Assembly (NCBI GenBank): GCA_937928215.1
Contig: CALFWL010000020.1
Location: forward strand, 50,518-114,517
DNA length: 64,000 nt
Source: an uncultured Pirellulaceae bacterium
GTDB taxonomy: Bacteria; Planctomycetota; Planctomycetia; Pirellulales; Pirellulaceae
Direction of reading: 5' to 3'
Position numbers and translations under genes: made by a program. Under the pieces are notes generated by a model, which ran no database searches, had not been told where the DNA came from, and was given only the letters and a program-made list of their open reading frames with translations. Shown here piece after piece: positions 1 to 64,000 of this stretch (within the stretch, counting starts at the first letter, position 1; every line of letters begins with the position of its first letter).

Positions 1-1557
1 TGCTCCAGTGACGTCCTGCAGATCACCTTGCAACACCACTCCATTCGATTGAGATTTAATTTCTAGGTTTTTCAACCGATGTCGAATCAGCTGCAATTTT
101 GCATCCAGCTGTCGGAGTTTTAGTTCCGCAATCTTTGTTTCTGCCGCGTCTCGTGCGGTACGACTCACGTCACGTTGTTTGGTGGCCGATTGCTGCTGAG
201 CGAGCACGTCCACCATTTCAAGCTGTACCTCTCGATCGTCCATCCGAGCGATCACTTGGCCCGCAGCAACGATGTCGCCCGGTTTGGCGTAGGATTGCTC
301 AAGAACTCCATTGTGTGGAGCGACCGCAAACTGTCGCTTCGCAGGTTTCAAAACACAGCTGCAATCGATTCGATGCGGGATAGGAATTAACATGGCGAGC
401 GTGATCGTCGCGGCGACGGCAGCAGTCACTTTTGCGGCCCTGCCTTTGATGAAGTTTCGCGACCAAGTCACCAGTCGTCGCGCGGGACTTGCCGCCGCCC
501 GTCGCGCCACATCCAACGAATCGGCGAGATAAGTACTGGCGGTTCTGGCGAATTGAGCCGTGCGGTCTTGATGCGGTCCGCCAGCTGGAAGCAGACACAG
601 CCACGCTCCAATCGTGCGCCCGTCATGCGTCGTTAACGGAGAAGTCACCAGAGCGGAACTCGGGTTGTTGTCGATCATTTCGCGGTGAGCCAACTTCATG
701 CTGCGACGAGAATCATCGACCGAGGGGAATGAAGTCGTGTCTCCCCGGACCAGTGACTCTTCCATGGCGGCCTTGATTTGTTTTGGCAAAGCGCCTGTCG
801 AACTGACCTCCATCGCGCCCGACATAGATGCGACTTTGACGCGCAAACTCCCCTCACGAACGACGTAGCCGATCGCGATGATTTCGGCGCTCAAGAACCC
901 AGCCAGACGATTCGCGGCAACAATTTCAGGTCGGGCTTGATGCTTGACACTCGATACCTCCGCGGTTAATTCCGCGATTGCGGCAGTGGCATCAATTTGC
1001 CACGTAAGACTCTGGGTACGTTCACGTTCGTGCCAACGACTGACATAGGCCGCAATCATTTGCAGGATTAACAAGAATGATGCTGACGATTCACTTCCCA
1101 TACTAAGCGCCAAGCACAGACATTCGCCGGCCTGGCTGGGGTTTCTTGGATCGTAAACAGGGGTGGCAATGACCGTTAGTTCGCCCGAGGTGACGATCTG
1201 CGGTGCGACTGATTTGATGGCCGCCTCTGCGGTTGGTAAAAGCGACGATTTCATCAGGCCAAGGTTTTGGTTTTCAACTCCGCTGTGTTCGGCGACATAT
1301 TGGATGGGTTGCTGATCGGTGATGCTCAAATGGCCTGCCCAGATTGCATTGGTCGATCGACATGCCACGTCGACCAATCGTTGCAGGGTATCAGTCCGAG
1401 AAGCATTCAGCGCCGTGATCGATTCAAGCTGATGCTGAATTGAATCAAGCGTTGGGTCTTCCGTCGGGGAGGGAGACCGGTTGGCGGCGGATGACTGACA
1501 TGTGCGCAGCTTTGTCCTAGGCGTCGGCTGATGGCTGTTGGGCAGAGTGGGGTTCAT
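1..1557 (-). CDS. HlyD-family periplasmic adaptor (membrane fusion protein) fused to a long N-terminal cytoplasmic GAF-like region; partial, 3' end runs off the window
   Basis: Absent from the supplied ORF track because it has no stop codon in the window. My own minus-strand translation from ATG 1557-1555 gives MNPTLPNSHQPTPRTKLRTCQSSAANRS..., with an in-frame upstream TAG at 1671-1669. About 330 aa contain two GAF-like segments, followed by one hydrophobic span (AAKVTAAVAATITLAMLIPIP). Next come a lipoyl-like hairpin (EQSYAKPGDIVAAGQVIARMDDRE), a coiled coil and IKSQSNGVVLQGDL, as in HlyD/MFP proteins. The small plus-strand ORFs at 99-969 lie inside it. Confidence 0.75.
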   Translation of the reverse strand, partial: MNPTLPNSHQPTPRTKLRTCQSSAANRSPSPTEDPTLDSIQHQLESITALNASRTDTLQRLVDVACRSTNAIWAGHLSITDQQPIQYVAEHSGVENQNLGLMKSSLLPTAEAAIKSVAPQIVTSGELTVIATPVYDPRNPSQAGECLCLALSMGSESSASFLLILQMIAAYVSRWHERERTQSLTWQIDATAAIAELTAEVSSVKHQARPEIVAANRLAGFLSAEIIAIGYVVREGSLRVKVASMSGAMEVSSTGALPKQIKAAMEESLVRGDTTSFPSVDDSRRSMKLAHREMIDNNPSSALVTSPLTTHDGRTIGAWLCLLPAGGPHQDRTAQFARTASTYLADSLDVARRAAASPARRLVTWSRNFIKGRAAKVTAAVAATITLAMLIPIPHRIDCSCVLKPAKRQFAVAPHNGVLEQSYAKPGDIVAAGQVIARMDDREVQLEMVDVLAQQQSATKQRDVSRTARDAAETKIAELKLRQLDAKLQLIRHRLKNLEIKSQSNGVVLQGDLQDVTGA

Positions 1558-1634
1558 TGGCGCGTTTAGCGTTCTAAGAAGTTTGCAACCGCTTTTCGAT
1601 TGCGCGTCGTACGTGGACTCGGGTTCAATTGCAA

Positions 1635-1991
1635 CTAACCTTTGATGGAAGCACTCATTCGCGGCAAACTAGCCTGCGGGACGGTTGAATCGTCCGAGCG
1701 AGACGGGGATGAAACTTTTTGCTGAATCAGTTCTTGTCGGCGATCGATGACCTCGTTCAAGATTTTTGTGAGTCGCTCAACGGCTGACCAAGGCATCGCC
1801 AGCCGAGTGTGAATCGGAAGTGACTCGCCCTGTTGAGTCGCGGTATCAGCCGGCAGCGTGCCGGAAGAGAAATCGAGCAACAGCTCCTCGGTGCTCGGAC
1901 TGGCAAGGAATTGAGTCGCGTAAATGACTTCCGATTTCTCATACCGGATCGAGATTTTTTTGGTGGATTTTTGATCTTGTGGTTGAGGCAT
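1635..1991 (-). CDS. small cytoplasmic protein, DUF3467-like (function unknown)
   Basis: 118-aa ORF with no signal peptide or TM segment. The pattern IYATQFLASPSTEELLLDFSS...PIHTRLAMPWSAVERLTKILNEVI resembles the DUF3467 signature (YAN..., EF.LDF, R..msp..ak.L...L) as I remember it. It sits in the same-strand operon, 73 nt downstream of the HlyD gene and 77 nt upstream of the GAF-HlyD gene. Confidence 0.5.
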   Translation of the reverse strand: MPQPQDQKSTKKISIRYEKSEVIYATQFLASPSTEELLLDFSSGTLPADTATQQGESLPIHTRLAMPWSAVERLTKILNEVIDRRQELIQQKVSSPSRSDDSTVPQASLPRMSASIKG

Positions 1992-2064
1992 TGGAGCTCC
2001 GTGGGGATTGGAAGGATAATGTAGCTTGCGAGCCGATCACTCGAACGTGGTGACGTTGAAGTTT

Positions 2065-2937
2065 TTACTTAAACTGAATGAACCGATTTGCTTCGCCATT
2101 GGCGGTCGACGCCTCGGCTTCGTTAAGGATGCATCGCAACCCACTGCGAAAATTTCCGTGACGGTTGTCCAACCGCAACTCGACGCGGACGGTGCCGCTG
2201 TTCGAATCCGTGACGGGAGCGATAAAGTCGATGGTTGCCGTCGTGTTCTGATTGGTGGCTGGAATTGAAACACGTGCACGCCCACCCTGCTTCATTTTCG
2301 CCGCCTGTTGCGTCGTCAAGAAATATCGAACCTTTAGCTGGTCTAACTGAGCGATGGTTGCAACATGGCTTTCGACGGTCGTGACGGCCTCGCCTTCATG
2401 GTGTGGCAGCGTCAATACGACACCGTCATTTGGCGCTAGGATGATTCGACGTTCGATCTGCGTTTGAATTTTCCTCATTTCAATTTCGTAGCCGAGAAGT
2501 TCATCCGTCGCCGTGTTCACGTCGGCGTTGGCAAGATCATACTCAAGTTGAGCCTGTCTGACTTCTTTGCCGCTGGCGTGATTCTTCTCCAGCAGTGCGT
2601 TCATTTGCGAGAGATGGTGTTCGGCATTTTTGAGCTTCGCCTGAGCAGCTTCCAGCTTCCCACGCGATTCGAGCTTCAGTTTTGCGGCTAACAACGCCAC
2701 CTGAAGCACCTCGGTGTCTAACCGGCAAATCACGTCACCTGCTTTGACGGTTGAACCTTCACCAACTTCGATTGATTTGATGACGCCTGATTCAGGCGAC
2801 GCTACGTGTACCGTTTTGAAAGGCTCGATGAACCCTTCGTCGGAAGCGGGCGATTGGGCAGCCAGCTGATGCCCAAACATCACCAACACGAGCATGGTCA
2901 GGGTTAAAACAAGAGCTAGATTTCGTATCGTTTTCAT
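2065..2937 (-). CDS. HlyD-family secretion protein / periplasmic adaptor subunit
   Basis: N-terminal signal anchor (MKTIRNLALVLTLTMLVLVMF), lipoyl motif (SPESGVIKSIEVGEGSTVKAGDVICRLD), long coiled coil and beta-barrel motif (IILAPNDGVVLTL). I placed the start at ATG 2937, which forms an ATGA overlap with the stop of the SecA-like gene (2934-2937). The ORF track extends to 2973. Confidence 0.85.
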   Translation of the reverse strand: MKTIRNLALVLTLTMLVLVMFGHQLAAQSPASDEGFIEPFKTVHVASPESGVIKSIEVGEGSTVKAGDVICRLDTEVLQVALLAAKLKLESRGKLEAAQAKLKNAEHHLSQMNALLEKNHASGKEVRQAQLEYDLANADVNTATDELLGYEIEMRKIQTQIERRIILAPNDGVVLTLPHHEGEAVTTVESHVATIAQLDQLKVRYFLTTQQAAKMKQGGRARVSIPATNQNTTATIDFIAPVTDSNSGTVRVELRLDNRHGNFRSGLRCILNEAEASTANGEANRFIQFK

Positions 2938-4970
2938 TGGTAGTTCACCGCTTTTTTGACGTCGTCCAGCCATAACTCTTCTCGCATCACGTTCTCGCGT
3001 TGTTTTTGGCTTTCTTTCTCAGCGGTCTGCTGAGCTTTCGAGATTTGTTTATCAAACGATGGATTAGGTTGTCCGTCACGGCTTGCACATAGACTGGCAA
3101 GAACCCTCTCCAGCGAGGTGGCAAAACGTTTCACGATTTCGTCGTCGGCAGAAACGAAGAACTGTCCGCTGCCCGGATCACCTTGCCTGCCCGCGCGTCC
3201 GAGAAGTTGTCGATCAATTCGCCGTGAGTGGTTTCGTTCGAACCCTATCACGTGCAAACCACCTGCACCCAGGGCACCGTCTTGCAAGTTAATGTCCGTG
3301 CCTCGCCCAGCCATATTTGTTGCCACGGTGATCGCGGCAGGTCGGCCTGCGGCTGCAATCAGTAGCGCTTCGTCAGCATCTTGGACTCCATTGAGTACTT
3401 GGTGAGGAACCGCTTGCTGAGCCAATGCTTGGGAGATTTGAAGGGTTTGCTGGATCGTTCGCGTGCCAATCAGAATGGGCTGCCCGGACTGATGGCGGGT
3501 AACGGCGTCCGTGACGACAGCCGAAATCTTCCGGCGTTCGCTCGAAAAATATCGTGTTGGGATTTCGCATTGTCTGGACTGCTTTCTGCGTGGGATCGCC
3601 ACGACCGGCAATTGATAACAGCTGAACATTTCCCTTTGATGCCCTGAAACGGTTCCGGTCATCCCACAGAGCAGGCCGTATCGCTGGAAATAGCGTTGTC
3701 GCGAGATCCGAGCCAGTGTTCGTTTTTCTTCCGTGATTTCAACGCCTTCCTTCGCTTCGACGGCTTGGTGCAGGCCGGCTCGCCAGTTCCGGTCGCTAAA
3801 AATTCGCCCCGTGTATTCGTCAACGATTTTGACTTTTCCGTCGTGAACGATGTAGTTGATGTCACGTCGCATCGTGTGCTGAGCACGTAATGCTGATTCA
3901 ATGTACTGTTGCCATGGACGAACAAGGTGGTTCGACGATAGTTGCTGGTCAACCAGCACTTGAGCCATGTCAAGGTCCGCCAACATGTCAAAAGTGGCTC
4001 TTGGTTCAGGGACGTGGTTTGGCGGAACAGCGTGAATTGTTTCTGAACCCGCTTGCGTCAGGAAAACAGTTTTTGCTTGATCATCAACAACAAAGTCATG
4101 ATCTCGTTGAAGGTCTAAGGCGATCTCATTTGCTCGATGGTAGTGCTGTTTAACGGCGGAGCTCTTGAGTTTATTTAGCGAGCCAGAACTAAGCACCAAA
4201 GGTGTGGTGGCTTCGTCGATTAGAACGCTGTCAATTTCGTCAATGATCGCCACCGCGTGGCCTCGTTGGCAGTGGTTGGGGCGGACTTTATCTTGTGAGA
4301 AAAGTTGGCGTTTTAAGTTCTCTCCCAAACGATCGGGGCCGCGTGACATCAAAGAGATTTGATCGCGTAAAAAGTCAAATCCAAACTCGTAGCCTGTCGA
4401 AAAGGTCACGTCGCAAGCATAAGACTTGCGTTTCGCATCAGCTGACTCACCATCGTTAGAAATGCCAACCGTCAGCCCTAGCAACTGTAGCGCGGGAGCC
4501 ACGAACTCAAAATCTCTCTGCGTTAAGTATCCATTGACCGTAGCGACATGAACGCCCCGCCGTGTGAGCGCGTGAGCGACGATCGGGAAAGTGCTGGTCA
4601 GAGTTTTGCCTTCTCCCGTTTGCATTTCCACGATGGCTCCGCGCGACATTGCGATACCGGCCAGCAACTGCACGTCGTACGCAGTCATCCCAGAGGTGCG
4701 AATCAGGGCTTGCTTAGCCAGTGAAAGCGACCTGACCAAGACGTGGTCGGCCATCGCCTTTTGAGGTAACTGAGCAACTTCGTCTTGGAGTAAGCCAATT
4801 TGTTCACGCAGTCCCTGATCGCTTGTCGACGCAAGCGAGTCGCATCTCTCGTTGATGGATTGAAGCAGGCGATGATCCGCCGCGGTCGGCGCGTGACAAC
4901 GCGTCGCAAGCATGTCTCGCACGCTTGTGTAGTTCTTTTTTTTGAGAGACTGGGTTTTGAACATGGTCAT
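2934..4970 (-). CDS. SecA-family ATPase paralog, C-terminally truncated (NBD1-PPXD-NBD2 plus start of the scaffold helix only)
   Basis: Walker A MQTGEGKT; Walker B / SecA box AIIDEIDSVLIDEATTPLVLSSG; VATNMAGRGTDI; GGLHVIGFERNHSRRIDRQLLGRAGRQGDPGSGQFFVS. These all align to E. coli SecA motifs. The protein is 678 aa against about 900 aa for canonical SecA and ends about 75 aa after the RQGDxGS motif. There is a 14-nt gap to the upstream TolC-like gene and a 4-nt overlap with the downstream HlyD gene. Confidence 0.9.
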   Translation of the reverse strand: MTMFKTQSLKKKNYTSVRDMLATRCHAPTAADHRLLQSINERCDSLASTSDQGLREQIGLLQDEVAQLPQKAMADHVLVRSLSLAKQALIRTSGMTAYDVQLLAGIAMSRGAIVEMQTGEGKTLTSTFPIVAHALTRRGVHVATVNGYLTQRDFEFVAPALQLLGLTVGISNDGESADAKRKSYACDVTFSTGYEFGFDFLRDQISLMSRGPDRLGENLKRQLFSQDKVRPNHCQRGHAVAIIDEIDSVLIDEATTPLVLSSGSLNKLKSSAVKQHYHRANEIALDLQRDHDFVVDDQAKTVFLTQAGSETIHAVPPNHVPEPRATFDMLADLDMAQVLVDQQLSSNHLVRPWQQYIESALRAQHTMRRDINYIVHDGKVKIVDEYTGRIFSDRNWRAGLHQAVEAKEGVEITEEKRTLARISRQRYFQRYGLLCGMTGTVSGHQREMFSCYQLPVVAIPRRKQSRQCEIPTRYFSSERRKISAVVTDAVTRHQSGQPILIGTRTIQQTLQISQALAQQAVPHQVLNGVQDADEALLIAAAGRPAAITVATNMAGRGTDINLQDGALGAGGLHVIGFERNHSRRIDRQLLGRAGRQGDPGSGQFFVSADDEIVKRFATSLERVLASLCASRDGQPNPSFDKQISKAQQTAEKESQKQRENVMREELWLDDVKKAVNYQ

Positions 4971-4984
4971 CAGAACGTTGTTAT

Positions 4985-6868
4985 TTACTCGCCTGACACA
5001 AGCGGAGACGTGAGCGAGTCCGCAGTGTTTTCGTCGACACTCATGTTGGTGTATTCAGCCCCGAGACGGCGCGAATTGACATGATCGAAAGCGTTCGTCT
5101 TCGAAAGGATCTTGGTGGGCAGACCATCGACGCAGGCGACGGCGTCTTCGACTTGCTCGTGTTGCAGCAGTGTCCCGGTGGCTCGTTTCAAATTCATCAA
5201 GGCGAGGTTGTAAGTCGTTTCGGATTTCGCGAACTCGAACTCGGATTCAGTAAGCTGGGCTTGAGCCTGCAAAACGTTGTCGAGGTAAAGCCCGACGTTC
5301 GAATCGCGACCGGGGATTGCCGCCCAACGTTGCTCAAGATTTTCGAGTCGTTTTGAGGCGGCCTGCATCGCATGGTACTTCGCCTTAAACTCTCGTTCTG
5401 ATGTGCGAACTTCGCGAGCAGCCACTTTCGTCTCCATCAGCAACGTTTCCACGGTCGTGCGGAACTGGTTCTGTAGTTGCCGCAGTTCCAAGCGTCGCCG
5501 GTTCAAACGTGCACGAGCAGCCCGGTTCTGGACTGGGATTTCGTAATTAAGTCCCACGGAGTAGCCGGGCTCGCCGGTCCGGAACTGGTCCACCCACGCT
5601 CCACCAATGTTGCTGTTGCCTCGCAAGCCTGCGACGTAAGTCTCAAAGACTAAGTCCAATTGTGGCATGAGCTCATTCTTGGACATGTTCAACCGCACGC
5701 ACGCAGCCCGCATCTGCTTGATGGACTGATTGACTTCGGGTCTCATTTGCAATGCCGTCGAGAGAATTTCACCGATTTCAAGCGGCTCTGTCTGCCGAGT
5801 TGGGTTGACCGATGGGATGATTTCGAGATTGACGGTGTTCGCGAGTTCGGGATCGTTAACCAACGCGTGGATTCGTTCTTGGGCGTTACGGACGGCCATT
5901 TCTGACCGGACCAAATCCGCTTTGCGTTCGGTGACTGCGGCTTCGACCCGTACGACTTGGCTCCCCGCAATGTCGACACCCATGCGGCCTCGAAGGTCGT
6001 TCAAAATCTTTTCGGCTCGCAGGTACAGTTGCTGTTTCTGCACAAGCGAGACTCGCTCCAGATACAGCGACCAGTAGGCGCGTGTGACTTCAAGCAGATG
6101 AGACTGAAGTTGCCTAGAAAATTCGTCACCTGCAATGCTCGCATCAATTTTTGCTAGGACAATCAGGCTTGTGTTGTAGACTTGGCCTCGTCCTCGCATC
6201 AGTGGCTGGATATAGCCCAACCGGATTCGAGAAGTTCCTTGATTGTTGGGTTGGAAGAACGTTGAATTGGTGTTTTGGAATCCAAGCTCTTGGGAGATAT
6301 TAAACTGACCGCCACTGATGTTTTTACGACGGACACCGCCACTGTAGGACCAGTGATTGTCACGGAATCGAGGTGAGCCACCGGTCGTCAAAACGTTACC
6401 AACCGGGTCACTCAAATCGTCCCACCGTGTGTTGATGAACGTACGCCAATCAAAAGCAGCATCCGCTTCGACGATCGCGGTTTGTCGGATGAACGGTAAG
6501 TCGCTGAAAACCTTGACCTGTGCTGAGCTTTCAAGAGTCCTAACGATTAAGTCTTCAAGGTCCACGATTGCCGGCGTGGTCCCCGTTTGCAATCGATTGC
6601 TCATTGCTTGTTGCCACCACGGTTGAAAACCGTCAGGTATTTCGTCGATCGCGACCAACGACTGTCGTTCGGTGGCATCCGATTCAGCCGCCACTTGAAT
6701 TCGCGAGTGGTACTCGGCGACACTTGCGGAAGCCCCTGCCTGAGCGAAGCTCGTCCTGTTGCAGCACACGACGGTCAGCACGCTGACGATCGCAATCATT
6801 CGGTGGCAGCCTCGCGGCAAGGCATCACCGCGTGTCGAAAAACCGGTGTACATAGGGTCAACATCCAT
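4985..6868 (-). CDS. TolC-like outer membrane efflux protein (OEP family), paralog 1
   Basis: Two OEP-type repeats, for example FDWRTFINTRWDDLSDPVG...GGQFNISQELGFQNTNSTFFQPNNQGTSRIRLGYIQPLMRGRG...YWSLYLERV and, in the second half, VGLNYEIPVQNRAARARL. The signal-peptide-like MIAIVSVLTVVCCNRTSFAQA suggests the true start may be ATG 6799. Confidence 0.85.
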   Translation of the reverse strand: MDVDPMYTGFSTRGDALPRGCHRMIAIVSVLTVVCCNRTSFAQAGASASVAEYHSRIQVAAESDATERQSLVAIDEIPDGFQPWWQQAMSNRLQTGTTPAIVDLEDLIVRTLESSAQVKVFSDLPFIRQTAIVEADAAFDWRTFINTRWDDLSDPVGNVLTTGGSPRFRDNHWSYSGGVRRKNISGGQFNISQELGFQNTNSTFFQPNNQGTSRIRLGYIQPLMRGRGQVYNTSLIVLAKIDASIAGDEFSRQLQSHLLEVTRAYWSLYLERVSLVQKQQLYLRAEKILNDLRGRMGVDIAGSQVVRVEAAVTERKADLVRSEMAVRNAQERIHALVNDPELANTVNLEIIPSVNPTRQTEPLEIGEILSTALQMRPEVNQSIKQMRAACVRLNMSKNELMPQLDLVFETYVAGLRGNSNIGGAWVDQFRTGEPGYSVGLNYEIPVQNRAARARLNRRRLELRQLQNQFRTTVETLLMETKVAAREVRTSEREFKAKYHAMQAASKRLENLEQRWAAIPGRDSNVGLYLDNVLQAQAQLTESEFEFAKSETTYNLALMNLKRATGTLLQHEQVEDAVACVDGLPTKILSKTNAFDHVNSRRLGAEYTNMSVDENTADSLTSPLVSGE

Positions 6869-7037
6869 GTCTGGCGGGAAAGCGCGTGTTGAAGAGCACG
6901 CGTGGAAAAGACACGATCCTTGTGTCTACGGTTTCATTCGGTTGGCAGAATGAAGCCGGCCATGCGATGGCACACAGCGCTGTGCAAATTCGTTGCACGG
7001 ATTCTGTGACCTTGTCGTTAAATGCTGGTCGCAACGA

Positions 7038-7667
7038 TTACAAGACGCGACTGATGTCGAAGTTCACCGAGTTTAACAATCGTATCAGCTGAGCGGTAGA
7101 ATCGACTTCCATCTTTTCGAAGGTACGGCTTTGATGCCGCGATGCGGTTGGCACGGTCACACCAAAGTGTCGTGCGATTTGCTTCAGTGATTGGCCCTCG
7201 AACACCAATGGCAAGAACTCACGTTCACGATCGGTAAGCGATGAAATGAGCGATTGAATTCTTCGCTTTTCGGCGCGAGCCGAGTGTTCACGTCGTGAAA
7301 CGTCTAAGGCGCGTTCGACTCTTGCCGCTAGCACTTTGCCATCGACGGGTTTTTCAAGAAGATCGATGGCTCCATTTCGCAATGCACGCGTGGCCGAAGA
7401 AACGTCTACATCGCCAGAAATAAAAATAATGGGCGTCGGCATGTTGCGGTCGATCAACATCTGCTGAAGCTCAAGGCCATCAATCGCTGGCATACGAAGA
7501 TCGAGCAAAAGACAACAGACGACACTCTCGTCCAAGGTGTTAAGCCAGTGAACGGGAGACTTGAAGCATGTTATCTTGAAGCCTTTTGATTCGAGCAAAA
7601 ACTTAAGCGATTCGCGTGCGGCATCATCGTCGTCGATCAGGTACACGGCCTCGTTGGATCGTTGCAT
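7038..7667 (-). CDS. two-component response regulator, FixJ/LuxR family (REC + LuxR-type HTH)
   Basis: REC motifs VYLIDDDDAARESL, LLLDLRMPAIDGLEL and DLLEKP. LuxR HTH: LTDREREFLPLVFEGQSLKQIARHFGVTVPTASRHQSR. I placed the start at ATG 7667 (MQRSNEAVYLIDDD). The ORF-track start at 7748 adds 27 non-homologous residues. Confidence 0.9.
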   Translation of the reverse strand: MQRSNEAVYLIDDDDAARESLKFLLESKGFKITCFKSPVHWLNTLDESVVCCLLLDLRMPAIDGLELQQMLIDRNMPTPIIFISGDVDVSSATRALRNGAIDLLEKPVDGKVLAARVERALDVSRREHSARAEKRRIQSLISSLTDREREFLPLVFEGQSLKQIARHFGVTVPTASRHQSRTFEKMEVDSTAQLIRLLNSVNFDISRVL

Positions 7668-8053
7668 CGTTGCACTGCCAGTCGAAAGGGGAAGGGAGAA
7701 AGCAAGTGCGGGGGGGTAGACCGCCATGATAACAAATTCGAATAACAAAAAAAAGTGCGTATTGATTAATGGCTCAACGCTTCAACGCTTGCAAATAAAT
7801 CAGGCGCGGGATGAAAAACAATTCGTGGCCGATTTTTCAGGAGTAAAACTGGCATCAGGCGAACGCTCATCCAGTCAACCATGCGTGGCGCGGGCTGAAT
7901 CTGTTCACTCGGATAGCGGAAGACTCTCGAACGTCGACATAACAACGCAAAAGAGAGTTCACCGTTCTTGGGCATGCGAAGGAGGGATTTTGGAGGCGGT
8001 TCCCTAGCGATCTTGCCACGTTTGGATCGTGCGACCGGTTACCGGTTAACCGT

Positions 8054-9358
8054 TCACTTGAATTCTGGTAGTTCAATCGTGAATAAGGCACCCTCTGGTT
8101 GATTGGGCTCGGCTCGAATCGTTCCATCAAGGGAGCGCATAATCGAGCGACAAATCGATAGTCCTAGCCCTAGTCCCGTGGGAGAGTCTGTTTCAAATGG
8201 TTCAAAAAGCTTGGAAGGATCGGCTGAAAATCCGCAGCCATTGTCTCCAAAAGTAATCTTCACGATTGAGTCGACCTGCCGGGTAGAGACCTGAATGATG
8301 CGGCTTTTAGTATTCTGGCGGAGTGCCTGAATCGCATTGGCCAGCAGGTTAACCCAAACCTGTTCCAATTGAATTCGGTCGGCTGCCACTGTTAACTGTT
8401 TGGGACAAAGATCCAAGCTTATTTCAACTTGCATTTCCGCCAGCGACGGCCCCATCAGCGCGAACGCTTCGTGCACGGTGTCGTGAATTTTTACTCGCGT
8501 CTTATTGATCGGTTTGTTCTCGGCCATCCGGCGCAGACGCTTGACGATGGCGGAGGCGCGTCTTGCTTGATCTTCTGCCTTGACAATCACGGCCTCGAAC
8601 GTTTCCAGCCCTTTTGCTCCCTCCCCAATACTAGCGCGACAACCACTGAGGTAGTTTGCGACTGCTCCGAGTGGTTGATTGAGCTCATGGGCCAATTGGC
8701 CTACGATTTCACCCAGCGTTGAAATGCGCCCGTAGTGGTTCAATGCTTGTTCCCGCTGGCGCAATTGCCGCTCCATCCGTTTCTGGTTGCTAATGTCACG
8801 CCATGCAGACCGACTGTAGAGAATTTCTCCCTGTTCATTTCGAACAGCAGTGACCTTGAGACTTACGTCCAGTGCCGTGCCGTCTTTACGCCTGAGAACT
8901 AATTCGGTTTCACGGACCTCCCCGTGTTTCACGAAAGTCTTAAATGCAACGATGACTCCGTTATGGCACGTTGGGTGATACAGCCTCATTAAATCCCGAC
9001 CGATTACCTCGTCGCGACAGTATCCAAGACGGTCGAGTAGCGTTTGGTTGCATCGCGTAACCGTTCGCGTCTTCGGGCATACCGAAACATAAAGGTCTGG
9101 CGCATTCTCGTACAGGTCTTCGAACCGTCTCCTTTCCTCGCGCAATTGCAGTTCAGTTGAGCGATGACGTACTTCTGCTTCGGCTAGGCTTCGTTTCGCT
9201 TCTGCAAGTTGGTTTTTGAGCGAATGAACTTGATCCGTCATTGCAGGCTTGCCGTTGGCTGCTGCGCTGCAATCGGTTTCGCGATGTTGACCGGACATAA
9301 ACTGGCGACCTTGAAGAACTGAATGGATGGGAACCCATAACTCCCCAAAATATCCCAA
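8054..9358 (-). CDS. cytoplasmic PAS-domain sensor histidine kinase (FixL-like architecture)
   Basis: Coiled coil, PAS segment (DLYVSVCPKTRTVTRCNQTLLDRLGYCRDEVIGRDL), H-box LAHELNQPLGAV, N-box WVNLLANAIQAL, and G-boxes GDNGCGF and GLGLGLSICRSI. I saw no TM segment. The start is uncertain (ATG 9358, 9298 or 9241). Confidence 0.9.
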   Translation of the reverse strand: MGYFGELWVPIHSVLQGRQFMSGQHRETDCSAAANGKPAMTDQVHSLKNQLAEAKRSLAEAEVRHRSTELQLREERRRFEDLYENAPDLYVSVCPKTRTVTRCNQTLLDRLGYCRDEVIGRDLMRLYHPTCHNGVIVAFKTFVKHGEVRETELVLRRKDGTALDVSLKVTAVRNEQGEILYSRSAWRDISNQKRMERQLRQREQALNHYGRISTLGEIVGQLAHELNQPLGAVANYLSGCRASIGEGAKGLETFEAVIVKAEDQARRASAIVKRLRRMAENKPINKTRVKIHDTVHEAFALMGPSLAEMQVEISLDLCPKQLTVAADRIQLEQVWVNLLANAIQALRQNTKSRIIQVSTRQVDSIVKITFGDNGCGFSADPSKLFEPFETDSPTGLGLGLSICRSIMRSLDGTIRAEPNQPEGALFTIELPEFK

Positions 9359-9439
9359 TTATGTGTTGATCGACATCTCAATGAGTGAATCCGCATCGCG
9401 AGACCTGCTAGCGGCTTCGAAACGGAGCGGTTGCGAAGC

Positions 9440-12400
9440 TTACCTTGCGCTCGCGTTCGTCGAACTGACGTTCAATTGATAGAGATGGTTCTTCCATCCA
9501 ACTTGCAGTGGGTTATTGTTCGCTTCGTGCATCGAATTGATCGTCTCGTAAGCCGAATTTCGCTCAATGCTCTGAACGGTATCCCGTTCGCTGAAAAACA
9601 GCGACGAATGCGTTGCAGGATGGAAATATCGACGCATATTGAATCCGTCATGACGGTTTACATCCGATTGGATCGGTGCCGTTTGTTCAACATCCATGCG
9701 GTGTGGATGCTTCCAAATAACCGCATTCGGGAAGTTGGCAACCCAGTTTCCGCCGGCGTCAGCGACAACTTGCCGTTCGCCAATCACATTGCCCGCTTGG
9801 TCATAAATCCTTAGGTTTAATGTTGTGCCGGGTTCGGCCAAACCACTAAAGATCGGGTCGACCGGAATCGGCTTGAGCGTGCGATCTTCTGTTCGATCGT
9901 CATCACCGAAAAGACCACTGCGGTCACCACCAAACGGATTCGCGAAGTTGTTAAAGCTGTCAAAAGCAAACACAAGAACATCGTCTTCACGTGTCGAACT
10001 GTTGTTTGACGGATCAAGATCTGGACCGTTAAGCCCATCATCAGTGACGGTTGCTGTGTTGATAATCACATCAGCCAGTGGATCCTCAATGACGAACGGA
10101 ATGGTGACGAAGATTGTCAATGTCGCCGATCCACCACGTCCATCAAGACTTCCAACGTCCCAAATCAACTCGCCCGTTGAAGCGTCGTAGTTCACGTTGG
10201 ATGGATCGTCCGTGGTGACTTGATTACGGTCGACTACGGAAGTCGGGATCATATCCGTGACGGTCACGCCAGTACCATTTTGGTCACCGATATTGGTCAC
10301 CGTGATCGTATATTCGAATGAATCACCCACCATCGCGGTTTCGGTTAGATTGGATGTTTTCTCAATCTGATAGTCAGGCGTCGCATTCAAACCAACTGTG
10401 TTGACAGATGTGTTGTCGGTTAGATCGGGGTCTGTTCCATTGTTTCCATCATCTGTAACCGACGCACTGTTATCGAACGAACCGACAAGTTGGCCAACCG
10501 GCTCCTGAACGGTGACCGTGACGGTCAGTGTTTTGGTTCCGCCGCCACCGGCGATAGAACCGGCATCCCAAACCAGATTTCCGGTCGTTGGATCGTAAAC
10601 AACGTTCGCCGCGTCGTCAGTGACAACTGAAAAACCGTCCAACACATTGATTGGAAGTGTGTCACTCACCATGACACCCGTACCGCCCTGATTTCCGTTG
10701 TTGGTAACTTGCAGGAAGTAATTGAAAGTTTGCCCGGGAACAGCAGCCTGCGTCAGATCGTTCGTTTTCACGATTTGATAGTCAGGTTGAGCCGTTACCG
10801 TATTCACATCGTCATCCGAGTTATTGGTCGTGTTCGGATCGACGCCATTGAATGCGTCGTCCGCAACGGTAACAACATTCGTTAGACCAGCAATCCCCGA
10901 ATTCAGTGGGTTGATCACATCGGCCATGACAACAATCGTAACGGTCTCGCCCATGCCAACCGATGAGAGATTCCAAGTAATCGTACCGGCAGACATGTCG
11001 ATCGCACCGCCAGAAATTCCATTTACCGTTGCCGACACGTTCTCCAAAATATCGGTTGGGAACGTATCCGTTACCACCACGTTCTGTCCGCGAAAAGTTC
11101 CGTTGTTGGTCAGCGTGATCGTGTAGTCGATCGTTTGGCCGGGAACAACGTTACTTAGCCCATCGTCTTTGGTGATCACGTAATCTGGCGTCGCATGGTA
11201 CCCAAAATCCGTGTCATCGTTGGTTTCGTTCAGCCCAAGAGTAACACGCGTCGTGTTGTCGGTCGTCCCGTCAATGTCGAACGTTGGATTCAAACCCATC
11301 GCATCAGGCAAGTCGTTGGAATCAACGTTGACGGTGTAGTTACCTGCGATCAGGTTCGCAAAATTGTAGTTGCCGTCGCCGTCTGTTGTTTGAACTCGGG
11401 TAACATCAATCGTTCCGTCACCGTCAACATCGATTTCGAGCGTTACGTCAACTCCTGCGATTCCGCGATCGTTGTCGCTTGGATCGAACGCTCCTCCGTT
11501 GCCGCTGTAGTCGAAGAAGATCGTGTCACCGATCGAGCTATTACCACGGTAGCCAAAATCCTTGTCGTCAACGTCTTGCCCTGACGCCAGATCGTAAGTC
11601 GATGCGTTTGGCGTGCCCAATCCGTCGTCGTCATACGTCTGCGTGGTTCCCGCTGGCTGCGTCACCCGTACCGTATACCGTCCGGCAGGTAGATTATCAA
11701 AAATGTACTCCCCGTTAACGTCGGTGAGCGTCGAAAGCGTGTGGTCAATATTGCCGTCGCTGTCGTAGTCGATGTCCAGTTCAACCGTCAGCCCCGCCAA
11801 GCCAATCTCGTTTGCATCTTCGAAGCCGTCCGCATCTTGATCCCAGAATACCGTGTCACCGATTGAGCCCGTGCCCATAAATCCGAAATCGACATCATCG
11901 TTGTTACCGCCGGTGGCGGACAGCGTCACCGTTGCCGTGCCATCGTTGGTCACGCCCGTGTCATCAAATTCTTCTGTGATTGTCGTCATGCCATCGGGGA
12001 GGCTTGAGGTGTCGACCGTTAGCTCAAAATCGCCCTCAGGCAAGTGTTCAAAGCGGTACGATCCTGCCCCGTCGGTCGTTGTCGTCAGTTGAAAATCGTC
12101 ATCCGTTCCAAAGACCCCGTCTTCACCTGCAAACCCTAGAGTTACGTCGACTCCTGCGATGCCCGGTTCGCCACCGTTTTGACCACCGCTTCCGTCCGCG
12201 TCGTAGTAGATCGTGTCACCGATGGTCAACGCGCCCGTGTAACCGAAATCGATGTCGTCTCGATCGCTTCCGCCAACCGAGAATTCAGCGGTGTGAACCA
12301 ACGTGCTGGCGCCGTCATTCGTTTCCGTAGTTTGAGTCAGCCCCGTTGGCAAATCGTTGACATCCACAGCGACTCGATAATTGCCATCAGCCAGCAAACC

Positions 12401-15400
12401 AAAGTTGTACCCGCCACTCGCATCCGTCGTCGTGTTGAGCATGACGTCGTCAGTCGTGCCGAAAGCACCATCTTGTCCGGCGTACGTCAGCGTCACCGCC
12501 ACGTCACCCAACCCTGGCTCGCCAACATCTTGGTTGCCATCGCCATCGGCGTCGAACCAAACAAAGTCACCAACACTCTGCGTTCCAGCGAAACCGAAAT
12601 CGATATCGTCTTGGTTGCGTCCATTGGTTGCGTCAAGCGTCACGTTCGCCGTGCCAGAGATAGACTCCGCGCCAGCAACGCCCGTCATGTTGCCCGGCAG
12701 TTCTGCATCGGCAGCGTCGACATTGACGCGGTAATTTCCGTCAGCCAAATTGGCAAATCCGTAGCTACCGTTGGCATCGGTTTCGGTCGTCAAGCGAAAG
12801 TCATCGCTCGTGTCGAACACGCCGTCGTCACCCGCGAACTGAAGGTCAACCGTGATGCCAGCCAATCCGGGCTCGCCCGAATCCTGCACGCCATCCCCAT
12901 CGACATCATGCCACACAAAGTTTCCTATGGAACCGGCTCCGCGGAATCCAAAATCAACGTCGTCACGGTTGCTACCATTGAGCGTGATGTTGGAAGTTCC
13001 ATCAACAGCAGCCGCGCTGTCGTCGATCTCATGAGTTGGCGACATGCCTTGAGGCAAGTCCAGTGAATTGTACGTGATGCGATATTCACCGTCGGCTAGG
13101 TTATCGAACTGATAATTACCATTGGCGTCAGTGGTGTCGGTGAGTGTGATGTCATCCGCGTTGTTGAAGATGCCATCTTGTCCGGCGAAGTTCAGCGTGA
13201 CTTCTACTTCAGCCAGCCCAGGCTCATTGAGCACATCCTGAACACCGTCGCCATTACCATCGAACCATAGCCGATCGCCCAAGCTCAACGTGCCCGCAAA
13301 ACCAAAATCAACATCATCATTGGTCTCGTTATCCGCGAGTGTGACACTGACGGTGCCGCTATTAGATTCCGTTCCGCTGACGCCAACAACGCTGCCTAGA
13401 AGATCTGTGTCGGTTGTGTCAACGCTGACTTCAAAATTGCCACCGGGCAAGTTGTCGACACTGTAACGGCCATCCGAGTCGGTCACCGTTGTGAAACTTA
13501 AATCGTCATCATTTCCAATGACGCCATCGGCTCCTGCAAACACGACATTCACAGTCACATTGGCTAAACCAACATCCTCCGCGTCTTGCACTCCATCGCC
13601 GTCAACATCCAGAAAAACGAAATCACCAATCGAGCCACCGCCCGTGAAACCAAAATCAACATCGAATCGGTCACTACCGCCGATAGTGATGTTTGAAGTT
13701 CCATCGATCGCTGCAGATGAATCGTCCGTCTCCGTCGTGCCCGTCACGCCGCTGGGAAGATCTGCCGCGTCAATCTCGACGGTGTAATTTCCATTAAAAA
13801 GCTCGGTGAAACTGTAGAAGCCGTTCGCATCGGTCGTCGTATGGTAAACGACATTATCGCCAATCGTTGAAAGGTCATTGTCAGCTCCGCCGTAGGTCAA
13901 CGTCACGTCAACGTCAGCCAGCCCCTCTTCGCCTGTTTGTAATCCATCGTTATTGGCATCAAACCAGACGAAATTGCCAAGATCAGACAACGCTTCACCA
14001 AAGTCCTGATCGGTCAAACCTGCAAGCGGAACCGTTGCTGCAATCTGGTCCGGCGATGTGCTGGTGTACAGAGTCGGGTGTGTTTGGCGAAGAATATAAT
14101 CGCCCGCCGGAAGGTTGTCGAACGAGTAACTCCCGTCAGGCCGCGTCGTTGTGGTGGCGATCAACGTCGTTCCCGTCGAGTCATAAAGCTCTACCGTTAC
14201 GCCATCAATGCCCGTCGTTTCGCCCGTCTGTTGTGAGCCATCGCGATCGTTGTCAACAAATACCGTTCCTTCAATGGAAACGCCTCGTTCGCCAAAGTTA
14301 TAGTTCGTTGCGTCAACGCCAGCGTTCAACTCGATGCTCGTGATTCGATCGTTCGTTACGGTGCTGCCGTTTCCCTCTGAGCCATCCGATTCCAAGCCAT
14401 CGTTGTAGTCGGTCGGCTGAGTCTGTCGGATTTCGTACTGGTCACCCAACAATCCGCTAAAGCTGTACGTTCCGTCAGCCGCTGTATTGGTAAAGCCTAC
14501 GAAAACAGGACTTCCGCTGCTTGTGTCGTAGAGCTCAATGCGAACACTTTCGATTCCATGTTCACCATCGACGGCATCAAACGACCCGTCGTTGTCAAAA
14601 TCGTTGTAGACTCGACCGGCAATCGAGGAAGGTACATCGGTATCATCAGTCGCCGTTGCGTCAATGCCCGCCGTTCCACCATTGGTGTTGTCGTCGTCGA
14701 TGGTGGCGCTGTTGGATATCGTGTGCTGGCCAATCGGCTGTGGATCATTGACCGTCACTTGAAACGTCACGCTGCCACTGGCTCCGGCAGCAAGGTTTCC
14801 TATGTCAAACCGGAATCGCCCTCCGCCGATATCCGTCCAGTCCGCTGTGCCAGCGAACGTGGTTCCGCTCGGAACGGTTTCGATAATCTGCACACCCGTC
14901 GCATCTTGATTACCGGTGTTGGCGTAGTTCAATGTGTACGTCAGAGTGTCGTCAAGGTCTGCGTTCGCTTGTCCATCTGATTTGGTTAGCGTAAGCACAG
15001 GATTCGCGTTGACGGTGTCAGTGTCCGAGCCGGTATTGTTATTGGTCGGGTCGATGTCATCATGAGTCGCCGACGCACTGTTGGTCACGTCGTTGATGCC
15101 AGCGGCCAAACTGTTCCGTACCGAAACGGTAACTTGAAGCGTTTTGCTGGTCGTTGCGTTGATTGACCCCGCATCCCAGTTCAATTCTCCCGTGCCCGAA
15201 TCGTAAGTCACATTGGAAGCGTCGTCGGTCGTCACAGACGACAAATCAAATATGCTCCCATCCAAAAAATCTTGTACGTTGACGCCCGTTGCCGTATCGT
15301 TTCCATCATTGAAGACGACGATGTTGTACGTGTAAGTCGATCCTGGAACGACAGCCGCAACACCGTTTTCTTTTGTGATTCGCAAGTCCGGCTGGATAAT

Positions 15401-18400
15401 CGTCAAGGATTCCAGCGAAGAGTCTGCGTAGTCGTCTTCTCCGGCATTGCCACCGTCGCCATCTCTCTCGTTCCCCGAGGCTCCGTCGAGCGATGTCCAT
15501 GTCAAGTTTCCAGTGTTGTTGTAGCTGTTGCCAATGTCAGCAATGTCTGTGGTTACGTCAGCATCATACGTAATGACTAAAGCCTCGCCACTATCAAGAA
15601 GATCGAGGCCGCTGATCCTGAAGCCGTTGCTCCCAGTAACAATCGCGTAGTCGTCCACAACAGTCAGTACACTTCCTCCAAGTGTTACGCTGATGGTGCC
15701 TGTGTTCAATGTCAGGTCCTCGGGAAGCGTATCGCTGATAACTAAATCGTAAGCGTCGGTGTCGCTGGCCGCCGAGTGGTTGATCGTCAACGTATAAGTT
15801 ACCGTCTCGCCAAGATTGGGCGTGTCATTGTTGACAGCCTTCAAGATCGTCAGATCGGGTTCGATGACTTCCACCGTTGCGGCGGAAGAAGTGTTCGACG
15901 TCTCCGTGCTTCCATCCGCGGTCCACGAGAGCTGAGCCTCGTTATCAAGTGATGTTCCCGTGCCGGAGCCGTTGCCGTTGTTCCCCACGGTGTTGGTGAC
16001 GCGAACGGTGTAAGTGATCGTCAGCGTGTCAACATCGCCATTGTTGGTGTTGGCGTTGGTGACTGTACCGAGATCAAAAATATGATCGCCACCGCCCGTA
16101 GTCGGATTGAAAGTCGTCAGATCACTAAAATCACCGGTTCCGCGACTGGTCGTGATGTCCGTTGTAGCGGCTCCGTCTGATTCTGCCACAATATTGTCGA
16201 TCGAAATGAATTCGTATCCGCTGGACAGTGTATCGATCAGCTGCAACGAGGCGTACGTCCCTTCCGTTAAGGTCAAAACGACTTGGTACGTTGCGGTTTC
16301 TCCAACGACCGCCTGACTCGCACCGTTGTTGACGTTATCAACACTGGTCCCGATCAACGTCTTGGCAACCGTCGGTTCGCTAATCGCCAGTGCGGTGTTT
16401 GTCGACGAATCACTGTAGTCGTTTTCTCCAACGCCACTGCCACCACGTTCGTTTGCGTCATCCCCGTCATCTGCGTTGGCGTTATCAAGGCTGGTCCACT
16501 GAACGTTTGCCGTGTTGCTGATGATTTCACCGGGTTCGGTTTCAGCGGTTGCCAACGTTCCCGTGATCGTAATGACAACGTCTTCGCCAAAATCTAAATC
16601 GAATGATTGGCCAGCAATGGTTCGAACCGTGTTGGTGCCAGAGTCGTATTCCAATAAGGTGTCGAGATCACCTGCTGTCGAGAGCGTGGCTTGGAAACTT
16701 CCAAACGTAATTTCGTCCGGTAACGCATCGCTGAAGGTCACATCAAACGCATCGGTGTCGCTGTTGGCGGTGTGCGAGATTGTAATTTCATAGGTCACCG
16801 TATCTCCCGCGTCACCTGTCGTTGATGACGTGAGCTGTTTGTCAACATTCAAATCGGCTTCAACGACTTCAATGGCGACGGATTCACCAGCGGTTTGATT
16901 TACGCCGCTGTTCCACTGCATTCGAGCGGTGTTGTTGAGCGAATCACCAGCAGAACTTCCGTTGCCATCTGCATCGACGCTGTTCATGACTCTGACGGTG
17001 TAAGTCAGAGTGATCTGCTCAATAACGGAGTTGTCGTTGTCGCTATTGGAGATGGTTCCTAAATCAAATGTCAGACCGTAGGGAGTTGCACTACTGCCGT
17101 CTCCCGTCACGGTCGGGTTGAACGTCGCAGTCGTCGCAAAGTCGTCGCTAGCGGCATCGGTGCTGAGCGCTGCCGAAGCCACTACATTATCGAGCCTGAC
17201 GAACTCGAGGCCGGCATCAAGTTGGTCAATGATTTCGACGGTTGGTATGCCAACTTCTGGAACGTCAATCGTGATTGAGTACGTGATGAACTCGCCAATG
17301 GTCGCGTGAGCGTCCGTATTCGTCGATCCATTGTTGATGCCGGTTGAGACAATTTGCTTCAGAATGGTTGGTGCCAAAACAGTGATATTGGCAGAGTCCG
17401 TTGAAGCGTAATTATTTGGGTTGCCCGTTGACCCGTCCGCGCCCGTTCGCTCGGTGTCATCCGTGGTGTGAGCGGACTGGTCTCCCACTGCGATGTCACC
17501 GTCAATACTGTGCCACGTGACACTGGCGTTGTTCGCGATGACTTGTTCGGGCTGAACGTCAGGCGCCAATGTTCCGTCGATCTCAAGCGTGATCACACGA
17601 CCGGGGGTGGCGGCAAAGTCGATATTGCCTGTTGATTGAAGCGTCCAACCCGCTACGTTGCTTCCACTAAGAGTGAAATTAGCAGCCGTGACGATTCCAG
17701 CCGTATCAACAACGGTGAATGACGGTGACAGAATCGTCGAACTCCCGCCAAACATTGGCAAGTTGTCAACAAAACCAAGATCAAACGCGTCAACGCCGCT
17801 CGTATTGGTCAACTGGATTGTGTAGCGAATGTCATCGCCCGCATCCGCCGTCGTGCCGTCATCAAATCCGTCACCGTCGGTATCAACCGCCGCATTTTTG
17901 ACGATCGTGATTTCTGGTTCAACAACATTGACACGATTGTCCGCCGTCGCCGTAATGTTCTCCCGTGGATTTGGCGCGGTGCCCGGATCGTCATCCCAAG
18001 TGAACCGCACGCTGTTGTCCAACGTTTGAGCACTCTGGTTGGTGTTCGCGTTGGTGACGATTGCACGATAGGTGATCTCAATGGTGCCGTCAGAATCACC
18101 GGCAACGCCATCGTTTCCATCGTCGGACGTCGCATCGCTGATGGTGCCCAGCTCCCAAGTGATAACGCGTCCGTTAGACGTTACGGAATCTGGGTTATTA
18201 CCGTCTCCAGTGAAAGAAACTCCCCCCGTTGTCGTGACGTTCGTGACATCCACAAATGCCAAACCTGCATCCAACGTGTCGACCAACCGAGCGTTGTCCA
18301 TGGTGACTTCGTTCAGATTCAGTGTCACCGTATAAGTCACAATTTCGCCGATGACGGCATCGTTGGTTCCGTTGCCCGCACTGTTAATCGAAGTGCTGTC

Positions 18401-21400
18401 GAGAGTTTTTGTGACCGCTGGCGTTAAGTCAATGGTGATCGAATGCGAGTCGTCGCCAAGATAGTCATTGTTGCCCGCATCATTACCGTTGCGTTCACCG
18501 TAAGCGGAACCACTGCCGGTTTCGTAGGTCATGCCGCCAGTGTTAGTGCCGTCGAGCGATTGCAAATCACTACCGGTTGAGTTTCCGCCGCTTCCGTCTG
18601 CCGTTCCGTATTCGCCGGGTAGTGAAGACCAGGTGATGTCGACTTCGTTTGTGATAACGTCACCAGGAGAGATGCCACTTTGAATCGTCGCAGTAAAATC
18701 GACTTCCACGGTTGTCCCTTTGGCGACTTGATCGATCACCAGATCAAGCACGTCGCCAGCGGTATTGTCAGTGAATCCGGATCCCAGAGTTGCAGCACCG
18801 ACACGGATTTCAGTCAACGACAGGTTGCTCAGTTCTGACGGAAGAGAATCCAAAACCCGAATGTCAAACGCATTGGATCTCCCGTCACCATCGGCGACAT
18901 CGAAGCTGATGGTGTAGGTCACAACGTCGCCCGCGTCACCCCCACTAACATTGGCGGTCTTGTCGATGTTTTCAATATGCGGCTCGGTGATTCGAATTCG
19001 CGGGCGATCGCCCGACGGTAGTGAATAAAACTGTTCGTCGCTCGTGTTGACGGACCCATTGTTATTTGCGTCGTAGTACAATCGCAAACTGTTATCTCGA
19101 TTGTCTCCGCCGTCAGGCGACCCGGCCGTGCCGCCGTCGTTACCTCCGCTGACCGTGTTGTCGACCAACGCATTGAATTCAACGATCACGTATTCGGTGT
19201 TGGCATCGTTGTCTGTATTGACGACATCGCCAAGTTTGAAATAGACATCTCGGCCAGACGTTGTGTAGTTATCGCTGTCGTTGTTCGCGTTTCGTGAAAC
19301 GTCGCCGTCACCGAACGCGTCGGTGGGAGAAATGGATGCAACGTTCGTTTCGTTGCCAGCGGTGTAGTACCCAGCGCCGACCAACGTGGAAGACGTAATC
19401 GCACTGTTGTCGCTGACAAAAGTGACCAGTGACGTGCCGTCATCAATGAATGTCAGACCCGTTGGCATGAGATCGCGAATCTGGAAATCAGTAAGCGTCC
19501 CCTCTGGCAAGGCGACCTGAATCCGGTAACGAACAATTTCACCAATGGTCACACGCTCGACGCTGGATTCGACGCCAGTGTGCGATTCACTTGTCGATAC
19601 GACCGTTTTTGTGGCTGTGAATCCGGCGGCGACCGCAAAGGCTTCATCCGTCAGCGGAGTCGCTGCGTGATTGTCACCGCCTTCTTGGCCGGCATAATTG
19701 GTCAGTGATGCCGTGTTGGTGTAAGTCTGTGTCGCAGCAACGTCGCTATCGGCAGTCACGTCATAGAAAATAATGACGACGTTCCGGCCGCTGGTCGCGT
19801 TGTACCCATCAACTGCCCCTGCGTTGGTGCCGTCGCCCGTGTCGGGGGTCGCGCCGGGATCATTCAGCTCGATACCGGTCGTGAACAAGTCGGCCTCAGC
19901 GCCCGAGTAAGTCAATGCGGCGCCGGTGCCGTCGACGACTTGAACGCTTCCGCTAACTAGCGAAAATCCGTCGGGCAACGCATCGCTGATTTGAACATCG
20001 TAGGCACCGCGAGTGCTGTTGCCGGTATTTTCAAGAACAATGGCGTACCGAATCCTATCTCCCGCGTCGATTCCGTTGGTGATATTGGAATCAATTCTCT
20101 GCAACGCCAAACCATCGGACGTAATATTGCCGCCACTGAACAGTGGGTCGGCGGTGCCCGCTGTGCCAAACGTGATTCCGGCGGGCCCGAGAGCCGTGTT
20201 GTCGAACTCGGCGGTTGTGCTGTCGGTGCTGACGATACCCTTGGTGATCGAAAGTTCCGGCTGAGTAACCTCTATCTGTACGATCCGGTCAATTACAGTT
20301 GGAGTGCTGTTGGTGGTGCCTTCTTCGGCTCTTACGATGTTGGTCAAGAACAAACCGTCAGCGGTTGGAGAATTCTGAGCCGTGACTGAAACGTACAGTT
20401 CAATCGTGTTGAGCGATGAGGAAGGATCATCGTAGGAGCCATAATCCAATTCGAGTGCGTTGCCACCTGGATTGACCGAGATCGTGGGGATGATGCTCGA
20501 ATCGGTCGCATTGGAGTTGTAAAACGTATCGCCGGCTCCAAATTCAATCACCCCGCTTGCTGGTGCCGTGGCGTCAAAAGAACTACCAACGTTGAACGTC
20601 CAGTTGTCAGACGCATCAATCACACCGTCCGCGTTATGGTCTTGCACATCGAAAATTGGAAGCGGTAGAAAATCTGTTAACTTTAGATTTTCAAAATCGC
20701 TCGTCGCCAGCGTGTACTCGATTCGATAGGTAACCACGTCACCGGGCGTCAACGAAACTTTTCCACTGGGTCCATTCGGTAACGTTGTGTTGCCATTGAT
20801 TGCGTAAACTTCCTTGACCAGTGAGCCGCCTTGGATTCGAACGCTGGTGGAACTGCTATCGGATTCAGTGACACCGGTTGTGCTGTTGATGTCACCATCT
20901 TCGGCGTTTTCACGCACCGATCCGCTGATCGTCAGCGAATTGTTGGTGATCGAGTCACCTTGGTCGACGCTGCGGTCACCAGATCCGAAGCTATCAGAGA
21001 ACTGATCCTGAATCACGGTGCGGAACCGGATCGTCCCAAAAGCTCCACCTTGATTCGTTGCGGTCGTGCGTCCGCCTTGCAAAATGCCGTCCGCAGCCGA
21101 GTTGTCCGTAAGAACTTTGGATAGGTCGAACGTAAGTGTCGTTGACCCATCGCTGCCGTCCGGTGTTGCGCCGTCCTCTCCCGTATTGTCTGCGTTGTCA
21201 ATTTGTGTTTGGTCAACAACGAGTGTTTGCCCTCCATCCGCATCGGTGACTTGTCGAACGGTAAAGTTGCCCGTGACGTTCCCGTTCATGTCGGTGATGT
21301 CAAAAGTTGCGCCGTAGCCGAAGTCGAACGACTGCCCGTCTTGGAACACATCACGAATCACCAAATCACCGAACGTGTAATAATCCGAGATCTGAAATCG

Positions 21401-23392
21401 CAAAATGTACTCAAGCGTGTCGCCCGGAGTCGCTCCAGCCGCACCCGTGTTATTGACGATGTTAACGGTTTTTTGGATCGCGATCGATTTGTCGTCAAGA
21501 ATATGCTCGGGCCCCGAACTCGGATCGGCAACCGCGTTGTTTGTGCCTCCTGAATCACGTCCGTCAACGGGAATCCAATCCCCGACAGCGCGTGCATTGT
21601 TTAGGCTGCGCGAGTCCGGTGCCGAGGTCGTATCGTCTTCGCCGCTGACAGGAATGACTCGATCGCCATTCGCGTCGACTTCCGCGACATAGAATGAAAA
21701 CGTGACTGAGACATCTGCATTGGCCGTCGTACCAGTCACTGCTGCATCGGGGGTGATGACCAAGTCGAGATTATTCCCTGGAAACGACAACGCGCTTAAA
21801 TTGTCGGAGTAATCCGTTGTTACAGCACCGTTGATTCGCACTTCATCGATCGATGTAACCACCACGTTGTTGGGGAGACTGTCGATGATATCGAGGTTGC
21901 TGATCGTTTGTCCGGTAGCAATGTCAACGTCAATTCGGTATTGCCGTTGATGATTCGGTCCGGTCGCCGTTTCGCTTTCTGGACCAAGATAGATTTTTTC
22001 AAGCGTCAGCAATGTCGGCGTGATTGTCAGCTGCTTGACCCAGCTGTTTGCTGGATTGGAAGCATCGGAAACATCCGTTCCCGGGTCGCTTACGACAGTC
22101 GGATCTGGTGCTGTTGGGTTGTTCAATGGATCACTGCCGAAACGGAATCCCGATCGCGACTGGATGATCAGATCGGTCCCAAGATCAGCTAGGCTATTGG
22201 TCGTCGCCGTGACCACGATGTCAGCTTGGGGTTGATCGGGAGCGAACGATCCAAATGGCAATTCCAAGACAACCAGTTTATCGCCTGCTGTTCCTGTGAT
22301 TTGGAACGGATTCCCCGACGAATCAACAGCAAAGGGGTGATCAATCGTTCCTGTCGTGCCGACACCTGCACCGTCATCATCGGGAAACACGAGCTCGATC
22401 GAGTTGAGCGATTGCCCAAGATAGGTTGCGCCTACGAAGTCAATGCCATCAACCGTGTCGGTACCGGCAGCACCATCGGCGCCGTTGACCGGGAAAATCA
22501 GATCGATGTACGGTCCATAGCCAACGTCTGTCCCCGTGTTGTCGAAGGTGATCGTGAAATCAAAATCTTCACCCAATTGAACCTGTTGGCTTGGGGTCTC
22601 AAATTCAACGTCTGGGCCAACGGCGAGAACCCCGTTGTAGCTGACTTGCAGGTGCTGTGAGAAAACAACACTCGATTCGAGAGTTCCGTTCGTGTACTCG
22701 AGATCCCAGTCACCGCCTCGGTGCGAGACTCCGGTGTCATCATCACTTGCGGCGACATCCGTGCCTGTAAGTTCGGCCAACGAGTCAACCAGTTCGCGAC
22801 CTTCAGCGGTTTCTGCCAGATCGCAACCGTAAAGCAACAGGTCACCAGTTGAATTGAGTGCTTCACCCCATCTCGCAATGAGTCCCGCATTGGCACTCAA
22901 GTTTTCTGATGTAACCCACGTATTCCCGAGTCGAAATGCCGCGTCGTCGCCATGGGTAACAAGGTGTAGCGCGTCCAAATCACGATACTGTGAAAGAACT
23001 TCAGAGACTTGCTCAACACCATCCGAATCAGCATCAAGGAGAACGACCTCGATGTTCCGGTGCTCGTCTTCATTATTCATCAAGTCGTCAACAAGTTGTT
23101 GAAAATTGTCGACGCTTGTATCCACAATTACCAGTTCATGACGCACCTGTGAGTCCGACATCGAACTTGAAGACTGCTCAGTCGAAGTTGCTTCTTCCTC
23201 GTGATACGTTGCCACATCCTGTTCGTAGCTTTGAAACGCAGCATTCAGGTTTGCGTCCCCCTGACTGCCATCGCCGACGTTCGGATCTGTCCCGGCATCC
23301 ATCACAGCATCGAACAGAATCCGATCTTCCAATTTTCGTAACGTAGCGCTGTTTTTGCGAGCTGCTTTCGTCGTCTTTGGTCTGCGTGGCAT
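9440..23392 (-). CDS. giant (4650 aa) acidic repeat surface/adhesin-like protein: basic N-terminus + LEDRILFDA motif, DUF4347, many DUF11-type repeats, 10 SdrD/Cna-B-like repeats, C-terminal Ig-like region
   Basis: A single uninterrupted ORF. The DUF4347-like region is aa 85-233 (22694-23140): ELVIVDTSV...LHLVTHGD...LLLYGCDLAE...TGTDVAASDDDTG. DUF11-like units recur (for example TYTYNIVVFNDGNDTATGVNVQDFL and TLTYTLNYANTGNQDATGVQIIETVP). SdrD-B-like units occupy aa 2924-4065. The protein is rich in D/T/G/N/V with very few Cys. I saw no classical signal peptide and no GGxGxD RTX nonapeptides. Confidence 0.9.
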   Translation of the reverse strand: MPRRPKTTKAARKNSATLRKLEDRILFDAVMDAGTDPNVGDGSQGDANLNAAFQSYEQDVATYHEEEATSTEQSSSSMSDSQVRHELVIVDTSVDNFQQLVDDLMNNEDEHRNIEVVLLDADSDGVEQVSEVLSQYRDLDALHLVTHGDDAAFRLGNTWVTSENLSANAGLIARWGEALNSTGDLLLYGCDLAETAEGRELVDSLAELTGTDVAASDDDTGVSHRGGDWDLEYTNGTLESSVVFSQHLQVSYNGVLAVGPDVEFETPSQQVQLGEDFDFTITFDNTGTDVGYGPYIDLIFPVNGADGAAGTDTVDGIDFVGATYLGQSLNSIELVFPDDDGAGVGTTGTIDHPFAVDSSGNPFQITGTAGDKLVVLELPFGSFAPDQPQADIVVTATTNSLADLGTDLIIQSRSGFRFGSDPLNNPTAPDPTVVSDPGTDVSDASNPANSWVKQLTITPTLLTLEKIYLGPESETATGPNHQRQYRIDVDIATGQTISNLDIIDSLPNNVVVTSIDEVRINGAVTTDYSDNLSALSFPGNNLDLVITPDAAVTGTTANADVSVTFSFYVAEVDANGDRVIPVSGEDDTTSAPDSRSLNNARAVGDWIPVDGRDSGGTNNAVADPSSGPEHILDDKSIAIQKTVNIVNNTGAAGATPGDTLEYILRFQISDYYTFGDLVIRDVFQDGQSFDFGYGATFDITDMNGNVTGNFTVRQVTDADGGQTLVVDQTQIDNADNTGEDGATPDGSDGSTTLTFDLSKVLTDNSAADGILQGGRTTATNQGGAFGTIRFRTVIQDQFSDSFGSGDRSVDQGDSITNNSLTISGSVRENAEDGDINSTTGVTESDSSSTSVRIQGGSLVKEVYAINGNTTLPNGPSGKVSLTPGDVVTYRIEYTLATSDFENLKLTDFLPLPIFDVQDHNADGVIDASDNWTFNVGSSFDATAPASGVIEFGAGDTFYNSNATDSSIIPTISVNPGGNALELDYGSYDDPSSSLNTIELYVSVTAQNSPTADGLFLTNIVRAEEGTTNSTPTVIDRIVQIEVTQPELSITKGIVSTDSTTAEFDNTALGPAGITFGTAGTADPLFSGGNITSDGLALQRIDSNITNGIDAGDRIRYAIVLENTGNSTRGAYDVQISDALPDGFSLVSGSVQVVDGTGAALTYSGAEADLFTTGIELNDPGATPDTGDGTNAGAVDGYNATSGRNVVIIFYDVTADSDVAATQTYTNTASLTNYAGQEGGDNHAATPLTDEAFAVAAGFTATKTVVSTSESHTGVESSVERVTIGEIVRYRIQVALPEGTLTDFQIRDLMPTGLTFIDDGTSLVTFVSDNSAITSSTLVGAGYYTAGNETNVASISPTDAFGDGDVSRNANNDSDNYTTSGRDVYFKLGDVVNTDNDANTEYVIVEFNALVDNTVSGGNDGGTAGSPDGGDNRDNSLRLYYDANNNGSVNTSDEQFYSLPSGDRPRIRITEPHIENIDKTANVSGGDAGDVVTYTISFDVADGDGRSNAFDIRVLDSLPSELSNLSLTEIRVGAATLGSGFTDNTAGDVLDLVIDQVAKGTTVEVDFTATIQSGISPGDVITNEVDITWSSLPGEYGTADGSGGNSTGSDLQSLDGTNTGGMTYETGSGSAYGERNGNDAGNNDYLGDDSHSITIDLTPAVTKTLDSTSINSAGNGTNDAVIGEIVTYTVTLNLNEVTMDNARLVDTLDAGLAFVDVTNVTTTGGVSFTGDGNNPDSVTSNGRVITWELGTISDATSDDGNDGVAGDSDGTIEITYRAIVTNANTNQSAQTLDNSVRFTWDDDPGTAPNPRENITATADNRVNVVEPEITIVKNAAVDTDGDGFDDGTTADAGDDIRYTIQLTNTSGVDAFDLGFVDNLPMFGGSSTILSPSFTVVDTAGIVTAANFTLSGSNVAGWTLQSTGNIDFAATPGRVITLEIDGTLAPDVQPEQVIANNASVTWHSIDGDIAVGDQSAHTTDDTERTGADGSTGNPNNYASTDSANITVLAPTILKQIVSTGINNGSTNTDAHATIGEFITYSITIDVPEVGIPTVEIIDQLDAGLEFVRLDNVVASAALSTDAASDDFATTATFNPTVTGDGSSATPYGLTFDLGTISNSDNDNSVIEQITLTYTVRVMNSVDADGNGSSAGDSLNNTARMQWNSGVNQTAGESVAIEVVEADLNVDKQLTSSTTGDAGDTVTYEITISHTANSDTDAFDVTFSDALPDEITFGSFQATLSTAGDLDTLLEYDSGTNTVRTIAGQSFDLDFGEDVVITITGTLATAETEPGEIISNTANVQWTSLDNANADDGDDANERGGSGVGENDYSDSSTNTALAISEPTVAKTLIGTSVDNVNNGASQAVVGETATYQVVLTLTEGTYASLQLIDTLSSGYEFISIDNIVAESDGAATTDITTSRGTGDFSDLTTFNPTTGGGDHIFDLGTVTNANTNNGDVDTLTITYTVRVTNTVGNNGNGSGTGTSLDNEAQLSWTADGSTETSNTSSAATVEVIEPDLTILKAVNNDTPNLGETVTYTLTINHSAASDTDAYDLVISDTLPEDLTLNTGTISVTLGGSVLTVVDDYAIVTGSNGFRISGLDLLDSGEALVITYDADVTTDIADIGNSYNNTGNLTWTSLDGASGNERDGDGGNAGEDDYADSSLESLTIIQPDLRITKENGVAAVVPGSTYTYNIVVFNDGNDTATGVNVQDFLDGSIFDLSSVTTDDASNVTYDSGTGELNWDAGSINATTSKTLQVTVSVRNSLAAGINDVTNSASATHDDIDPTNNNTGSDTDTVNANPVLTLTKSDGQANADLDDTLTYTLNYANTGNQDATGVQIIETVPSGTTFAGTADWTDIGGGRFRFDIGNLAAGASGSVTFQVTVNDPQPIGQHTISNSATIDDDNTNGGTAGIDATATDDTDVPSSIAGRVYNDFDNDGSFDAVDGEHGIESVRIELYDTSSGSPVFVGFTNTAADGTYSFSGLLGDQYEIRQTQPTDYNDGLESDGSEGNGSTVTNDRITSIELNAGVDATNYNFGERGVSIEGTVFVDNDRDGSQQTGETTGIDGVTVELYDSTGTTLIATTTTRPDGSYSFDNLPAGDYILRQTHPTLYTSTSPDQIAATVPLAGLTDQDFGEALSDLGNFVWFDANNDGLQTGEEGLADVDVTLTYGGADNDLSTIGDNVVYHTTTDANGFYSFTELFNGNYTVEIDAADLPSGVTGTTETDDSSAAIDGTSNITIGGSDRFDVDFGFTGGGSIGDFVFLDVDGDGVQDAEDVGLANVTVNVVFAGADGVIGNDDDLSFTTVTDSDGRYSVDNLPGGNFEVSVDTTDTDLLGSVVGVSGTESNSGTVSVTLADNETNDDVDFGFAGTLSLGDRLWFDGNGDGVQDVLNEPGLAEVEVTLNFAGQDGIFNNADDITLTDTTDANGNYQFDNLADGEYRITYNSLDLPQGMSPTHEIDDSAAAVDGTSNITLNGSNRDDVDFGFRGAGSIGNFVWHDVDGDGVQDSGEPGLAGITVDLQFAGDDGVFDTSDDFRLTTETDANGSYGFANLADGNYRVNVDAADAELPGNMTGVAGAESISGTANVTLDATNGRNQDDIDFGFAGTQSVGDFVWFDADGDGNQDVGEPGLGDVAVTLTYAGQDGAFGTTDDVMLNTTTDASGGYNFGLLADGNYRVAVDVNDLPTGLTQTTETNDGASTLVHTAEFSVGGSDRDDIDFGYTGALTIGDTIYYDADGSGGQNGGEPGIAGVDVTLGFAGEDGVFGTDDDFQLTTTTDGAGSYRFEHLPEGDFELTVDTSSLPDGMTTITEEFDDTGVTNDGTATVTLSATGGNNDDVDFGFMGTGSIGDTVFWDQDADGFEDANEIGLAGLTVELDIDYDSDGNIDHTLSTLTDVNGEYIFDNLPAGRYTVRVTQPAGTTQTYDDDGLGTPNASTYDLASGQDVDDKDFGYRGNSSIGDTIFFDYSGNGGAFDPSDNDRGIAGVDVTLEIDVDGDGTIDVTRVQTTDGDGNYNFANLIAGNYTVNVDSNDLPDAMGLNPTFDIDGTTDNTTRVTLGLNETNDDTDFGYHATPDYVITKDDGLSNVVPGQTIDYTITLTNNGTFRGQNVVVTDTFPTDILENVSATVNGISGGAIDMSAGTITWNLSSVGMGETVTIVVMADVINPLNSGIAGLTNVVTVADDAFNGVDPNTTNNSDDDVNTVTAQPDYQIVKTNDLTQAAVPGQTFNYFLQVTNNGNQGGTGVMVSDTLPINVLDGFSVVTDDAANVVYDPTTGNLVWDAGSIAGGGGTKTLTVTVTVQEPVGQLVGSFDNSASVTDDGNNGTDPDLTDNTSVNTVGLNATPDYQIEKTSNLTETAMVGDSFEYTITVTNIGDQNGTGVTVTDMIPTSVVDRNQVTTDDPSNVNYDASTGELIWDVGSLDGRGGSATLTIFVTIPFVIEDPLADVIINTATVTDDGLNGPDLDPSNNSSTREDDVLVFAFDSFNNFANPFGGDRSGLFGDDDRTEDRTLKPIPVDPIFSGLAEPGTTLNLRIYDQAGNVIGERQVVADAGGNWVANFPNAVIWKHPHRMDVEQTAPIQSDVNRHDGFNMRRYFHPATHSSLFFSERDTVQSIERNSAYETINSMHEANNNPLQVGWKNHLYQLNVSSTNASAR
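11198..14623 (-). repeat. intragenic tandem array of 10 diverged ~105-120-aa SdrD B-like / Cna-B-type repeats inside the giant gene
   Basis: The protein-level period reads (I/L)GDxV(W/F)xDxDGDGxQDxGEPG(L/I)xxVxVxL......TTTDxxGxYxFxxLxxGxYxVxV.......DxDFG(F/Y), counted 10 times. I located the boundaries by back-translating IAGRVYNDFDNDG (14623) and DDTDFGY (11198). Confidence 0.85.
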
Positions 23393-23641
23393 GATGAGAA
23401 TTTCGGTAAGGCAGGAGAGAGAAAAGTTAGCGCGTGAATTCGCCTTTGCTGGAAGATTCGAACGCTCTGCAAGAGCTTACATCTCAGGGTAAGGGGGGCG
23501 GTGTAATAAACTTACACGCTGAATCCTATTGCAATGACTATGCCAGTCATCCCGTCTATCGAGGTGGCAGTTCCATGAGCGGCGCTCAAAGATAAAGCAA
23601 CCGAGACAAGAATTTGAGAATCATGGAGAAGGGCCGCGGAA

Positions 23642-25348
23642 TCAGCGACGCACAGAACGAATTTTGGCTTTGCGAGTCGTCGGAGCGGACAGACTGGTGC
23701 TCAAGTTAAGCAATGCTTCGACTTCCCGGATGACGGCCTCCGGTTGGTCGTCGACGGATTCGAATGGCACTTCGTCGGTCGTTGCTGCGGGTTCGACGGC
23801 CTGCGACACGTCCATCGCGTCACGCTCGTCATACCGAACCACTCGGTTTCGCCCGTTGTTCTTGGCGGTATAAAGAGCCTGGTCGGCTTGGTCAAGCAGA
23901 TGTTGCGCATCCATTGGTCTCAGTTCACGCGATGAAACGCCCATGCTGGCCGTGATTTTCAAACCGCTGATCTCGTTGGAGCAAACTGCTTGTCGAACCT
24001 TTTCAGCCAGACGAGAGGCTGGACCGGTCGTCGCGTGAGGCAGCATGATCACGAACTCCTCGCCCCCCATGCGTGCCACTGTTCCGTCATGGCCGACAAA
24101 ATCTCGCAACAGTCGCCCGAAATCTCTGAGAACTTCGTCTCCCTTACCGTGACCGTGAGTGTCATTGACGTTCTTGAAGTGATCGATGTCCACCATGATG
24201 ATGGCCAACCTAGCAGTCGATTCGTCTGACCACGCTTTCTCAAGTCGCTTAAAGAACTCGCGCCGGTTCAGGCATTCGGTCAGTTGGTCGTATGATGCAA
24301 GGAAATTCAGCTTGACGTTCTGGCGTTCAACTTCGTCCCGCGATTGACGCAGTGTGGAGATCATCTGCGACAACTCGTGTTTCTTGTTTTCCATCGCCGT
24401 AACGTCTTCGAAGCTAACCAGCACGCCTCGGCATTCGTTCTGGTTCGAAACGATGGGAGTCGCGTTGACAATGAATTTTCGCGTTGGTTGATCGGTGAGC
24501 GTCAAGTTGACCACAACGCCACAAACGGGTCGTCGCTCTTTGAGAGCCTGGCTCCATGGCAGTTCACGAGTTCCGAAATCAGACGATTGAGTCCAGACGT
24601 AATCGTCGATCGCTGTTCCAAGTAACGAGTGAGGTTCACGATCAAGAATCTGCCCGAACGCCTCATTGGCGTGTCCAATCTCGTTATTCATGTCAAGCAA
24701 GACCACGCCTTCTGCCATCGTGTCGAGCGCTGATCGTACCCGGTCGGGCACGACTTGGCTCGGGTCGAGATACTTGAACGACCGTTCAAAAATCGGCCAC
24801 GCCACAAGCGAAACAAACGCACCGATAAACGTCGCAAGCGGGACGGGGAATCCGAAAAACATACTCCAGATGTTGGTTATTTCTGGTTTGAACGCCAACT
24901 CGATCGAACCGTAGTATCTGCCGTTGGCAAGTAACTCAGCCGATACCTGGTTAGGTTCGAGAGCTTGCTTGGTGCGTTCCTGTTCGATGCCAGTCGCCGT
25001 TCGGTTGCTGCGACTGGTTTCAGAGGAATATGAAACCGGCACCTTCCAGTTTGCCTCATGCGGACCCGCACTTAGCAGGGTTCCTCGAGCTGTGCGAACT
25101 CCAATCGAAACAAGGGTCGGTTCTGACGCAACGAATTGCTCCATCGCTAGCTGCAATTGATTGTCACGCTTGGAATTGATTAACGAACTTGCAACGACGG
25201 ACACGTACCTAGCGACCGTGACGCGATGCTGAGCTTGGTAGCCGGCGGGGCTTTGCAACAGGCCCAAAGACAGCGCAACCCAGATCGCTGCGGAGGCGAT
25301 TAGGCCTACACAAATCGCAAGGCGAATGGCTGTTTTGAGTTGATGCAT
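23642..25348 (-). CDS. membrane-anchored PAS-GGDEF diguanylate cyclase
   Basis: Two hydrophobic spans (AIRLAICVGLIASAAIWVALSLGLL and FFGFPVPLATFIGAFVSLVAWPIF) flank a putative periplasmic loop. PAS segment DTMAEGVVLLDMNNEIGHANEAF. GGDEF domain with DIDHFKNVNDTHGHGKGDEVL and active-site MGGEEF. No RxxD I-site lies 5 residues upstream (VGHD instead). Confidence 0.9.
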   Translation of the reverse strand: MHQLKTAIRLAICVGLIASAAIWVALSLGLLQSPAGYQAQHRVTVARYVSVVASSLINSKRDNQLQLAMEQFVASEPTLVSIGVRTARGTLLSAGPHEANWKVPVSYSSETSRSNRTATGIEQERTKQALEPNQVSAELLANGRYYGSIELAFKPEITNIWSMFFGFPVPLATFIGAFVSLVAWPIFERSFKYLDPSQVVPDRVRSALDTMAEGVVLLDMNNEIGHANEAFGQILDREPHSLLGTAIDDYVWTQSSDFGTRELPWSQALKERRPVCGVVVNLTLTDQPTRKFIVNATPIVSNQNECRGVLVSFEDVTAMENKKHELSQMISTLRQSRDEVERQNVKLNFLASYDQLTECLNRREFFKRLEKAWSDESTARLAIIMVDIDHFKNVNDTHGHGKGDEVLRDFGRLLRDFVGHDGTVARMGGEEFVIMLPHATTGPASRLAEKVRQAVCSNEISGLKITASMGVSSRELRPMDAQHLLDQADQALYTAKNNGRNRVVRYDERDAMDVSQAVEPAATTDEVPFESVDDQPEAVIREVEALLNLSTSLSAPTTRKAKIRSVRR

Positions 25349-25646
25349 GGGTCAGATTTGCAGCGTATTGGGCGAAAGGCTGCTGCCTAGTTCGAAAAGT
25401 TGATGGCGGTCCGCTGCTAGCGACCAATGCTTCCATTCTGTCACCACGGTCGCCTATTCCACCGAAAAGTAGCTTACGCGGCGCGTTGTGAAAGTAAGTA
25501 ACCGGATGATTTTGTGGCAAAGACTGCGGGTTGTAGGGTTTGGATTCTTTGCCTCAACGGATTTCATCTCGGTTTCATGCGAAGCGGCTGTGATTCGACT
25601 GTGCGAACGGCGATGAAGGTAATGAGAGTTTGTACCCGTTCTGCCG

Positions 25647-27878
25647 GTGAGGCCTGTTGTGTCAGTTGATCTTGAAATTCAATTCAAGCCGATCCTGCGC
25701 GTCATCTTGATGATGACGACGTTGATCCCTATCGCAATCGGCGCGGATTCGAAAGTTCAGGCTCAGAATGCGATTGGGCGTTATCCCTTGAATGTGGATG
25801 CGGATCCGCCAGAGTCTCATCTTGGTAACGCCCACTCACCAACGACAGGGGCGACAGAAACAACGGTTGCAGCTGAAAAATCCAACGCGACAGGCACCCA
25901 AAGCCTCAAGCACCAAGACGCGATGGAAGCGACTCGGGCGAGGTTCGCAAACCAATTCGAACAGGCCTACGCTCGCGTTGCGTCGTTGCAAACGGTTGTG
26001 CTTGACTCGCAAGGACGTTCGCGTTCCACGGGTGTCGATGAGAGGTCGATCGTCGATTTTGAGACAAAGCGGGACGAAAGTGGGCGAGCCAAAGCGCAAT
26101 CCCCGCGACCTGCTGAAAGAGGTCATCGAGTTGGCCACGTCTATCCGTTGGTGACTCCGCTCCCTGAGCTGGAAGACGTGACTGGCCGTTTTCCACGAGT
26201 CGCCAGCAAGCCGGCAGATCTGAATCTGGCTGGTTCGAATGATTTTCTTGTGTCTCCTCTTCCTGCGTTGACGGGCGATCGGATGGAAGAACAAGACACC
26301 ATGGAATCAGGTGCTGCAAACAGCTCGCAATTGAATTGGTGGAACCAATTGGTCAATCAACCACTCCATCCCGGCAACGAAGTCCAAGCCGTCGATTCGA
26401 ACCTGCTGGTTTACATCGCGTTGCAGAACTCACCTCGAATTCAAGCGCTCAGCCGCGACCCGTTGATTCGCGATTTTGAAGTCATCGAAGCGGATGCAGC
26501 GTTCGACCCGGTCAGTTTTCTGCAAACGCAATTTGCCGATCGTTCGGATCCGTTAGGTGGAGCCCTTGACGCGACTCGCGATGGATCGGACACCATTGAA
26601 AATCATCGCTGGACTTCCGAAGGCGGCCTGCGCAAACGTGCTCGAACAGGAGCCACCTACGAACTGTCCCAGCGGCTCGGTTTCGAAAACAGCAACGTTG
26701 CGGTGTTCGATCCAAACAATCAAGGCACGGCCCAAATCGCGCTAAATGTGACTCAACCGTTAGCCCGAGGACGCGGAAAGTACATCAATCAGAGCCAGAT
26801 TCTGATTGCTCAGTCGCGCGGCGGAGCGGCCTGGGAATCGTTCTCGGCGGAACTTCAACAAGAAATCGAAGCGGTCGTCTCTGCTTATTGGCGACTTTAT
26901 TTTGATCGCAGCGTCTTTCTTCAGAAGAAGCGTAACGTTGAACGAGTCGCAGAAATTCTGGCAACACTTGAAGGTCGAGCCAACCTAGATTCGCTGCCAA
27001 GTCAGATCACGCGGGCTCGATCGTCACTCCAATCGCGGAAAACAGATCTGGCGAACGCTTTCCGTGACGTGCGAAACTCAGAAACGGAGCTACGTCGCCT
27101 GATCGCAGACCGAAATTGGCAGGCCAATCAGTTCATTGAATTGTTGCCGGTCGAAGCTCCGGTCAACGGGACGGTTGATATTTCTCTGGATCATGTCGTA
27201 ACGACATCATTGGAAAATCGACCTGAAATTCGCGAAACCATGCAGCGAGCAAAACTGGCCGGAATCGAACGTGACATTAGCGTGAATGATTTATTGCCCG
27301 AACTGTCGTTGCTGTTGGGAACCTATGTCAGCACGCTCCAGGATGACGGTCGTGCGGGTCGTGCTTTCGTGGATCAGTTTGGAGAAACCAAACCGGGTTA
27401 TTCCGTCGGCCTGGAGTTTGAATTGCCGCTGGGCAATCGGGCGGCACGCAGTCGATTGGTTCAGCGGAAACTCCAGTTGGCGAAAATCAAGAATCAAGTA
27501 GATGAGATGATGCAAAACGTGATTGCTGGATCTCAGACCGCATTGCGTCGACTCAACTCGGCCGCTGAAACTTTGCAGGCGGCCAATCAAGCGATCGAAG
27601 CAGCCGACAGCGACATGAAACAGAACATCCGCCGCTGGGAGAACTTCGCTCTGGTGGAGGGTGACTTCGCTGACGGCCAGACTCCGACTACGGTGTTGGA
27701 CCAGTTGCTCGATTCACAGGAACGCTTGGCCGCCGCCGAACTGGTCGCTGCTCAGGCCCAGCTACAGCTGAAAGTTGCAGAAGTTGTACTACAGCGAGAG
27801 ATGGGGACGCTGTTGATCCAAAGACAAATCGACCCGCGACGAGCCATCGAGAATGGCACGCCGAAAATCCAGTTTTGA
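25647..27878 (+). CDS. TolC-like outer membrane efflux protein (OEP family), paralog 2, with a ~250-aa N-terminal extension
   Basis: Same subfamily pattern as paralog 1: FDPVSFLQTQFADRSDPLG...GATYELSQRLGFENSNVAVFDPNNQGTAQIALNVTQPLARGRG...YWRLYFDRS, then VGLEFELPLGNRAARSRL. The ORF-track start is GTG 25647. ATG 25710 (MMTTLIPIAIGADSKVQAQ, signal-like) is a plausible true start. Confidence 0.85.
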   Translation: MRPVVSVDLEIQFKPILRVILMMTTLIPIAIGADSKVQAQNAIGRYPLNVDADPPESHLGNAHSPTTGATETTVAAEKSNATGTQSLKHQDAMEATRARFANQFEQAYARVASLQTVVLDSQGRSRSTGVDERSIVDFETKRDESGRAKAQSPRPAERGHRVGHVYPLVTPLPELEDVTGRFPRVASKPADLNLAGSNDFLVSPLPALTGDRMEEQDTMESGAANSSQLNWWNQLVNQPLHPGNEVQAVDSNLLVYIALQNSPRIQALSRDPLIRDFEVIEADAAFDPVSFLQTQFADRSDPLGGALDATRDGSDTIENHRWTSEGGLRKRARTGATYELSQRLGFENSNVAVFDPNNQGTAQIALNVTQPLARGRGKYINQSQILIAQSRGGAAWESFSAELQQEIEAVVSAYWRLYFDRSVFLQKKRNVERVAEILATLEGRANLDSLPSQITRARSSLQSRKTDLANAFRDVRNSETELRRLIADRNWQANQFIELLPVEAPVNGTVDISLDHVVTTSLENRPEIRETMQRAKLAGIERDISVNDLLPELSLLLGTYVSTLQDDGRAGRAFVDQFGETKPGYSVGLEFELPLGNRAARSRLVQRKLQLAKIKNQVDEMMQNVIAGSQTALRRLNSAAETLQAANQAIEAADSDMKQNIRRWENFALVEGDFADGQTPTTVLDQLLDSQERLAAAELVAAQAQLQLKVAEVVLQREMGTLLIQRQIDPRRAIENGTPKIQF

Positions 27879-27927
27879 ACACGATTTTGGCAGCAGGCGA
27901 CTCGAACCCATTGCGTTGTTTCGTCTG

Positions 27928-28818
27928 CTACAGGCGAATGACCGCCTGATCGGTGAGATGGTTGATCTCGATGCCGATCAACTCGTTCAGTGTCTCGCGG
28001 AAAGTCGGTCTCAGTTCAACGTTCTTCGCGAGCATCTGTTTCACCAAAGCGCTAAGCGCGGGAGGGCAGTCGGGCTGAAGAACGATCAAGTCTTCAGGAA
28101 CGTTGTCGGATCGATCTGCGATCAACTGATCGACCGACTGCGATTGAAAAGGTGGCCGCATCGTGAACAGGTGATAAATCATCGCACCTAACGAGTACAC
28201 ATCGCTGGACGGGTTGGCGACATAGTCGTCGTCGAAACACTCCGGAGCCATGTAGCGAACGTTCTGTAGTTGATCGTTTGGAAACCAGACTTTCTGGCCT
28301 TCTTGGTGACACTGTGACCAACCCAACAAGGTGACTCGTCCGGATTTCCCCAACAGAACATGGGATGGTTCGAGCCCTAGGTACACTCGCCCTTGATCGT
28401 GAGCGGCTCGTACGCCTTCGGCGATCTGGCGAATCGTCCACAGAATTCGATTGACCGACGTATGGCGTTCAACAGACAACATCCGATCAAGACTTCGTCC
28501 GTAGATCCAAGGCTGCACAAGAAAAAATGGTGGTCGGTCAAGCTCGGCATCCAGCAGGCGGATGACGTTCGGATGTTCCAGCTGTTCGGTTGCGATCGCC
28601 TCGCGGCCGAGCCGATCAATGGCAAACGCTTGTTGCTCCGCCGACAGATCTGGATTCACCAGCTTCAACACGTAATCGAATCGTTTTGCGTCAACGCTTA
28701 GCTTTGGCGCGGCTCGGAAAATGTTGTACCACCGGCCACTGGTGACAGGTGGTCCCAGACGCCAGTAAGATACGACGGACGAGGGGCGGAATTTCAGAGA
28801 TGGATGGGCAAGATGCAT
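27928..28818 (-). CDS. stand-alone Ser/Thr protein-kinase-fold protein, predicted pseudokinase
   Basis: Kinase-fold landmarks are YVLKLV (VAIK Lys retained), HPNVIRLLD, RYMAPE and SDVYSLGAMIYHLFTMRPPF. The catalytic loop reads YLGLEPSH where HRDxKPxN is expected (28360-28383), and GWS replaces DFG (28318-28326). Confidence 0.75.
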   Translation of the reverse strand: MHLAHPSLKFRPSSVVSYWRLGPPVTSGRWYNIFRAAPKLSVDAKRFDYVLKLVNPDLSAEQQAFAIDRLGREAIATEQLEHPNVIRLLDAELDRPPFFLVQPWIYGRSLDRMLSVERHTSVNRILWTIRQIAEGVRAAHDQGRVYLGLEPSHVLLGKSGRVTLLGWSQCHQEGQKVWFPNDQLQNVRYMAPECFDDDYVANPSSDVYSLGAMIYHLFTMRPPFQSQSVDQLIADRSDNVPEDLIVLQPDCPPALSALVKQMLAKNVELRPTFRETLNELIGIEINHLTDQAVIRL

Positions 28819-29156
28819 GAGTAGCAGTACGGATCGATGGAGCGTTCAGGAAAACCCGGTGATTGGCGGGTCCTTCCTTCCGGTGCCAGGTACTTTTCAG
28901 ATCGGTTCATCAGCCGACAAAAGTGGAATCGCGATTCCCGAATTCAGGTCGCACCGGAGCGGATGGTCAGGATGGAATATGACGCCGATTCGGATACCTC
29001 AGCCCGACTTTTCCTGCCGGGCTAGGATCAATTTGAATCAAGCTGGCAAAATTTCCTAAGTCCTGCCCCGTCCGTTTTTCAGCCCATTCGCGCTGTCGGT
29101 CCAGTAAGACCGGTGATCCTGCATCTCGGTCGCGCCCCGAATGGCAACGCCGTGAA

Positions 29157-30575
29157 TCACTCGAACTGCGACTTGTCACGGAGAATGTGATGATAGTGCT
29201 GGGCAAAACGATGAGCTTCGTCTCGTACGTATTGCAACAAACGCAGTGAAAACGCGTGGCGGCTAAGGACGATCGGTTCGGACTGTCCCGGCCGATAGAT
29301 CTCTTCATTCTGCTTGGCCAACGAAATCAAAGTGGGCGGTTCAATCCCCAGCGTTTCGAAGGCCGCCACTGCGCTGCTTAGTTGCCCTTTGCCTCCGTCG
29401 ATCAGCAGAATGTCGGGAAACGCATGCTGTTCGTCGTGCAGACGCTGAAACCGGCGAGCGACGACTTCGTGAATGCTCTTGAAGTCGTCGATTCCTTTGA
29501 CATTTTTGATTTTGTATCGCCGATAGCCGGGCTTGAAAGGCAGACCGTCGATAAACTGGACCAAACTGGCGACCGTCTGCCCGCCGCCCAGATGAGCGAT
29601 GTCCACGCCTTCGATTGAGCGAGGTGTTTCGGCCAGCTTCAGCACCTGTTTCAGTCCGGTCAGGCCTTTTTTCGGGTCGACGTAGAACACTTCCGGCTGC
29701 GCGTGTGTGTCCAGTTCGCCGCGACGGTCAAGCGATTCCAACATCGAGATTTCATCACGCAGTTTGGCTGCTTCTTCGAACTTCAGTTCCTTCGACGCCG
29801 TTTTCATGTCCTCGTGCATCTGCTTGAGCAACCGTTTCTTGTTCCCGGCCAGAAACGTGTGCAACCGTTTGATATCTTTGCGATAATCTTCTTTGGAAAC
29901 TCGCAGATTACACGGGGCGGTACACTGTTTGATGCTGGCCAGCAGGCACGGTCGGAACCATCGCCAACGTTCGTCGTTTTCTTCGATATCCAGGCTGCAC
30001 GTGCGGAACTTGAAAATCCGCTGCAAGACCTGAATCGCGCCGCGCAGATCGCCGGCGCTGGCGAACGGGCCGTACAGCTTCACGCCGCTGGACATTGGCT
30101 CCCGAGTCACTTCGACGCGCGGGAAGTCCTCGTGGGTGGTGATCTGCAAGTACGGAAACGTCTTGTCGTCTTTCAGGATCTTGTTGTTAACGGGCTGGAT
30201 GTCTTTGATCAGCCGTGATTCGACCAGCAACGCGTCAACTTCGCTTTCGCACTCGATATAATCCGCGTCAGCGATGTTGCGAACCCAGTCGGCCGTTCGA
30301 CTGTCCATGGCAGCAGCTTTCAGAAAATAGCTGCCTGCTCGAGAACGCAAATTGGTCGCTTTTCCGACGTAAATCACGACTCCGGCTTCGTCCTTCATCA
30401 GGTAGACGCCGGGCGACTGAGGAAATTTGCGAACCTTGTCGGCAGTGACTTTGAACGCCGCTCGCTGGTCACCGATGTCAGTCACATCCACGTTTGAATC
30501 GGATTCCGCTTGGAGAGGATCGATTGGGGGAGGATCGATCGATGCACCTTTGGAAATTTTTTCGTCCTTGCTCAT
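29157..30575 (-). CDS. uvrC: excinuclease ABC subunit C (UvrC), short form lacking the C-terminal (HhH)2 domain
   Basis: GIY-YIG (PQSPGVYLMKDEAGVVIYVGKATNLRSRAGSYF). UVR domain (MKTASKELKFEEAAKLRDEISMLE). RNase H-like endonuclease domain (IEGVDIAHLGGGQTVASLVQF...ILLIDGGKGQL...RDEAHRFA). I placed the start at ATG 30575 (MSKDEK). The ORF track extends to 30686. Confidence 0.9.
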   Translation of the reverse strand: MSKDEKISKGASIDPPPIDPLQAESDSNVDVTDIGDQRAAFKVTADKVRKFPQSPGVYLMKDEAGVVIYVGKATNLRSRAGSYFLKAAAMDSRTADWVRNIADADYIECESEVDALLVESRLIKDIQPVNNKILKDDKTFPYLQITTHEDFPRVEVTREPMSSGVKLYGPFASAGDLRGAIQVLQRIFKFRTCSLDIEENDERWRWFRPCLLASIKQCTAPCNLRVSKEDYRKDIKRLHTFLAGNKKRLLKQMHEDMKTASKELKFEEAAKLRDEISMLESLDRRGELDTHAQPEVFYVDPKKGLTGLKQVLKLAETPRSIEGVDIAHLGGGQTVASLVQFIDGLPFKPGYRRYKIKNVKGIDDFKSIHEVVARRFQRLHDEQHAFPDILLIDGGKGQLSSAVAAFETLGIEPPTLISLAKQNEEIYRPGQSEPIVLSRHAFSLRLLQYVRDEAHRFAQHYHHILRDKSQFE

Positions 30576-31068
30576 GGTCACGATTATACCGGCATGAGCG
30601 TCTGAGCGATAACGTGACGGTGACCGTGGAGGTCGCAAGTGAATCCATTCGGCAACCCGAGGAGCGCAGGTCGAATTGAAGTTCAAATTGGTACGTCGGC
30701 AGCGGGACGGGAGATTGCAGTTCGGCTTGTTGGAGGCCGTTACCGAGATGGATTTCGTGGATTGAAAAACGAATCAAACGTCAAGGTTCTCGGCCGCTCT
30801 TTTTTGGCAGGACGAAAACCGTGGCGTAAGTCCCGTTTGCTCGCCGGTGTTTCATGACGAGCGATTTTGCCGGTTTTACCGGGATATATTTCGTTTGAAG
30901 ATTTTTTTGAAAACGCGGATTGAAACCCTTCACTGGAATCGGACACCGGCCAAGTCTGGAGCAAAGTGCAGAATGCACCCCAGTTGCCAAAGGACTCACG
31001 ATGCCCCTTGACACTTTTTGAAAGATCAGACATCTTGTTGCCTCGCTTGGGAAACATCTCAAGCGGCA

Positions 31069-31138
<70 letters not shown>

Positions 31139-31141
<3 letters not shown>

Positions 31142-31495
31142 CTGCAAAACTAGCCTCGTGTTCATGGGATCGCTCTTTGAATGCGAGGTTTTTTTGTGCA
31201 ACTCTGGGAACTGCCGAATCGGAACGGGCATGACGTAGTCGCAAGCCGGTCGAATGGTCGCGTCTGTGCATCGTGAAAGGTAGAACTGACGCGGCTCCTC
31301 CCGGCACAGGCAAAGCCCCAAAAATCGGTCGCCGCCAAGAAACCGAACGGGACTGACGACCCGAATGGATTCATTCCCTTTGGAATCGCGATAGCAGAAC
31401 TCAACGACCCAATCGTCAGACATCGTGATGGCTTGAGAGATAACGTTTCGCATGGAAGTTGCTCGGTAATCCTGAAATGACCCTGCCTGAGCCAC
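31139..31495 (-). CDS. hypothetical small protein, weak WYL-like pattern
   Basis: 118-aa ORF. RVVSPVRFLGGDRFLGLCLCREEPRQFYLSRC loosely resembles the WYL-domain pattern (R.v.P..l....w.L.a.c....R.F.l.R). The 3' end overlaps the tRNA and its terminator on the other strand, so its extent and reality are uncertain. Alternative starts are 31453 and 31423. Confidence 0.35.
31154..31195 (+). terminator. rho-independent terminator downstream of tRNA-Lys
   Basis: Stem 31154-31164 (CCTCGTGTTCA) pairs with 31078-style partner 31178-31188 (TGAATGCGAGG). That is 11 bp including 2 G-U pairs, with a 13-nt loop, followed directly by T7 (31189-31195). Confidence 0.55.
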
Positions 31496-31635
31496 TAGCC
31501 GCTACCTTAGAGGGTGTCTTGAAGCACGTCTCAAAGCAGCACGTCTCGTAGAACGACTGTGACTCTTGCTCCCATCATTGGCGACACCACGGACACATCT
31601 GGTCCGTCGCCCAGGAAAAATTTCAGGATTAGATC

Positions 31636-33039
31636 TCAGGAACCTGAGCCGCCTTGCGAGTCTGGATCGGCCAGAGTGAACCGGATTTGCTCGGTGTGGT
31701 CGTTGCTGACCTTTTCAACTTTCGCAGTAACACCGTCAAAATCGATTAGGTCACCCTGCCGAGGCAATCGGCCGGACTTGCTCATCAAGACCCCAGCAGC
31801 CGTATCGAAATCGTTTTCATGCAACTCGATTCCTAGTTCACGCTCCACTTCGGATACCGGTGTCGAACCAGAAACCAGATACTCGTTATCCGAAATTTGT
31901 TGCACATTTGGTTTCTCAACCGTATCGAATTCGTCATCGACCGGGCCGATAATTTTTTCCAAAACGTTCTCCAACGTCACGATACCGATGATTGTCCCGT
32001 ATTCGTCGACCACGAACGTCAGCAATTGGTGATGAGTCTGAATGCGTTGCAGCACACGGCTGATCAACATGTTCTCTGGGACTTTGACAGGAGTCCGCAT
32101 GATTTTTCGAAGGTCGAATGATTCATCGTTTGGGTCCACACCCAACAGATCTTTCATGTGAACCACGCCCAACAAAGTATCCAACGATGAATCGCACAGT
32201 GGGTATCGAGTGTGCTTGGTTTCGATGGCGTATTTCAGTAGCTCAGGAAATGGGCGGTTGATATCCAGAAATTCAACGTCACCTCGAGGCACCATTACCA
32301 ACCGACAGATCAGATCGTCAAATTCAAAGACGGCGTTGAGCAAGCGATGTTCGGAACCCGTCAAGTGACCGTGAATATGAGCCTCACGCACAAGGGCTCG
32401 AATTTCTTCTTCGTTATGCGGTGAGTCGTGTCCGCCATCGTTCGACAGGCCCAACCATCCCAGAATGATCGACGTTACCCAGTTCAGCACGATCAGAAAC
32501 GGGTACAGCAGATAGTAAAAAAACAGCATCGGAGCGGCACACCACAGAATCATCTGTTTGGGACGCCGGATCGCGAAAATTTTTGGGGCCTGCTCGCCGA
32601 CGACCAAGTGCAACGCAGTGATGCAACTGAAAGCAACAATGAAAGAGAAGGTGTGCAGTAGCTGTTCGGAGTGAATACCCAGCCTGTGGAATAGTGGCTC
32701 AACCAAGGTCGCAAACGCGGGCTCACCAACCCACCCCAGAGCCAGCGAAGCCATCGTGATCCCCAACTGGCACGCCGAAAGCGATTGGTCCAACCGCTGA
32801 GCCAACCAGTAGGCCGTTTTGGCAAACGGCTTGTTTTGCTCGACCATTTTCTTGACTTGGCCGAGTCGAACTTTTACGAGTGCGAATTCGGCCGCCACGA
32901 AAAAACCGTTCAGAATGACCAACCCTAACGCCAACAGCAACATCAGCGAGGTCGACCAGTTCCCCGCTTCCGCGACTTCGGTCGGATCTGCAAGTCCCGG
33001 CAATGAAAACACCCGCATTAGAGTGCTATTCCAATCCAT
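31636..33039 (-). CDS. CNNM/HlyC-CorC family transporter (DUF21 TM domain + CBS pair + CorC_HlyC domain)
   Basis: N-terminal LVILNGFFVAAEFALVKVR (DUF21 signature) with 4 hydrophobic spans. CBS pair region (LICRLVMVPRGDVEFLD ... LLTFVVDEYGTIIGIVTLENVLEKIIG). C-terminal transporter-associated domain (YLVSGSTPVSEVERELGIEL...DTAAGVLM...GRLPRQGDLIDFDGV...V). Confidence 0.9.
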   Translation of the reverse strand: MDWNSTLMRVFSLPGLADPTEVAEAGNWSTSLMLLLALGLVILNGFFVAAEFALVKVRLGQVKKMVEQNKPFAKTAYWLAQRLDQSLSACQLGITMASLALGWVGEPAFATLVEPLFHRLGIHSEQLLHTFSFIVAFSCITALHLVVGEQAPKIFAIRRPKQMILWCAAPMLFFYYLLYPFLIVLNWVTSIILGWLGLSNDGGHDSPHNEEEIRALVREAHIHGHLTGSEHRLLNAVFEFDDLICRLVMVPRGDVEFLDINRPFPELLKYAIETKHTRYPLCDSSLDTLLGVVHMKDLLGVDPNDESFDLRKIMRTPVKVPENMLISRVLQRIQTHHQLLTFVVDEYGTIIGIVTLENVLEKIIGPVDDEFDTVEKPNVQQISDNEYLVSGSTPVSEVERELGIELHENDFDTAAGVLMSKSGRLPRQGDLIDFDGVTAKVEKVSNDHTEQIRFTLADPDSQGGSGS

Positions 33040-33148
33040 CGTTTATCTGTTCGCTTTCTTGAGCATCAGTTCCCGAGCAATTCAACACGCTTCCATGAAT
33101 CATCCTAGGATTCAAACAATCCCAATCACGACACGCGTCGACTGAATC

Positions 33149-33898
33149 TTACACGTTATCAGCGTCTTCCGCTTCCTCGCCTGCGTGCATTTCCGCCAGC
33201 TTTTTCTGCCGAGCGGCGATCGCAGCCTCGCGATCTCGAGCGATTTCGATTTCAGTTGGTCCGTTGATGATTTTATCGGTTGGGATCGCTGTTTCAACTT
33301 CTGCAATCATTTGGTCGACCACCGCACGATCGTACTTCAGGTCATCAAGCACAAACGATTTCTCGCTGCCGTTATCCAGATAGTGGATCGTCGCCAACCC
33401 TTTCTTCACCCACTTCTTCTTGTCGATCATCTGGATGTCGGAAAAGTCCACACTCTGGCCGTTACTGGATGACAGGCGAGTCCCATCGATCTCCAGCCAT
33501 GTCCCGCGATTTCTAAAAAACCAGATGATGCAGGGAACCGCAATCAATGCACACACCGCGCCTAAACCAATACTGAATTGGATGTTGTGTTTCAGTTTTT
33601 CGGCCGTGTAATGAGGCGGTTTCGTGTCCCAACCGTTCGACTCCGCGATCTGTTTCCATTCTGACTCGCGGACTTCGGCCCAGTTGACGGCTTCGTCGGT
33701 TGCCGCAGCCTTTCGTTCATCAATGTCCACCAACAAACTGTCATAGGCGATAGAAGCGGGCTGCTGGGCCGGATACTTTAGAAAAGCGTCGTAAAAGCAG
33801 TACAAGCCAAACACGAGCGTGGCAATTCCGATCAGCAAATACTTGTATAGAAATTTCTTGTCCGTGTTCGCACGAGCTTTCATGATAGGATTGGCCAA
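33149..33898 (-). CDS. hypothetical membrane protein (two predicted TM helices)
   Basis: 249-aa ORF with hydrophobic spans YLLIGIATLVFGLYCFYDAF and FSIGLGAVCALIAVPCIIWFF. I recognised no family. Confidence 0.5.
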   Translation of the reverse strand: MANPIMKARANTDKKFLYKYLLIGIATLVFGLYCFYDAFLKYPAQQPASIAYDSLLVDIDERKAAATDEAVNWAEVRESEWKQIAESNGWDTKPPHYTAEKLKHNIQFSIGLGAVCALIAVPCIIWFFRNRGTWLEIDGTRLSSSNGQSVDFSDIQMIDKKKWVKKGLATIHYLDNGSEKSFVLDDLKYDRAVVDQMIAEVETAIPTDKIINGPTEIEIARDREAAIAARQKKLAEMHAGEEAEDADNV

Positions 33899-34323
33899 CT
33901 GGAAGATTTTTGAGGGAACGGGGCAGTGTCGGTAACGGTCTTGTTTTCAGGACATCTCATCAAATGCGATCAAACGAATGGACCGTTCATTCCAGCCGAT
34001 CCACGTCGACTGGATTGCGCCCCTTCATCTTAGCATGAATTGGACTCAGGCCGAGATATCACATTGCGGACGACACCATACATGAACCGCTGACCTCATC
34101 AAGTTATCCCAGCTTTGCCGTCCGCCACGCCGCGACAATGGTGGCAAAGCGGCTAAACTTCTGGTAAACTGGTTTCGAGCGGACGGCTGTAGCTGTTTTG
34201 CAACTTTTTGCGGTCGAACCGTCCACTGGGCGGCAGATTCCGTTATCATGTTAGTAGCGGCAAACTGGCGGCTCGAAACGCCCCGATTGCTTTCCATGTT
34301 CGAAGTTCCTTGCGGGAAAAGAT

Positions 34324-34887
34324 ATGTCTGTTGTTGATATCACACGGGAAGACTGGGTCCAGGAAACCGAGCGTCTTTGCCCGAGTGCACTGGCCTATAA
34401 TGCGTATGTCGAACTTGAAGAAATGATCGTTGCCGATACGGATCTGGCGGTGACGTACAAGCGGGTGCCGCGAGGAAAATCATCTTACGCAACCTTTCAG
34501 GCCAACGCAGGCAATCAACTGCACGTCATTCAGGTGTACAAGGGCCAATGTCAATTGCACATGCGAGTCAACCCAAAGTTGACGGGCGTATCGGAAGAAG
34601 AGCGTGAAATTCTGCTTGCCGCCTATGAGGACTTCCGCGCGACGCTTGATGGCAAGGAAGGCAAAGGCTGGGAAACCGTCAAGGTCATTCGCAAAGGCGA
34701 GGAAAAAGTACACGACGCAATCCGAAAGCTGGCGAGTGAATTGACCAGCGTGATTGACGGTACCGCTAAACCGGCAGCGAAAGCCAAAAGTGCTCCCGTT
34801 GAAGATGCAACTGCGGAAGATGAAGTCGTTGAAGACGCAATTGCAGAAGATGAAGTTGCGGCCGAGGAAGCGACCACCGAGGCATAG
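34324..34887 (+). CDS. hypothetical protein with acidic repetitive C-terminus
   Basis: 187-aa ORF with an ATG start and coding-like composition. The C-terminal tail is EDATAEDEVVEDAIAEDEVAAEEATTEA. I recognised no family. Confidence 0.5.
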   Translation: MSVVDITREDWVQETERLCPSALAYNAYVELEEMIVADTDLAVTYKRVPRGKSSYATFQANAGNQLHVIQVYKGQCQLHMRVNPKLTGVSEEEREILLAAYEDFRATLDGKEGKGWETVKVIRKGEEKVHDAIRKLASELTSVIDGTAKPAAKAKSAPVEDATAEDEVVEDAIAEDEVAAEEATTEA

Positions 34888-35207
34888 CATCGACGGTCAA
34901 TTAGGCCCGGCAGTGGCGTCAGGCTGCCGCAGGAACAACCGCAGAGGACGAGTGCTGGCCCTTGCTGACTTATTGCCCCCCTCCGGTCGGACCGAGTATC
35001 CAATAGGATCCAATCAGGCCGTCATCAATCATTCGGATTCAGGTTTACTAATTCAAATTGCCGATGCGATCGATGACGGAAGTTGGGTGGGTAACTTCTT
35101 TGACGTAACGTCACGGTGCTCCGTTTCCAATCGCGGCGTGTCGCTGATTGCCGCTCGCCTGCTTGCTTTATTTCAATCCCCCACGTTCTTCATCAAGAAT
35201 CTCATCG

Positions 35208-35756
35208 ATGCTGATCGACGCCATTTCCATCGGACATGATCCTCCCGACGATGTGAACGTCGTCATCGAAGTCCCGGTCGGCGGGCAGCCAATCAAGTAC
35301 GAAATGGACAAGAAGTCCGGTACGCTGTTTGTGGATCGGTTTCTCTATACGGCGATGGTTTACCCAGGCAACTACGGCTTCATTCCGCATACCTTGTCGC
35401 AGGATGGCGACCCGATCGATGTGTTGGTGTGCAATACCCGAGCCATTGTGCCGGGAGCCGTCATCGCGTGTCGACCTGTTGGCGTCCTGATCATGGAGGA
35501 CGATGCCGGACATGACGAGAAAATCATCGCGGTGCCTTCCAGTCGCACGACGCAACGCTACGAGAAGATTCTCAACTATTCAGATCTGCCCGATATCTCT
35601 GTGCATCAGATCGAGCATTTCTTTCAACACTACAAGGATCTGGAACCCAATAAATGGGTGAAAATCACTCGTGTTGCCGAAGCAGACACTGCCAAAAGGT
35701 TGATCTTGGAAGCAATTGATCGATACAGGCAGACCGGAACAACCGATAACGCCTGA
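35208..35756 (+). CDS. ppa: inorganic pyrophosphatase (family I)
   Basis: [59 protein letters not shown] and [10 protein letters not shown] match family I PPase active-site motifs. I placed the start at ATG 35208. The ORF track starts 60 nt earlier. Confidence 0.95.
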
Positions 35757-35982
35757 TCATTCCGACGATTCGGCACTTCTCCGCGCACCGAGCCCATTTT
35801 TATTGCTTGGATATGCGCATCTGCGTTCAGGCGTTCTATATTTTTCCAGTTGCCTGTTCGATGTCACTCCTCTGGAACGGCTTGAGTGACGCACGACAGG
35901 GTGCATCCGTCCTTACCCGCCTGACTTCTTCGTCCGCTGAAATCAACGTCCTTGCACGATTGCCAATAGCAAGCGTCCATTC

Positions 35983-36999
35983 ATGATCAACTTCGACACA
36001 TCTTCGATGTTATTCGTGTCCGTCTGGTCACTTGCCGCCGTCGCCGTTGGATTGACGTGTGGTTACTTCATCGGGCGTTGGTACACGATGCACGCAGAAC
36101 CCAAACGACTTCGTCGTGACCGTGAAAAAACACTTGCCGCGATGGTCAAGCTGCTCAAAAGCACCAAAGAACTCAACGACGACGTTGATTGTCACAACTC
36201 TGCACTCAACACCGCACGTGAGGAACTGGGTGGCATTCAAACGGAAGGAGACTATGCCAATCTCCAGACGATGCTGATTTCTAACATCGAACACGTGGTC
36301 GAATCCAACCGCAGGCTCGAACACGATCTGGTGGTTTCGCAGTACAAACTCGAAGCACAAGCGCAAGAACTTGATCGCAGCCGTGACGAAGCGCGAACGG
36401 ACGCTCTGTGCAAAGTGGGGAATCGCAAAGCGGTTGACGAAACGTTGACCTACATGGTGTCACGCTTCCAGAGCAAGAACGTATCGTTCGGCCTGATGTT
36501 GATCGACGTGGATCACTTCAAACGCATCAACGACACCTTTGGCCACACTGCGGGCGACGAAGCTTTGTCCAGTATCGCCATTGCACTCAAAGAGTGCGTG
36601 CGTCCAACGGACTTCGTCGGGCGACTTGGAGGCGACGAATTTGTGATCATGTTTGATGGTTTAACCGCCGAAAATGCCCGCGCGGTCGGCGTGCGTATTC
36701 GTGCCGCTATCGAACTGTACGACTTCAGCATCAACGCTAAAGGATTGTCAACGGTGGCAACCCTTAGCATGGGTCTTGCCATCGTACGTCCAACCGATAC
36801 CACGGAAACCATTTATAAACGCTCTGACGCCGCCCTGTATCGAGCCAAAGAATTGGGGCGGAACCGCCTGTTCACCGTGATCGACAACGACGACTTGAGC
36901 AGTGACGGAAATCCTTCGTCTGCGCCCGCTCCGACGGTCGAGCCCGCTCCCGGATTTTCCAGCTACGAAAGCTTCAAGGCTTCTTTTGAGGAAGCGTGA
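35983..36999 (+). CDS. GGDEF diguanylate cyclase with N-terminal TM anchor and coiled coil
   Basis: TM span MLFVSVWSLAAVAVGLTCGYFIG and a coiled coil. GGDEF domain: LMLIDVDHFKRINDTFGHTAGDEAL with active site LGGDEF. An RxxD I-site (RPTD) sits 5 residues upstream of GGDEF. Confidence 0.9.
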   Translation: MINFDTSSMLFVSVWSLAAVAVGLTCGYFIGRWYTMHAEPKRLRRDREKTLAAMVKLLKSTKELNDDVDCHNSALNTAREELGGIQTEGDYANLQTMLISNIEHVVESNRRLEHDLVVSQYKLEAQAQELDRSRDEARTDALCKVGNRKAVDETLTYMVSRFQSKNVSFGLMLIDVDHFKRINDTFGHTAGDEALSSIAIALKECVRPTDFVGRLGGDEFVIMFDGLTAENARAVGVRIRAAIELYDFSINAKGLSTVATLSMGLAIVRPTDTTETIYKRSDAALYRAKELGRNRLFTVIDNDDLSSDGNPSSAPAPTVEPAPGFSSYESFKASFEEA

Positions 37000-37032
37000 C
37001 GAACCACTATCTTCTCTCTTCTTGAGCCATTG

Positions 37033-37839
37033 ATGATTCAAATTCGCGAGTTCTGCAAATGTTATGGCAACGAGAAAGCCGTGGATCATCTTTCGGTGGA
37101 AGTGCTCCCCGGTCAGGTGCTGGGATTGATCGGTCGTAATGGTGCGGGAAAAACGACGACCCTGCGAACACTGACCGGGATCATTCCGGCAACCAGCGGA
37201 AGCGTGTCCATCGCTGGCTACGAAGTGAATAAAAACCCGATCGAAGCGAAACAGCGGACCGCATACGTTCCCGATGATCCGCAGTTGTTCAACGACTTGA
37301 CGGTGGAGCAACATTTGCAATTCACCGCCAGCGTGTACGAAGTCACGGACTTCAGCGACAAAATGAACGGGCTGTTGGATCGATTCGAATTGACCGAAAA
37401 ACGCCATTCGCCCGCCTCAGGGCTTTCTCGCGGCATGAGGCAGAAGCTGGCGATCTGCTGTGCTTACCTGCACGACCCGGACGCGTTGCTGCTGGACGAG
37501 CCCATGACGGGACTCGATCCTCCCGGCATTCGAAATCTCAAGCAGTCGATTAAAGAACGTGCCCGTCAAGGCACCGCCGTGATTATCAGTTCGCACCTGT
37601 TAGCCATGGTGGAGGATATTTGCACGCATGTTCTGATCATCGACCGCGGACAGATGAAGTTTTATGGTTCGCTGGCGGAGATCAAGGCTCAACTTTCAAA
37701 CCAAGAACGGCCCACCGAGCCCTCATCCCTTGAGGACGTGTTCTTCGCGGCGATTGATTGCGCGTCCGAAGTAGGGCAGGTCGTTTCCGTTTCGAATGCG
37801 TCTGCAACATCGACGACCGAAGTCGCGACGCCATCATGA
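37033..37839 (+). CDS. ABC transporter ATP-binding protein
   Basis: Walker A GRNGAGKTTTL, signature LSRGMRQKL, Walker B ALLLDEPMTGLD and H-loop SSHLL. Start is ATG 37033. The stop overlaps the next gene's start (ATGA at 37836-37839). Confidence 0.9.
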   Translation: MIQIREFCKCYGNEKAVDHLSVEVLPGQVLGLIGRNGAGKTTTLRTLTGIIPATSGSVSIAGYEVNKNPIEAKQRTAYVPDDPQLFNDLTVEQHLQFTASVYEVTDFSDKMNGLLDRFELTEKRHSPASGLSRGMRQKLAICCAYLHDPDALLLDEPMTGLDPPGIRNLKQSIKERARQGTAVIISSHLLAMVEDICTHVLIIDRGQMKFYGSLAEIKAQLSNQERPTEPSSLEDVFFAAIDCASEVGQVVSVSNASATSTTEVATPS

Positions 37840-39548
37840 ATTCTTCCAAGGCTTCCAGCCAATTGTTTCATCCCGCCATCGGTCAACTACATGCGTTTCA
37901 GGTTCGTGCCCGGTTGCGATCGCTGCTTCAACGTGTCCAAACCCCTCAGCGGCGCGGGTTGGTGCTGTTGAGCCTGTTATTGGGTTGCATCTGGCTGGGC
38001 CAAGCAGTCGCCGGGATTTTTCTCAGAGAGCCCGCCGATCCAGTTGAGATTCGGTTCTGGATCCCGGCAGCAATGGTCGTCTATTGCTTGTACCACTTGG
38101 TCAAGATCCTCACTCGTTCGCCCGAGACGCCGTTCGAATGGACATCGGCTGAAAAGGAATTACTCCATGGAGCTCCACTAACACGGCTTCAGGTTATTAC
38201 ATGGCGCCTGCGTTCGATTTTCACTGCTGCGACTGTTAAGGCAGCTTGTTTCGCGATCGTAATGAGCCCCGATGTTCCGTCCATTCCGCTTGCTTTGACC
38301 GGAATGCTCGGTGCATTGTTGTTGATCGACTTCTTCCGCCTAGCGATCGGGATGGCGGTCAACGCGATGAACGACCGTGAACGCTGGCTTTGCCGAATCG
38401 GTTTCGTCACGCCGTTGGTCGGACTGGTTGCATGGTCCATGTTCTGTTGCCTGACAAGCATGACCCCGAACGACTCTCCCGCTCAGTTGTCAGTGACCCT
38501 GATGTTGCAATCGTCGAACGTCTTGATGGGCTTGTTAGCGGCGGAGCCATTCAGCTGGTTGTTGGAACCGTTTCGACTGTTTTCGGTGGTGATCTTTGCA
38601 GACGGGAGCGTTGGCGAAGTCATCATCTCGGGAATATTCGCAATCATTCTGCTGATGACAGCTTTGGTGGGAATATTGGCGTTGGATCGCATCTGCGAGC
38701 ACCGTCTTGGTCGCCTTGAATCCGACAGCTGGAGACAAATCAAGCGGCCAGTCAACCGTTCTGCTCGAACGACCGTTCTGACAAATCAGCTCGCCAGAAA
38801 AATTACCACACCTTGGTTATTAGCAGGAGCCGGCCCCATCGCGTGGAGGCAACTGCTGGGTGCGTGGCACTTTCGCAATGCCGTTCGCTTCGCGCTGTTG
38901 ATCCCTACCTTGCTATGTTGTCTGCCGATGTTTGCTGACGCCAATCAAGAAACCATGATGATGAACATCGGAGGAAGTCTGGTGTTCTACACCTTCTTGC
39001 TTCTCCCGTCTGGTTTGATTCTAGACTATCGCCGAGACATTGACCGGATGGCTGTCTTGAAATCATTGCCGATCTCGCCGTGGGCACTGACGGCAGGACA
39101 GCTCGCCGCGCCAGTTTTGTTGGCAAGTTTTTTCCAAATTGCGGTCCTGAGCGTTGGAACATTGACGGGCTCGATCACAGTTTTTCAAGCGGTTATCTCC
39201 TTCGTGGTTTTGATTCCTTTCAACATTTTGAATTTCGCGTTGGAGAATTACCTGTTCATGTTGTCGCCCTATCGTCGCAACGAAGAAGGAGTCATGGTCT
39301 TCGTCCGCACGATTCTGGCTTTCACCGCGAAAGGGATCCTGTTTGCGATTGCGTTCGCGATCACGATCACTTGGGTGATCTTCTCGCTACAGTGGGGAAA
39401 CGCATTGGGGCTCGGCCCATGGACAGGTCCGGCACTTTTCGTGCTGGGAATATGGATATTGGTTGGCGCGGCGGCAACCGTGTTCGCGACCCTGTTGACC
39501 AAGCGCGTCGCGAACTTTGACGTGTCGATCGACTCTCCGGCAGGATGA
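37836..39548 (+). CDS. large polytopic membrane protein, putative ABC exporter permease partner
   Basis: About 570 aa with at least 10 hydrophobic spans. It is translationally coupled to the ABC ATPase through the ATGA overlap. It resembles the 'putative ABC exporter' family, but I am not certain. The ORF-track start at 37758 overlaps the ATPase by 82 nt and is less likely. Confidence 0.65.
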   Translation: MNSSKASSQLFHPAIGQLHAFQVRARLRSLLQRVQTPQRRGLVLLSLLLGCIWLGQAVAGIFLREPADPVEIRFWIPAAMVVYCLYHLVKILTRSPETPFEWTSAEKELLHGAPLTRLQVITWRLRSIFTAATVKAACFAIVMSPDVPSIPLALTGMLGALLLIDFFRLAIGMAVNAMNDRERWLCRIGFVTPLVGLVAWSMFCCLTSMTPNDSPAQLSVTLMLQSSNVLMGLLAAEPFSWLLEPFRLFSVVIFADGSVGEVIISGIFAIILLMTALVGILALDRICEHRLGRLESDSWRQIKRPVNRSARTTVLTNQLARKITTPWLLAGAGPIAWRQLLGAWHFRNAVRFALLIPTLLCCLPMFADANQETMMMNIGGSLVFYTFLLLPSGLILDYRRDIDRMAVLKSLPISPWALTAGQLAAPVLLASFFQIAVLSVGTLTGSITVFQAVISFVVLIPFNILNFALENYLFMLSPYRRNEEGVMVFVRTILAFTAKGILFAIAFAITITWVIFSLQWGNALGLGPWTGPALFVLGIWILVGAAATVFATLLTKRVANFDVSIDSPAG

Positions 39549-39769
39549 ACGGCCCCGTTTCAATCAAGCGAGTTCAACGCGGGCCTGCCAGATCGCATTG
39601 CGTTGGTAACGTGCAACGTGATCGAAAAACGTGCAGTAGCAATTTCAGGTTCAGCCATTGGCGTCGCGACAAAGGGGAGCTAGACTCCCTTGCTGGAGAT
39701 CTCACCTGCTGGCATCCGCTTTGCAGGTTGGTTTGAGTGTCATTCCGTGCCCCCGCGGCAAGTTTCTTC

Positions 39770-40732
39770 ATGTTTCAACTTCCCGCTCGGCCAGATGGCG
39801 ACCGTACTCAAACGGTTGCCGTCGTCGGTGAGGTCCTTTTCGACCATTTTCCCGACGGCAAAAAGGTTCTCGGCGGAGCTCCCTTTAACGTAGCGTGGAA
39901 CTTGAAAGGGCTGGGGCAGGACCCATTGTTGGTCTCGGCGATTGGAGAGGATGCCGAGGGTGATTCGATCCTCGATTCCATGAGACGCTGGCAGTTACGA
40001 ACCGAGGCAGTGACCAAGGTTCCAGATCGATCGACTGGGCGAGTCGTCGTCACGATGCATGACTCGGAGCCCTCGTATGAAATACCGTTCGATCAATCGT
40101 TTGACAATCTAAAGATCGATCAATTCGAAACCGACCTTTCCGAGTCGCTTTCCAACGCAGCGTTGATGTATCACGGCTCTCTATTTTTTCGCTCAACGGT
40201 CAACCAGACGTTCTTCAAGCAACTTTCGGAGCGAGTCAATCTTCCTCGCTTTGTCGACTTGAACATCCGACCGCCTTGGTTCGATCGATCTTGGGTGCAA
40301 GACCTTGTCTGCGGAGCGACATGGGTCAAGCTGAACTCGGATGAGTTAAGCCTCTTGTCAGATTCAGACGTCGATCCTACGCGGATCGAGTCGGTTCAAT
40401 CGGCAGTCGCAAATTTCAGATCGATGGAAAACCTTACCCGACCGCAGACGCTCCTGGTAACCTGCGGACAGCACGGAGCATACTGGATCGACGGCGAGCA
40501 TGTGAATTTCGCGCAAGCAAATGCCATCGGTACCTTCGTAGATTCCGTGGGAGCAGGTGACGCGTTCTCAGCGGCAGTGATCGATGGGCTCGTTCGATCA
40601 CAATCGCCCGAGACCATCCTCAACGATGCCGTTCGCTTTGCCGCTTTGGCGTGCGAAATCAAAGGAGCCACGTCTCATAATATTAATCACTACTCCCGTT
40701 TGCCGTCGACCAAATCCGAAACGCAAAATTGA
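39770..40732 (+). CDS. PfkB-family carbohydrate kinase, probable fructokinase
   Basis: VAVVGEVLFDHFPDGKKVLGGAPFNVAWNLKGLG (N-terminal PfkB motif) and DSVGAGDAFSAAVIDGL (PfkB signature 2). It sits in a sucrose gene cluster. Start is ATG 39770; the ORF track uses GTG 39737. Confidence 0.8.
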   Translation: MFQLPARPDGDRTQTVAVVGEVLFDHFPDGKKVLGGAPFNVAWNLKGLGQDPLLVSAIGEDAEGDSILDSMRRWQLRTEAVTKVPDRSTGRVVVTMHDSEPSYEIPFDQSFDNLKIDQFETDLSESLSNAALMYHGSLFFRSTVNQTFFKQLSERVNLPRFVDLNIRPPWFDRSWVQDLVCGATWVKLNSDELSLLSDSDVDPTRIESVQSAVANFRSMENLTRPQTLLVTCGQHGAYWIDGEHVNFAQANAIGTFVDSVGAGDAFSAAVIDGLVRSQSPETILNDAVRFAALACEIKGATSHNINHYSRLPSTKSETQN

Positions 40733-40813
40733 ACGACCTCGCACGCATGACCACGTTAGGCTTAGAAAACCGCTGATTTAAAAACCGTTGAACAACGGTG
40801 ACCGAGAACAACC

Positions 40814-43045
40814 ATGATCTCAAACCTTATTTCTGCCGATACGCCGGACATCCAATCCGAACCTGAAGCTGACTCCAGTTTGAAAATGTGTAGAGAAAGC
40901 GACGGCTTGAAAATCATGTTGATCAGCCTTCATGGCTTGATCCGTTGTGAAAAAATGGAGCTCGGTTGCGATGCGGATACGGGGGGCCAAGTCAAATACG
41001 TTGTCGAACTCGCTCAAGAGCTTGCCGCACAACCCGACGTACGCGAAGTCGAACTTTTGACTCGGCAAGTGATCGATCCAAGAGTTGACCCGTCGTATGG
41101 GCAAACGGAGGAAGTCATCGGGGATAACGCAAAGATTATCCGAATCCCTTTCGGTCCGAGGAGATATTTGAAAAAGGAATCGCTCTGGCCCTACATCGAG
41201 ATGTTCATCGACCAGACACTCCAACACGTCAAACGTAACGGCATCCCGGACATCATTCATGGGCACTACGCAGATGCGGGTCTGGCCGGTGCTCAGCTGG
41301 CCCGACTGTTGCACCTTCCATACGTTTTCACGGGTCACTCGTTGGGCCGAGTCAAACGTCAGCGACTGCTGGTGGGCAGGGATTCGCTCGAGCAACGGGC
41401 AAAACTTGACAAGAAGTACAAACTTGCGGCTCGTACAGAAGCAGAAGAAGTCGCGCTTGAGACTGCGTCGATGGTTGTGACCAGTACCGCGCAGGAAGTG
41501 ACCGAGCAGTATGAACTTTATGACCACTACGACCCTTCCCGGATGGAGGTCATTCCTCCAGGGGTTGATCTGTCAAAATTCAATCCCGATGGCGAACCCG
41601 AAGACCTTGCACGTGTTCGGACTAGCCTCAATCGATTCCTCACCGAACCAGACAAGCCGATGATTCTGGTAATGGCACGTCCCGACGAAAGAAAAAATCT
41701 TTCCGCCGCGGTTCGTGTTTTTGGCGAGAACAAAGATCTGCAAGAACTTGCCAATCTGGTGATGGTGATGGGAACGCGGGAAGACCTTACCGACCTGCCA
41801 AACGCTCAGCAACGAGTCATCCAGGATGTCTTCGGCCTCGTCGACAAGTACGACCTGTACGGCAAAGTGGCCTATCCAAAAACGCACCGATCAAAAGATG
41901 TCCCAAACTTGTACCGAATCGCTGCGCAAAGTCGAGGCGTGTTCGTCAACCCGGCGCTGACCGAACCATTCGGGTTGACGCTGCTGGAAGCCGGAGCGGT
42001 CGGGTTGCCGATTGTCGCTACCGATGACGGCGGTCCTCGAGACATCATCGCCAACTGTGACAACGGAACGCTGATCGACTCGATGGACGACGACAGTATC
42101 TACCGAGCCTTAAAGGTTGCGTTGACCGATCGTGATCAGTGGGACACGTGGGCGAAGAATGGCATCACCGGGACAAGAGAACATTACACTTGGAAAAACC
42201 ACGCGCGGCGATATCTACGAGACGTAAATGCTGTTCTCGATTCATCCAAGGCTCCGGAAGTCGTAAACCGACCCGCCAGACGCCTGCCCGAGTTCGACCG
42301 TCTGATCATCACCGACCTTGATAACACGCTCACGGGAGACGCAGACTCGTTCAATCGGTTCAAGCATTTGATCGAAGAGAATCAACACATTGGTTTCGGA
42401 ATCACCACGGGCCGACGACTCGAAAAAGCGATTGAGATGATCGATGATCTCGGCTTACCGAAACCGGATTTGATCGATACAGACGCCGGGACTCAATTGC
42501 ACTACGGTGAGAATCTGAATGCGGACCGTAGTTGGCGAAAATCAATCGATTTCGCGTGGGACCCCGAAGCGATACGCAGGACGCTCGAACCGCTCGAAGG
42601 AGTCGAACTGCAAGATGATGTTGAGCAATCTGAGTTCAAGATTGGTTACAAACTGGACCAGAACTCGTCGATCTCAAGTGCAGAAATCAAAAAGTTGCTT
42701 CGCGGTGCGGGATTGCGAGCTAAAGTTGTTGAATCGCTGGGGGTTTTTGTCGACATTATTCCAGTCCGTGGTGGCAGTGATCTTTCACTCAGGCACGTTC
42801 TGTGGAAGTGGGGATTTTCTCCGGAAAATGTACTTGTCGCCGGTGATTCGGGCAACGATGCCGGGATGTTGCTCGGTCGCACGCTGGGGGTGGTCGTTGC
42901 CAATCACGGCCCAGAATTGAATCGTTTGAAAAACCGGCCACGCATTTACTTCGCCGAAACACCTCATGCGGCCGGCATACTCGAAGGCATCGACTACTAC
43001 AACTTTTTGGACAACATCACCATCCCCAATGATCGTCTCGAATAA
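40814..43045 (+). CDS. sucrose-phosphate synthase (GT4 glycosyltransferase domain + C-terminal SPP-like HAD domain)
   Basis: [32 protein letters not shown] matches the SPS N-terminal signature. GT-B C-terminal motif: [33 protein letters not shown]. The C-terminal HAD-IIB-like domain has an intact DxDxT ([10 protein letters not shown]) and [10 protein letters not shown]. Confidence 0.85.
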
Positions 43046-45218
43046 AACCGATCCGAACCCTGACGACGACGATTGTCCAAGCGATTCCATTTCAGCATTT
43101 GAAACCAGTCAAACGACTCGCGAAGGTTGCGAATCTGATCGTTTAAGGTTTTCTGACTTGATGGCAACATCGCCCCCGAACGACTTCGTCGCTCAGTTGT
43201 CGCCGACAGCATCGGAAACAGAGTATCTTGGTGCGCTGACGCTGCAACGAATCTGGCCGCGACTACAAGCCAACTGGTGCGCCGCGTCTGACTTTACCCA
43301 GTACTCTACCGATAACTTGTTTGCTCGATGGCAAGATTATTCGAATCGACTTAAGCGATACTGGCCTGAACTTTTTGCTCGACTTTATTCGCTGTATGGT
43401 CAACGATTCGATTTTCATTACCATGTCGAGGCCATGCTGACTTCAGCTGCGGATGCACTGATTGAACGTGACGACGTACTGTGCGCGGTTGACCGTTCAC
43501 GCGAAATTCGACCGAATTGGTTCCAGTCTGAAGCAGTCGTCGGCGGTGCCCTGTATGTTGATTTGTTCAGCGACAACCTCGGGAATCTTTATGAAAATAT
43601 TGCTTACTTCAAAGAGTTGGGAATCACCTACCTGCACCTGATGCCACTGTTCGAAGCCAGGGACGGAAACAACGACGGTGGTTACGCGGTCAGCGATTAT
43701 CGAGCGGTTGACCCTCGCCTCGGAACACTCGCCGAACTCGAGTTGCTGGCGTCCGAACTCCGTCGCGAGGGCATCTTTCTGGTGCTCGACTTTATTTTCA
43801 ACCACACCAGCGATGACCATGATTGGGCTAAGAACGCTCAGTCGGGCAACCGCGAGTACGAACAGTTCTACTTTATATTTCCCGATCGAGTCGAACCGGA
43901 TCAATACGAACAGAACCTTCGCGAAATCTTTCCCAGTGTGCGACGTGGCAACTTCACTTGGCACGATGGAATGGGAAAATGGGTCTGGACAACGTTCAAC
44001 AGTTTTCAATGGGACTTGAACTACCAAAACCCATCGGTCTTCCGCAGCATGATGGAAGAGATGCTGTTCATCTCGAATCTTGGAGTGGACGTGCTGCGAC
44101 TTGATGCGGTTGCATTTATCTGGAAACAGAAAGGCACCAGTTGCGAAAACCTGGACAAGGCACACGCGGTTATTCAGGCCTTCAACCTATTCGTCCGAAT
44201 CGCCGCGCCTGGTTTAATCTTCAAGTCCGAAGCGATCGTGCATCCAGATGACGTTGTGAAGTACATCGACGCCAAAGAATGCCAGATTTCTTATAACCCA
44301 ACGTTGATGGCGCTGCTGTGGGAATCATTGGCGACCTCGAAGGTCAGTTTGCTTACGCGAGCCATTCAACATCGATTCGACATCACGGAAGGAACTTCGT
44401 GGGTCAACTATTTACGCTGCCACGATGATATTGGCTGGACGTTCGACAACGACGATGCTGCATCCATTGGAATCAACGCCGCCGATCATCGTCGATTCTT
44501 GAACGAGTTTTATACAGGACAGTTCGAAGGTTCATTCGCGCGAGGCGTGCCATTTCAGGAAAATGTTGAAACCGGAGACATGCGAGTTTCTGGCACGATG
44601 GCGTCGCTGGCAGGTTTGGAACAGGCGGTGATTGAAAATGATCAGCACTTGGCGTCGCTGGCAGTCAGCCGAATTCTTTTGCTGCAAGGTGTCTCAATGA
44701 GTATCGGTGGAATTCCGCTACTTTACCTTGGCGAGGAATGGGGAGTCTTGAACGATTACGATTTCGTGAACGACCCGGAGAAAGCCGATGACTCGCGTTG
44801 GATTCACCGCCCTCGCATGGACTGGGGCGTCGTCAATGAATTGAAAGGCGAAGTCCGGTTTGAGGCGGACGATGGAAGTTCGAGCGACATGTCAATCAAG
44901 ATGACTCAGCGAGAAATTTACAATTCAATGCGTCGCTTGATTGAACTTCGCAAATCTCTCCGCGCGTTTGCCGGCCAGAACATGGAACTGTTCGATACAG
45001 GAAACGATCATGTGCTTGGTTTTATTCGGCGGGAATCGGGGCATCGCGTGGTCGTTGTGGCAAATTTCTCGGCAACAGAACAGGTGATCGATGCCAATCG
45101 AATCCGCACCGCAGGACTCGGTCGATTCTTTCAGGACTGCGTGGCTGGCTTGACTATCCAAACGACTCAGAATGTATCATTGAGCCCGTATCAGTTCCAA
45201 TGGCTGGTCAGGATCTGA
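43029..45218 (+). CDS. GH13 alpha-amylase-family enzyme, amylosucrase-like
   Basis: [13 protein letters not shown]...[50 protein letters not shown] (catalytic nucleophile region) and [11 protein letters not shown] match GH13 conserved regions in the amylosucrase/sucrose-hydrolase style. The start is uncertain (ATG 42966, 43029 or downstream), and the gene overlaps the SPS 3' end. Confidence 0.8.
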
Positions 45219-45288
45219 ATTGGTTCAGATTATCGGTTCAGATTCTTCGCAATGCCACGCAGGCTCCTCGACATCAGACGTACTGAAC

Positions 45289-46113
45289 ATGAACTTTTCA
45301 GAGAACGCAGTGAAACTTCATTGGCTGTTCACAGACCTCGATGGAACGTTGATCCCGCTCGATGGCAATCAGCGGAACGTTCAGGATCTGCAAACCTTGA
45401 AACGCGTCTTGAATGAACGAAACATTGGATTGGTTTTTGTCACAGGTCGCCATTTTCAGTCCGCCTGCCAAGCTTTGAAAGAATACTCGTTGCCAGCACC
45501 GCAATGGATCATCTGCGATGTCGGGACGACGATTGTCGACGCGTCCGAGATGGAGAAATCTCCGAATCGCGATTATGCCAACCTAGATTACGTTGATGAA
45601 CTGGCTGCTAAAACCAGCGGTTGGGACTCACAGAGGCTCCAATTAGAATTGCGACTTCCATCAGACCTTCGCTTACAGGAATCAAAGAAGCAGGGCGACT
45701 TCAAGATTAGTTTTTATGCCGACGCGACACGGTTGTCAGATCTCACAAAACGGTGTCAGCAACAGCTTGACATCTCAAAGGCTCCGTATGGAATCGTCAG
45801 CAGCGTTGATCCGTTTACTGGCGATGGCCTGATCGATTTTTTACCGACCGGAGTCGACAAAGCGTTCGCCGCTCGATGGCTCGCGCGACGTCTCGGTTTA
45901 GATTACGAAGGCAAAGTGATTTACGCTGGCGATTCCGGAAACGACCTCGCTGCACTCACTTCCGGTTGCCGATCGATTCTCGTTGGCAATGCCGATCAAG
46001 CGATCGCGAAACAGATTCAGTCTCTGCCAATTTCCCAGCAAGTGTTCTTTTCTGACGAAGAGGCTACCAGCGGCGTCTTGCAAGGGATTCGTCGTTTCTG
46101 CGATCCGGACTGA
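45289..46113 (+). CDS. HAD-IIB phosphatase, probable sucrose-6-phosphate phosphatase
   Basis: HAD motif I LFTDLDGTLIP, motif II VFVTGR and motif IV YAGDSGNDLAAL. It lies directly downstream of the SPS and amylosucrase genes. Start is ATG 45289; the ORF track uses TTG 45220. Confidence 0.7.
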   Translation: MNFSENAVKLHWLFTDLDGTLIPLDGNQRNVQDLQTLKRVLNERNIGLVFVTGRHFQSACQALKEYSLPAPQWIICDVGTTIVDASEMEKSPNRDYANLDYVDELAAKTSGWDSQRLQLELRLPSDLRLQESKKQGDFKISFYADATRLSDLTKRCQQQLDISKAPYGIVSSVDPFTGDGLIDFLPTGVDKAFAARWLARRLGLDYEGKVIYAGDSGNDLAALTSGCRSILVGNADQAIAKQIQSLPISQQVFFSDEEATSGVLQGIRRFCDPD

Positions 46114-46224
46114 GCCAGCCAATTGGGCGAATCGGCGGAAGGCAGTTGATCGGCGTAACTAGGCGGCTTGGAGATATGCCAACGCTTGTAAAGTGTAAAG
46201 TGATTTACAAACCTTGAATTGAGA

Positions 46225-49200
46225 TCAAAGCACCGTCGAGTCACCCGCGAGTACGCTCGCCAATTCGAGCGACGAACTTGAGACATCGTCGCCAACCGGA
46301 TAGCTCATATTCGGGTCGGAAAACACATTGTCCCGCGCTTGATTTCCAGACAACTCCGGAGCAACCGTAGGTTCGATTTGCTTCGGCGTTGATCGAGGTT
46401 TGTCCTTTGTCGCTGTGAACTGAGCAATTTGAGCTTCAGGCAGGCCGTTCGTTGAGGTGTCCACCTGAAACGTGGGCTCGGGCAATATCAATGTCTCGGT
46501 CAATCTCAATGAAGTAGGCTGGTCTGTTTTGGCGGCAACGACGCGTCGCTGAATTTCTTCAGAGGGATCGGAAGTTGGAAAAGGTGAAGAAACGGCAAAC
46601 TGGGCTGGAGCTGCCGACGGAGGCGTCACGGACTTGCCAAGATTCCGCACCAACGCAAAGCCGTCGCCCAACACATCGACATTTCCGTCATTGTTGAAGT
46701 CTCCTTGGCTCCACATCGCGCCTCCATTGGTGCCAAGATTACTCACCAAAATGAAGCCGTCTCCCAATACGTCAACCGAGCCATCCAGATCGGCATCGCC
46801 CGGGATGGCAACGTACTCCTGCCTCGTCAGGTCACCGCCAGCTGTTCCGTTTCCGTCACCGTCCAGCTGAGTTTGGCCGTTGATGCTGGTCACAGCTGGC
46901 GAACTCAAATGGTAGGTGTAGTACGCTTCTTGCATCGGTGTCGCCATGTTCTCGAAATTCCAAGTGGCGACAAAGTTGGTCGAGTCATAATCGAACTGAG
47001 CTCCTGCCAATGAAACAGGTGAGCCGCCATCGGTGTCATGGAACAGTTGCAGGCTGGAGCTGAAAATTCGAACGTCCGTATTGAATTCGATTTGCAATGT
47101 CGACCACAGGTCGGGACGCGATTGATCGCCGCCGTCCCTGACAACTGACACAATCGATGGAATGACCGCCGGAGGTTGGACGGTAACATTGACCGTCGCA
47201 GTATCGAAGCCGCCTTGGCCGTCATCGATTCGATAGGTGAATGAAGTTGCGCCGGCGAATCCCGGTGTCGGAGAGAAGTTAATCGTTTTGTCAGGGTTAA
47301 CGGTTACTTCTCCGTTGGTCGGCCCTGTTGCCCGAACGATTGAAAAATCCAAAGTCGTGTTGTCGTCGCCCTTATGCGTATTGGCTCCGACTCCTACATA
47401 GATCACCTGCCCAGCCGTCGCAAAACCGATTGGGCCATCGAAGTTGCCGGATTCTCCCTGACCAAAAACTCCCAGCGTGGTAACGTCGCCACCTGTAATG
47501 TGAGCCGAAATATTAACTCCATCAACCGGGAATCGATTAGCGTTCATGGAGACCGTACTGTTGGCGATAAAGTAGAACCCGCTCTCGGGAACTGTGAACG
47601 CGGCAATGGCGTACCGCTGCAACCCGTTGGAGTCTTCCGCCGTCCCGTCACCCGCATGAGCATAACTTGACGCAATGATGGGATAGGTTTGCCCCGACGG
47701 TCGGTAGCCCGTTCCTGAAGCAACCATCGCTGTGTAATTGGAACTGCCAAACGCTCCGCTGGCATTGTAGAGGTATTGCCAACCGTTGGCTGGAGTCCCT
47801 CTCTGGAAGTCATCGACATAATCCGCGACCACAACTGAACCGTCTCCCGGAACGACGGTGACTGTCAACGGATCGTTATCCGGATCCGAGTCGTTATCAA
47901 GAACATCAATCGTGACAGAATTGCCGGTTGTCGTCGTTGCGGTATCGCCAACAGCATTCGGGGACTCATTTGTGTTTGGGGCGTTTGTGCCCGGAACAAA
48001 ATCGACTCGATTGGACGAACTGAAGAATTTAACCCACAGGTCGTCCCCATCGACCGCAAAGGCTCGGCGGTTGGAATTTCGCAATGTCGCCAGGTTTCTG
48101 ACTCGCGGGATGTTGTCCAGAGTCAATGATTCTCTGATATCGCGGAACCGGACCATCGTCGATCCGTTGTCTGGACCGACATCGACCTGAAAGAGAATTT
48201 CGAATCCTGAACGGACACTGTTGACTCCGCCTGGAAAGTCAATGGTGTAGTCGCCCGCATCCAGTTTCACCACGGTTTTCGAATTGTTATTGCTCCCGGT
48301 CGAACTGTCACCATCGGGTGATGTGAACCGAATGTCCGCGCTGCTGTTGTTCGCGTAGAAACGAAGAAACGAATACAAGTCGTCTGACACCCACGCGTTC
48401 CAGCCAGCGGGTTGGAAATCGTTCGCGTCGTAGAAGAACGGGTGGTTGCTGACGACCGTGCTGCCCGCCACGCCGCCGACATGTCCGGTCAGCGTGCCGT
48501 CGGCATCGTAAATCGCCGATGGTGTGAATTGGTTCGTCGCCGAATTGTGGTTCGAGCCGCCACCTTGCGTCGCGATGCTAACATTGAACGCGGAACCATC
48601 GTCCTCGAACGAAGTATTGCTCATCACGTGATGCGTGTTACGCCTAGCCGCGCTGTGCGCTCGAAAAGTGTGGGCGTCGTTGTCAGCAAATCCAGCGAAG
48701 TGGACTCCGTCAAGCGTATTCGCTCCGTCGTACAAAGTGTGACCCGTCACCCGATCGCTCAGGTTCGAATTGCCTCGACTGTGCCCCACGTACAACGAAT
48801 CAGTAATACGCTGAGTAAACGTGACGAACGTGCTGGTGAAGTTGTCAGCGAAACGCATCTCATGAAAATTGGCGTCAAAACCACGATGGTAAACTCCGAC
48901 CCTATGTTGGTACGCCGTGTAGAAGTTGATCTGTGGCTCGTCTGGAGGAAGCCAGTTGTCGCCATCGAAAAATGCCTTGAGGTTCCTTCCGACGGGCCCC
49001 TCCAGATCAGAGCCTCGATCAAAATTCAAACCTGCGGGCGACGCGTGCGAAGAGTTGTAATCGAACTGTCTTAAATTTGTGCGTTCTGGCCGGACGTTGT
49101 TGTATTGAGGATCGCTGGCCGAAACTCCGATCGCTCTATTTGGAAGAATAAACCAGAACCCTGTTCCCTCGGAGCCCGCAGAGATATTACCGACCCAATT

Positions 49201-50625
49201 GTTGTCTGGGTTTGTTACCCAGTAAGCCGCGGAACTGAGAAAACGATTGGCGTTTTGCCCCACGTGATCATGCGTATCGACGATGAACGGATCGTTCACG
49301 TCAGGCGCAAAGTCACCCACGGCTTCACTGCGACCGACTTTGTGGATTCCAAATGCGATGTTGGAGATATACTGGTTTCCGGTCTCGACACCGTCCTCCA
49401 TGAAGAATCCATGGCCTTGAATGTCATGCAGCACGACGTCTTGAATCAGCACATTGTGAGTGCCGTGAATCGTCAGACCTCGATTGTTCGAATTGGTGAT
49501 ACTCGCACCTCGCAAGACATCACCACTTCGATCACCAGCGATGTGCCAGTGAATCGGGTATCGACCCAGCCTGCTGGTCTGGCCCATGCCGTCAAACTGA
49601 ACGCTGTCGACCGTAATCTGTCCGGCGGAACCCATGATCATCGTGTGACCACCAAAGCCGTCGCCCGTGCCGTTATTGTATCGAGTCCGGTCGCCAAAGA
49701 AGTTGTCGGTGTCGTGCGAGGCCAATCCTTGAATTTTTACGTTACGATTGAGGAGCGCGACTTCCGCTCGCATGTCGATGTCCCACGTGCGAGTCCCGTT
49801 GCCGTAGGTTTCGATTTCGCCGTAGTGGCGACGATTTAACGACGCGTTGAGCGTGACGCGAGACGTTCCATTGCCAAGGTCCGTGATCGCCGTAATGTTC
49901 CGTACCTCTTCGTCGTTGTAGTCATCAGACGAACTGGCGATCACGATCCGGTCCCCGACTTCCCAATCAAGTGATCCATCGGATGCCGCTGAAGTCGTTC
50001 CATCAAAGTTTCGCTCGATCACGTTTTCGACAATGATCTGGTTTGAGTTCACGTTGGCGGTCGTTGCCAATTTGGTGAAGGATAATTTTTCCTTCCCAAA
50101 AAACTGCAACCTGCCACCGCCGCCGACCATCAAGAACGAGTCATTGTCGGTTACCTGACCTGCCCCCTCGATATTGAAAGTCTGAGTCGGATCGTCACCG
50201 GTCAGCGTGACTGTAAAATCAACTGCATCGAAACGATTTGACTCGGTGCCAATTTGAAAAACCCCGCCACTGTTGACATGGATCCAGTTGGCGGTCAACG
50301 TTTTGTCGCTGCCTGATTCGGCCACGTCCAAGATTCCCTGGACGACGATCTCGCGCGCCGAGTGGTTTGTCCCGTTCAGCGTGACGGTGCGACCTGATGG
50401 AATAATGGCTCGTTCGGTGGCATCAGGAACCCCGTTATCCCAAGTACTTGGTGAATTCCAATCGCCGGTTTGGACCGCGATCGTCGCCAGCATCTGACGC
50501 GGCTCAAGAGTCTGAAAATCGAGCGACGTTCGCTCCTTTGATCGGTTTGATCTTCGCCGAGCCTTCCGTTTGAGCGATCGCGATGCCTTGGTCGCCCACC
50601 CAGATTTACCGATCGACTTCATCAT
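46225..50625 (-). CDS. large secreted G8-domain / right-handed beta-helix (CEMIP/TMEM2-like) protein with cadherin-like modules and C-terminal dockerin-like repeats
   Basis: Basic N-terminus with TLEPRQMLA. G8-like region: WNSPSTWDNGVPDATERAIIPSGRTVTLNG...IVVQGIL...GGVFQIGT. Beta-helix core: LGRYPIHWHIAGDRSGDVLRGASITNSNNRGLTIHGTHNVLIQDVVLHDIQGHGFFMEDGVETGN. Cadherin-like module: VTIDVLDNDSDPDNDPLTV. Duplicated GDADLDGSVDVLGDGF / GDFNNDGNVDVLGDGF at 46633-46812. Confidence 0.85.
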   Translation of the reverse strand: MMKSIGKSGWATKASRSLKRKARRRSNRSKERTSLDFQTLEPRQMLATIAVQTGDWNSPSTWDNGVPDATERAIIPSGRTVTLNGTNHSAREIVVQGILDVAESGSDKTLTANWIHVNSGGVFQIGTESNRFDAVDFTVTLTGDDPTQTFNIEGAGQVTDNDSFLMVGGGGRLQFFGKEKLSFTKLATTANVNSNQIIVENVIERNFDGTTSAASDGSLDWEVGDRIVIASSSDDYNDEEVRNITAITDLGNGTSRVTLNASLNRRHYGEIETYGNGTRTWDIDMRAEVALLNRNVKIQGLASHDTDNFFGDRTRYNNGTGDGFGGHTMIMGSAGQITVDSVQFDGMGQTSRLGRYPIHWHIAGDRSGDVLRGASITNSNNRGLTIHGTHNVLIQDVVLHDIQGHGFFMEDGVETGNQYISNIAFGIHKVGRSEAVGDFAPDVNDPFIVDTHDHVGQNANRFLSSAAYWVTNPDNNWVGNISAGSEGTGFWFILPNRAIGVSASDPQYNNVRPERTNLRQFDYNSSHASPAGLNFDRGSDLEGPVGRNLKAFFDGDNWLPPDEPQINFYTAYQHRVGVYHRGFDANFHEMRFADNFTSTFVTFTQRITDSLYVGHSRGNSNLSDRVTGHTLYDGANTLDGVHFAGFADNDAHTFRAHSAARRNTHHVMSNTSFEDDGSAFNVSIATQGGGSNHNSATNQFTPSAIYDADGTLTGHVGGVAGSTVVSNHPFFYDANDFQPAGWNAWVSDDLYSFLRFYANNSSADIRFTSPDGDSSTGSNNNSKTVVKLDAGDYTIDFPGGVNSVRSGFEILFQVDVGPDNGSTMVRFRDIRESLTLDNIPRVRNLATLRNSNRRAFAVDGDDLWVKFFSSSNRVDFVPGTNAPNTNESPNAVGDTATTTTGNSVTIDVLDNDSDPDNDPLTVTVVPGDGSVVVADYVDDFQRGTPANGWQYLYNASGAFGSSNYTAMVASGTGYRPSGQTYPIIASSYAHAGDGTAEDSNGLQRYAIAAFTVPESGFYFIANSTVSMNANRFPVDGVNISAHITGGDVTTLGVFGQGESGNFDGPIGFATAGQVIYVGVGANTHKGDDNTTLDFSIVRATGPTNGEVTVNPDKTINFSPTPGFAGATSFTYRIDDGQGGFDTATVNVTVQPPAVIPSIVSVVRDGGDQSRPDLWSTLQIEFNTDVRIFSSSLQLFHDTDGGSPVSLAGAQFDYDSTNFVATWNFENMATPMQEAYYTYHLSSPAVTSINGQTQLDGDGNGTAGGDLTRQEYVAIPGDADLDGSVDVLGDGFILVSNLGTNGGAMWSQGDFNNDGNVDVLGDGFALVRNLGKSVTPPSAAPAQFAVSSPFPTSDPSEEIQRRVVAAKTDQPTSLRLTETLILPEPTFQVDTSTNGLPEAQIAQFTATKDKPRSTPKQIEPTVAPELSGNQARDNVFSDPNMSYPVGDDVSSSSLELASVLAGDSTVL

Positions 50626-51343
50626 GTGTCCTGACCCGTGTTGATGGAATGCGCTGAGCCTTGCGGGCTAAACTCCGTTCGTGGAAGTGGACAGCAGTGA
50701 GTCGGCAACCTTGGTTTTGCTGCATGTTGTCGGAACCGTTTCAGAGCGGTTTCGTGCGACGACAACAGTTTCAGATAAACGAAGTACGGTCTGTATACCT
50801 GCCTTTATCGCGGCTGGAAAGGCAAGGTTTTCATTGTAGATTGTTAACATGGAATAGGAAGAGGTGGTGTCTACAAGTCTGTTCCCGTCCGCAAGACATC
50901 GTGTTTTGGCTGGAAACCTTCTGGAATTTCCTACGACTTGAAAACTAATGCTCCAGCTTGACCGTCAGACTTGCAAATACTGGAGTTTCGATGGTTAAAA
51001 ATCATTGTAAATTTTGACAGAAATCAAGCCGCTACGGTCGCATAAGGGCGCACAGAGCTTTGCAATAATGTTAACAATTAACACTATGCTGGCTTGCTTG
51101 TAAGGATCGCCCAGGGGATCAACCGTGGTACCAACGATTCAAATTCTGTCGTCTTGCCAAGGTTTTGCGACGGGCGGGTGGGGGTCCTCGTTGTCTGAGC
51201 AACGGTTAGAACGATGCACTGCCGCGCCGTTCGGGTCTTGTTATGTCAGGTCTTAGTATGACGTGCAATCAAGTACGTTTTTCCATTTGTCGTACCACCG
51301 TTTCGTTATTTTCTTTCCTTCATTCTTTTTGAACGGTTCAATC

Positions 51344-52471
51344 ATGAAAACAAACTTGCGACAAACACGGCAAACAGGATTCACACTTGTCGAATTGTTG
51401 GTGGTGATCGCCATCATTGGCATTCTGATCGGCATGCTTTTGCCTGCGGTGCAGCAGGTACGTGAAGCGGCTCGTCGATCGTCCTGTCTGAATAACGTTA
51501 AGCAGCTGGGCTTGGCTGCTCACAATTGCGCGTCGGCTCGTGAATTCTTTCCAACCAGTGGCGCCCGAACATCAGACATTTGGTGGGCGGTTGATGTCGA
51601 GCATGGGATAAACGGTGGTAGCGGTCAGGAACTAGCGGGATGGGTGTACCAGCTTCTTCCCTTCATGGAACAAGGAAACATTGCAGACTTGCGATCAGAC
51701 ACCGTCGGCCTGACGGATGTGCCCCCCGGGCTTGATATGGAAATTTGCGCAATGCCGATCCCGACGATGACGTGTCCTACCCGAGGAACAAGGAGTTGGA
51801 CAATTTCGGGAACGCTGACAACGTGGTTTTGTGGTGACTAAGCAAATGTTGAGGGTGTGGAAGAGGCTGCTCCCGGCACTGCCGTTGAGTCTATCGATTG
51901 GAGCCTTGCGAGAACCCAGCCTTTTGAAGAATATTATATTGGTTTGATCTCGCGGGCCGGTCGTTTTCAATCGGCGTTGGCCAATCCAAACCTGAATGAC
52001 CCTTCAGCCAATTCGTTTACAAAATGGAATCGCATCGGGCCGGAGGACGCTACCGACGGAACTTCGAACACCATCATGTTCGCCGAGTCATCTCAGTCGT
52101 CACAACTGTACGGAGAAAACGTGACCTCTGGAGATCAATGGAGAATTATTGGAAACGTCGGAGGGGTCTACGCTCCTGGCTTTTGGACCAACGGTCGATT
52201 GACCAACGGAAGAACGACAAGCAACTCTGGTGCGAAACAAGAAGCTCTACTGCTTGCCGATACTGAAGATGATCGAGACAGAGCGGGTCAATGGGACATT
52301 AACGCACTGCCCACTGACGAGTGGGGATTTGGATCCCCGCATCCTGGCACCGTGACCGCTGTTTTTGGTGACGGATCTTGCCGATCGGTCAGCATGGACG
52401 TCGATTGGGCAACTTGGCAAAACGCGTGTGTTCGAAACGACGGGGCGGTTCTGGACTTGGGTAATTTCTAA
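51344..52471 (+). pseudogene. DUF1559 / prepilin-type N-terminal methylation + H-X9-DG protein, interrupted by an in-frame TAA at 51839-51841
   Basis: N-terminus [48 protein letters not shown]-terminus FGSPHPGTVTAVFGDGSCRSV (H-X9-DG). ORF-track entries 51263-51841 and 51857-52471 are in the same reading frame, separated only by the TAA: ...WFCGD*ANVEGV... Confidence 0.8.
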
Positions 52472-52562
52472 TCCCGCCGTTGCCATTCATTCAGAGTACT
52501 CACCGACTTGGCGGCTCGTCTGAGCCCTTAGGTCGTCTTTCATCTTTCAGGAGATCTGTCGC

Positions 52563-53051
52563 GTGAAATCGATTAGCAGCAAAATAGCGACCGTCATTTG
52601 TCTGTTGCTCATCGTTGCCGTCACATCTGGCTGTGGACCGAAGGGGCCTTCAATTGCCGAACAGAACAACACAAACATTCTTAGAGCTCGGGCAGCCTAT
52701 GGTGTGTTTCTGGTCGGGCATGGCATGCAAGGTCCCAAGTCCAAGGAGGAGTTGATGGAGTACCTTAAAACCAGCGAGACGGCTCGAGTCAAGTTGGCAA
52801 AAATGGATGTTTCACCAGAGTCGATGGATGAAATCTTCATTAGTGATCGAGACGGCGAGCCTTTCAAGATTCGGTACGGGGTCAAGGGGATGGCCGATCA
52901 CGCGGTGATCTTTGAGTCGGTTGGTGTCGATGGAAAGCGTTATGTCGCCTACAACAAACCGATCGAACTGGACAAGGCTGCCTACGACAAAGCATGGCAA
53001 GGGAAAGCCAAAGTTGAAGATGGAATGGGTGAGATGATGAAAGACAACTGA
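52563..53051 (+). CDS. small putative lipoprotein
   Basis: Signal peptide with a lipobox-like IVAVTSGC. It is 162 aa with a GTG start, located downstream of the DUF1559 gene. I recognised no family. Confidence 0.55.
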   Translation: MKSISSKIATVICLLLIVAVTSGCGPKGPSIAEQNNTNILRARAAYGVFLVGHGMQGPKSKEELMEYLKTSETARVKLAKMDVSPESMDEIFISDRDGEPFKIRYGVKGMADHAVIFESVGVDGKRYVAYNKPIELDKAAYDKAWQGKAKVEDGMGEMMKDN

Positions 53052-53170
53052 GCGGGCAATGGTAGCCAATTTTCCTGCCTGCTGCCAAAAACAATGAGCA
53101 CGGCAACCCGTGCCAGTTCCGTTTCACGTCTGTGATTGAATCCGACGTGAAGATGCCTGCATCCAGACAA

Positions 53171-54343
53171 TTATTTTGCATTCGCGCCCTTGGCCACGTG
53201 CTGGGTTTTTCTTGCTGAAGTGAAGCGGCGAATGTACTGGTAGTCCCCCGTTTTGTATTGGTGAGTCAAACCCCAACGCAGAATCTCAGTCGGCTCTTTC
53301 TCTGTGTCGGCGGCCCGGTTGAGCCCGATCGCGTGAGGAGCATCTTTGATAACCGACATGATCTCGAAATTGATCCCGTCGGGCGACCATTGAATCGTGT
53401 TCTTTTCCGGGCCGTCGGTTGTGATTAGCGAAGCAATGCCTCCGTTGTAGAGCCACACGCAGACCTCATGTCCGCTGTTGCTGATAGGGTTGTACGGACT
53501 CTTGATGTAAGGGCCTTTCGGGTTGTCGGCGATCGCGACTCCATGGCGGATCTGTCGCCCACCAAATGTGATCGCCTCGCCCATCTGTTCGCCCTTGTAG
53601 TACAGATAGAACTTGCCATTGAACGGTAAAATGCAAGGGTCGTGAACTTTGTGGCTGTCGAAGTCGCCCTTTTTTTCAACCATGAAACGGTTTTGCTGTT
53701 CGCCTTTCCAGATTCCGTTGTCGGCCGGGCTCAGGATCGGCTCGACACTTTTTGTCCACGGACCGTCGGGAGAATTCGACCACGCAAGCCCGACTTGGTT
53801 TTTGACTCGAACATTATATGGCGATTTAACCGTTTGGTAGCAAAGATAATACATCCCGTCGTGCTTCATGATCTCGCACGTGAACACGGAACGATCGTCG
53901 TACGATCCGGCATTACCGCGAGCGACAGCCAGTCCTTCTTCCTTCCACGTGATCCCATCTTCGGACGTGGCGTACCACAGATCGCATCGATCCCAAGGAA
54001 ATACTTTCTCGTTTTCAATGTCGCCTGCAAAACCCTGAGTCGGTCCCGTTCCTCGTGAATACCAAACGTAGTACTTGCCGTTTTCTTTGATCATCGCACT
54101 GGGATCGCGTCGAATGACACCTTCCTCGTACGCTAGGTCGCCCTTCAAATCCTGCGTTCTGAACTCGACAAACCATTCGTTTCCAATGTTGGGCCATTTC
54201 AACGCGCGCTTGGATGCGGCGCTTAATTGGTCAGCATTGGTAATTCCCAGAAAATCTATCTGTTCGGGCGTCGGACGAGGAGTTTCTTGAGCCAAAGCGT
54301 CAGTTGCCAAACAGGCGGCCAGAAGCATAACAATCAATTTCAT
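53171..54343 (-). CDS. five-bladed beta-propeller glycoside hydrolase, GH117/GH43-like
   Basis: Signal peptide [19 protein letters not shown]. The motifs [63 protein letters not shown] and [18 protein letters not shown] are typical of the GH43-clan propeller. Overall it resembles GH117 (anhydro-L-galactosidase family) as I remember it. I placed the start at ATG 54343. Confidence 0.65.
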
Positions 54344-54453
54344 CGGACTCTCGCTACAGTTGCATGGGGTTGTGGGAGTAAATCCTTCGTCACCGACAAT
54401 GTTAACAATCAACATGAAAGCCAGCAAGAACCTGCCAATGAAATGAGACGCCG

Positions 54454-55746
54454 TCAATCCTGCTTGATACAGTACAGATGCGACAGGCTTCGAAGTATCA
54501 GTCTGTTGCCGCTGATCGCTGGAGACGCTCGAAAGCCGTCACCTAAAGTCGTCTTCGATACAGATTTGAATTGGTCGCCCGGTTCGAAAACCTGGATCAC
54601 GCCGTCTTCGTCGAATGCGAAAATATTCGTTCCGTCAAACACGGGGGACGCAGAAAATGTTCCACCCATCCGCTTCTGCCAGACGACCGATCCATCCTCG
54701 GTATCAATGCAGCTTGCGATCCCTCTGTCACTGACCATGTACAGTCGATCGTCGATAATCAGCGGAGAAGGCTTTTTGATCACGGCGCGAGTCTGCGACC
54801 AGACAATGTTGGAATCGGTGATGTTGCCTGCGCCGCGAGGATCCACAGCAATCATTTTTCCCGTCCCGTTGGCAATGATCACGTTTCCTTCTTGAGTCAT
54901 CAGCGGCCTCGCTGACGCATTCATGCCGCCGTGGTAGACCGTCCAGACGGTTTCCCCTGTGTCCGGCCGGTAGGCGATGGTTGCGATCGCACTCGGGCAA
55001 ACAACCAACATTTTTTCGTTCACGTCAAACACGGACGCGGTGCCAAACGCTTTTTTGTAGTCTCCGTTTTTAGTTCCGTATTCGATTTCCCGATCACGTT
55101 TCCAAACGGTTTCACCAGTCAGTTTGTCGATCGCGACCACGTATTGATGATCGAATCCATCCAATGAGACGATCAACAGATGTTTGTAAAGAATGGGTGA
55201 CGATGCGGGGCCTCGAAAGTGGTCACACGGCAAATCGGTTCGTTGCCAAATCTGTTTTCCGGTCGCGGCATCCAAGCACGTCGTGCCGTAGCTGCCAAAG
55301 TGCAGGTAAACGCGGTCCGATTCAATCACCGGAGTCGGGCTGGCGTAACTGTTGGTGGGGTGACAATCATCCGGATCATCGTTTTGATGAATCACCAAGT
55401 CGTGAATAATTTCTCCGGACTCATAATCAACGCAGATGGCCGACATGGTCTTGCCGTCGAAAGTTGCCGTCGTCAACCAGATTTGATCGTCCCAGATCAC
55501 CGGTGATGACCAACCCTTGCCGTGAATTTTGGTCTTCCACTGAACGCAGGATGCATCCGTGAAATCGGTTGGCAGTTTCGCGCCGATCGCTTTGCCGTCT
55601 CCTGTCGGGCCTCGAAATTCGGGCCAATTCGATCTGGCAACGGACCGTTTGATCTGAGCCAAAACGCTGGGAGGTTTGACCGCTAACACGATCAAGACAA
55701 TGACCACCGCAAGCACGACTCGCCGAGTTGATTCAATCGATATCAT
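54454..55746 (-). CDS. PQQ-like / BamB-like beta-propeller repeat protein, secreted
   Basis: Signal anchor [23 protein letters not shown], then [13 protein letters not shown]...[27 protein letters not shown] and repeated W-x-propeller blades. I placed the start at ATG 55746. Confidence 0.75.
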
Positions 55747-55879
55747 GAAAGTTCCTTGCAAATGGAGGGCGAGATAAAACACGTCTTTTCGTCGCCTGAT
55801 ATCAGGCCATCTCCGTATGGCGTAATTTAAGCTCGATTGCGTCTGGCGTCTCGGCAGCGGATGTGAAGCACACTCCGGG

Positions 55880-55922
55880 TAAAACGGTTTCTCCGTTAAA
55901 GTAAACGGTTTCTTCGTTAAAG
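55880..55922. promoter_or_regulatory. two tandem 21-22-nt units, each an inverted repeat (candidate operator pair or twin hairpins) in a divergent intergenic region
   Basis: TAAAACGGTTTCTCCGTTAAAG (55880-55901) and TAAACGGTTTCTTCGTTAAAG (55902-55922). Each contains AACGG/CCGTT-type arms around a TTTCT loop. The pair lies 134 nt upstream of the PQQ-propeller gene start and about 320 nt upstream of the PSCyt/DUF1549 gene. Confidence 0.35.
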
Positions 55923-56240
55923 ATCATGAAGTAGTTCACGAAGTCAAAACTTTTTTGGGGACGGCGGGTTCATTCAAAGAGGTCCGTCGTCGATAAGCCT
56001 CTTTCCGAATAATGAACGATCGATCGACCAGATCGCTCCGTAGAACCATCGTTCAAAGCAGTCATCATCGCAGTCCAAAACGCCACTTCTGTCGGTTCAC
56101 CACCAGCGTGGGCCACTTGGACGTCCGATTCCTGCCGAATACGATGTCAACAATTAACTGGTTTGAGAGTGCCTACGGTAGTGAGCGCCGCTCGCATCAT
56201 AGATTGAAGATTGATAAAGCGGACTAACACAATTCACTTG

Positions 56241-59200
56241 ATGGGTATTATGTCTGAGATCAGCAAAGTTTTCATGGTCGCCGTCGCGCTGATGACTAGC
56301 ACTGGGACCATCGCGAGTGCTCAGGAAGTTTCGTTCAACGACGACGTTCGTCCGATCCTGTCGGACAAATGCTTCCATTGTCACGGTCCAGATGCGACGA
56401 ATCAAGAATCGGACTTTCGACTCGACACGCCAGACAACGCATTGGCTGGCATCGAACCTGGGGATCTAGAATCCAGCTTGGTTCATCTGCGGATTCGTAG
56501 CACAGAAGACCCCATGCCGCCCAGCGACGCAGTCCGGCAGTTGACCGCGAAGGAAAAGGATATTCTCGACGCGTGGATTCTTGCCGGCGCGAAATTTGAC
56601 GATCATTGGTCGTTTGTTCCGCTTCCTGCGTCCGTTGACGTTCCCGATTCAGACGGCAGTTGGGGAAGAAACAAGATCGATTCATTCATCCTTCGTCGCC
56701 TGAATGAGAAGCAGCTCAGCCCCAACGCGCCAGCTCCAAAAGAGGCTTGGCTCAGGCGAGTCACGTTTGACCTGACCGGTTTACCACCCACCGTCGCAGA
56801 GATCGACGCTTTTCTGAACGACAATGCGGACACCGCTTACGCTACGGTCGTGGATGACTTGTTGAACCGCGCATCCTGTGCGGAACGGCTGACGACCGAG
56901 TGGTTGGATGTCGCTCGATATGCAGACTCGTACGGTTACCAGCGCGATGACGAGCGTTTTGTGTGGCCGTACCGCGATTGGGTCGTGGAAGCGTTCAACC
57001 AGAACATGCCTTACGACGAATTCATCACTTGGCAGTTGGCAGGCGACCTGTTCCCCAACGCGACACGAAACCAAAAATTGGCCACCGTCTTTAATCGTTT
57101 GCATTCGCACAAAAAAGAGGGCGGCGTCGCGCTCGAAGAGTTTCGGGTTGAAAACGTGGCCGATCGCACTCATACAGTCGGCGCGGCATTCATGGGGCTG
57201 ACGTTTGAATGTTCTCGTTGCCACGATCACAAATACGATCCGATTACGGCAAAAGATTATTACAGTCTTAGTTCGTTTTTTGCCAACATTGACGAACGCG
57301 GGTTGATCTCTTATTTCACCGACGCGGTGCCAACTCCCGCGATGCCGCTTCCCGACGAAGAGCAAGAGAAAGCGTTACAAGAAGCAGAAGCGAAAATTGC
57401 GATCGCGCAGCGAGAACTTGATCGTGTCCAGCAAGGAGCATTGAACGATTTTGAAAAGTGGTTGGAAAACCGCCCGTCGAGTCGTCAATTCAATGCCATC
57501 AGCGGCCTGTTGGCTCACGTTACGTTCGACGAATTCGAGGATCCTCAGCCGTTTGAAATTCTTGGCGAGTACGACAGCAAAAAGAAAGAAACGTTGGACC
57601 TGGATAAATTTCATGGTCTCAAGAATGAGGTCAACAAAGAAAGTCAGGCGTTTACACCCAAGGCCAACCGGTTGGTTGATGGCAAACTTGGCAAAGCCAT
57701 CAAGCTGACTGGAGATGACCCGGTCGAGATACCCAATACGGCGCAGTTTTCGCGTGACCAACCTTTCACTTGCGCGTTATGGATTAACTTGCCTGAAACC
57801 GAAAGTCGAGCGGTGATCTATCGTCATTCGCGAGGCTGGGATGACGCGGGCAGTATCGGCTACGAACTGATCAAGGAAGGTGGAGTTCTGAACGCGAAAC
57901 TGACGCACTTCTGGCCCGGTAACGCGATCTGTGTCGAAACCAAAGAGCCACTTGTGCAAGACCAGTGGTACCACGTTACCGTGACTTATGATGGATCAAG
58001 CAAAGCGAACGGGCTACAGATCTTTGTCGATGGCAAACGGGCCAAAACGAAAACGGTTCAGGATCACTTGACTCGTCAGATTACTGATTGGCGAGGTGGC
58101 GATCGAAATTTTGCGATTGGAGCCCGCTATCGTGACCGCGGGTTCAAAGATGGCTTGGTCGATGACTTTCGCGTTTTTGATCGAAACTTGTCGGAACTGG
58201 AAGTGCGACAGTTGTTTGACGGTCAGTCGCTCATCGAAGCACGTGAACGATCGGTCGCAGACATCTCGCTTGACGAACGCCTCGATTTGCTTGAATACTA
58301 TGTGCTCGCGCATCACAAGCCCAGCCAACGAGCCCGTAAAGAACTGCAAAACGCTCGCGTTGAATGGAACAAGGCGATGGATGCGACTTCCGCGATTACC
58401 GTGATGCGTGAACAACCAACGCCTCGCCCGGCTTATCTGCTCAAACGCGGAGGCTACGACAATCGTGGTGAGGAAGTGTCTGCTGACACGCCAGCGTTTC
58501 TTCCGGATTTCCCCGAGGATCAGCCAAGGAATCGTTTGGGATTGGCGAAATGGTTGACGTCTCCCGACCATCCGCTGACGGCTCGTGTGACCGTCAATCG
58601 GTATTGGCAGTTGATGTTTGGCGAAGGCTTGGTGCGGACGCCAGAAGACTTTGGTGTTCAGGGCGAGCGTCCGACTCACCCGCAACTGCTGGATTGGCTT
58701 TCACGCGATTTCGTTGATCACGGCTGGGATGTCCGACGCCTGCTGCGCATGATGGCGCTGTCGGCGACGTATCGGCAAAGTACGGTGGTCAGTCCGGAGG
58801 TTCGTGAGCTCGATCCGGAAAACCGATTGCTCGCGCGAGGCGTCAGCAACCGTCTTTCGGCGGAAATGATTCGCGACAACTTGTTGGCGGTCAGTGGCTT
58901 GCTTGCCACCAAAGTCGGTGGTCCTCCCGTCAAACCTTATGACATCAGCCTGTCGTACAAACCATCTGATCCAGATAAAGGCGAGGGGCTTTATCGCAGA
59001 AGCTTGTACACGTTCTGGCAGCGAACCGCGCCGGCTCCCATGATGACGACGCTCAATGCGAATCGAAGAGACGTATGCCGGCTGCGACGAGATGTTGCTC
59101 CATCGCCCCTGCAAGCGCTGGTGATGCTTAATGGAACTCAGTTTGTTGAGGCGGCAAGAGTCATGGCTGGGAAGTTGCTTGCTGAGTTCGGTGACGACGA

Positions 59201-59450
59201 TTCAAAAACGGTGGTTGAATCGTATCGACGCCTGACCAGTCACACTCCGAGTACCGAGCAAACGAAGATCCTTGAGGGATTATTCACCGAACAGATCGCG
59301 TTTTTTGAGGCTCGTCCTGATCAGGCCAAAAAGCTGCTGGAAGTGGGAGACGCTCCCAATGCGAAAAAACTCGCTGCGCCGCGACATGCTGCCGCGACCG
59401 TGCTGGTAAATGCAATCATGAATCTTGACCAATGCGTGAGAAAACAATGA
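56241..59450 (+). CDS. PSCyt1 (planctomycete cytochrome c) / DUF1549 / LamG / DUF1553 domain protein
   Basis: Heme-binding [20 protein letters not shown]. DUF1549 region: [61 protein letters not shown]. Central LamG-like region. DUF1553 region: [35 protein letters not shown]. Start is ATG 56241 or 56250. Confidence 0.9.
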   Translation: [1069 protein letters not shown]

Positions 59451-60913
59451 ACCAACCATCGATGCACAGACACCGATTCTGTCCGGGACATGAAAACGCG
59501 TTCGGATTGAGCCGCCGACAAGCGCTCAGCCAATTCGGTCATGGCTTGGGTGCGATCGCGTTAGGGACGATGCTCAATCCGTCACGATCGAATGCTGCGG
59601 AGCAGCTGGTTGATTCGCTTCCACATATCGCGCCCAAGGCGAAGCGAGTGATCTTTCTGTTTCAGTCGGGCGGTCCGTCGCAGATTGAGTCTTTTGACTA
59701 CAAGCCGACGCTCAACAAGAGACATGGCGAAGAGCTTCCCGACAGTGTTCGCAAAGGTCAGCGTTTGACGGGCATGAGCGTTAACCAAGCCAGTTTGCCG
59801 TTGGTCGGTTCGCCCTACAAGTTCGCTCGACATGGGGAATGTGGAGCTTGGGTCAGCGAGCAGCTACCTCACACGGCTGAGATTGTTGACGAATTATGTT
59901 TCGTCAAAACGATGTATACCGAAGCGATCAACCACGGCCCAGGCGTGACGTTCATGCAAACGGGATCTCAGTTTCCCGGTCGCCCCAGCATGGGAGCTTG
60001 GCTTTCTTACGGGCTCGGTTCGGAAAACCAGGATATTCCGGGCTTTGTCGTGATGGTGACCAACGGGCAGGGTGGGCAGCCTCTCGTTTCCAGCCTGTGG
60101 GGAAGTGGATTTCTTCCGGGCAAGCATGACGGAGTTCAACTTCGCAGCGACGCCGACGCGGTGCTGTACCTGCAAAATCCGAATGGAATCGATCGATTCA
60201 GTCGACGGATGGCGTTGGATCGAATCCAAGAGCTTCATCATTTGAAACTGGCGGAAACGAGCGATCCAGAATTGGAAACACGGATTGCTCAATACGAGAT
60301 GGCATACCGAATGCAAGCTTCAATCCCGGAGGTTACCAACATCGATGATGAGAGTGAGGCGACGCTGAAGATGTACGGCGACGACGTGAAAACTCCTGGG
60401 ACGTTCGCCGCCAACTGTTTACGAGCAAGACGGTTGGCAGAGCGAGGTGTTCGTTTCATACAGCTGTATCATGCCGGTTGGGATCACCATGGCGGATTGC
60501 CAAAAGGGTTCGTCCGCAAGTGTAAGCAAACCGATCAGCCGACCGCGGCTCTGGTGAAGGACTTGAAGGATCGTGGCATGTTGGAAGACACGTTAGTGAT
60601 TTGGGGGGGCGAATTCGGACGTACCAACTACTGCCAAGGAAAGATGGAAGGCGGCGATTTTGGCCGGGATCATCATCCACGTTGCTTCACGATGTGGATG
60701 GCCGGTGGCGGTGTGAAGCCTGGTTACACTCACGGTCAGACGGATGAGTTCAGCTACAATGTAGAATCAGGAGGGGTTCACATTCACGATCTGCACGCGA
60801 CAATTCTTCATCTGCTGGGCATCGAGCACGAACGGTTGACGTATAAGTATCAGGGGCGTCATTTCCGCTTGACCGACGTTCATGGGCACGTGGTCAAGGA
60901 ACTCCTAGCTTGA
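59447..60913 (+). CDS. DUF1501 (sulfatase-like) protein with Tat-type signal
   Basis: LSRRQALSQFGHGLGAIALG (Tat-like signal), FLFQSGGPSQIESFDYKP and GRDHHPRCFTMWMAGGGVKPG. An ATGA overlap with the upstream DUF1549/DUF1553 gene (59447-59450) fits the classic planctomycete gene pair. Confidence 0.9.
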   Translation: MNQPSMHRHRFCPGHENAFGLSRRQALSQFGHGLGAIALGTMLNPSRSNAAEQLVDSLPHIAPKAKRVIFLFQSGGPSQIESFDYKPTLNKRHGEELPDSVRKGQRLTGMSVNQASLPLVGSPYKFARHGECGAWVSEQLPHTAEIVDELCFVKTMYTEAINHGPGVTFMQTGSQFPGRPSMGAWLSYGLGSENQDIPGFVVMVTNGQGGQPLVSSLWGSGFLPGKHDGVQLRSDADAVLYLQNPNGIDRFSRRMALDRIQELHHLKLAETSDPELETRIAQYEMAYRMQASIPEVTNIDDESEATLKMYGDDVKTPGTFAANCLRARRLAERGVRFIQLYHAGWDHHGGLPKGFVRKCKQTDQPTAALVKDLKDRGMLEDTLVIWGGEFGRTNYCQGKMEGGDFGRDHHPRCFTMWMAGGGVKPGYTHGQTDEFSYNVESGGVHIHDLHATILHLLGIEHERLTYKYQGRHFRLTDVHGHVVKELLA

Positions 60914-61135
60914 TTATTCGTCTGTCGCAGTTGGTCGCAATTTCAATGGCAAACGTATTTCAACGGCAAACACGTCGCGTCTGAGAAGAATCTCGATTGG
61001 CGTTCATCGAGTACTGTCGTGTTTTTGGCAAAAATGACAGTCGCTTGCACTCGCTGTTGAACGCTGGAAAAATGACCGCTGCTTACTCGCACGGATGCAT
61101 CACCAGTTTTTCACTCAGTTCTCAAAGGAATTCAG

Positions 61136-61873
61136 ATGACTCGTCCGAACCCGCGGCGTCGCGCACACTTAGTAACGTTCGTCGCTATCTGCCTGTCAGC
61201 CAATTTCGCTTGGGCTCAAACCGGATGGGTCGATTCCGTCGAGCTACCCGATGGAGAGAAAGCCATCCAGTTGTTTAATGGAAAGGATCTTGTGGGGTGG
61301 GAGGGAGACCAGCGGTACTTCTCGGTCACCAACGGGATGATTCGTGCGGCCAACGAAAAAGGGGATGTCGTTAAGACCGGGACTTATTTGTTCACCCAAA
61401 AATCGTTTCGAGATTTTCGGCTGCTATTAGAGGTCAAGCAAACGGTTGACGAGCACCATCACAACATGCATTCAGCCGTCGCGGCTCTCGGCAAGAAGGT
61501 ATCATCTGGCCAAAACCAATTTGGATTTCATGGCCCTTTGTTCATGTTCTGTCACGACTGGGGTATCTGGGACGCGGGAGGTCGCGGTCGAGTATTTCCT
61601 GCCGGCCGAAAAAAAGCAATTCGCAAGCCGCCGTATGAGAACACGGGCGATTGGAATCAGATCGAAATCCTTGTCATCGGCAATCACATCCGCATGGTCT
61701 CCAATGGACAGCGAGTGGTCGACTATGTCGAGAAGCCCAGTGTGCTCAAGGTCTGCCCGATCGGGCTACAGCTGCACAACAATGACCGACCGCAGGAATT
61801 CCACTTTCGAGGCCTGTTGCTAGTGGAGAGTCCGGTCGACGAACTGGCGACATTGACAAGTTCAGAAAACTGA
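61136..61873 (+). CDS. DUF1080 (3-keto-disaccharide hydrolase-like, LamG fold) protein
   Basis: Signal peptide, then LFNGKDLVGWEG...YFSVTNGMIRA, NQIEILVIGNHIRMVSNGQRVVDY and GPIGLQLHNN match the DUF1080 pattern. Confidence 0.8.
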   Translation: MTRPNPRRRAHLVTFVAICLSANFAWAQTGWVDSVELPDGEKAIQLFNGKDLVGWEGDQRYFSVTNGMIRAANEKGDVVKTGTYLFTQKSFRDFRLLLEVKQTVDEHHHNMHSAVAALGKKVSSGQNQFGFHGPLFMFCHDWGIWDAGGRGRVFPAGRKKAIRKPPYENTGDWNQIEILVIGNHIRMVSNGQRVVDYVEKPSVLKVCPIGLQLHNNDRPQEFHFRGLLLVESPVDELATLTSSEN

Positions 61874-61972
61874 ACGCTGCCACACTCCAGCCGGCATCGG
61901 ATTTTCTGGCACCGATCGTCTGTGGCTTGAGGATCGCTCGGTGTCGTAGACGCTAGCAAATGATAAAGCCGC

Positions 61973-62035
61973 GATTCACGATTCGCGAGTCACGAGTCAC
62001 GATTCGCGATTCGCGATTCGCGATTCGCGCCTCGC
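61973..62035. repeat. heptanucleotide tandem repeat (GAKTCRC)9 including four perfect GATTCGC units
   Basis: Read directly: GATTCAC GATTCGC GAGTCAC GAGTCAC GATTCGC GATTCGC GATTCGC GATTCGC GCCTCGC. It is intergenic, about 200 nt upstream of the TolC-like gene starting at 62231. Confidence 0.9.
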
Positions 62036-62230
62036 AGCTCCTTGCTGGCCTGCGTCAGTCCGACGGTTCCTTCTTGAAATTCGGCCTGATCCTGCGTCAA
62101 ATCGGCGAATCTGCTCAATAAAAAGTGGCGAACTCGGTCTCTGATGATCGATGAACATCCCCATACAACCGGCATAACCGTTAAAGTCGTACGCGAATTG
62201 CGTACGGTCAGATCGCAAGGACGCGAATCG

Positions 62231-64000
62231 ATGGGTCTTCAAGAGAACGCAAAGAAATTCCTCGGCGAGCCCCTTATTTGGGTTTGTATCGCTATGGTTG
62301 GCGTCGTTTTGATGGGGCCAACTGCCGCGAATCTTGCGCGCAAAGCCGTTGGAGGCAATCGAGATCGCGGGGACGTCGATCAACATGGCGAAACGATTAC
62401 CAACGAACAACCGGTCGCTCAAGCCGATACGCCAGAGATCGATCCCGACCGTGAGGCATTGTCGAAACAGCGACGGTTTGCCATGCGTGACACCATGGAG
62501 GAAACCGACAATCAAGGTCAATCGAATGATGAAGAATTTCCTGCGGTTGATCTCCCAAAAGAGGTTGCAGGGCAACCGCCGCAGTCGCAAGAACTTCCAC
62601 AAGACTCTGATCCGCTGACCTCGACCGATCAACCAACGGTTACCGAATCGGGGAAAGATACGGACTCGGTGAATATTGACCGGATGATCGAAGAAGTCAG
62701 ACGCGAGATGGAACGGGAGTCGGACGCTCCAACGAAGGCGGTCGTCGGGCAGGAGACGAAATCTGATGTTCCCGATGCCAAGCCGACGGATCGGGAAGTC
62801 GTTGAGTCGAAACGAGCATATTCCTCCGAACAAGGCGTCGAACAAGAGGGTTCGCCGGAACCAAAAAATGTTGCCGATGCGAGCAAGCCGCGCAGTACGC
62901 CTTCCGATCCATCGGCCGGCACGACAAAAATATCTCCGCTGCCGACCCCAGATGATACCGAACGACCGGAAGCTTCCCACGACCAGAAAGATGTGTTACC
63001 GCCGAAGAATGTTCAGCCAAAGGATCACGACAAGGCATCAACCTTCGACGATGAGGACTTATTGTTGCCGCCTTGGAACGAACCGTTGACGTTCAAAAGT
63101 GACTCGGACCAAAATGAAGATTTTCAAGATCAAGCCGTTGGCGACGATCAGACTCCGTCCCGTGACCTGATGAACTTGATCCCGCCAGAAAGCGGCGGCA
63201 CATGGTGGGATGCATCGATTGCTCAACAGTTCTGGCCCGATCGACAGGCTCAGTTTGCCAATATCGACTCGGTTGTCTTTGTCGCGTTACAGAACTCCGC
63301 CCAGATCCAAATCCTGAACGATCATCCTCGTATTGAAGAAACGTTCGTTCAACAGCGCGAGGCTGATTTCGACTGGTCGGCGTTTGTCGATGCCAGTTGG
63401 AACAGCATCGACGAGCCGGTTCGATCGGAGCTTCAAACGGGTGCACGATCGGGACGTTTTGTCCAAGAGGAGCTGCACGTCGGGTCCGGTTTGCAAAAGC
63501 GGTTGGGGCGTGGCGGTCAGCTTCGGTTGGGCAGCACCATTGGAACGGTCGACAACAATTCGATATTTCTGGCTCCGCCAGATCAAGGTACGGCCACGTT
63601 CTCACTGGACTATCGGCAACCTTTAATGCGAGGACGTGGGCGCGAAGTGACCAAAAGTCAGATCGTGTTGGCTCGGTTGGGTGTCGAGGCTTCCCGTCAT
63701 TCGGTCAAGCAGCAGATGCAGCTTTACCTGATGGAAGTGGTGACTGCGTACTGGGAACTTTATCGAGCGCGTGGCGTGCTGTCGCAACGTCATCGAAATT
63801 TGGTTCGAGCGACCGAGCTTGTCCAATTGCTTGCTAGACGTTCATCGTCTGGTGGAGCCAACGCTCAGCTGCAAAGAGCCCGAACGGCTGAAAGCGCACG
63901 TCATTCTGAGGTGATTGATGCTGAGTACGTCGTCGCTGATGCTCAGGAGCGGCTAATGAATTTGACTCATGGCGACAATCTGGCCAATTCCAACCGCGTC
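62231..64000 (+). CDS. TolC-like outer membrane efflux protein (OEP family), paralog 3, with a ~300-aa acidic low-complexity N-terminal region; partial, runs off the window
   Basis: Absent from the ORF track because it has no stop codon in the window. My translation from ATG 62231 gives MGLQENAKKFLGEPLIWVCIAMVGVVLMG... and stays open for 590 codons to the window end. The OEP pattern matches paralogs 1 and 2: FDWSAFVDASWNSIDEPV...GGQLRLGSTIG...PPDQGTATFSLDYRQPLMRGRG...YWELYRARG. The 327-aa minus-strand ORF at 61997-62980 is its antisense shadow. Confidence 0.8.
   Translation, partial: MGLQENAKKFLGEPLIWVCIAMVGVVLMGPTAANLARKAVGGNRDRGDVDQHGETITNEQPVAQADTPEIDPDREALSKQRRFAMRDTMEETDNQGQSNDEEFPAVDLPKEVAGQPPQSQELPQDSDPLTSTDQPTVTESGKDTDSVNIDRMIEEVRREMERESDAPTKAVVGQETKSDVPDAKPTDREVVESKRAYSSEQGVEQEGSPEPKNVADASKPRSTPSDPSAGTTKISPLPTPDDTERPEASHDQKDVLPPKNVQPKDHDKASTFDDEDLLLPPWNEPLTFKSDSDQNEDFQDQAVGDDQTPSRDLMNLIPPESGGTWWDASIAQQFWPDRQAQFANIDSVVFVALQNSAQIQILNDHPRIEETFVQQREADFDWSAFVDASWNSIDEPVRSELQTGARSGRFVQEELHVGSGLQKRLGRGGQLRLGSTIGTVDNNSIFLAPPDQGTATFSLDYRQPLMRGRGREVTKSQIVLARLGVEASRHSVKQQMQLYLMEVVTAYWELYRARGVLSQRHRNLVRATELVQLLARRSSSGGANAQLQRARTAESARHSEVIDAEYVVADAQERLMNLTHGDNLANSNRV

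Follow-up and report, generated by a model that had tools for sequence, protein, structure and literature searches.

A SecA-like ATPase module beside giant surface-protein genes in a Pirellulaceae bacterium: a candidate type I-like export system

Described systems closest to the module

Kamneva, Poudel & Ward (2015, PLoS One; PMC4452313) described a module in Planctomycetes, Verrucomicrobia and Proteobacteria that combines a secondary SecA_DEAD protein with HlyD, GAF-HlyD, Peptidase_M50-HlyD and sometimes OEP proteins. They proposed that the secondary SecA_DEAD protein was co-opted as the ATPase instead of an ABC transporter and that the M50 transmembrane protein is a candidate inner-membrane pore. 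The locus reported here belongs to the same phylum and has the same parts, including OEP and a SecA_DEAD protein without wing or scaffold, and the same functional hypothesis of a SecA-like ATPase with an M50 candidate pore applies to it. The sequence-only reading of this DNA had suggested an undescribed secretion architecture; both the module and the hypothesis were already in that paper. The 2015 study names no cargo, DUF3467, PqqD/RRE-like domain or protease active-site conservation. The module is known by prediction alone, and we found no experimental follow-up in the searched literature.

Type I secretion systems (T1SS; HlyB/HlyD/TolC and the C39-ABC bacteriocin exporters) share with the module a membrane-fusion protein (MFP) and a TolC-family channel (OMF). 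They also export very large repetitive surface proteins in one step without a Sec signal, as we propose here. They use an ABC transporter, one adaptor and a C-terminal RTX-type signal, whereas the module has a SecA homologue as ATPase, three distinct adaptors and an N-terminal LE.R.LLSA motif. Peptidase-containing ABC exporters likewise build a leader-processing protease into their inner-membrane component, but theirs is a C39 cysteine protease rather than an M50 metalloprotease.

Accessory SecA2 systems (SecA2/SecY2 in streptococci and staphylococci; SecA2 in mycobacteria, Listeria and Bacillus) also devote a second SecA paralog to a narrow cargo, often very large adhesins. In contrast to the paralog studied here, these proteins retain the scaffold, wing and finger regions and function together with SecY or SecY2; they occur in Gram-positive hosts and lack MFP, OMF and M50 partners. 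Our paralog falls below the cut-off of every NCBIfam SecA and SecA2 model (573 bits vs 800). Omnitrophota and actinobacterial giants carry wingless SecA domains in cis (West-Roberts et al., bioRxiv 10.1101/2023.11.21.568195). These domains too consist of SecA_DEAD and a preprotein-binding domain without scaffold or wing; they are associated with giant proteins, whose own export they are proposed to serve. They lie inside the giant, near type II/IV-like secretion genes, whereas here the motor is encoded apart from the giants, as a 678-aa product of an MFP/OMF operon.

The HExxH membrane protease domain of the module is homologous to RiPP leader peptidases (daptide-type intramembrane metalloprotease model, E=2.6e-38; YydH/LiaK model, 4e-8), and M50-HlyD orthologues share a leader-binding-type PqqD domain with PqqD-type RRE systems. 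However, M50-HlyD scores far under the equivalog cut-offs (132 vs 300 bits), it is a fusion protein that includes a periplasmic adaptor domain, and its partners are a SecA-like motor and giant proteins instead of small peptides.

Gene content and conservation of the module

The window, by which we mean the whole 64,000-nt stretch analysed, carries five packed genes at its left end. Open reading frames, coordinates and domain searches agree with the sequence-only reading on these genes, all on the minus strand, including their domain content and how they are spaced (Table 1). The OMF and SecA paralog genes lie 14 nt apart by their coordinates, the HlyD start ATG at 2937 shares ATGA with the SecA paralog stop, and gaps of 73 nt and 77 nt follow between HlyD, DUF3467 and GAF-HlyD. 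On a sister contig, the gene caller chose an alternative in-frame HlyD ATG upstream, at 2973, and gave an OMF-like product of 604 aa (vs 627 aa). No terminator-like site was found in any intergenic gap of the minus strand.

Table 1. Features of the module and its surroundings (window coordinates unless L001 is given).
Feature	Position	Strand	Basis and remarks
OMF-like gene (TolC-like), first of module	6868-4985	-	ORF, 627 aa
SecA paralog	4970-2934	-	ORF, 678 aa
Short HlyD adaptor	2973 or 2937 to 2065	-	ORF, 302 or 290 aa
Small DUF3467-like protein	1991-1635	-	ORF, 118 aa
GAF-type HlyD adaptor ORF	1557 past position 1	-	ORF, open at window edge
Full GAF-HlyD gene	L001 13408-15315		635 aa, window holds N-terminal 519
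M50-HlyD fusion gene	L001 15354-17543		
LuxR-type response regulator, directly upstream of module	7038..7748	-	Response_reg, GerE
PAS histidine kinase, paired with the response regulator	8054..9358	-	PAS, HisKA, HATPase_c
Giant repetitive surface protein, 4,650 aa, candidate cargo	9440..23392	-	ORF; SdrD_B, DUF11 repeats
DUF4347 domain (residues 87-256 of giant), directly after leader	22625..23134	-	PF14252 E=2.7e-53; conserved HG, YGCD motifs
Leader motif LEDRILFDA (residues 21-29 of giant), basic stretch before	23306..23332	-	regex scan, alignment
PAS-GGDEF diguanylate cyclase, just upstream of giant gene	23642..25348	-	GGDEF E=1.1e-41
Second OMF paralog, 743 aa	25647..27878	+	phmmer vs module OMF E=4.4e-93; PF02321 E=3.6e-16
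1,466-aa G8 / CEMIP beta-helix / cadherin-like protein	46225..50625	-	translation, Pfam

Contig L001 is 99.92 % identical to the window across 12 kb and adds 4,817 nt leftwards. This extension completes GAF-HlyD and continues with an M50-metalloprotease-HlyD fusion gene and then a second giant gene. The six-gene order is TolC-like OMF, wingless SecA-like ATPase, short HlyD, DUF3467, GAF-HlyD and PqqD/RRE-like-M50-HlyD, and the five genes inside the window are probably the promoter-proximal portion of an export module of six genes that spans the envelope. The sequence-only reading had allowed for either an M50 component or an ordinary ABC component just outside the window. The former was found. 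No ABC, RND or MFS transporter gene lies on the 4.8 kb extension, and none lies in window positions 1-9400, as had been read for the visible part; the view of the SecA paralog as the module's sole NTPase was borne out after the extension.

The same gene set occurs in 14 independent loci, a small and non-randomly chosen sample, and the arrangement is therefore not due to chance. Synteny in related genomes, a check set out beforehand, is kept at 34 % to 100 % identity across Planctomycetes and alphaproteobacterial plasmids, and the genes form one conserved module. Every mapped locus has the core trio of SecA-like protein, GAF-HlyD and M50-HlyD. OMF orthologues occupy the same position at L082, L083, L084, L086, L097 and L098, and L098-L100 show the HK-RR-OMF-SecA-like order of the window. 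Pumps typically contain MFP and OMF parts, and the locus could in principle encode an ordinary T1SS or efflux pump that is completed by an ABC (or RND/MFS) gene outside the window, with the SecA paralog as a bystander. We consider this highly improbable, since the extended contig supplies GAF-HlyD, M50-HlyD and a giant gene but no transporter, and ABC, RND or MFS genes lie inside the module at 0/14 loci while the SecA paralog is present at all of them.

Motor, adaptors and the M50-HlyD fusion

The SecA paralog matches SecA_DEAD (3.5e-86), SecA_PP_bind (6.5e-28) and P-loop_SecA (8.1e-49). It aligns only with B. subtilis SecA residues 38-590 or 51-603, depending on chain numbering. It retains NBD1, PPXD, NBD2 and the first part of the scaffold helix but has no helical wing domain, no two-helix finger and no C-terminal tail. 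The ATPase motifs do not vary across 30 homologues: Walker A (GEGKT), the DEID box and GRAGRQG. We infer that the SecA-like protein is the ATPase that powers export by the module.

This motor could instead act as a SecA2-like accessory motor on the housekeeping SecYEG channel, in which case the giants would reach the periplasm by that route, the HlyD and OMF proteins would take them across the outer membrane, and M50 would only trim the leader. Its clade was placed beside actinobacterial SecA2 by Kamneva et al. (PMC4452313). The protein is clearly homologous to SecA and has a preprotein-binding domain, and the module encodes no proven channel. In Gram-positive bacteria, accessory SecA2 systems are dedicated to very large adhesins. 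Nevertheless, we regard such a two-step route as unlikely. In SecA-SecY structures the two-helix finger enters SecY, and the paralog lacks this element together with the wing and tail. The cargo N-termini described below lack the hydrophobic core required for SecY opening, and each locus couples the motor gene tightly with MFP and OMF genes, with no secY paralog near it in the loci examined.

The short HlyD matches HlyD_D23 / HlyD_3 (about 4e-19) and exceeds the TIGR01730 RND_mfp cut-off (E 2.5e-38; 131.9 bits > 94.9); it has an N-terminal membrane anchor with a hydropathy maximum of 2.83. The GAF-type adaptor is built from a ~370-aa cytoplasmic region, one transmembrane helix and then a HlyD domain. 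HlyD/RND_mfp similarity is weak in the part within the window, and the full-length protein on L001 matches HlyD_D23 at E=1.2e-17. Its GAF label holds for the orthologues at L086, L087, L092 and L093, which are above threshold, but not for the window lineage, where Pfam gives no GAF match. The OMF matches PF02321 OEP (E=1.8e-23) and scores far under the TIGR01844 type_I_sec_TolC cut-off (50 bits vs 225).

The DUF3467-like protein scores just below the PF11950 gathering score (22.3 bits vs 25). All members of its family match that model at E<=0.01 (10/10), and their alignment shows an invariant core and a C-terminal P-x-ASLP motif. The gene is also found at L082 and L083, and for the Mesorhizobium and Methylosinus loci the NCBI annotation lists a DUF3467 protein. 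The DUF3467 protein is a recurring part of the module across phyla and a putative accessory component.

The M50-HlyD fusion keeps the catalytic motifs HExxH and ...FDG. Across 53 homologues, H212 (nearly invariant), E213, H216, N306, N308 and D314 are conserved. An AF2 model (pLDDT 88) contains N-terminal beta/alpha, helical membrane and adaptor domains, the last of which matches AcrA, MexA, MacA and EmrA. The N-terminal domain is PqqD/RRE-like: PqqD (PF05402) matches residues 37-101 of proteobacterial orthologues, two of them above the gathering score, and alignment of these orthologues with the planctomycete family is collinear across 703 columns (E=2.6e-79). The window-lineage protein itself gives no Pfam match to PqqD. 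We know of no protein-conducting pore with the M50 fold.

Giant surface proteins and the proposed export route

In 11/14 loci the module has a neighbouring gene of 1,900 codons or more, vs 0/80 canonical secA loci; L086 and L090 show only fragments or are truncated by the record, and the L098-L100 family has no giant gene within 10 kb. Plasmids of Mesorhizobium, Methylosinus, Pseudosulfitobacter, Sinorhizobium and Rhodobacteraceae bacterium M382 carry the module along with the giant gene. All eight readable N-termini of flanking giants carry an LE[D/P/N]RxL..A motif (LEPR-XLL / Planc_extracel-like) whose E, R and A are invariant in the alignment, and none of the eight has a hydrophobic signal peptide. 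As a control, the motif regex gave 1 match in ORFs >300 aa over 1.43 Mb. The longer form RRLxxExLExRxLLA has been held since 2004 to be a planctomycete export signal whose machinery is not known, and it occurs on 8/10 of the longest Tuwongella proteins (PMC8567305). The NF012209 LEPR-XLL cut-off is passed by 3/3 alphaproteobacterial giants. The window's own giants are below the thresholds of PF07595 and NF012209, so their tie to these named motifs is one of motif-level similarity.

The 4,650-aa giant in the window has neither an RTX GGxGxD repeat nor a hydrophobic N-terminal core. The 1,466-aa protein begins with a basic stretch and LDFQTLEPRQMLA, and reaches 15-16 bits against PF07595 Planc_extracel (gathering score 25.5); lying 40 kb from the module, it is a further candidate cargo. 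Taken together, these data suggest that the motif-bearing giant surface proteins flanking the module are probably its cargo.

Alternatively, the module might mature and export small, RiPP-like leader peptides or another small substrate, with the giants merely co-regulated or co-inherited. The M50 domain is closest to RiPP leader peptidases, the PqqD/RRE-type domain is typical of RiPP pathways, and in the giant-free L098-L100 loci radical-SAM genes, glycosyltransferase genes and numerous small ORFs lie downstream. Yet a small peptide would hardly call for a SecA-type polypeptide motor that has a PPXD, the module contains no conserved small precursor gene, and the giant genes and their shared motif recur as described above. 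We judge this explanation quite improbable.

We favor, with a probability of roughly 0.6, a T1SS-like system in which the SecA-like motor drives the export of giant surface proteins that bear N-terminal leaders. Its cargo would be giants without a Sec signal peptide that begin with a basic N-terminus followed by LE(D/P/N)RxL(L/F)(S/D)A. The cytoplasmic RRE-like domain of M50-HlyD would bind this leader, and the SecA-like motor would grip the unfolded chain and pass it stepwise to an inner-membrane portal. Transmembrane parts of the three adaptors, mainly the polytopic M50 domain, could form that portal, and the M50 active site may cut off the leader, a role that the C39 domain has in peptidase-containing ABC exporters. 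The three HlyD-type domains would then make up a periplasmic duct docking on the OMF trimer. DUF3467 may have an accessory role, perhaps holding the cargo or acting as an adaptor. GAF domains and the adjacent PAS kinase, LuxR regulator and GGDEF protein might control the system. Regulation of the region by c-di-GMP through the GGDEF protein is possible; at L085, a PilZ gene lies downstream of the module.

Compared with earlier work, our analysis adds the association of this module with giant genes and the N-terminal motif common to the flanking giants. It also adds the retention of the M50 catalytic motifs, the PqqD/RRE-like domain and the recurrent DUF3467.

A compact operon and its continuation beyond the window

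The five minus-strand genes that the sequence-only reading placed at the left end of the window were reproduced by the ORF list and by translation of positions 1-1557, and the coordinates gave back the spacings it had described: a gap of 14 nt, then an ATGA overlap that depends on use of the ATG at 2937, then gaps of 73 nt and 77 nt. In the database gene call, the SecA paralog starts two codons later and has 676 aa. Pfam and NCBIfam searches bore out the proposed domains: OEP in the outer-membrane factor (OMF; E=1.8e-23), SecA_DEAD, SecA_PP_bind and P-loop_SecA in the paralog, HlyD or RND_mfp in the adaptor (MFP; RND_mfp 131.9 bits against a cut-off of 94.9), and a near-threshold DUF3467 in the small protein. 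We scanned the minus-strand intergenic gaps and found no terminator-like site, which is compatible with a single transcript.

Features of the window and of the sister contig L001 (coordinates refer to the window unless L001 is named)
Feature	Coordinates	Strand	Length
TolC-like OMF	6868-4985	minus	627 aa
SecA paralog	4970-2934	minus	678 aa
HlyD adaptor	2973 or 2937 to 2065	minus	302 or 290 aa
Small protein (DUF3467)	1991-1635	minus	118 aa
Adaptor running off the window	1557 to before 1	minus	519 aa visible
M50-HlyD (on L001)	L001 15354-17543		729 aa
PAS histidine kinase and LuxR-type response regulator	7038-9358	minus	
Window giant	23392-9440	minus	4,650 aa
DUF4347 of the window giant	22625-23134	minus	
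PAS-GGDEF diguanylate cyclase	23642-25348	minus	
OMF paralog	25647-27878	plus	
Sucrose-phosphate synthase/phosphatase fusion, then alpha-amylase-family enzyme	40814-45218	plus	743 aa; 750 aa
G8/CEMIP beta-helix/bacterial cadherin protein	50625-46225	minus	1,466 aa
PSCyt1/PSCyt2/PSD1 protein, then DUF1501 protein	56211-60913	plus	
OMF paralog running off the right end	62090-64000	plus	

The operon had been read with the caution that an M50 component or an ordinary ABC component might lie just outside the window. The SecA paralog is also present on Logan contig L001, a sister contig that differs from the window by 10 mismatches in 12,000 bases with zero indels (99.92 %) and adds 4,817 nt past position 1. 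There the last gene is full length, and its 635-aa product comprises a cytoplasmic region of ~370 aa, one transmembrane helix and an HlyD domain. The next gene lies 38 nt 3' of it and encodes a polytopic M50-like membrane domain fused to an HlyD domain (M50-HlyD), and a second giant gene begins 97 nt further on. Leftward extension of the contig therefore gave GAF-HlyD, M50-HlyD and a giant gene, with no ABC, RND or MFS transporter, and this resolves the caution. The M50 component exists, as a fusion, and L001 holds no ABC component. The missing inner-membrane component is the M50-HlyD fusion, not an ABC exporter.

The neighbourhood is conserved. The module gene set is kept in 14 independent loci (L098-L100 counted as one) from Planctomycetes and alphaproteobacterial plasmids. 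The planctomycete loci, which span 34-100 % identity, are the window with L001, L082, L083, L084 (Rhodopirellula islandica), L085, L086, L097 (strain K23_9, complete genome) and L098-L100. The plasmid loci come from Mesorhizobium ciceri, Rhodobacteraceae M382, Rhizobium johnstonii, Sinorhizobium chiapasense, Pseudosulfitobacter and Methylosinus. When plasmids were searched by tblastn, canonical SecA dominated the matches; true paralogs ranked first with the Mesorhizobium paralog as query. Mapping with the window proteins by phmmer placed the trio of SecA-like, GAF-HlyD and M50-HlyD genes in every locus, the short HlyD in most, and the OMF in most planctomycete loci, with a TolC gene in Methylosinus. 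DUF3467 occurs in the window, L082 and L083 and is annotated by NCBI in Mesorhizobium and Methylosinus. Gene order varies between phyla while the gene set is retained, which reads as the signature of a functional unit. The extended contig and the 14 syntenic loci rule out chance juxtaposition of the genes.

The same evidence bears on a hidden ABC exporter. A type I system (T1SS; ABC-MFP-OMF) has an MFP and a TolC-family OMF, as the module does, but its ABC energiser of the inner membrane is absent here: no ABC gene lies inside the module in the window, on L001 or at any of the 14 loci. An ABC exporter concealed nearby is contradicted by the extended contig and the syntenic loci, and we consider it highly improbable.

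Some loci show further features. The Pseudosulfitobacter locus L092 has a SapC-family protein (NCBI annotation; 18950-19771) between M50-HlyD and the SecA-like gene, and in Sinorhizobium (L091) a gap of ~900 nt between M50-HlyD and the SecA-like ORF (~19010-19915) matches it in size and place. In Campylobacter fetus, SapC is associated with the locus for type I export of the S-layer protein. Frameshifts seemingly split M50-HlyD in L086, the short HlyD in L082 and the SecA-like gene in R. johnstonii (regions 13890-16047 and 16141-21977 of L086, 11959-12880 of L082 and 3270-5410 of L090). L086 also carries an extra inverted copy of M50-HlyD, GAF-HlyD and HlyD, and a broken DUF4347 gene. The split genes could reflect decay or assembly errors in metagenome bins.

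This gene set has been described before. Kamneva, Poudel & Ward (PLoS One 2015, PMC4452313) reported 'secondary SecA_DEAD domain proteins' whose wing/scaffold domain has been lost and whose genes share conserved loci with HlyD, GAF-HlyD, Peptidase_M50-HlyD and sometimes OEP. They proposed that the SecA_DEAD protein was co-opted as ATPase instead of an ABC transporter and that the pore may come from the M50 membrane protein; the cargo was not named. The functional idea of the sequence-only reading was thus reasonable, but the architecture that it believed undescribed, and the hypothesis with it, were already published. Our literature search found no experimental follow-up of that paper and essentially no citations. 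The locus studied here has a paralog with SecA_DEAD and the preprotein cross-linking domain and no wing/scaffold, a Peptidase_M50-like transmembrane protein fused to HlyD on L001, and a stand-alone HlyD with the optional OEP nearby, conserved across phyla. In the GAF-type adaptor the HlyD part was confirmed and GAF was not detected in the window protein; among the orthologues, GAF exceeds its gathering score in L086, L087, L092 and L093 and is weak in L082, L083, L085 and L098. The locus is a new member of a module known since 2015, not a new architecture.

Other genes of the window were also annotated. The kinase-regulator pair lies immediately upstream of the OMF gene, and a pair likewise precedes the OMF in L098-L100 (1-2494), a distant planctomycete lineage where M50-HlyD is ~35 % identical; this arrangement suggests a conserved dedicated two-component regulator. 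Two further OMF paralogs match the module OMF by phmmer, one beside the GGDEF gene (E=4.4e-93) and one at the right end (E=8.5e-44). The sucrose-phosphate synthase and amylase-family genes overlap by ~80 nt and probably make up a cassette for sucrose or a compatible solute that has no bearing on the module. The PSCyt and DUF1501 genes are a classic planctomycete pair and support a Planctomycetota origin of the window.

Predicted functions of the motor, the M50-HlyD protein and the DUF3467 protein

The paralog aligns solely to B. subtilis SecA residues 38-590 or 51-603, depending on chain numbering. Because the alignment stops at about residue 600, the paralog ends inside the long scaffold helix, with domain boundaries as in established SecA structures. 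It shares its ATPase motifs and preprotein domain with canonical SecA and SecA2 but lacks the helical wing domain, the C-terminal tail and the two-helix finger, which is the part inserted into SecY. Thirty homologues share, without variation, GEGKT (Walker A), DEID..DEA (DEAD-type box) and GRAGRQG (the arginine-rich NBD2 motif), and the preprotein cross-linking domain matches PF01043 at E=6.5e-28. We regard the paralog as a probable active ATPase equipped with a polypeptide clamp. All NCBIfam equivalog cut-offs were missed (secA 573 against 800; SecA2 models 385-529 against 725-1100). A two-step route, with transport through SecYEG, would draw on the clamp and ATPase that the paralog has in common with SecA. 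As judged from the alignment, the paralog is without the segments through which canonical SecA is coupled to SecY, and we regard this route as unlikely.

In M50-HlyD, an HExxH motif and a downstream N..N....FDG motif stand out. Among 53 homologues E213, H216, N306, N308 and D314 are conserved, with E213, H216 and D314 invariant and H212 nearly so. HExxH and the zinc-ligand motif N..(L/F)DG sit in predicted helices, as in site-2 (M50) proteases. The L001 protein reaches 24.7 bits for PF02163 against a gathering score of 27.2, and the Pseudosulfitobacter orthologue reaches 31.4 bits. NCBIfam models for the daptide HExxH protease (E=2.6e-38) and YydH/LiaK (4e-8) also match, both under their equivalog cut-offs. 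On sequence comparison, we take M50-HlyD to be homologous to RiPP intramembrane leader peptidases. A RiPP-like function in handling small peptides is to be weighed beside this homology; we hold it to be quite improbable.

A RiPP recognition element (RRE; PqqD, PF05402) is matched at residues 37-101 of the proteobacterial orthologues, with two of five over the gathering score (28.7 and 28.9 against 23.4) and three under it; none was detected by PF05402 in planctomycete M50-HlyD proteins. The two groups are collinear over 703 columns (hhalign). An AF2 model (pLDDT 88) has an N-terminal strand-then-helix domain, in the order beta-strand then three helices, a helical membrane domain and a C-terminal adaptor with an alpha-hairpin. 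Foldseek matched the adaptor to AcrA, MexA, MacA and EmrA; among the 50 matches listed for the full model all fell in the adaptor domain and none in the RRE or M50 parts. M50-HlyD therefore looks like a putative leader-binding domain, leader peptidase and periplasmic adaptor in one chain.

All ten members of the DUF3467 family match DUF3467 at E<=0.01. Their alignment (A2) has an invariant core, 'L(P/H/R)IHTRLAMPW', and, past a variable linker, an invariant C-terminal 'P-x-ASLP', which looks like a short docking peptide. The window protein had no sequence-profile match in the PDB, and its AF2 model (pLDDT 58) had no Foldseek match with E<=0.001. A relationship to the SecB chaperone was not supported (hhalign probability 0.15 % against an E. 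coli SecB sequence).

Giant neighbours and their N-terminal motif

The giant proteins that flank the module are its candidate cargo. The window giant, a DUF4347/SdrD_B/DUF11 protein, is encoded upstream of the module with only the PAS kinase and LuxR regulator between, and the second giant on L001, directly after the M50-HlyD gene, is also a DUF4347 protein. Within the fetched flanks, 11 of 14 module loci have an ORF of 1,900 aa or more, compared with 0 of 80 canonical secA loci. These control loci were listed by a genome-contig pattern scan with MAGRGTDI and GFD[FY]LRDQ, patterns from the paralog alignment that housekeeping SecA also matches. Neighbour sizes include 10,518 aa (Mesorhizobium), 12,918 aa (Pseudosulfitobacter), 8,847 aa (Methylosinus) and 11,296 aa (L085).

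All eight readable N-termini of flanking giants carry, in their first 100 residues, a basic stretch followed by LE[D/P/N]RxL..A. In 1.43 Mb of control DNA, the regular expression matched a single time among ORFs longer than 300 aa. Hydropathy was scored for seven of the N-termini, all except the L086 fragment, and no hydrophobic core appeared in any of them.

N-terminal motifs of giant proteins flanking the module
Giant	Motif
Window giant	KLEDRILFDA
L001 second giant	VLEDRVLYSA
L085 giant	GLEDRLLFSA
L086 giant	ALENRILLSA
L097 giant	QMEDRVLFDA
L089 (Mesorhizobium) giant	ALEPRLLLSA
L094 (Pseudosulfitobacter) giant	ALEPRFLLSA
L095 (Methylosinus) giant	TLEPRVLLNA

The three alphaproteobacterial module-flanking giants all pass NF012209 (LEPR-XLL domain) at 30.6-34 bits. 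The planctomycete variants resemble 'RRLxxExLExRxLLA' (Pfam PF07595, Planc_extracel). This motif was put forward in 2004 as a new type of export signal, and 8 of the 10 longest Tuwongella proteins bear it (PMC8567305). Formal membership of the planctomycete giants in PF07595 or NF012209 was rejected, since matches are absent or sub-threshold: the window giant matches neither model, and the L085 giant scores 11 bits against 17.

T1SS cargo differs in bearing a C-terminal uncleaved signal or RTX repeats, whereas the conserved signal-like element of the giants is N-terminal. The window giant has no RTX GGxGxD repeat, and its last 999 aa have no HemolysinCabind match. In the openly accessible literature that we searched, nothing linked LEPR-XLL, Planc_extracel or DUF4347 proteins to the module. 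A 2023 preprint describes wingless SecA domains inside giant proteins of Omnitrophota and suggests a role in self-export (bioRxiv 10.1101/2023.11.21.568195), which hints independently at a connection between giant proteins and this form of SecA.

Elsewhere in the window, 40 kb from the module, the G8/CEMIP protein has an N-terminal basic stretch and 'LDFQTLEPRQMLA', a near-classical Planc_extracel motif that scores below threshold (PF07595, 15-16 bits against 25.5). A motif protein at such a distance is what one would predict of a single machine with several scattered cargoes. After the leader, the DUF4347 domains of four planctomycete giants (alignment A4) conserve 'H(L/I)xxHG', 'LLIYGCD' and 'DVAASDDxTG...GGDWxLEY'; one may speculate that the His/Cys pair is a cysteine-protease-like dyad for self-processing. 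The diguanylate cyclase gene is directly upstream of the window giant gene, a PilZ gene follows the module in L085 (16279-16719), and PilZ genes follow giant genes in Omnitrophota (bioRxiv 10.1101/2023.11.21.568195). Taken together, these placements hint that c-di-GMP may control how giant proteins are exported or displayed.

A candidate one-step export pathway and its meaning

What we observe is the gene set and its conservation, the intact catalytic motifs, and giants that lie beside the module and have a motif in common. The best-supported model is a one-step T1SS-like exporter; we infer each of its functional steps, chiefly the inner-membrane conduit. The N-terminal leader would be captured by the RRE-like domain, the unfolded chain would be threaded by the SecA-like ATPase, the leader would be removed at the M50 site, and three different adaptors would bridge to the OMF. 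On the boldest reading, the module would be the long-missing dedicated export pathway for the 'RRLxxExLExRxLLA'/LEPR-XLL signal, a distinct route common to Planctomycetes and Proteobacteria, in which an RRE-M50 protease recognises and cleaves the leader and a wingless SecA, not an ABC protein, threads surface proteins of megadalton size through a duct of three adaptors and TolC in a single step. We hold this reading tentatively, at a probability of 0.45.

By linking candidate cargo, leader, recognition domain and protease, the analysis joins two orphan observations in one hypothesis, and it is directly testable because all four lie side by side. If the mechanism holds, motors of the SecA type would not be confined to SecYEG, and, against the rule that tripartite MFP/OMF conduits run on ABC, RND or MFS transporters, such a conduit could be driven by another kind of engine. 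The mechanism would also account for the export, in planctomycetes and some proteobacteria, of the largest surface proteins, which have 3,000 to 13,000 aa and no Sec signal peptide, and it would give the 2004 export motif and the 2015 gene module a machine.

Follow-up and report, generated by a model that had tools for sequence, protein, structure and literature searches.

The short SecA-like protein encoded in the 64,000-nucleotide stretch of DNA analysed here (the window) is a SecA derivative of which the ATPase motor, the domain that clamps preproteins and a single scaffold helix are left. It belongs to the secondary proteins with a SecA_DEAD domain that were described by Kamneva, Poudel and Ward from a genome comparison (PLoS One 2015, PMC4452313) and differs from them in nothing essential. 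A preliminary description of this DNA had argued that the protein is not a standard translocase motor and was recruited to a different channel. The operon context, the linkage to a protease-adaptor gene across loci and the scores below the cut-offs of all SecA and SecA2 models supported recruitment to a channel other than SecYEG, with a putative channel read from the gene context, and the same conclusion had been reached in 2015 (PMC4452313). From domain content and gene neighbourhood, we consider it probable (roughly 0.6) that the short SecA works as the cytoplasmic ATPase in a dedicated exporter spanning the envelope, where it would take the place of an ABC transporter in the leader-guided export of giant proteins.

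Domain content and family of the short SecA-like protein

Pfam matches to SecA_DEAD (3.5e-86), SecA_PP_bind (PF01043, 6.5e-28) and P-loop_SecA (8.1e-49) were found in the short SecA-like protein, and SecA_SW gave no match. The protein comprises NBD1, the preprotein cross-linking domain (PPXD), NBD2 and one long scaffold helix, but no helical wing and no C-terminal tail; the scaffold's second half, which includes the two-helix finger (IRA1), is lost too. The motor motifs MQTGEGKT (aa 116), TNMAGRGTDI (aa 551) and GRAGRQGD (aa 591) were intact, as the preliminary description had stated, and DEIDSVLIDEA was found at aa 244. Compared with canonical SecA, NBD1 contains an insert of about 21 aa (aa ~209-234), and the PPXD holds a lineage-specific insert (~aa 316-350) that was modelled with low confidence. 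The reading frame starts with ATG and gives 678 aa; the gene caller prefers Met3, which gives 676 aa.

Alignment with SecA structures, as had been suggested earlier, revealed that the match stops before the finger and the wing. In particular, a PDB sequence search aligned residues 51-603 of B. subtilis SecA with aa 67-672 of the short protein (E 3e-123). When full-length E. coli SecA was compared with the whole window by tblastn (E<=1), residues 23-662 of 901 were the only part matched, and nothing similar to residues 663-901 was present anywhere in the window; no second secA was found within these 64 kb. The AlphaFold model had a pLDDT of 89.7 and a pTM of 0.88, and its top Foldseek matches were all SecA structures, among which the SecY-bound conformers fitted the model better (TMq 0.75-0.78) than the free ones (0.58-0.67). 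The C-terminal end of the model is a 41-residue helix that keeps about four-fifths of the long scaffold helix; it corresponds to E. coli SecA ~621-662, and W667 is conserved in the family. The preliminary description was therefore right about the loss of the finger, wing and C-terminal tail, as judged by Pfam, tblastn and AlphaFold, but not about the position of the stop, which it had placed at the beginning of the scaffold helix, since most of this helix (aa 637-677) is kept. The retained helix is new with respect to the 2015 study.

The possibility, raised earlier, that the truncation is a sequencing or assembly artefact was ruled out by an independent assembly, by the overlapping downstream gene and by the many short relatives. 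The independent assembly (L085) was 99.92% identical over 14,964 bp with zero indels and contained the same ORF. The gene of the adaptor MFP1 overlaps the stop codon of the short SecA-like gene, either with the ATGA (2934-2937) or, counted from the first ATG, over 40 nt.

The best 120 proteins of a homolog search were 536-719 aa long and all lacked the SecA_SW domain, and among the representatives of clusters at 50% identity the best 150 were mostly 600-690 aa. In a neighbour-joining tree of 274 sequences, 179 of the 181 SecA-like proteins of at most 760 aa formed one clade. Among these roughly 180 relatives (520-760 aa) are the protein of the window and each of the 42 metagenome copies that adjoin M50-adaptor genes, and the lone longer member of the clade is a 1013-aa protein with an N-terminal extension. 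The tree was computed without bootstrap and its branches carry no support values; the SecAs nearest to the short clade were those of Bacillota and Actinobacteria. The motor motifs were nearly invariant in 63 relatives, and T118-K122 of Walker A were fully so. The canonical SecA of a Pirellulaceae genome (L032) was only 34% identical to the short protein. A scan of a genome collection with the family alignment, which relied on universal motifs, returned 80 loci (34-40% identity) that were swamped by canonical SecAs; these served as outgroups of the tree and as controls, except for one proteobacterial short SecA (L078). The family occurs in Planctomycetes, Proteobacteria, Verrucomicrobia and other phyla, and its genes are labelled "preprotein translocase subunit SecA" in databases, a label that misleads genome annotation and pathway reconstruction.

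In the 2015 study, secondary SecA_DEAD proteins were defined by a SecA_DEAD domain with SecA_SW absent or present only as a fragment, and the reported locus partners were GAF-HlyD, Peptidase_M50-HlyD, HlyD/Biotin_lipoyl and sometimes OEP proteins (PMC4452313). Planctomycetes were among the reported hosts, a canonical secA was also reported in the genomes analysed, and the secondary protein was proposed to replace the ABC ATPase of a type-I-like system (PMC4452313). Likewise, the window protein has no SecA_SW, lies in such a partner locus and falls into a clade apart from the canonical SecAs.

Operon, linked protease-adaptor and candidate cargo

The planctomycete host is marked by PSCyt1/PSCyt2/PSD1 proteins in the window. 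On one strand, the genes follow the order TolC-like factor, short SecA, MFP1, second adaptor (MFP2) and then a Peptidase_M50-adaptor fusion (Table 1), and the stop codon of the TolC-like factor lies 14 nt upstream of the short SecA-like start. The same cluster was found in L001-L003 and L085, and neither in these loci nor in the window did the cluster include an ABC transporter, or the loci any secY2/asp or other accessory Sec genes. In MFP2, about 365 aa of cytoplasmic domain are followed by a transmembrane helix and the start of an HlyD-like part; its N-terminal domain gave no Pfam GAF match at E<=0.01, and the label GAF-HlyD is that of PMC4452313. A kinase and a response regulator are inserted between the cargo and outer-membrane factor genes in this lineage only, being absent there in L001-L003, and the LuxR-type response regulator is likely the regulator of the cluster in this lineage. 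The 118-aa small protein is present in planctomycete-type clusters. It had no PDB match in a profile search, and its AlphaFold model reached a pLDDT of 58. A role as a SecB-like chaperone was unsupported, as hhalign gave a probability of 0.15% against an approximate E. coli SecB sequence.

Table 1. Positions of the genes and motifs discussed, counted from the first nucleotide of the window
Feature	Position	Strand	Evidence or remark
Adaptor MFP2, N-terminal 519 aa	1..1557	-	runs off the window; 635 aa in L085
Small conserved protein (118 aa)	1635..1991	-	weak DUF3467 match
Periplasmic adaptor MFP1 (302 aa, HlyD-like, N-terminal membrane anchor)	2065..2973	-	Pfam HlyD_D23 and HlyD_3; TIGR01730 2.5e-38
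Short SecA-like ATPase (678 aa)	2934..4970	-	Pfam, PDB search, AlphaFold, Foldseek
Retained long scaffold helix (aa 637-677)	2940..3062	-	alignment, AlphaFold model
PPXD, preprotein cross-linking domain (aa 274-405)	3756..4151	-	Pfam, alignment, AlphaFold model
Walker A motif MQTGEGKT (aa 116-123)	4602..4625	-	motif search, family alignment
TolC-like outer-membrane factor (627 aa)	4985..6868	-	Pfam OEP 1.8e-23; TIGR01844 type_I_sec_TolC 2e-13, below cut-off
LuxR-type response regulator	7038..7748	-	Pfam
PAS histidine kinase	8054..9358	-	Pfam
Giant protein (4650 aa), candidate cargo	9440..23392	-	Pfam domains, DUF4347
N-terminal motif LEDRILFDA (aa 21-29) of the giant protein	23306..23332	-	sequence inspection, Kyte-Doolittle

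Metagenome loci were gathered with the M50-adaptor protein, not SecA, as the query. A short SecA-like gene was adjacent on the same strand in 61 of 68 evaluable loci; the other seven had no adjacent SecA-like gene, which counts against an exporter driven by SecA. The short SecA lay directly downstream of the M50-adaptor in 58 loci, an order that differs from that of the window and that was also seen in a gammaproteobacterial chromosome (Motiliproteus sp., L078), so the linkage persists in distant loci despite the changed gene order. Complete SecA copies in the M50-adaptor loci were 628-742 aa long, with the exception of a 491-aa ORF in L132. The HExxH and FDG motifs were invariant in the M50-adaptor proteins, which matched NCBIfam daptide_HExxH at 1e-46, below its cut-off. 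In 19 of 24 members, the first ~110 aa matched Pfam PqqD (best E 1e-7), and a profile of this region gave a full-length match to the PqqD structure 3G2B (E 5e-4). With the M50-adaptor sequence of the window lineage alone, the PqqD match was weak, which counts against the reading of a leader by this domain. Separately, we observed that one of the M50-adaptor loci that lack an adjacent SecA-like gene (L124) adjoins an RTX-type giant protein.

The giant protein of the window, its candidate cargo, contains DUF4347 at aa 87-256, followed by SdrD_B, DUF11 and CarboxypepD_reg repeats and, at the C-terminus, by a conserved domain of ~105 aa; Pfam found no HemolysinCabind (RTX) repeats in it. No hydrophobic signal-peptide core was present around its N-terminal motif (maximum Kyte-Doolittle mean of 0.55 over 15 residues), nor in the candidate cargos of the other cluster loci. 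Motifs of the LE(P/D)RxL(F/L)SA type were found in 13 ORFs in 1.09 Mb of cluster loci; the 2029 ORFs of the control loci (1.46 Mb) had none. None of the 13 ORFs is shorter than 150 aa, several are open-ended fragments, and the longest exceed 2000 aa. In nine ORFs of the cluster loci, DUF4347 lies downstream of such a motif. We take the motif to be the one named "LEPR-XLL". The NCBIfam model LEPR-XLL did not match the N-terminus of the giant protein, and the name occurs in one incidental mention (PMC10868602). Homologs of this N-terminus were only short, partial "DUF4347 domain-containing" entries without context. Additionally, L085 carries a second DUF4347 protein after the cluster. The conserved C-terminal domain, which is common to planctomycete-type giant proteins, may be what actually signals export or anchoring, and DUF4347 could be a retention module and not part of the signal.

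The 2015 study does not mention PqqD, a cargo or DUF4347 (PMC4452313). The PqqD-like domain, the DUF4347 giants with their N-terminal motif and the linkage in 61 of 68 loci are new with respect to that study and to the other literature searched, and the accessible part of a major 2021 review of tripartite systems does not mention the short SecA family.

Proposed exporter and alternative explanations

In the exporter that we propose, the apparatus would also comprise the TolC-like factor and three adaptors, two of them HlyD-like and the third in fusion with a polytopic M50 metalloprotease. The PqqD-like domain at the cytoplasmic N-terminus of the M50-adaptor would bind the LE(P/D)RxL(F/L)SA leader of the giant DUF4347 protein, and the leader may be cut at the M50 site. 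The short SecA would clamp the unfolded chain and drive it, N-terminus first, into a conduit made of the M50/adaptor membrane assembly and the outer-membrane factor. With the IRA1 switch and the finger that inserts into SecY both lost, coupling and regulation of the ATPase would have to come from partner proteins rather than from SecYEG. Removal of the C-domain of SecA, as in E. coli N68 (5K9T), leaves an ATPase that is active but deregulated, which favours the exporter. On the other side, no recognised inner-membrane channel is encoded in the cluster, and we know of no precedent for a pore built from M50 domains and adaptor helices. The operon is also barely expressed during exponential growth in Methylobacterium extorquens (PMC4452313), which again speaks against the exporter. 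The better fit of the model to SecY-bound than to free SecA conformers likewise leaves room for docking on SecYEG. The full pathway in four parts, in which a non-hydrophobic leader with DUF4347 is read by a RiPP-type PqqD-like domain, clipped by the M50 protease and driven by a SecA detached from SecYEG through an adaptor/M50/TolC-like channel, is put forward more tentatively, as possible rather than probable; so is the combination of parts from the Sec, type I and peptide-maturation systems that it would represent.

It is rather unlikely that the short SecA is an accessory SecYEG motor like SecA2, which would drive the giants, as cargo that is difficult to export, into the periplasm via the housekeeping SecYEG and leave the passage across the outer membrane to the adaptors and the outer-membrane factor in a second step. 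The PPXD and the long scaffold helix contact SecY in canonical complexes, and the short protein keeps the former and most of the latter. Its model also superposed best on the SecY-bound structures 5EUL, 6ITC, 3DL8 and 3DIN, and the clade was sister to actinobacterial SecA2 in the 2015 phylogeny (PMC4452313), which agrees with the position of the Bacillota and Actinobacteria SecAs in our tree. However, no family member has the two-helix finger or the remainder of IRA1, the candidate cargos have no hydrophobic signal-peptide core, and no secY2 or accessory Sec genes occurred in the loci examined. The scores were moreover far below every SecA2 equivalog cut-off, and the tight linkage to the M50-adaptor fusion would be left unexplained.

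We assign a similarly low probability to a short SecA that acts not in secretion but on behalf of a regulated intramembrane protease, as its unfoldase or feeder; it would grip substrates and present them to the M50 site in a pathway of signalling or maturation, the GAF-type adaptor would act as a sensor and the giants would be incidental. The invariant M50 motifs with a PqqD-like domain ahead of them, as in peptide-maturation proteases, and the daptide_HExxH match would fit this role, as would the M50-adaptor loci without a SecA-like gene and the sensory role that was suggested for the GAF protein (PMC4452313). Three HlyD-type adaptors and an outer-membrane factor nevertheless point to a trans-envelope conduit, motif-bearing giants are strongly enriched beside the clusters (13 ORFs versus 0 in controls), and no small precursor-peptide gene was seen. 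Finally, a decaying or mis-assembled secA without function, be it a pseudogene fragment or a frameshift artefact, has the missing C-terminal third of SecA as its sole point in favour and is already refuted by the same indel-free ORF architecture in the independent assembly, by ~180 relatives of similar length in one clade with invariant catalytic residues, by the overlap of the next gene with the stop codon and by tblastn, which revealed no SecA C-terminal coding potential in the whole window.

Comparison with known systems

SecA, known from textbooks as the motor of the universal Sec pathway, is generally regarded as a partner of SecYEG alone. If the short SecA does power a tripartite exporter, the SecA motor would be a portable module, and tripartite secretion systems would have a further type of energiser beside ABC, RND and MFS proteins. 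Such an exporter could also explain how surface proteins of several thousand residues are exported without signal peptides in planctomycetes and other bacteria. The leader motif, the recognition domain and the protease site offer concrete handles for experiments.

The short SecA shares the NBD1/NBD2 DEAD motor motifs, the PPXD and the first long scaffold helix with canonical SecA, at 35-39% identity to the E. coli and B. subtilis proteins. In contrast, canonical SecA has a helical wing, a two-helix finger with IRA1 and a C-terminal linker with a zinc motif, and its gene lies in a housekeeping context rather than in a secretion operon. The short protein scored 572.8 bits with the canonical SecA model TIGR00963 (cut-off of 800) and 551.1 bits with NF009538 (cut-off of 814). 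SecA2 is likewise a second SecA paralog for special cargo with a reduced C-terminal region, and its position in the tree is nearby. SecA2 proteins keep the scaffold and the finger and act with SecY or SecY2. They are ~760-790 aa long, judging from model lengths and PDB chains, compared with 678 aa here, and they are marked by linked secY2/asp genes or by a Gram-positive or mycobacterial host, whereas the host here is a planctomycete and no such genes are linked. The scores with the SecA2 models all lay below the cut-offs (mycobacterial TIGR04221, 422 of 725 bits; Gram-positive TIGR04397, 529 of 1085, TIGR03714, 450 of 930, and NF012136, 385 of 1100). The engineered E. coli SecA N68 (5K9T), which was among the Foldseek matches, also consists of the motor and PPXD without the C-domain and is a translocation-inactive, deregulated ATPase. 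This artificial construct lacks the long helix as well, while in the natural family the helix is retained and the partners have co-evolved.

Type I secretion (HlyB-HlyD-TolC) has the same tripartite layout, with HlyD-type adaptors, a TolC-like factor and a very large, repetitive cargo encoded nearby. Type I systems use an ABC transporter and one adaptor, whereas the cluster described here has three adaptors and no ABC transporter; and in place of a C-terminal signal and RTX repeats, the window cargo has an N-terminal motif and a conserved C-terminal domain. C39-domain bacteriocin exporters contain, as part of the machinery, a protease that processes the leader, as we propose here, although the protease in this case belongs to the M50 intramembrane metalloproteases and carries a PqqD-like domain. 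In giant proteins of Omnitrophota and actinobacteria (West-Roberts et al., bioRxiv 10.1101/2023.11.21.568195), a SecA motor and preprotein-binding domain likewise occur without the scaffold and wing. There, the SecA module forms a fused part of the giant protein, next to transmembrane segments, whereas the 678-aa protein described here is free-standing in an operon with adaptors and an outer-membrane factor, and the link to giant proteins and to their presumed export is common to both.

Domain composition and relatives of the short SecA

We propose, with a probability of roughly 0.6, that the 678-aa SecA-like protein (short SecA) serves a dedicated trans-envelope exporter as its cytoplasmic motor, with a giant DUF4347 protein as candidate cargo; the mechanistic details are less certain. 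Pfam searches of short SecA matched SecA_DEAD, SecA_PP_bind and P-loop_SecA, with no match to SecA_SW, and all of the SecA motor motifs quoted in the preliminary description were present. B. subtilis SecA residues 51–603 aligned with aa 67–672 of short SecA (E about 3e-123) in a PDB sequence search. When full-length E. coli SecA (901 residues) was used as a tblastn query, the window match was confined to residues 23–662, and neither another SecA-like sequence nor the SecA C-terminal third was found elsewhere in the 64 kb. The AlphaFold model, for which 63 relatives served as input, was confident (pLDDT 89.7, pTM 0.88) and terminated in a single 41-residue helix, aa 637–677. Because of these alignments and the one end helix of the model, we conclude that short SecA retains NBD1, PPXD, NBD2 and the greater part of the long scaffold helix. 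Missing are the helical wing, the C-terminal tail, and the two-helix finger (IRA1) along with the returning scaffold helices. The absence of wing, finger and tail had been claimed beforehand and was upheld; the ORF was, however, found to stop near the end of the scaffold helix and not, as had been thought, at its beginning. An insert in NBD1 is a family feature that the SecAs of E. coli and B. subtilis do not have, and it was modelled at lower confidence. Both this insert and the retained scaffold helix are conserved in the short SecA family, and they may form partner interfaces.

The best 120 homologs were 536–719 aa long and contained the same three Pfam domains. An exhaustive search revealed that the best 150 of the 50%-identity cluster representatives were mostly 600–690 aa, with canonical-length SecAs only further down, and the catalytic residues were invariant or near-invariant among 63 family members. 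A neighbour-joining tree was calculated for 274 SecA-type sequences, with no support values. A single clade held 179 of the 181 sequences of ≤760 aa, along with one 1013-aa protein extended at its N-terminus (P0168, extension about 350 aa); the nearest neighbours of the clade were Bacillota-type and then actinobacterial SecAs. SecA-like modules of comparable similarity also occurred within far larger proteins, namely P0223 (4930 aa; module at residues 2989–3609), P0235 (1554 aa) and P0168. The Foldseek top matches of the model were SecA structures only, including 5K9T, the engineered C-terminal truncation N68 of E. coli SecA. The best superpositions were with SecY-bound, closed-clamp SecA states (TMq 0.75–0.78). 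None of the NCBIfam models for SecA or SecA2 was matched by short SecA at its curated cut-off. An accessory motor resembling SecA2, with SecYEG still in use, appears improbable.

Gene neighbourhood and its conservation

The window locus reads on one strand, in transcription order, as a 4650-aa protein, a kinase, a regulator, an outer-membrane factor, short SecA, the HlyD-like adaptor MFP1, a 118-aa protein and a second HlyD-like adaptor, MFP2. L085, an independent assembly of the same lineage, adds 4.8 kb containing the remainder of MFP2 (635 aa), a 729-aa Peptidase_M50-HlyD fusion (M50-adaptor) and a second DUF4347 protein. Three further planctomycete contigs (L001–L003), including Rhodopirellula islandica (L003), share the same core: giant protein, outer-membrane factor, short SecA, MFP1, an optional small protein, MFP2 and M50-adaptor. 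The window and L085, both of this lineage, were alone in having the kinase/regulator insertion, which was absent from L001–L003. The 118-aa protein yielded just 10 homologs, whose core (HTRLAMPW, ASLP) was strongly conserved; its structure was poorly predicted (pLDDT 58), and a search for SecB similarity found none.

Features of the locus and its surroundings in window coordinates
Feature	Position	Strand	Remark
Giant protein	23392..9440	-	4650 aa; first in transcription order
Giant-protein C-terminal domain	9440-9760	-	...VVADAGGNWVANFP...GFNMRRYFHPA...SSTNAS
PAS histidine kinase and LuxR-type response regulator	7038-9358	-	between cargo gene and outer-membrane factor gene
TolC-like outer-membrane factor		-	directly before short SecA in transcription order
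Short SecA ORF	2934..4970	-	678 aa
NBD1 insert, about 21 aa	4269-4346 (aa 209-234)	-	ahead of Walker B; consensus LGxxxRxxLRG...QRGH
118-aa protein	1635-1991	-	between MFP1 and MFP2; weak DUF3467 match
MFP2 start	runs past window edge	-	cytoplasmic domain about 365 aa
PAS-GGDEF diguanylate cyclase	23642-25348	-	immediately upstream of giant gene
Second OEP-family outer-membrane protein, 743 aa	25647-27878	+	divergent, upstream of giant gene
Sucrose-phosphate synthase/phosphatase fusion, then alpha-amylase-family enzyme	40814-45218	+
PSCyt1/PSCyt2/PSD1 protein, then ORF 59432-60913	56211-60913	+

The query for the metagenome contigs was the M50-adaptor protein, not SecA, and 80 loci were returned. 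A same-strand SecA-like gene was found in 61 of these, directly downstream of M50-adaptor in 58 (MFP2, M50-adaptor, short SecA, MFP1), an order that differs from that of the window and recurs on the chromosome of the gammaproteobacterium Motiliproteus. Methylobacterium extorquens AM1 is a further carrier of the locus (META1p2399-2402). The flanks were too short to judge in 12 loci, and seven with sufficiently long flanks had no SecA-like gene. Complete SecA-like ORFs in these loci were 628–742 aa, except for one of 491 aa (L132). The linkage between SecA and M50-adaptor is deep. In one of the seven loci without a SecA-like gene (L124, 184–13017), a cluster of MFP2, M50-adaptor and MFP1 adjoins a 2383-aa RTX-repeat protein, with neither a SecA-like gene nor an ABC transporter within 10 kb.

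Several other features of these contigs were recorded. The MFP1 gene of L001 was called as two ORFs of 87 aa and 232 aa (11959–12880), a split suggestive of a frameshift or an error in sequencing. The L003 cluster is followed, about 8 kb downstream, by a DUF1186 protein (19621–21429) bearing a SEC-C motif, which in canonical SecA is the zinc-binding motif of the tail; this is probably a coincidence. The diguanylate cyclase or the second OEP-family protein beside the giant gene could be part of the same surface-protein system. Support for the taxonomic assignment comes from the PSCyt/PSD1 protein, a marker typical of planctomycetes, and two carbohydrate-enzyme genes are also listed in the table.

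Putative leader recognition, protease and candidate cargo

The first ~110 residues of M50-adaptor constitute a PqqD-like domain. Pfam PqqD was matched by 19 of 24 diverse members (best E 1e-7), and a profile of the N-terminal region matched along the entire PqqD structure 3G2B (E 5e-4); the signal was weak in the window-lineage sequence by itself. PqqD-like domains are leader-peptide recognition elements in peptide-maturation systems. The nearest NCBIfam model for the protease part was daptide_HExxH, a RiPP intramembrane metalloprotease (1e-46, below cut-off). The HExxH and FDG motifs are kept in all four aligned planctomycete-type M50-adaptor sequences. It is doubtful that short SecA feeds substrates to regulated intramembrane proteolysis with no secretion involved.

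The giant proteins have a common N-terminal layout of a basic start, LE(P/D)RxL(F/L)SA, an acidic linker and DUF4347, with no hydrophobic signal-peptide core in their N-termini. A regular expression for the motif picked out 13 ORFs across the cluster loci (1.09 Mb) but zero of the 2029 ORFs in unrelated loci (1.46 Mb), and the motif was common to planctomycete-type and distant loci. Four planctomycete clusters (window, L001, L002 and L003) encode giant proteins of greatly differing length, yet a C-terminal domain of about 105 aa is well conserved among them. This domain, which had no Pfam match, is limited to planctomycete-type giants, and the distant-type cargo in L098 does not have it; it could function in anchoring or as an export signal, perhaps the true one.

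Export model and the published family

The gene had been described as truncated, and this was confirmed: L085 and the window share 99.92% identity across 14,964 bp with zero indels, the downstream MFP1 gene overlaps the short SecA stop codon and homologs are of similar length, so that a pseudogene or assembly artefact is refuted.

In the exporter that we favor, the leader of the giant DUF4347 protein would be captured by the PqqD-like domain of M50-adaptor and possibly cleaved. Short SecA would then clamp the unfolded chain and feed it N-terminus first into a conduit that may consist of the M50/adaptor assembly and the TolC-like factor; a recognised inner-membrane channel is not encoded in the locus. 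Loss of IRA1 reportedly removes the built-in ATPase brake, as in N68, and partner proteins would therefore have to regulate short SecA. The links among leader, recognition domain, protease and cargo make this uncharacterised system directly testable.

The family and locus were described by Kamneva, Poudel and Ward (PLoS One 2015, PMC4452313) under the term "secondary SecA_DEAD domain proteins", as proteins that have lost SecA_SW completely or in part and form a clade set apart from canonical SecAs, beside actinobacterial SecA2. They reported GAF-HlyD, Peptidase_M50-HlyD, HlyD/Biotin_lipoyl and occasional OEP proteins as conserved neighbours, proposed the SecA_DEAD protein as ATPase and the M50 protein as membrane pore, and inferred horizontal transfer of the locus; PqqD, cargo and DUF4347 are not mentioned. 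The searchable literature contains no experimental follow-up, and a single later paper, whose first author is the same, took up that term; the system goes unmentioned in the searched part of a 2021 review on tripartite systems. The window gene adds a member to this published, uncharacterised family, for which the database label "preprotein translocase subunit SecA" is a mislabel. The earlier suggestion of recruitment away from the standard translocase role appears sound in light of gene context and literature. A related observation comes from giant Omnitrophota proteins, which contain internal SecA_DEAD/PPXD modules without scaffold and wing (bioRxiv 10.1101/2023.11.21.568195).
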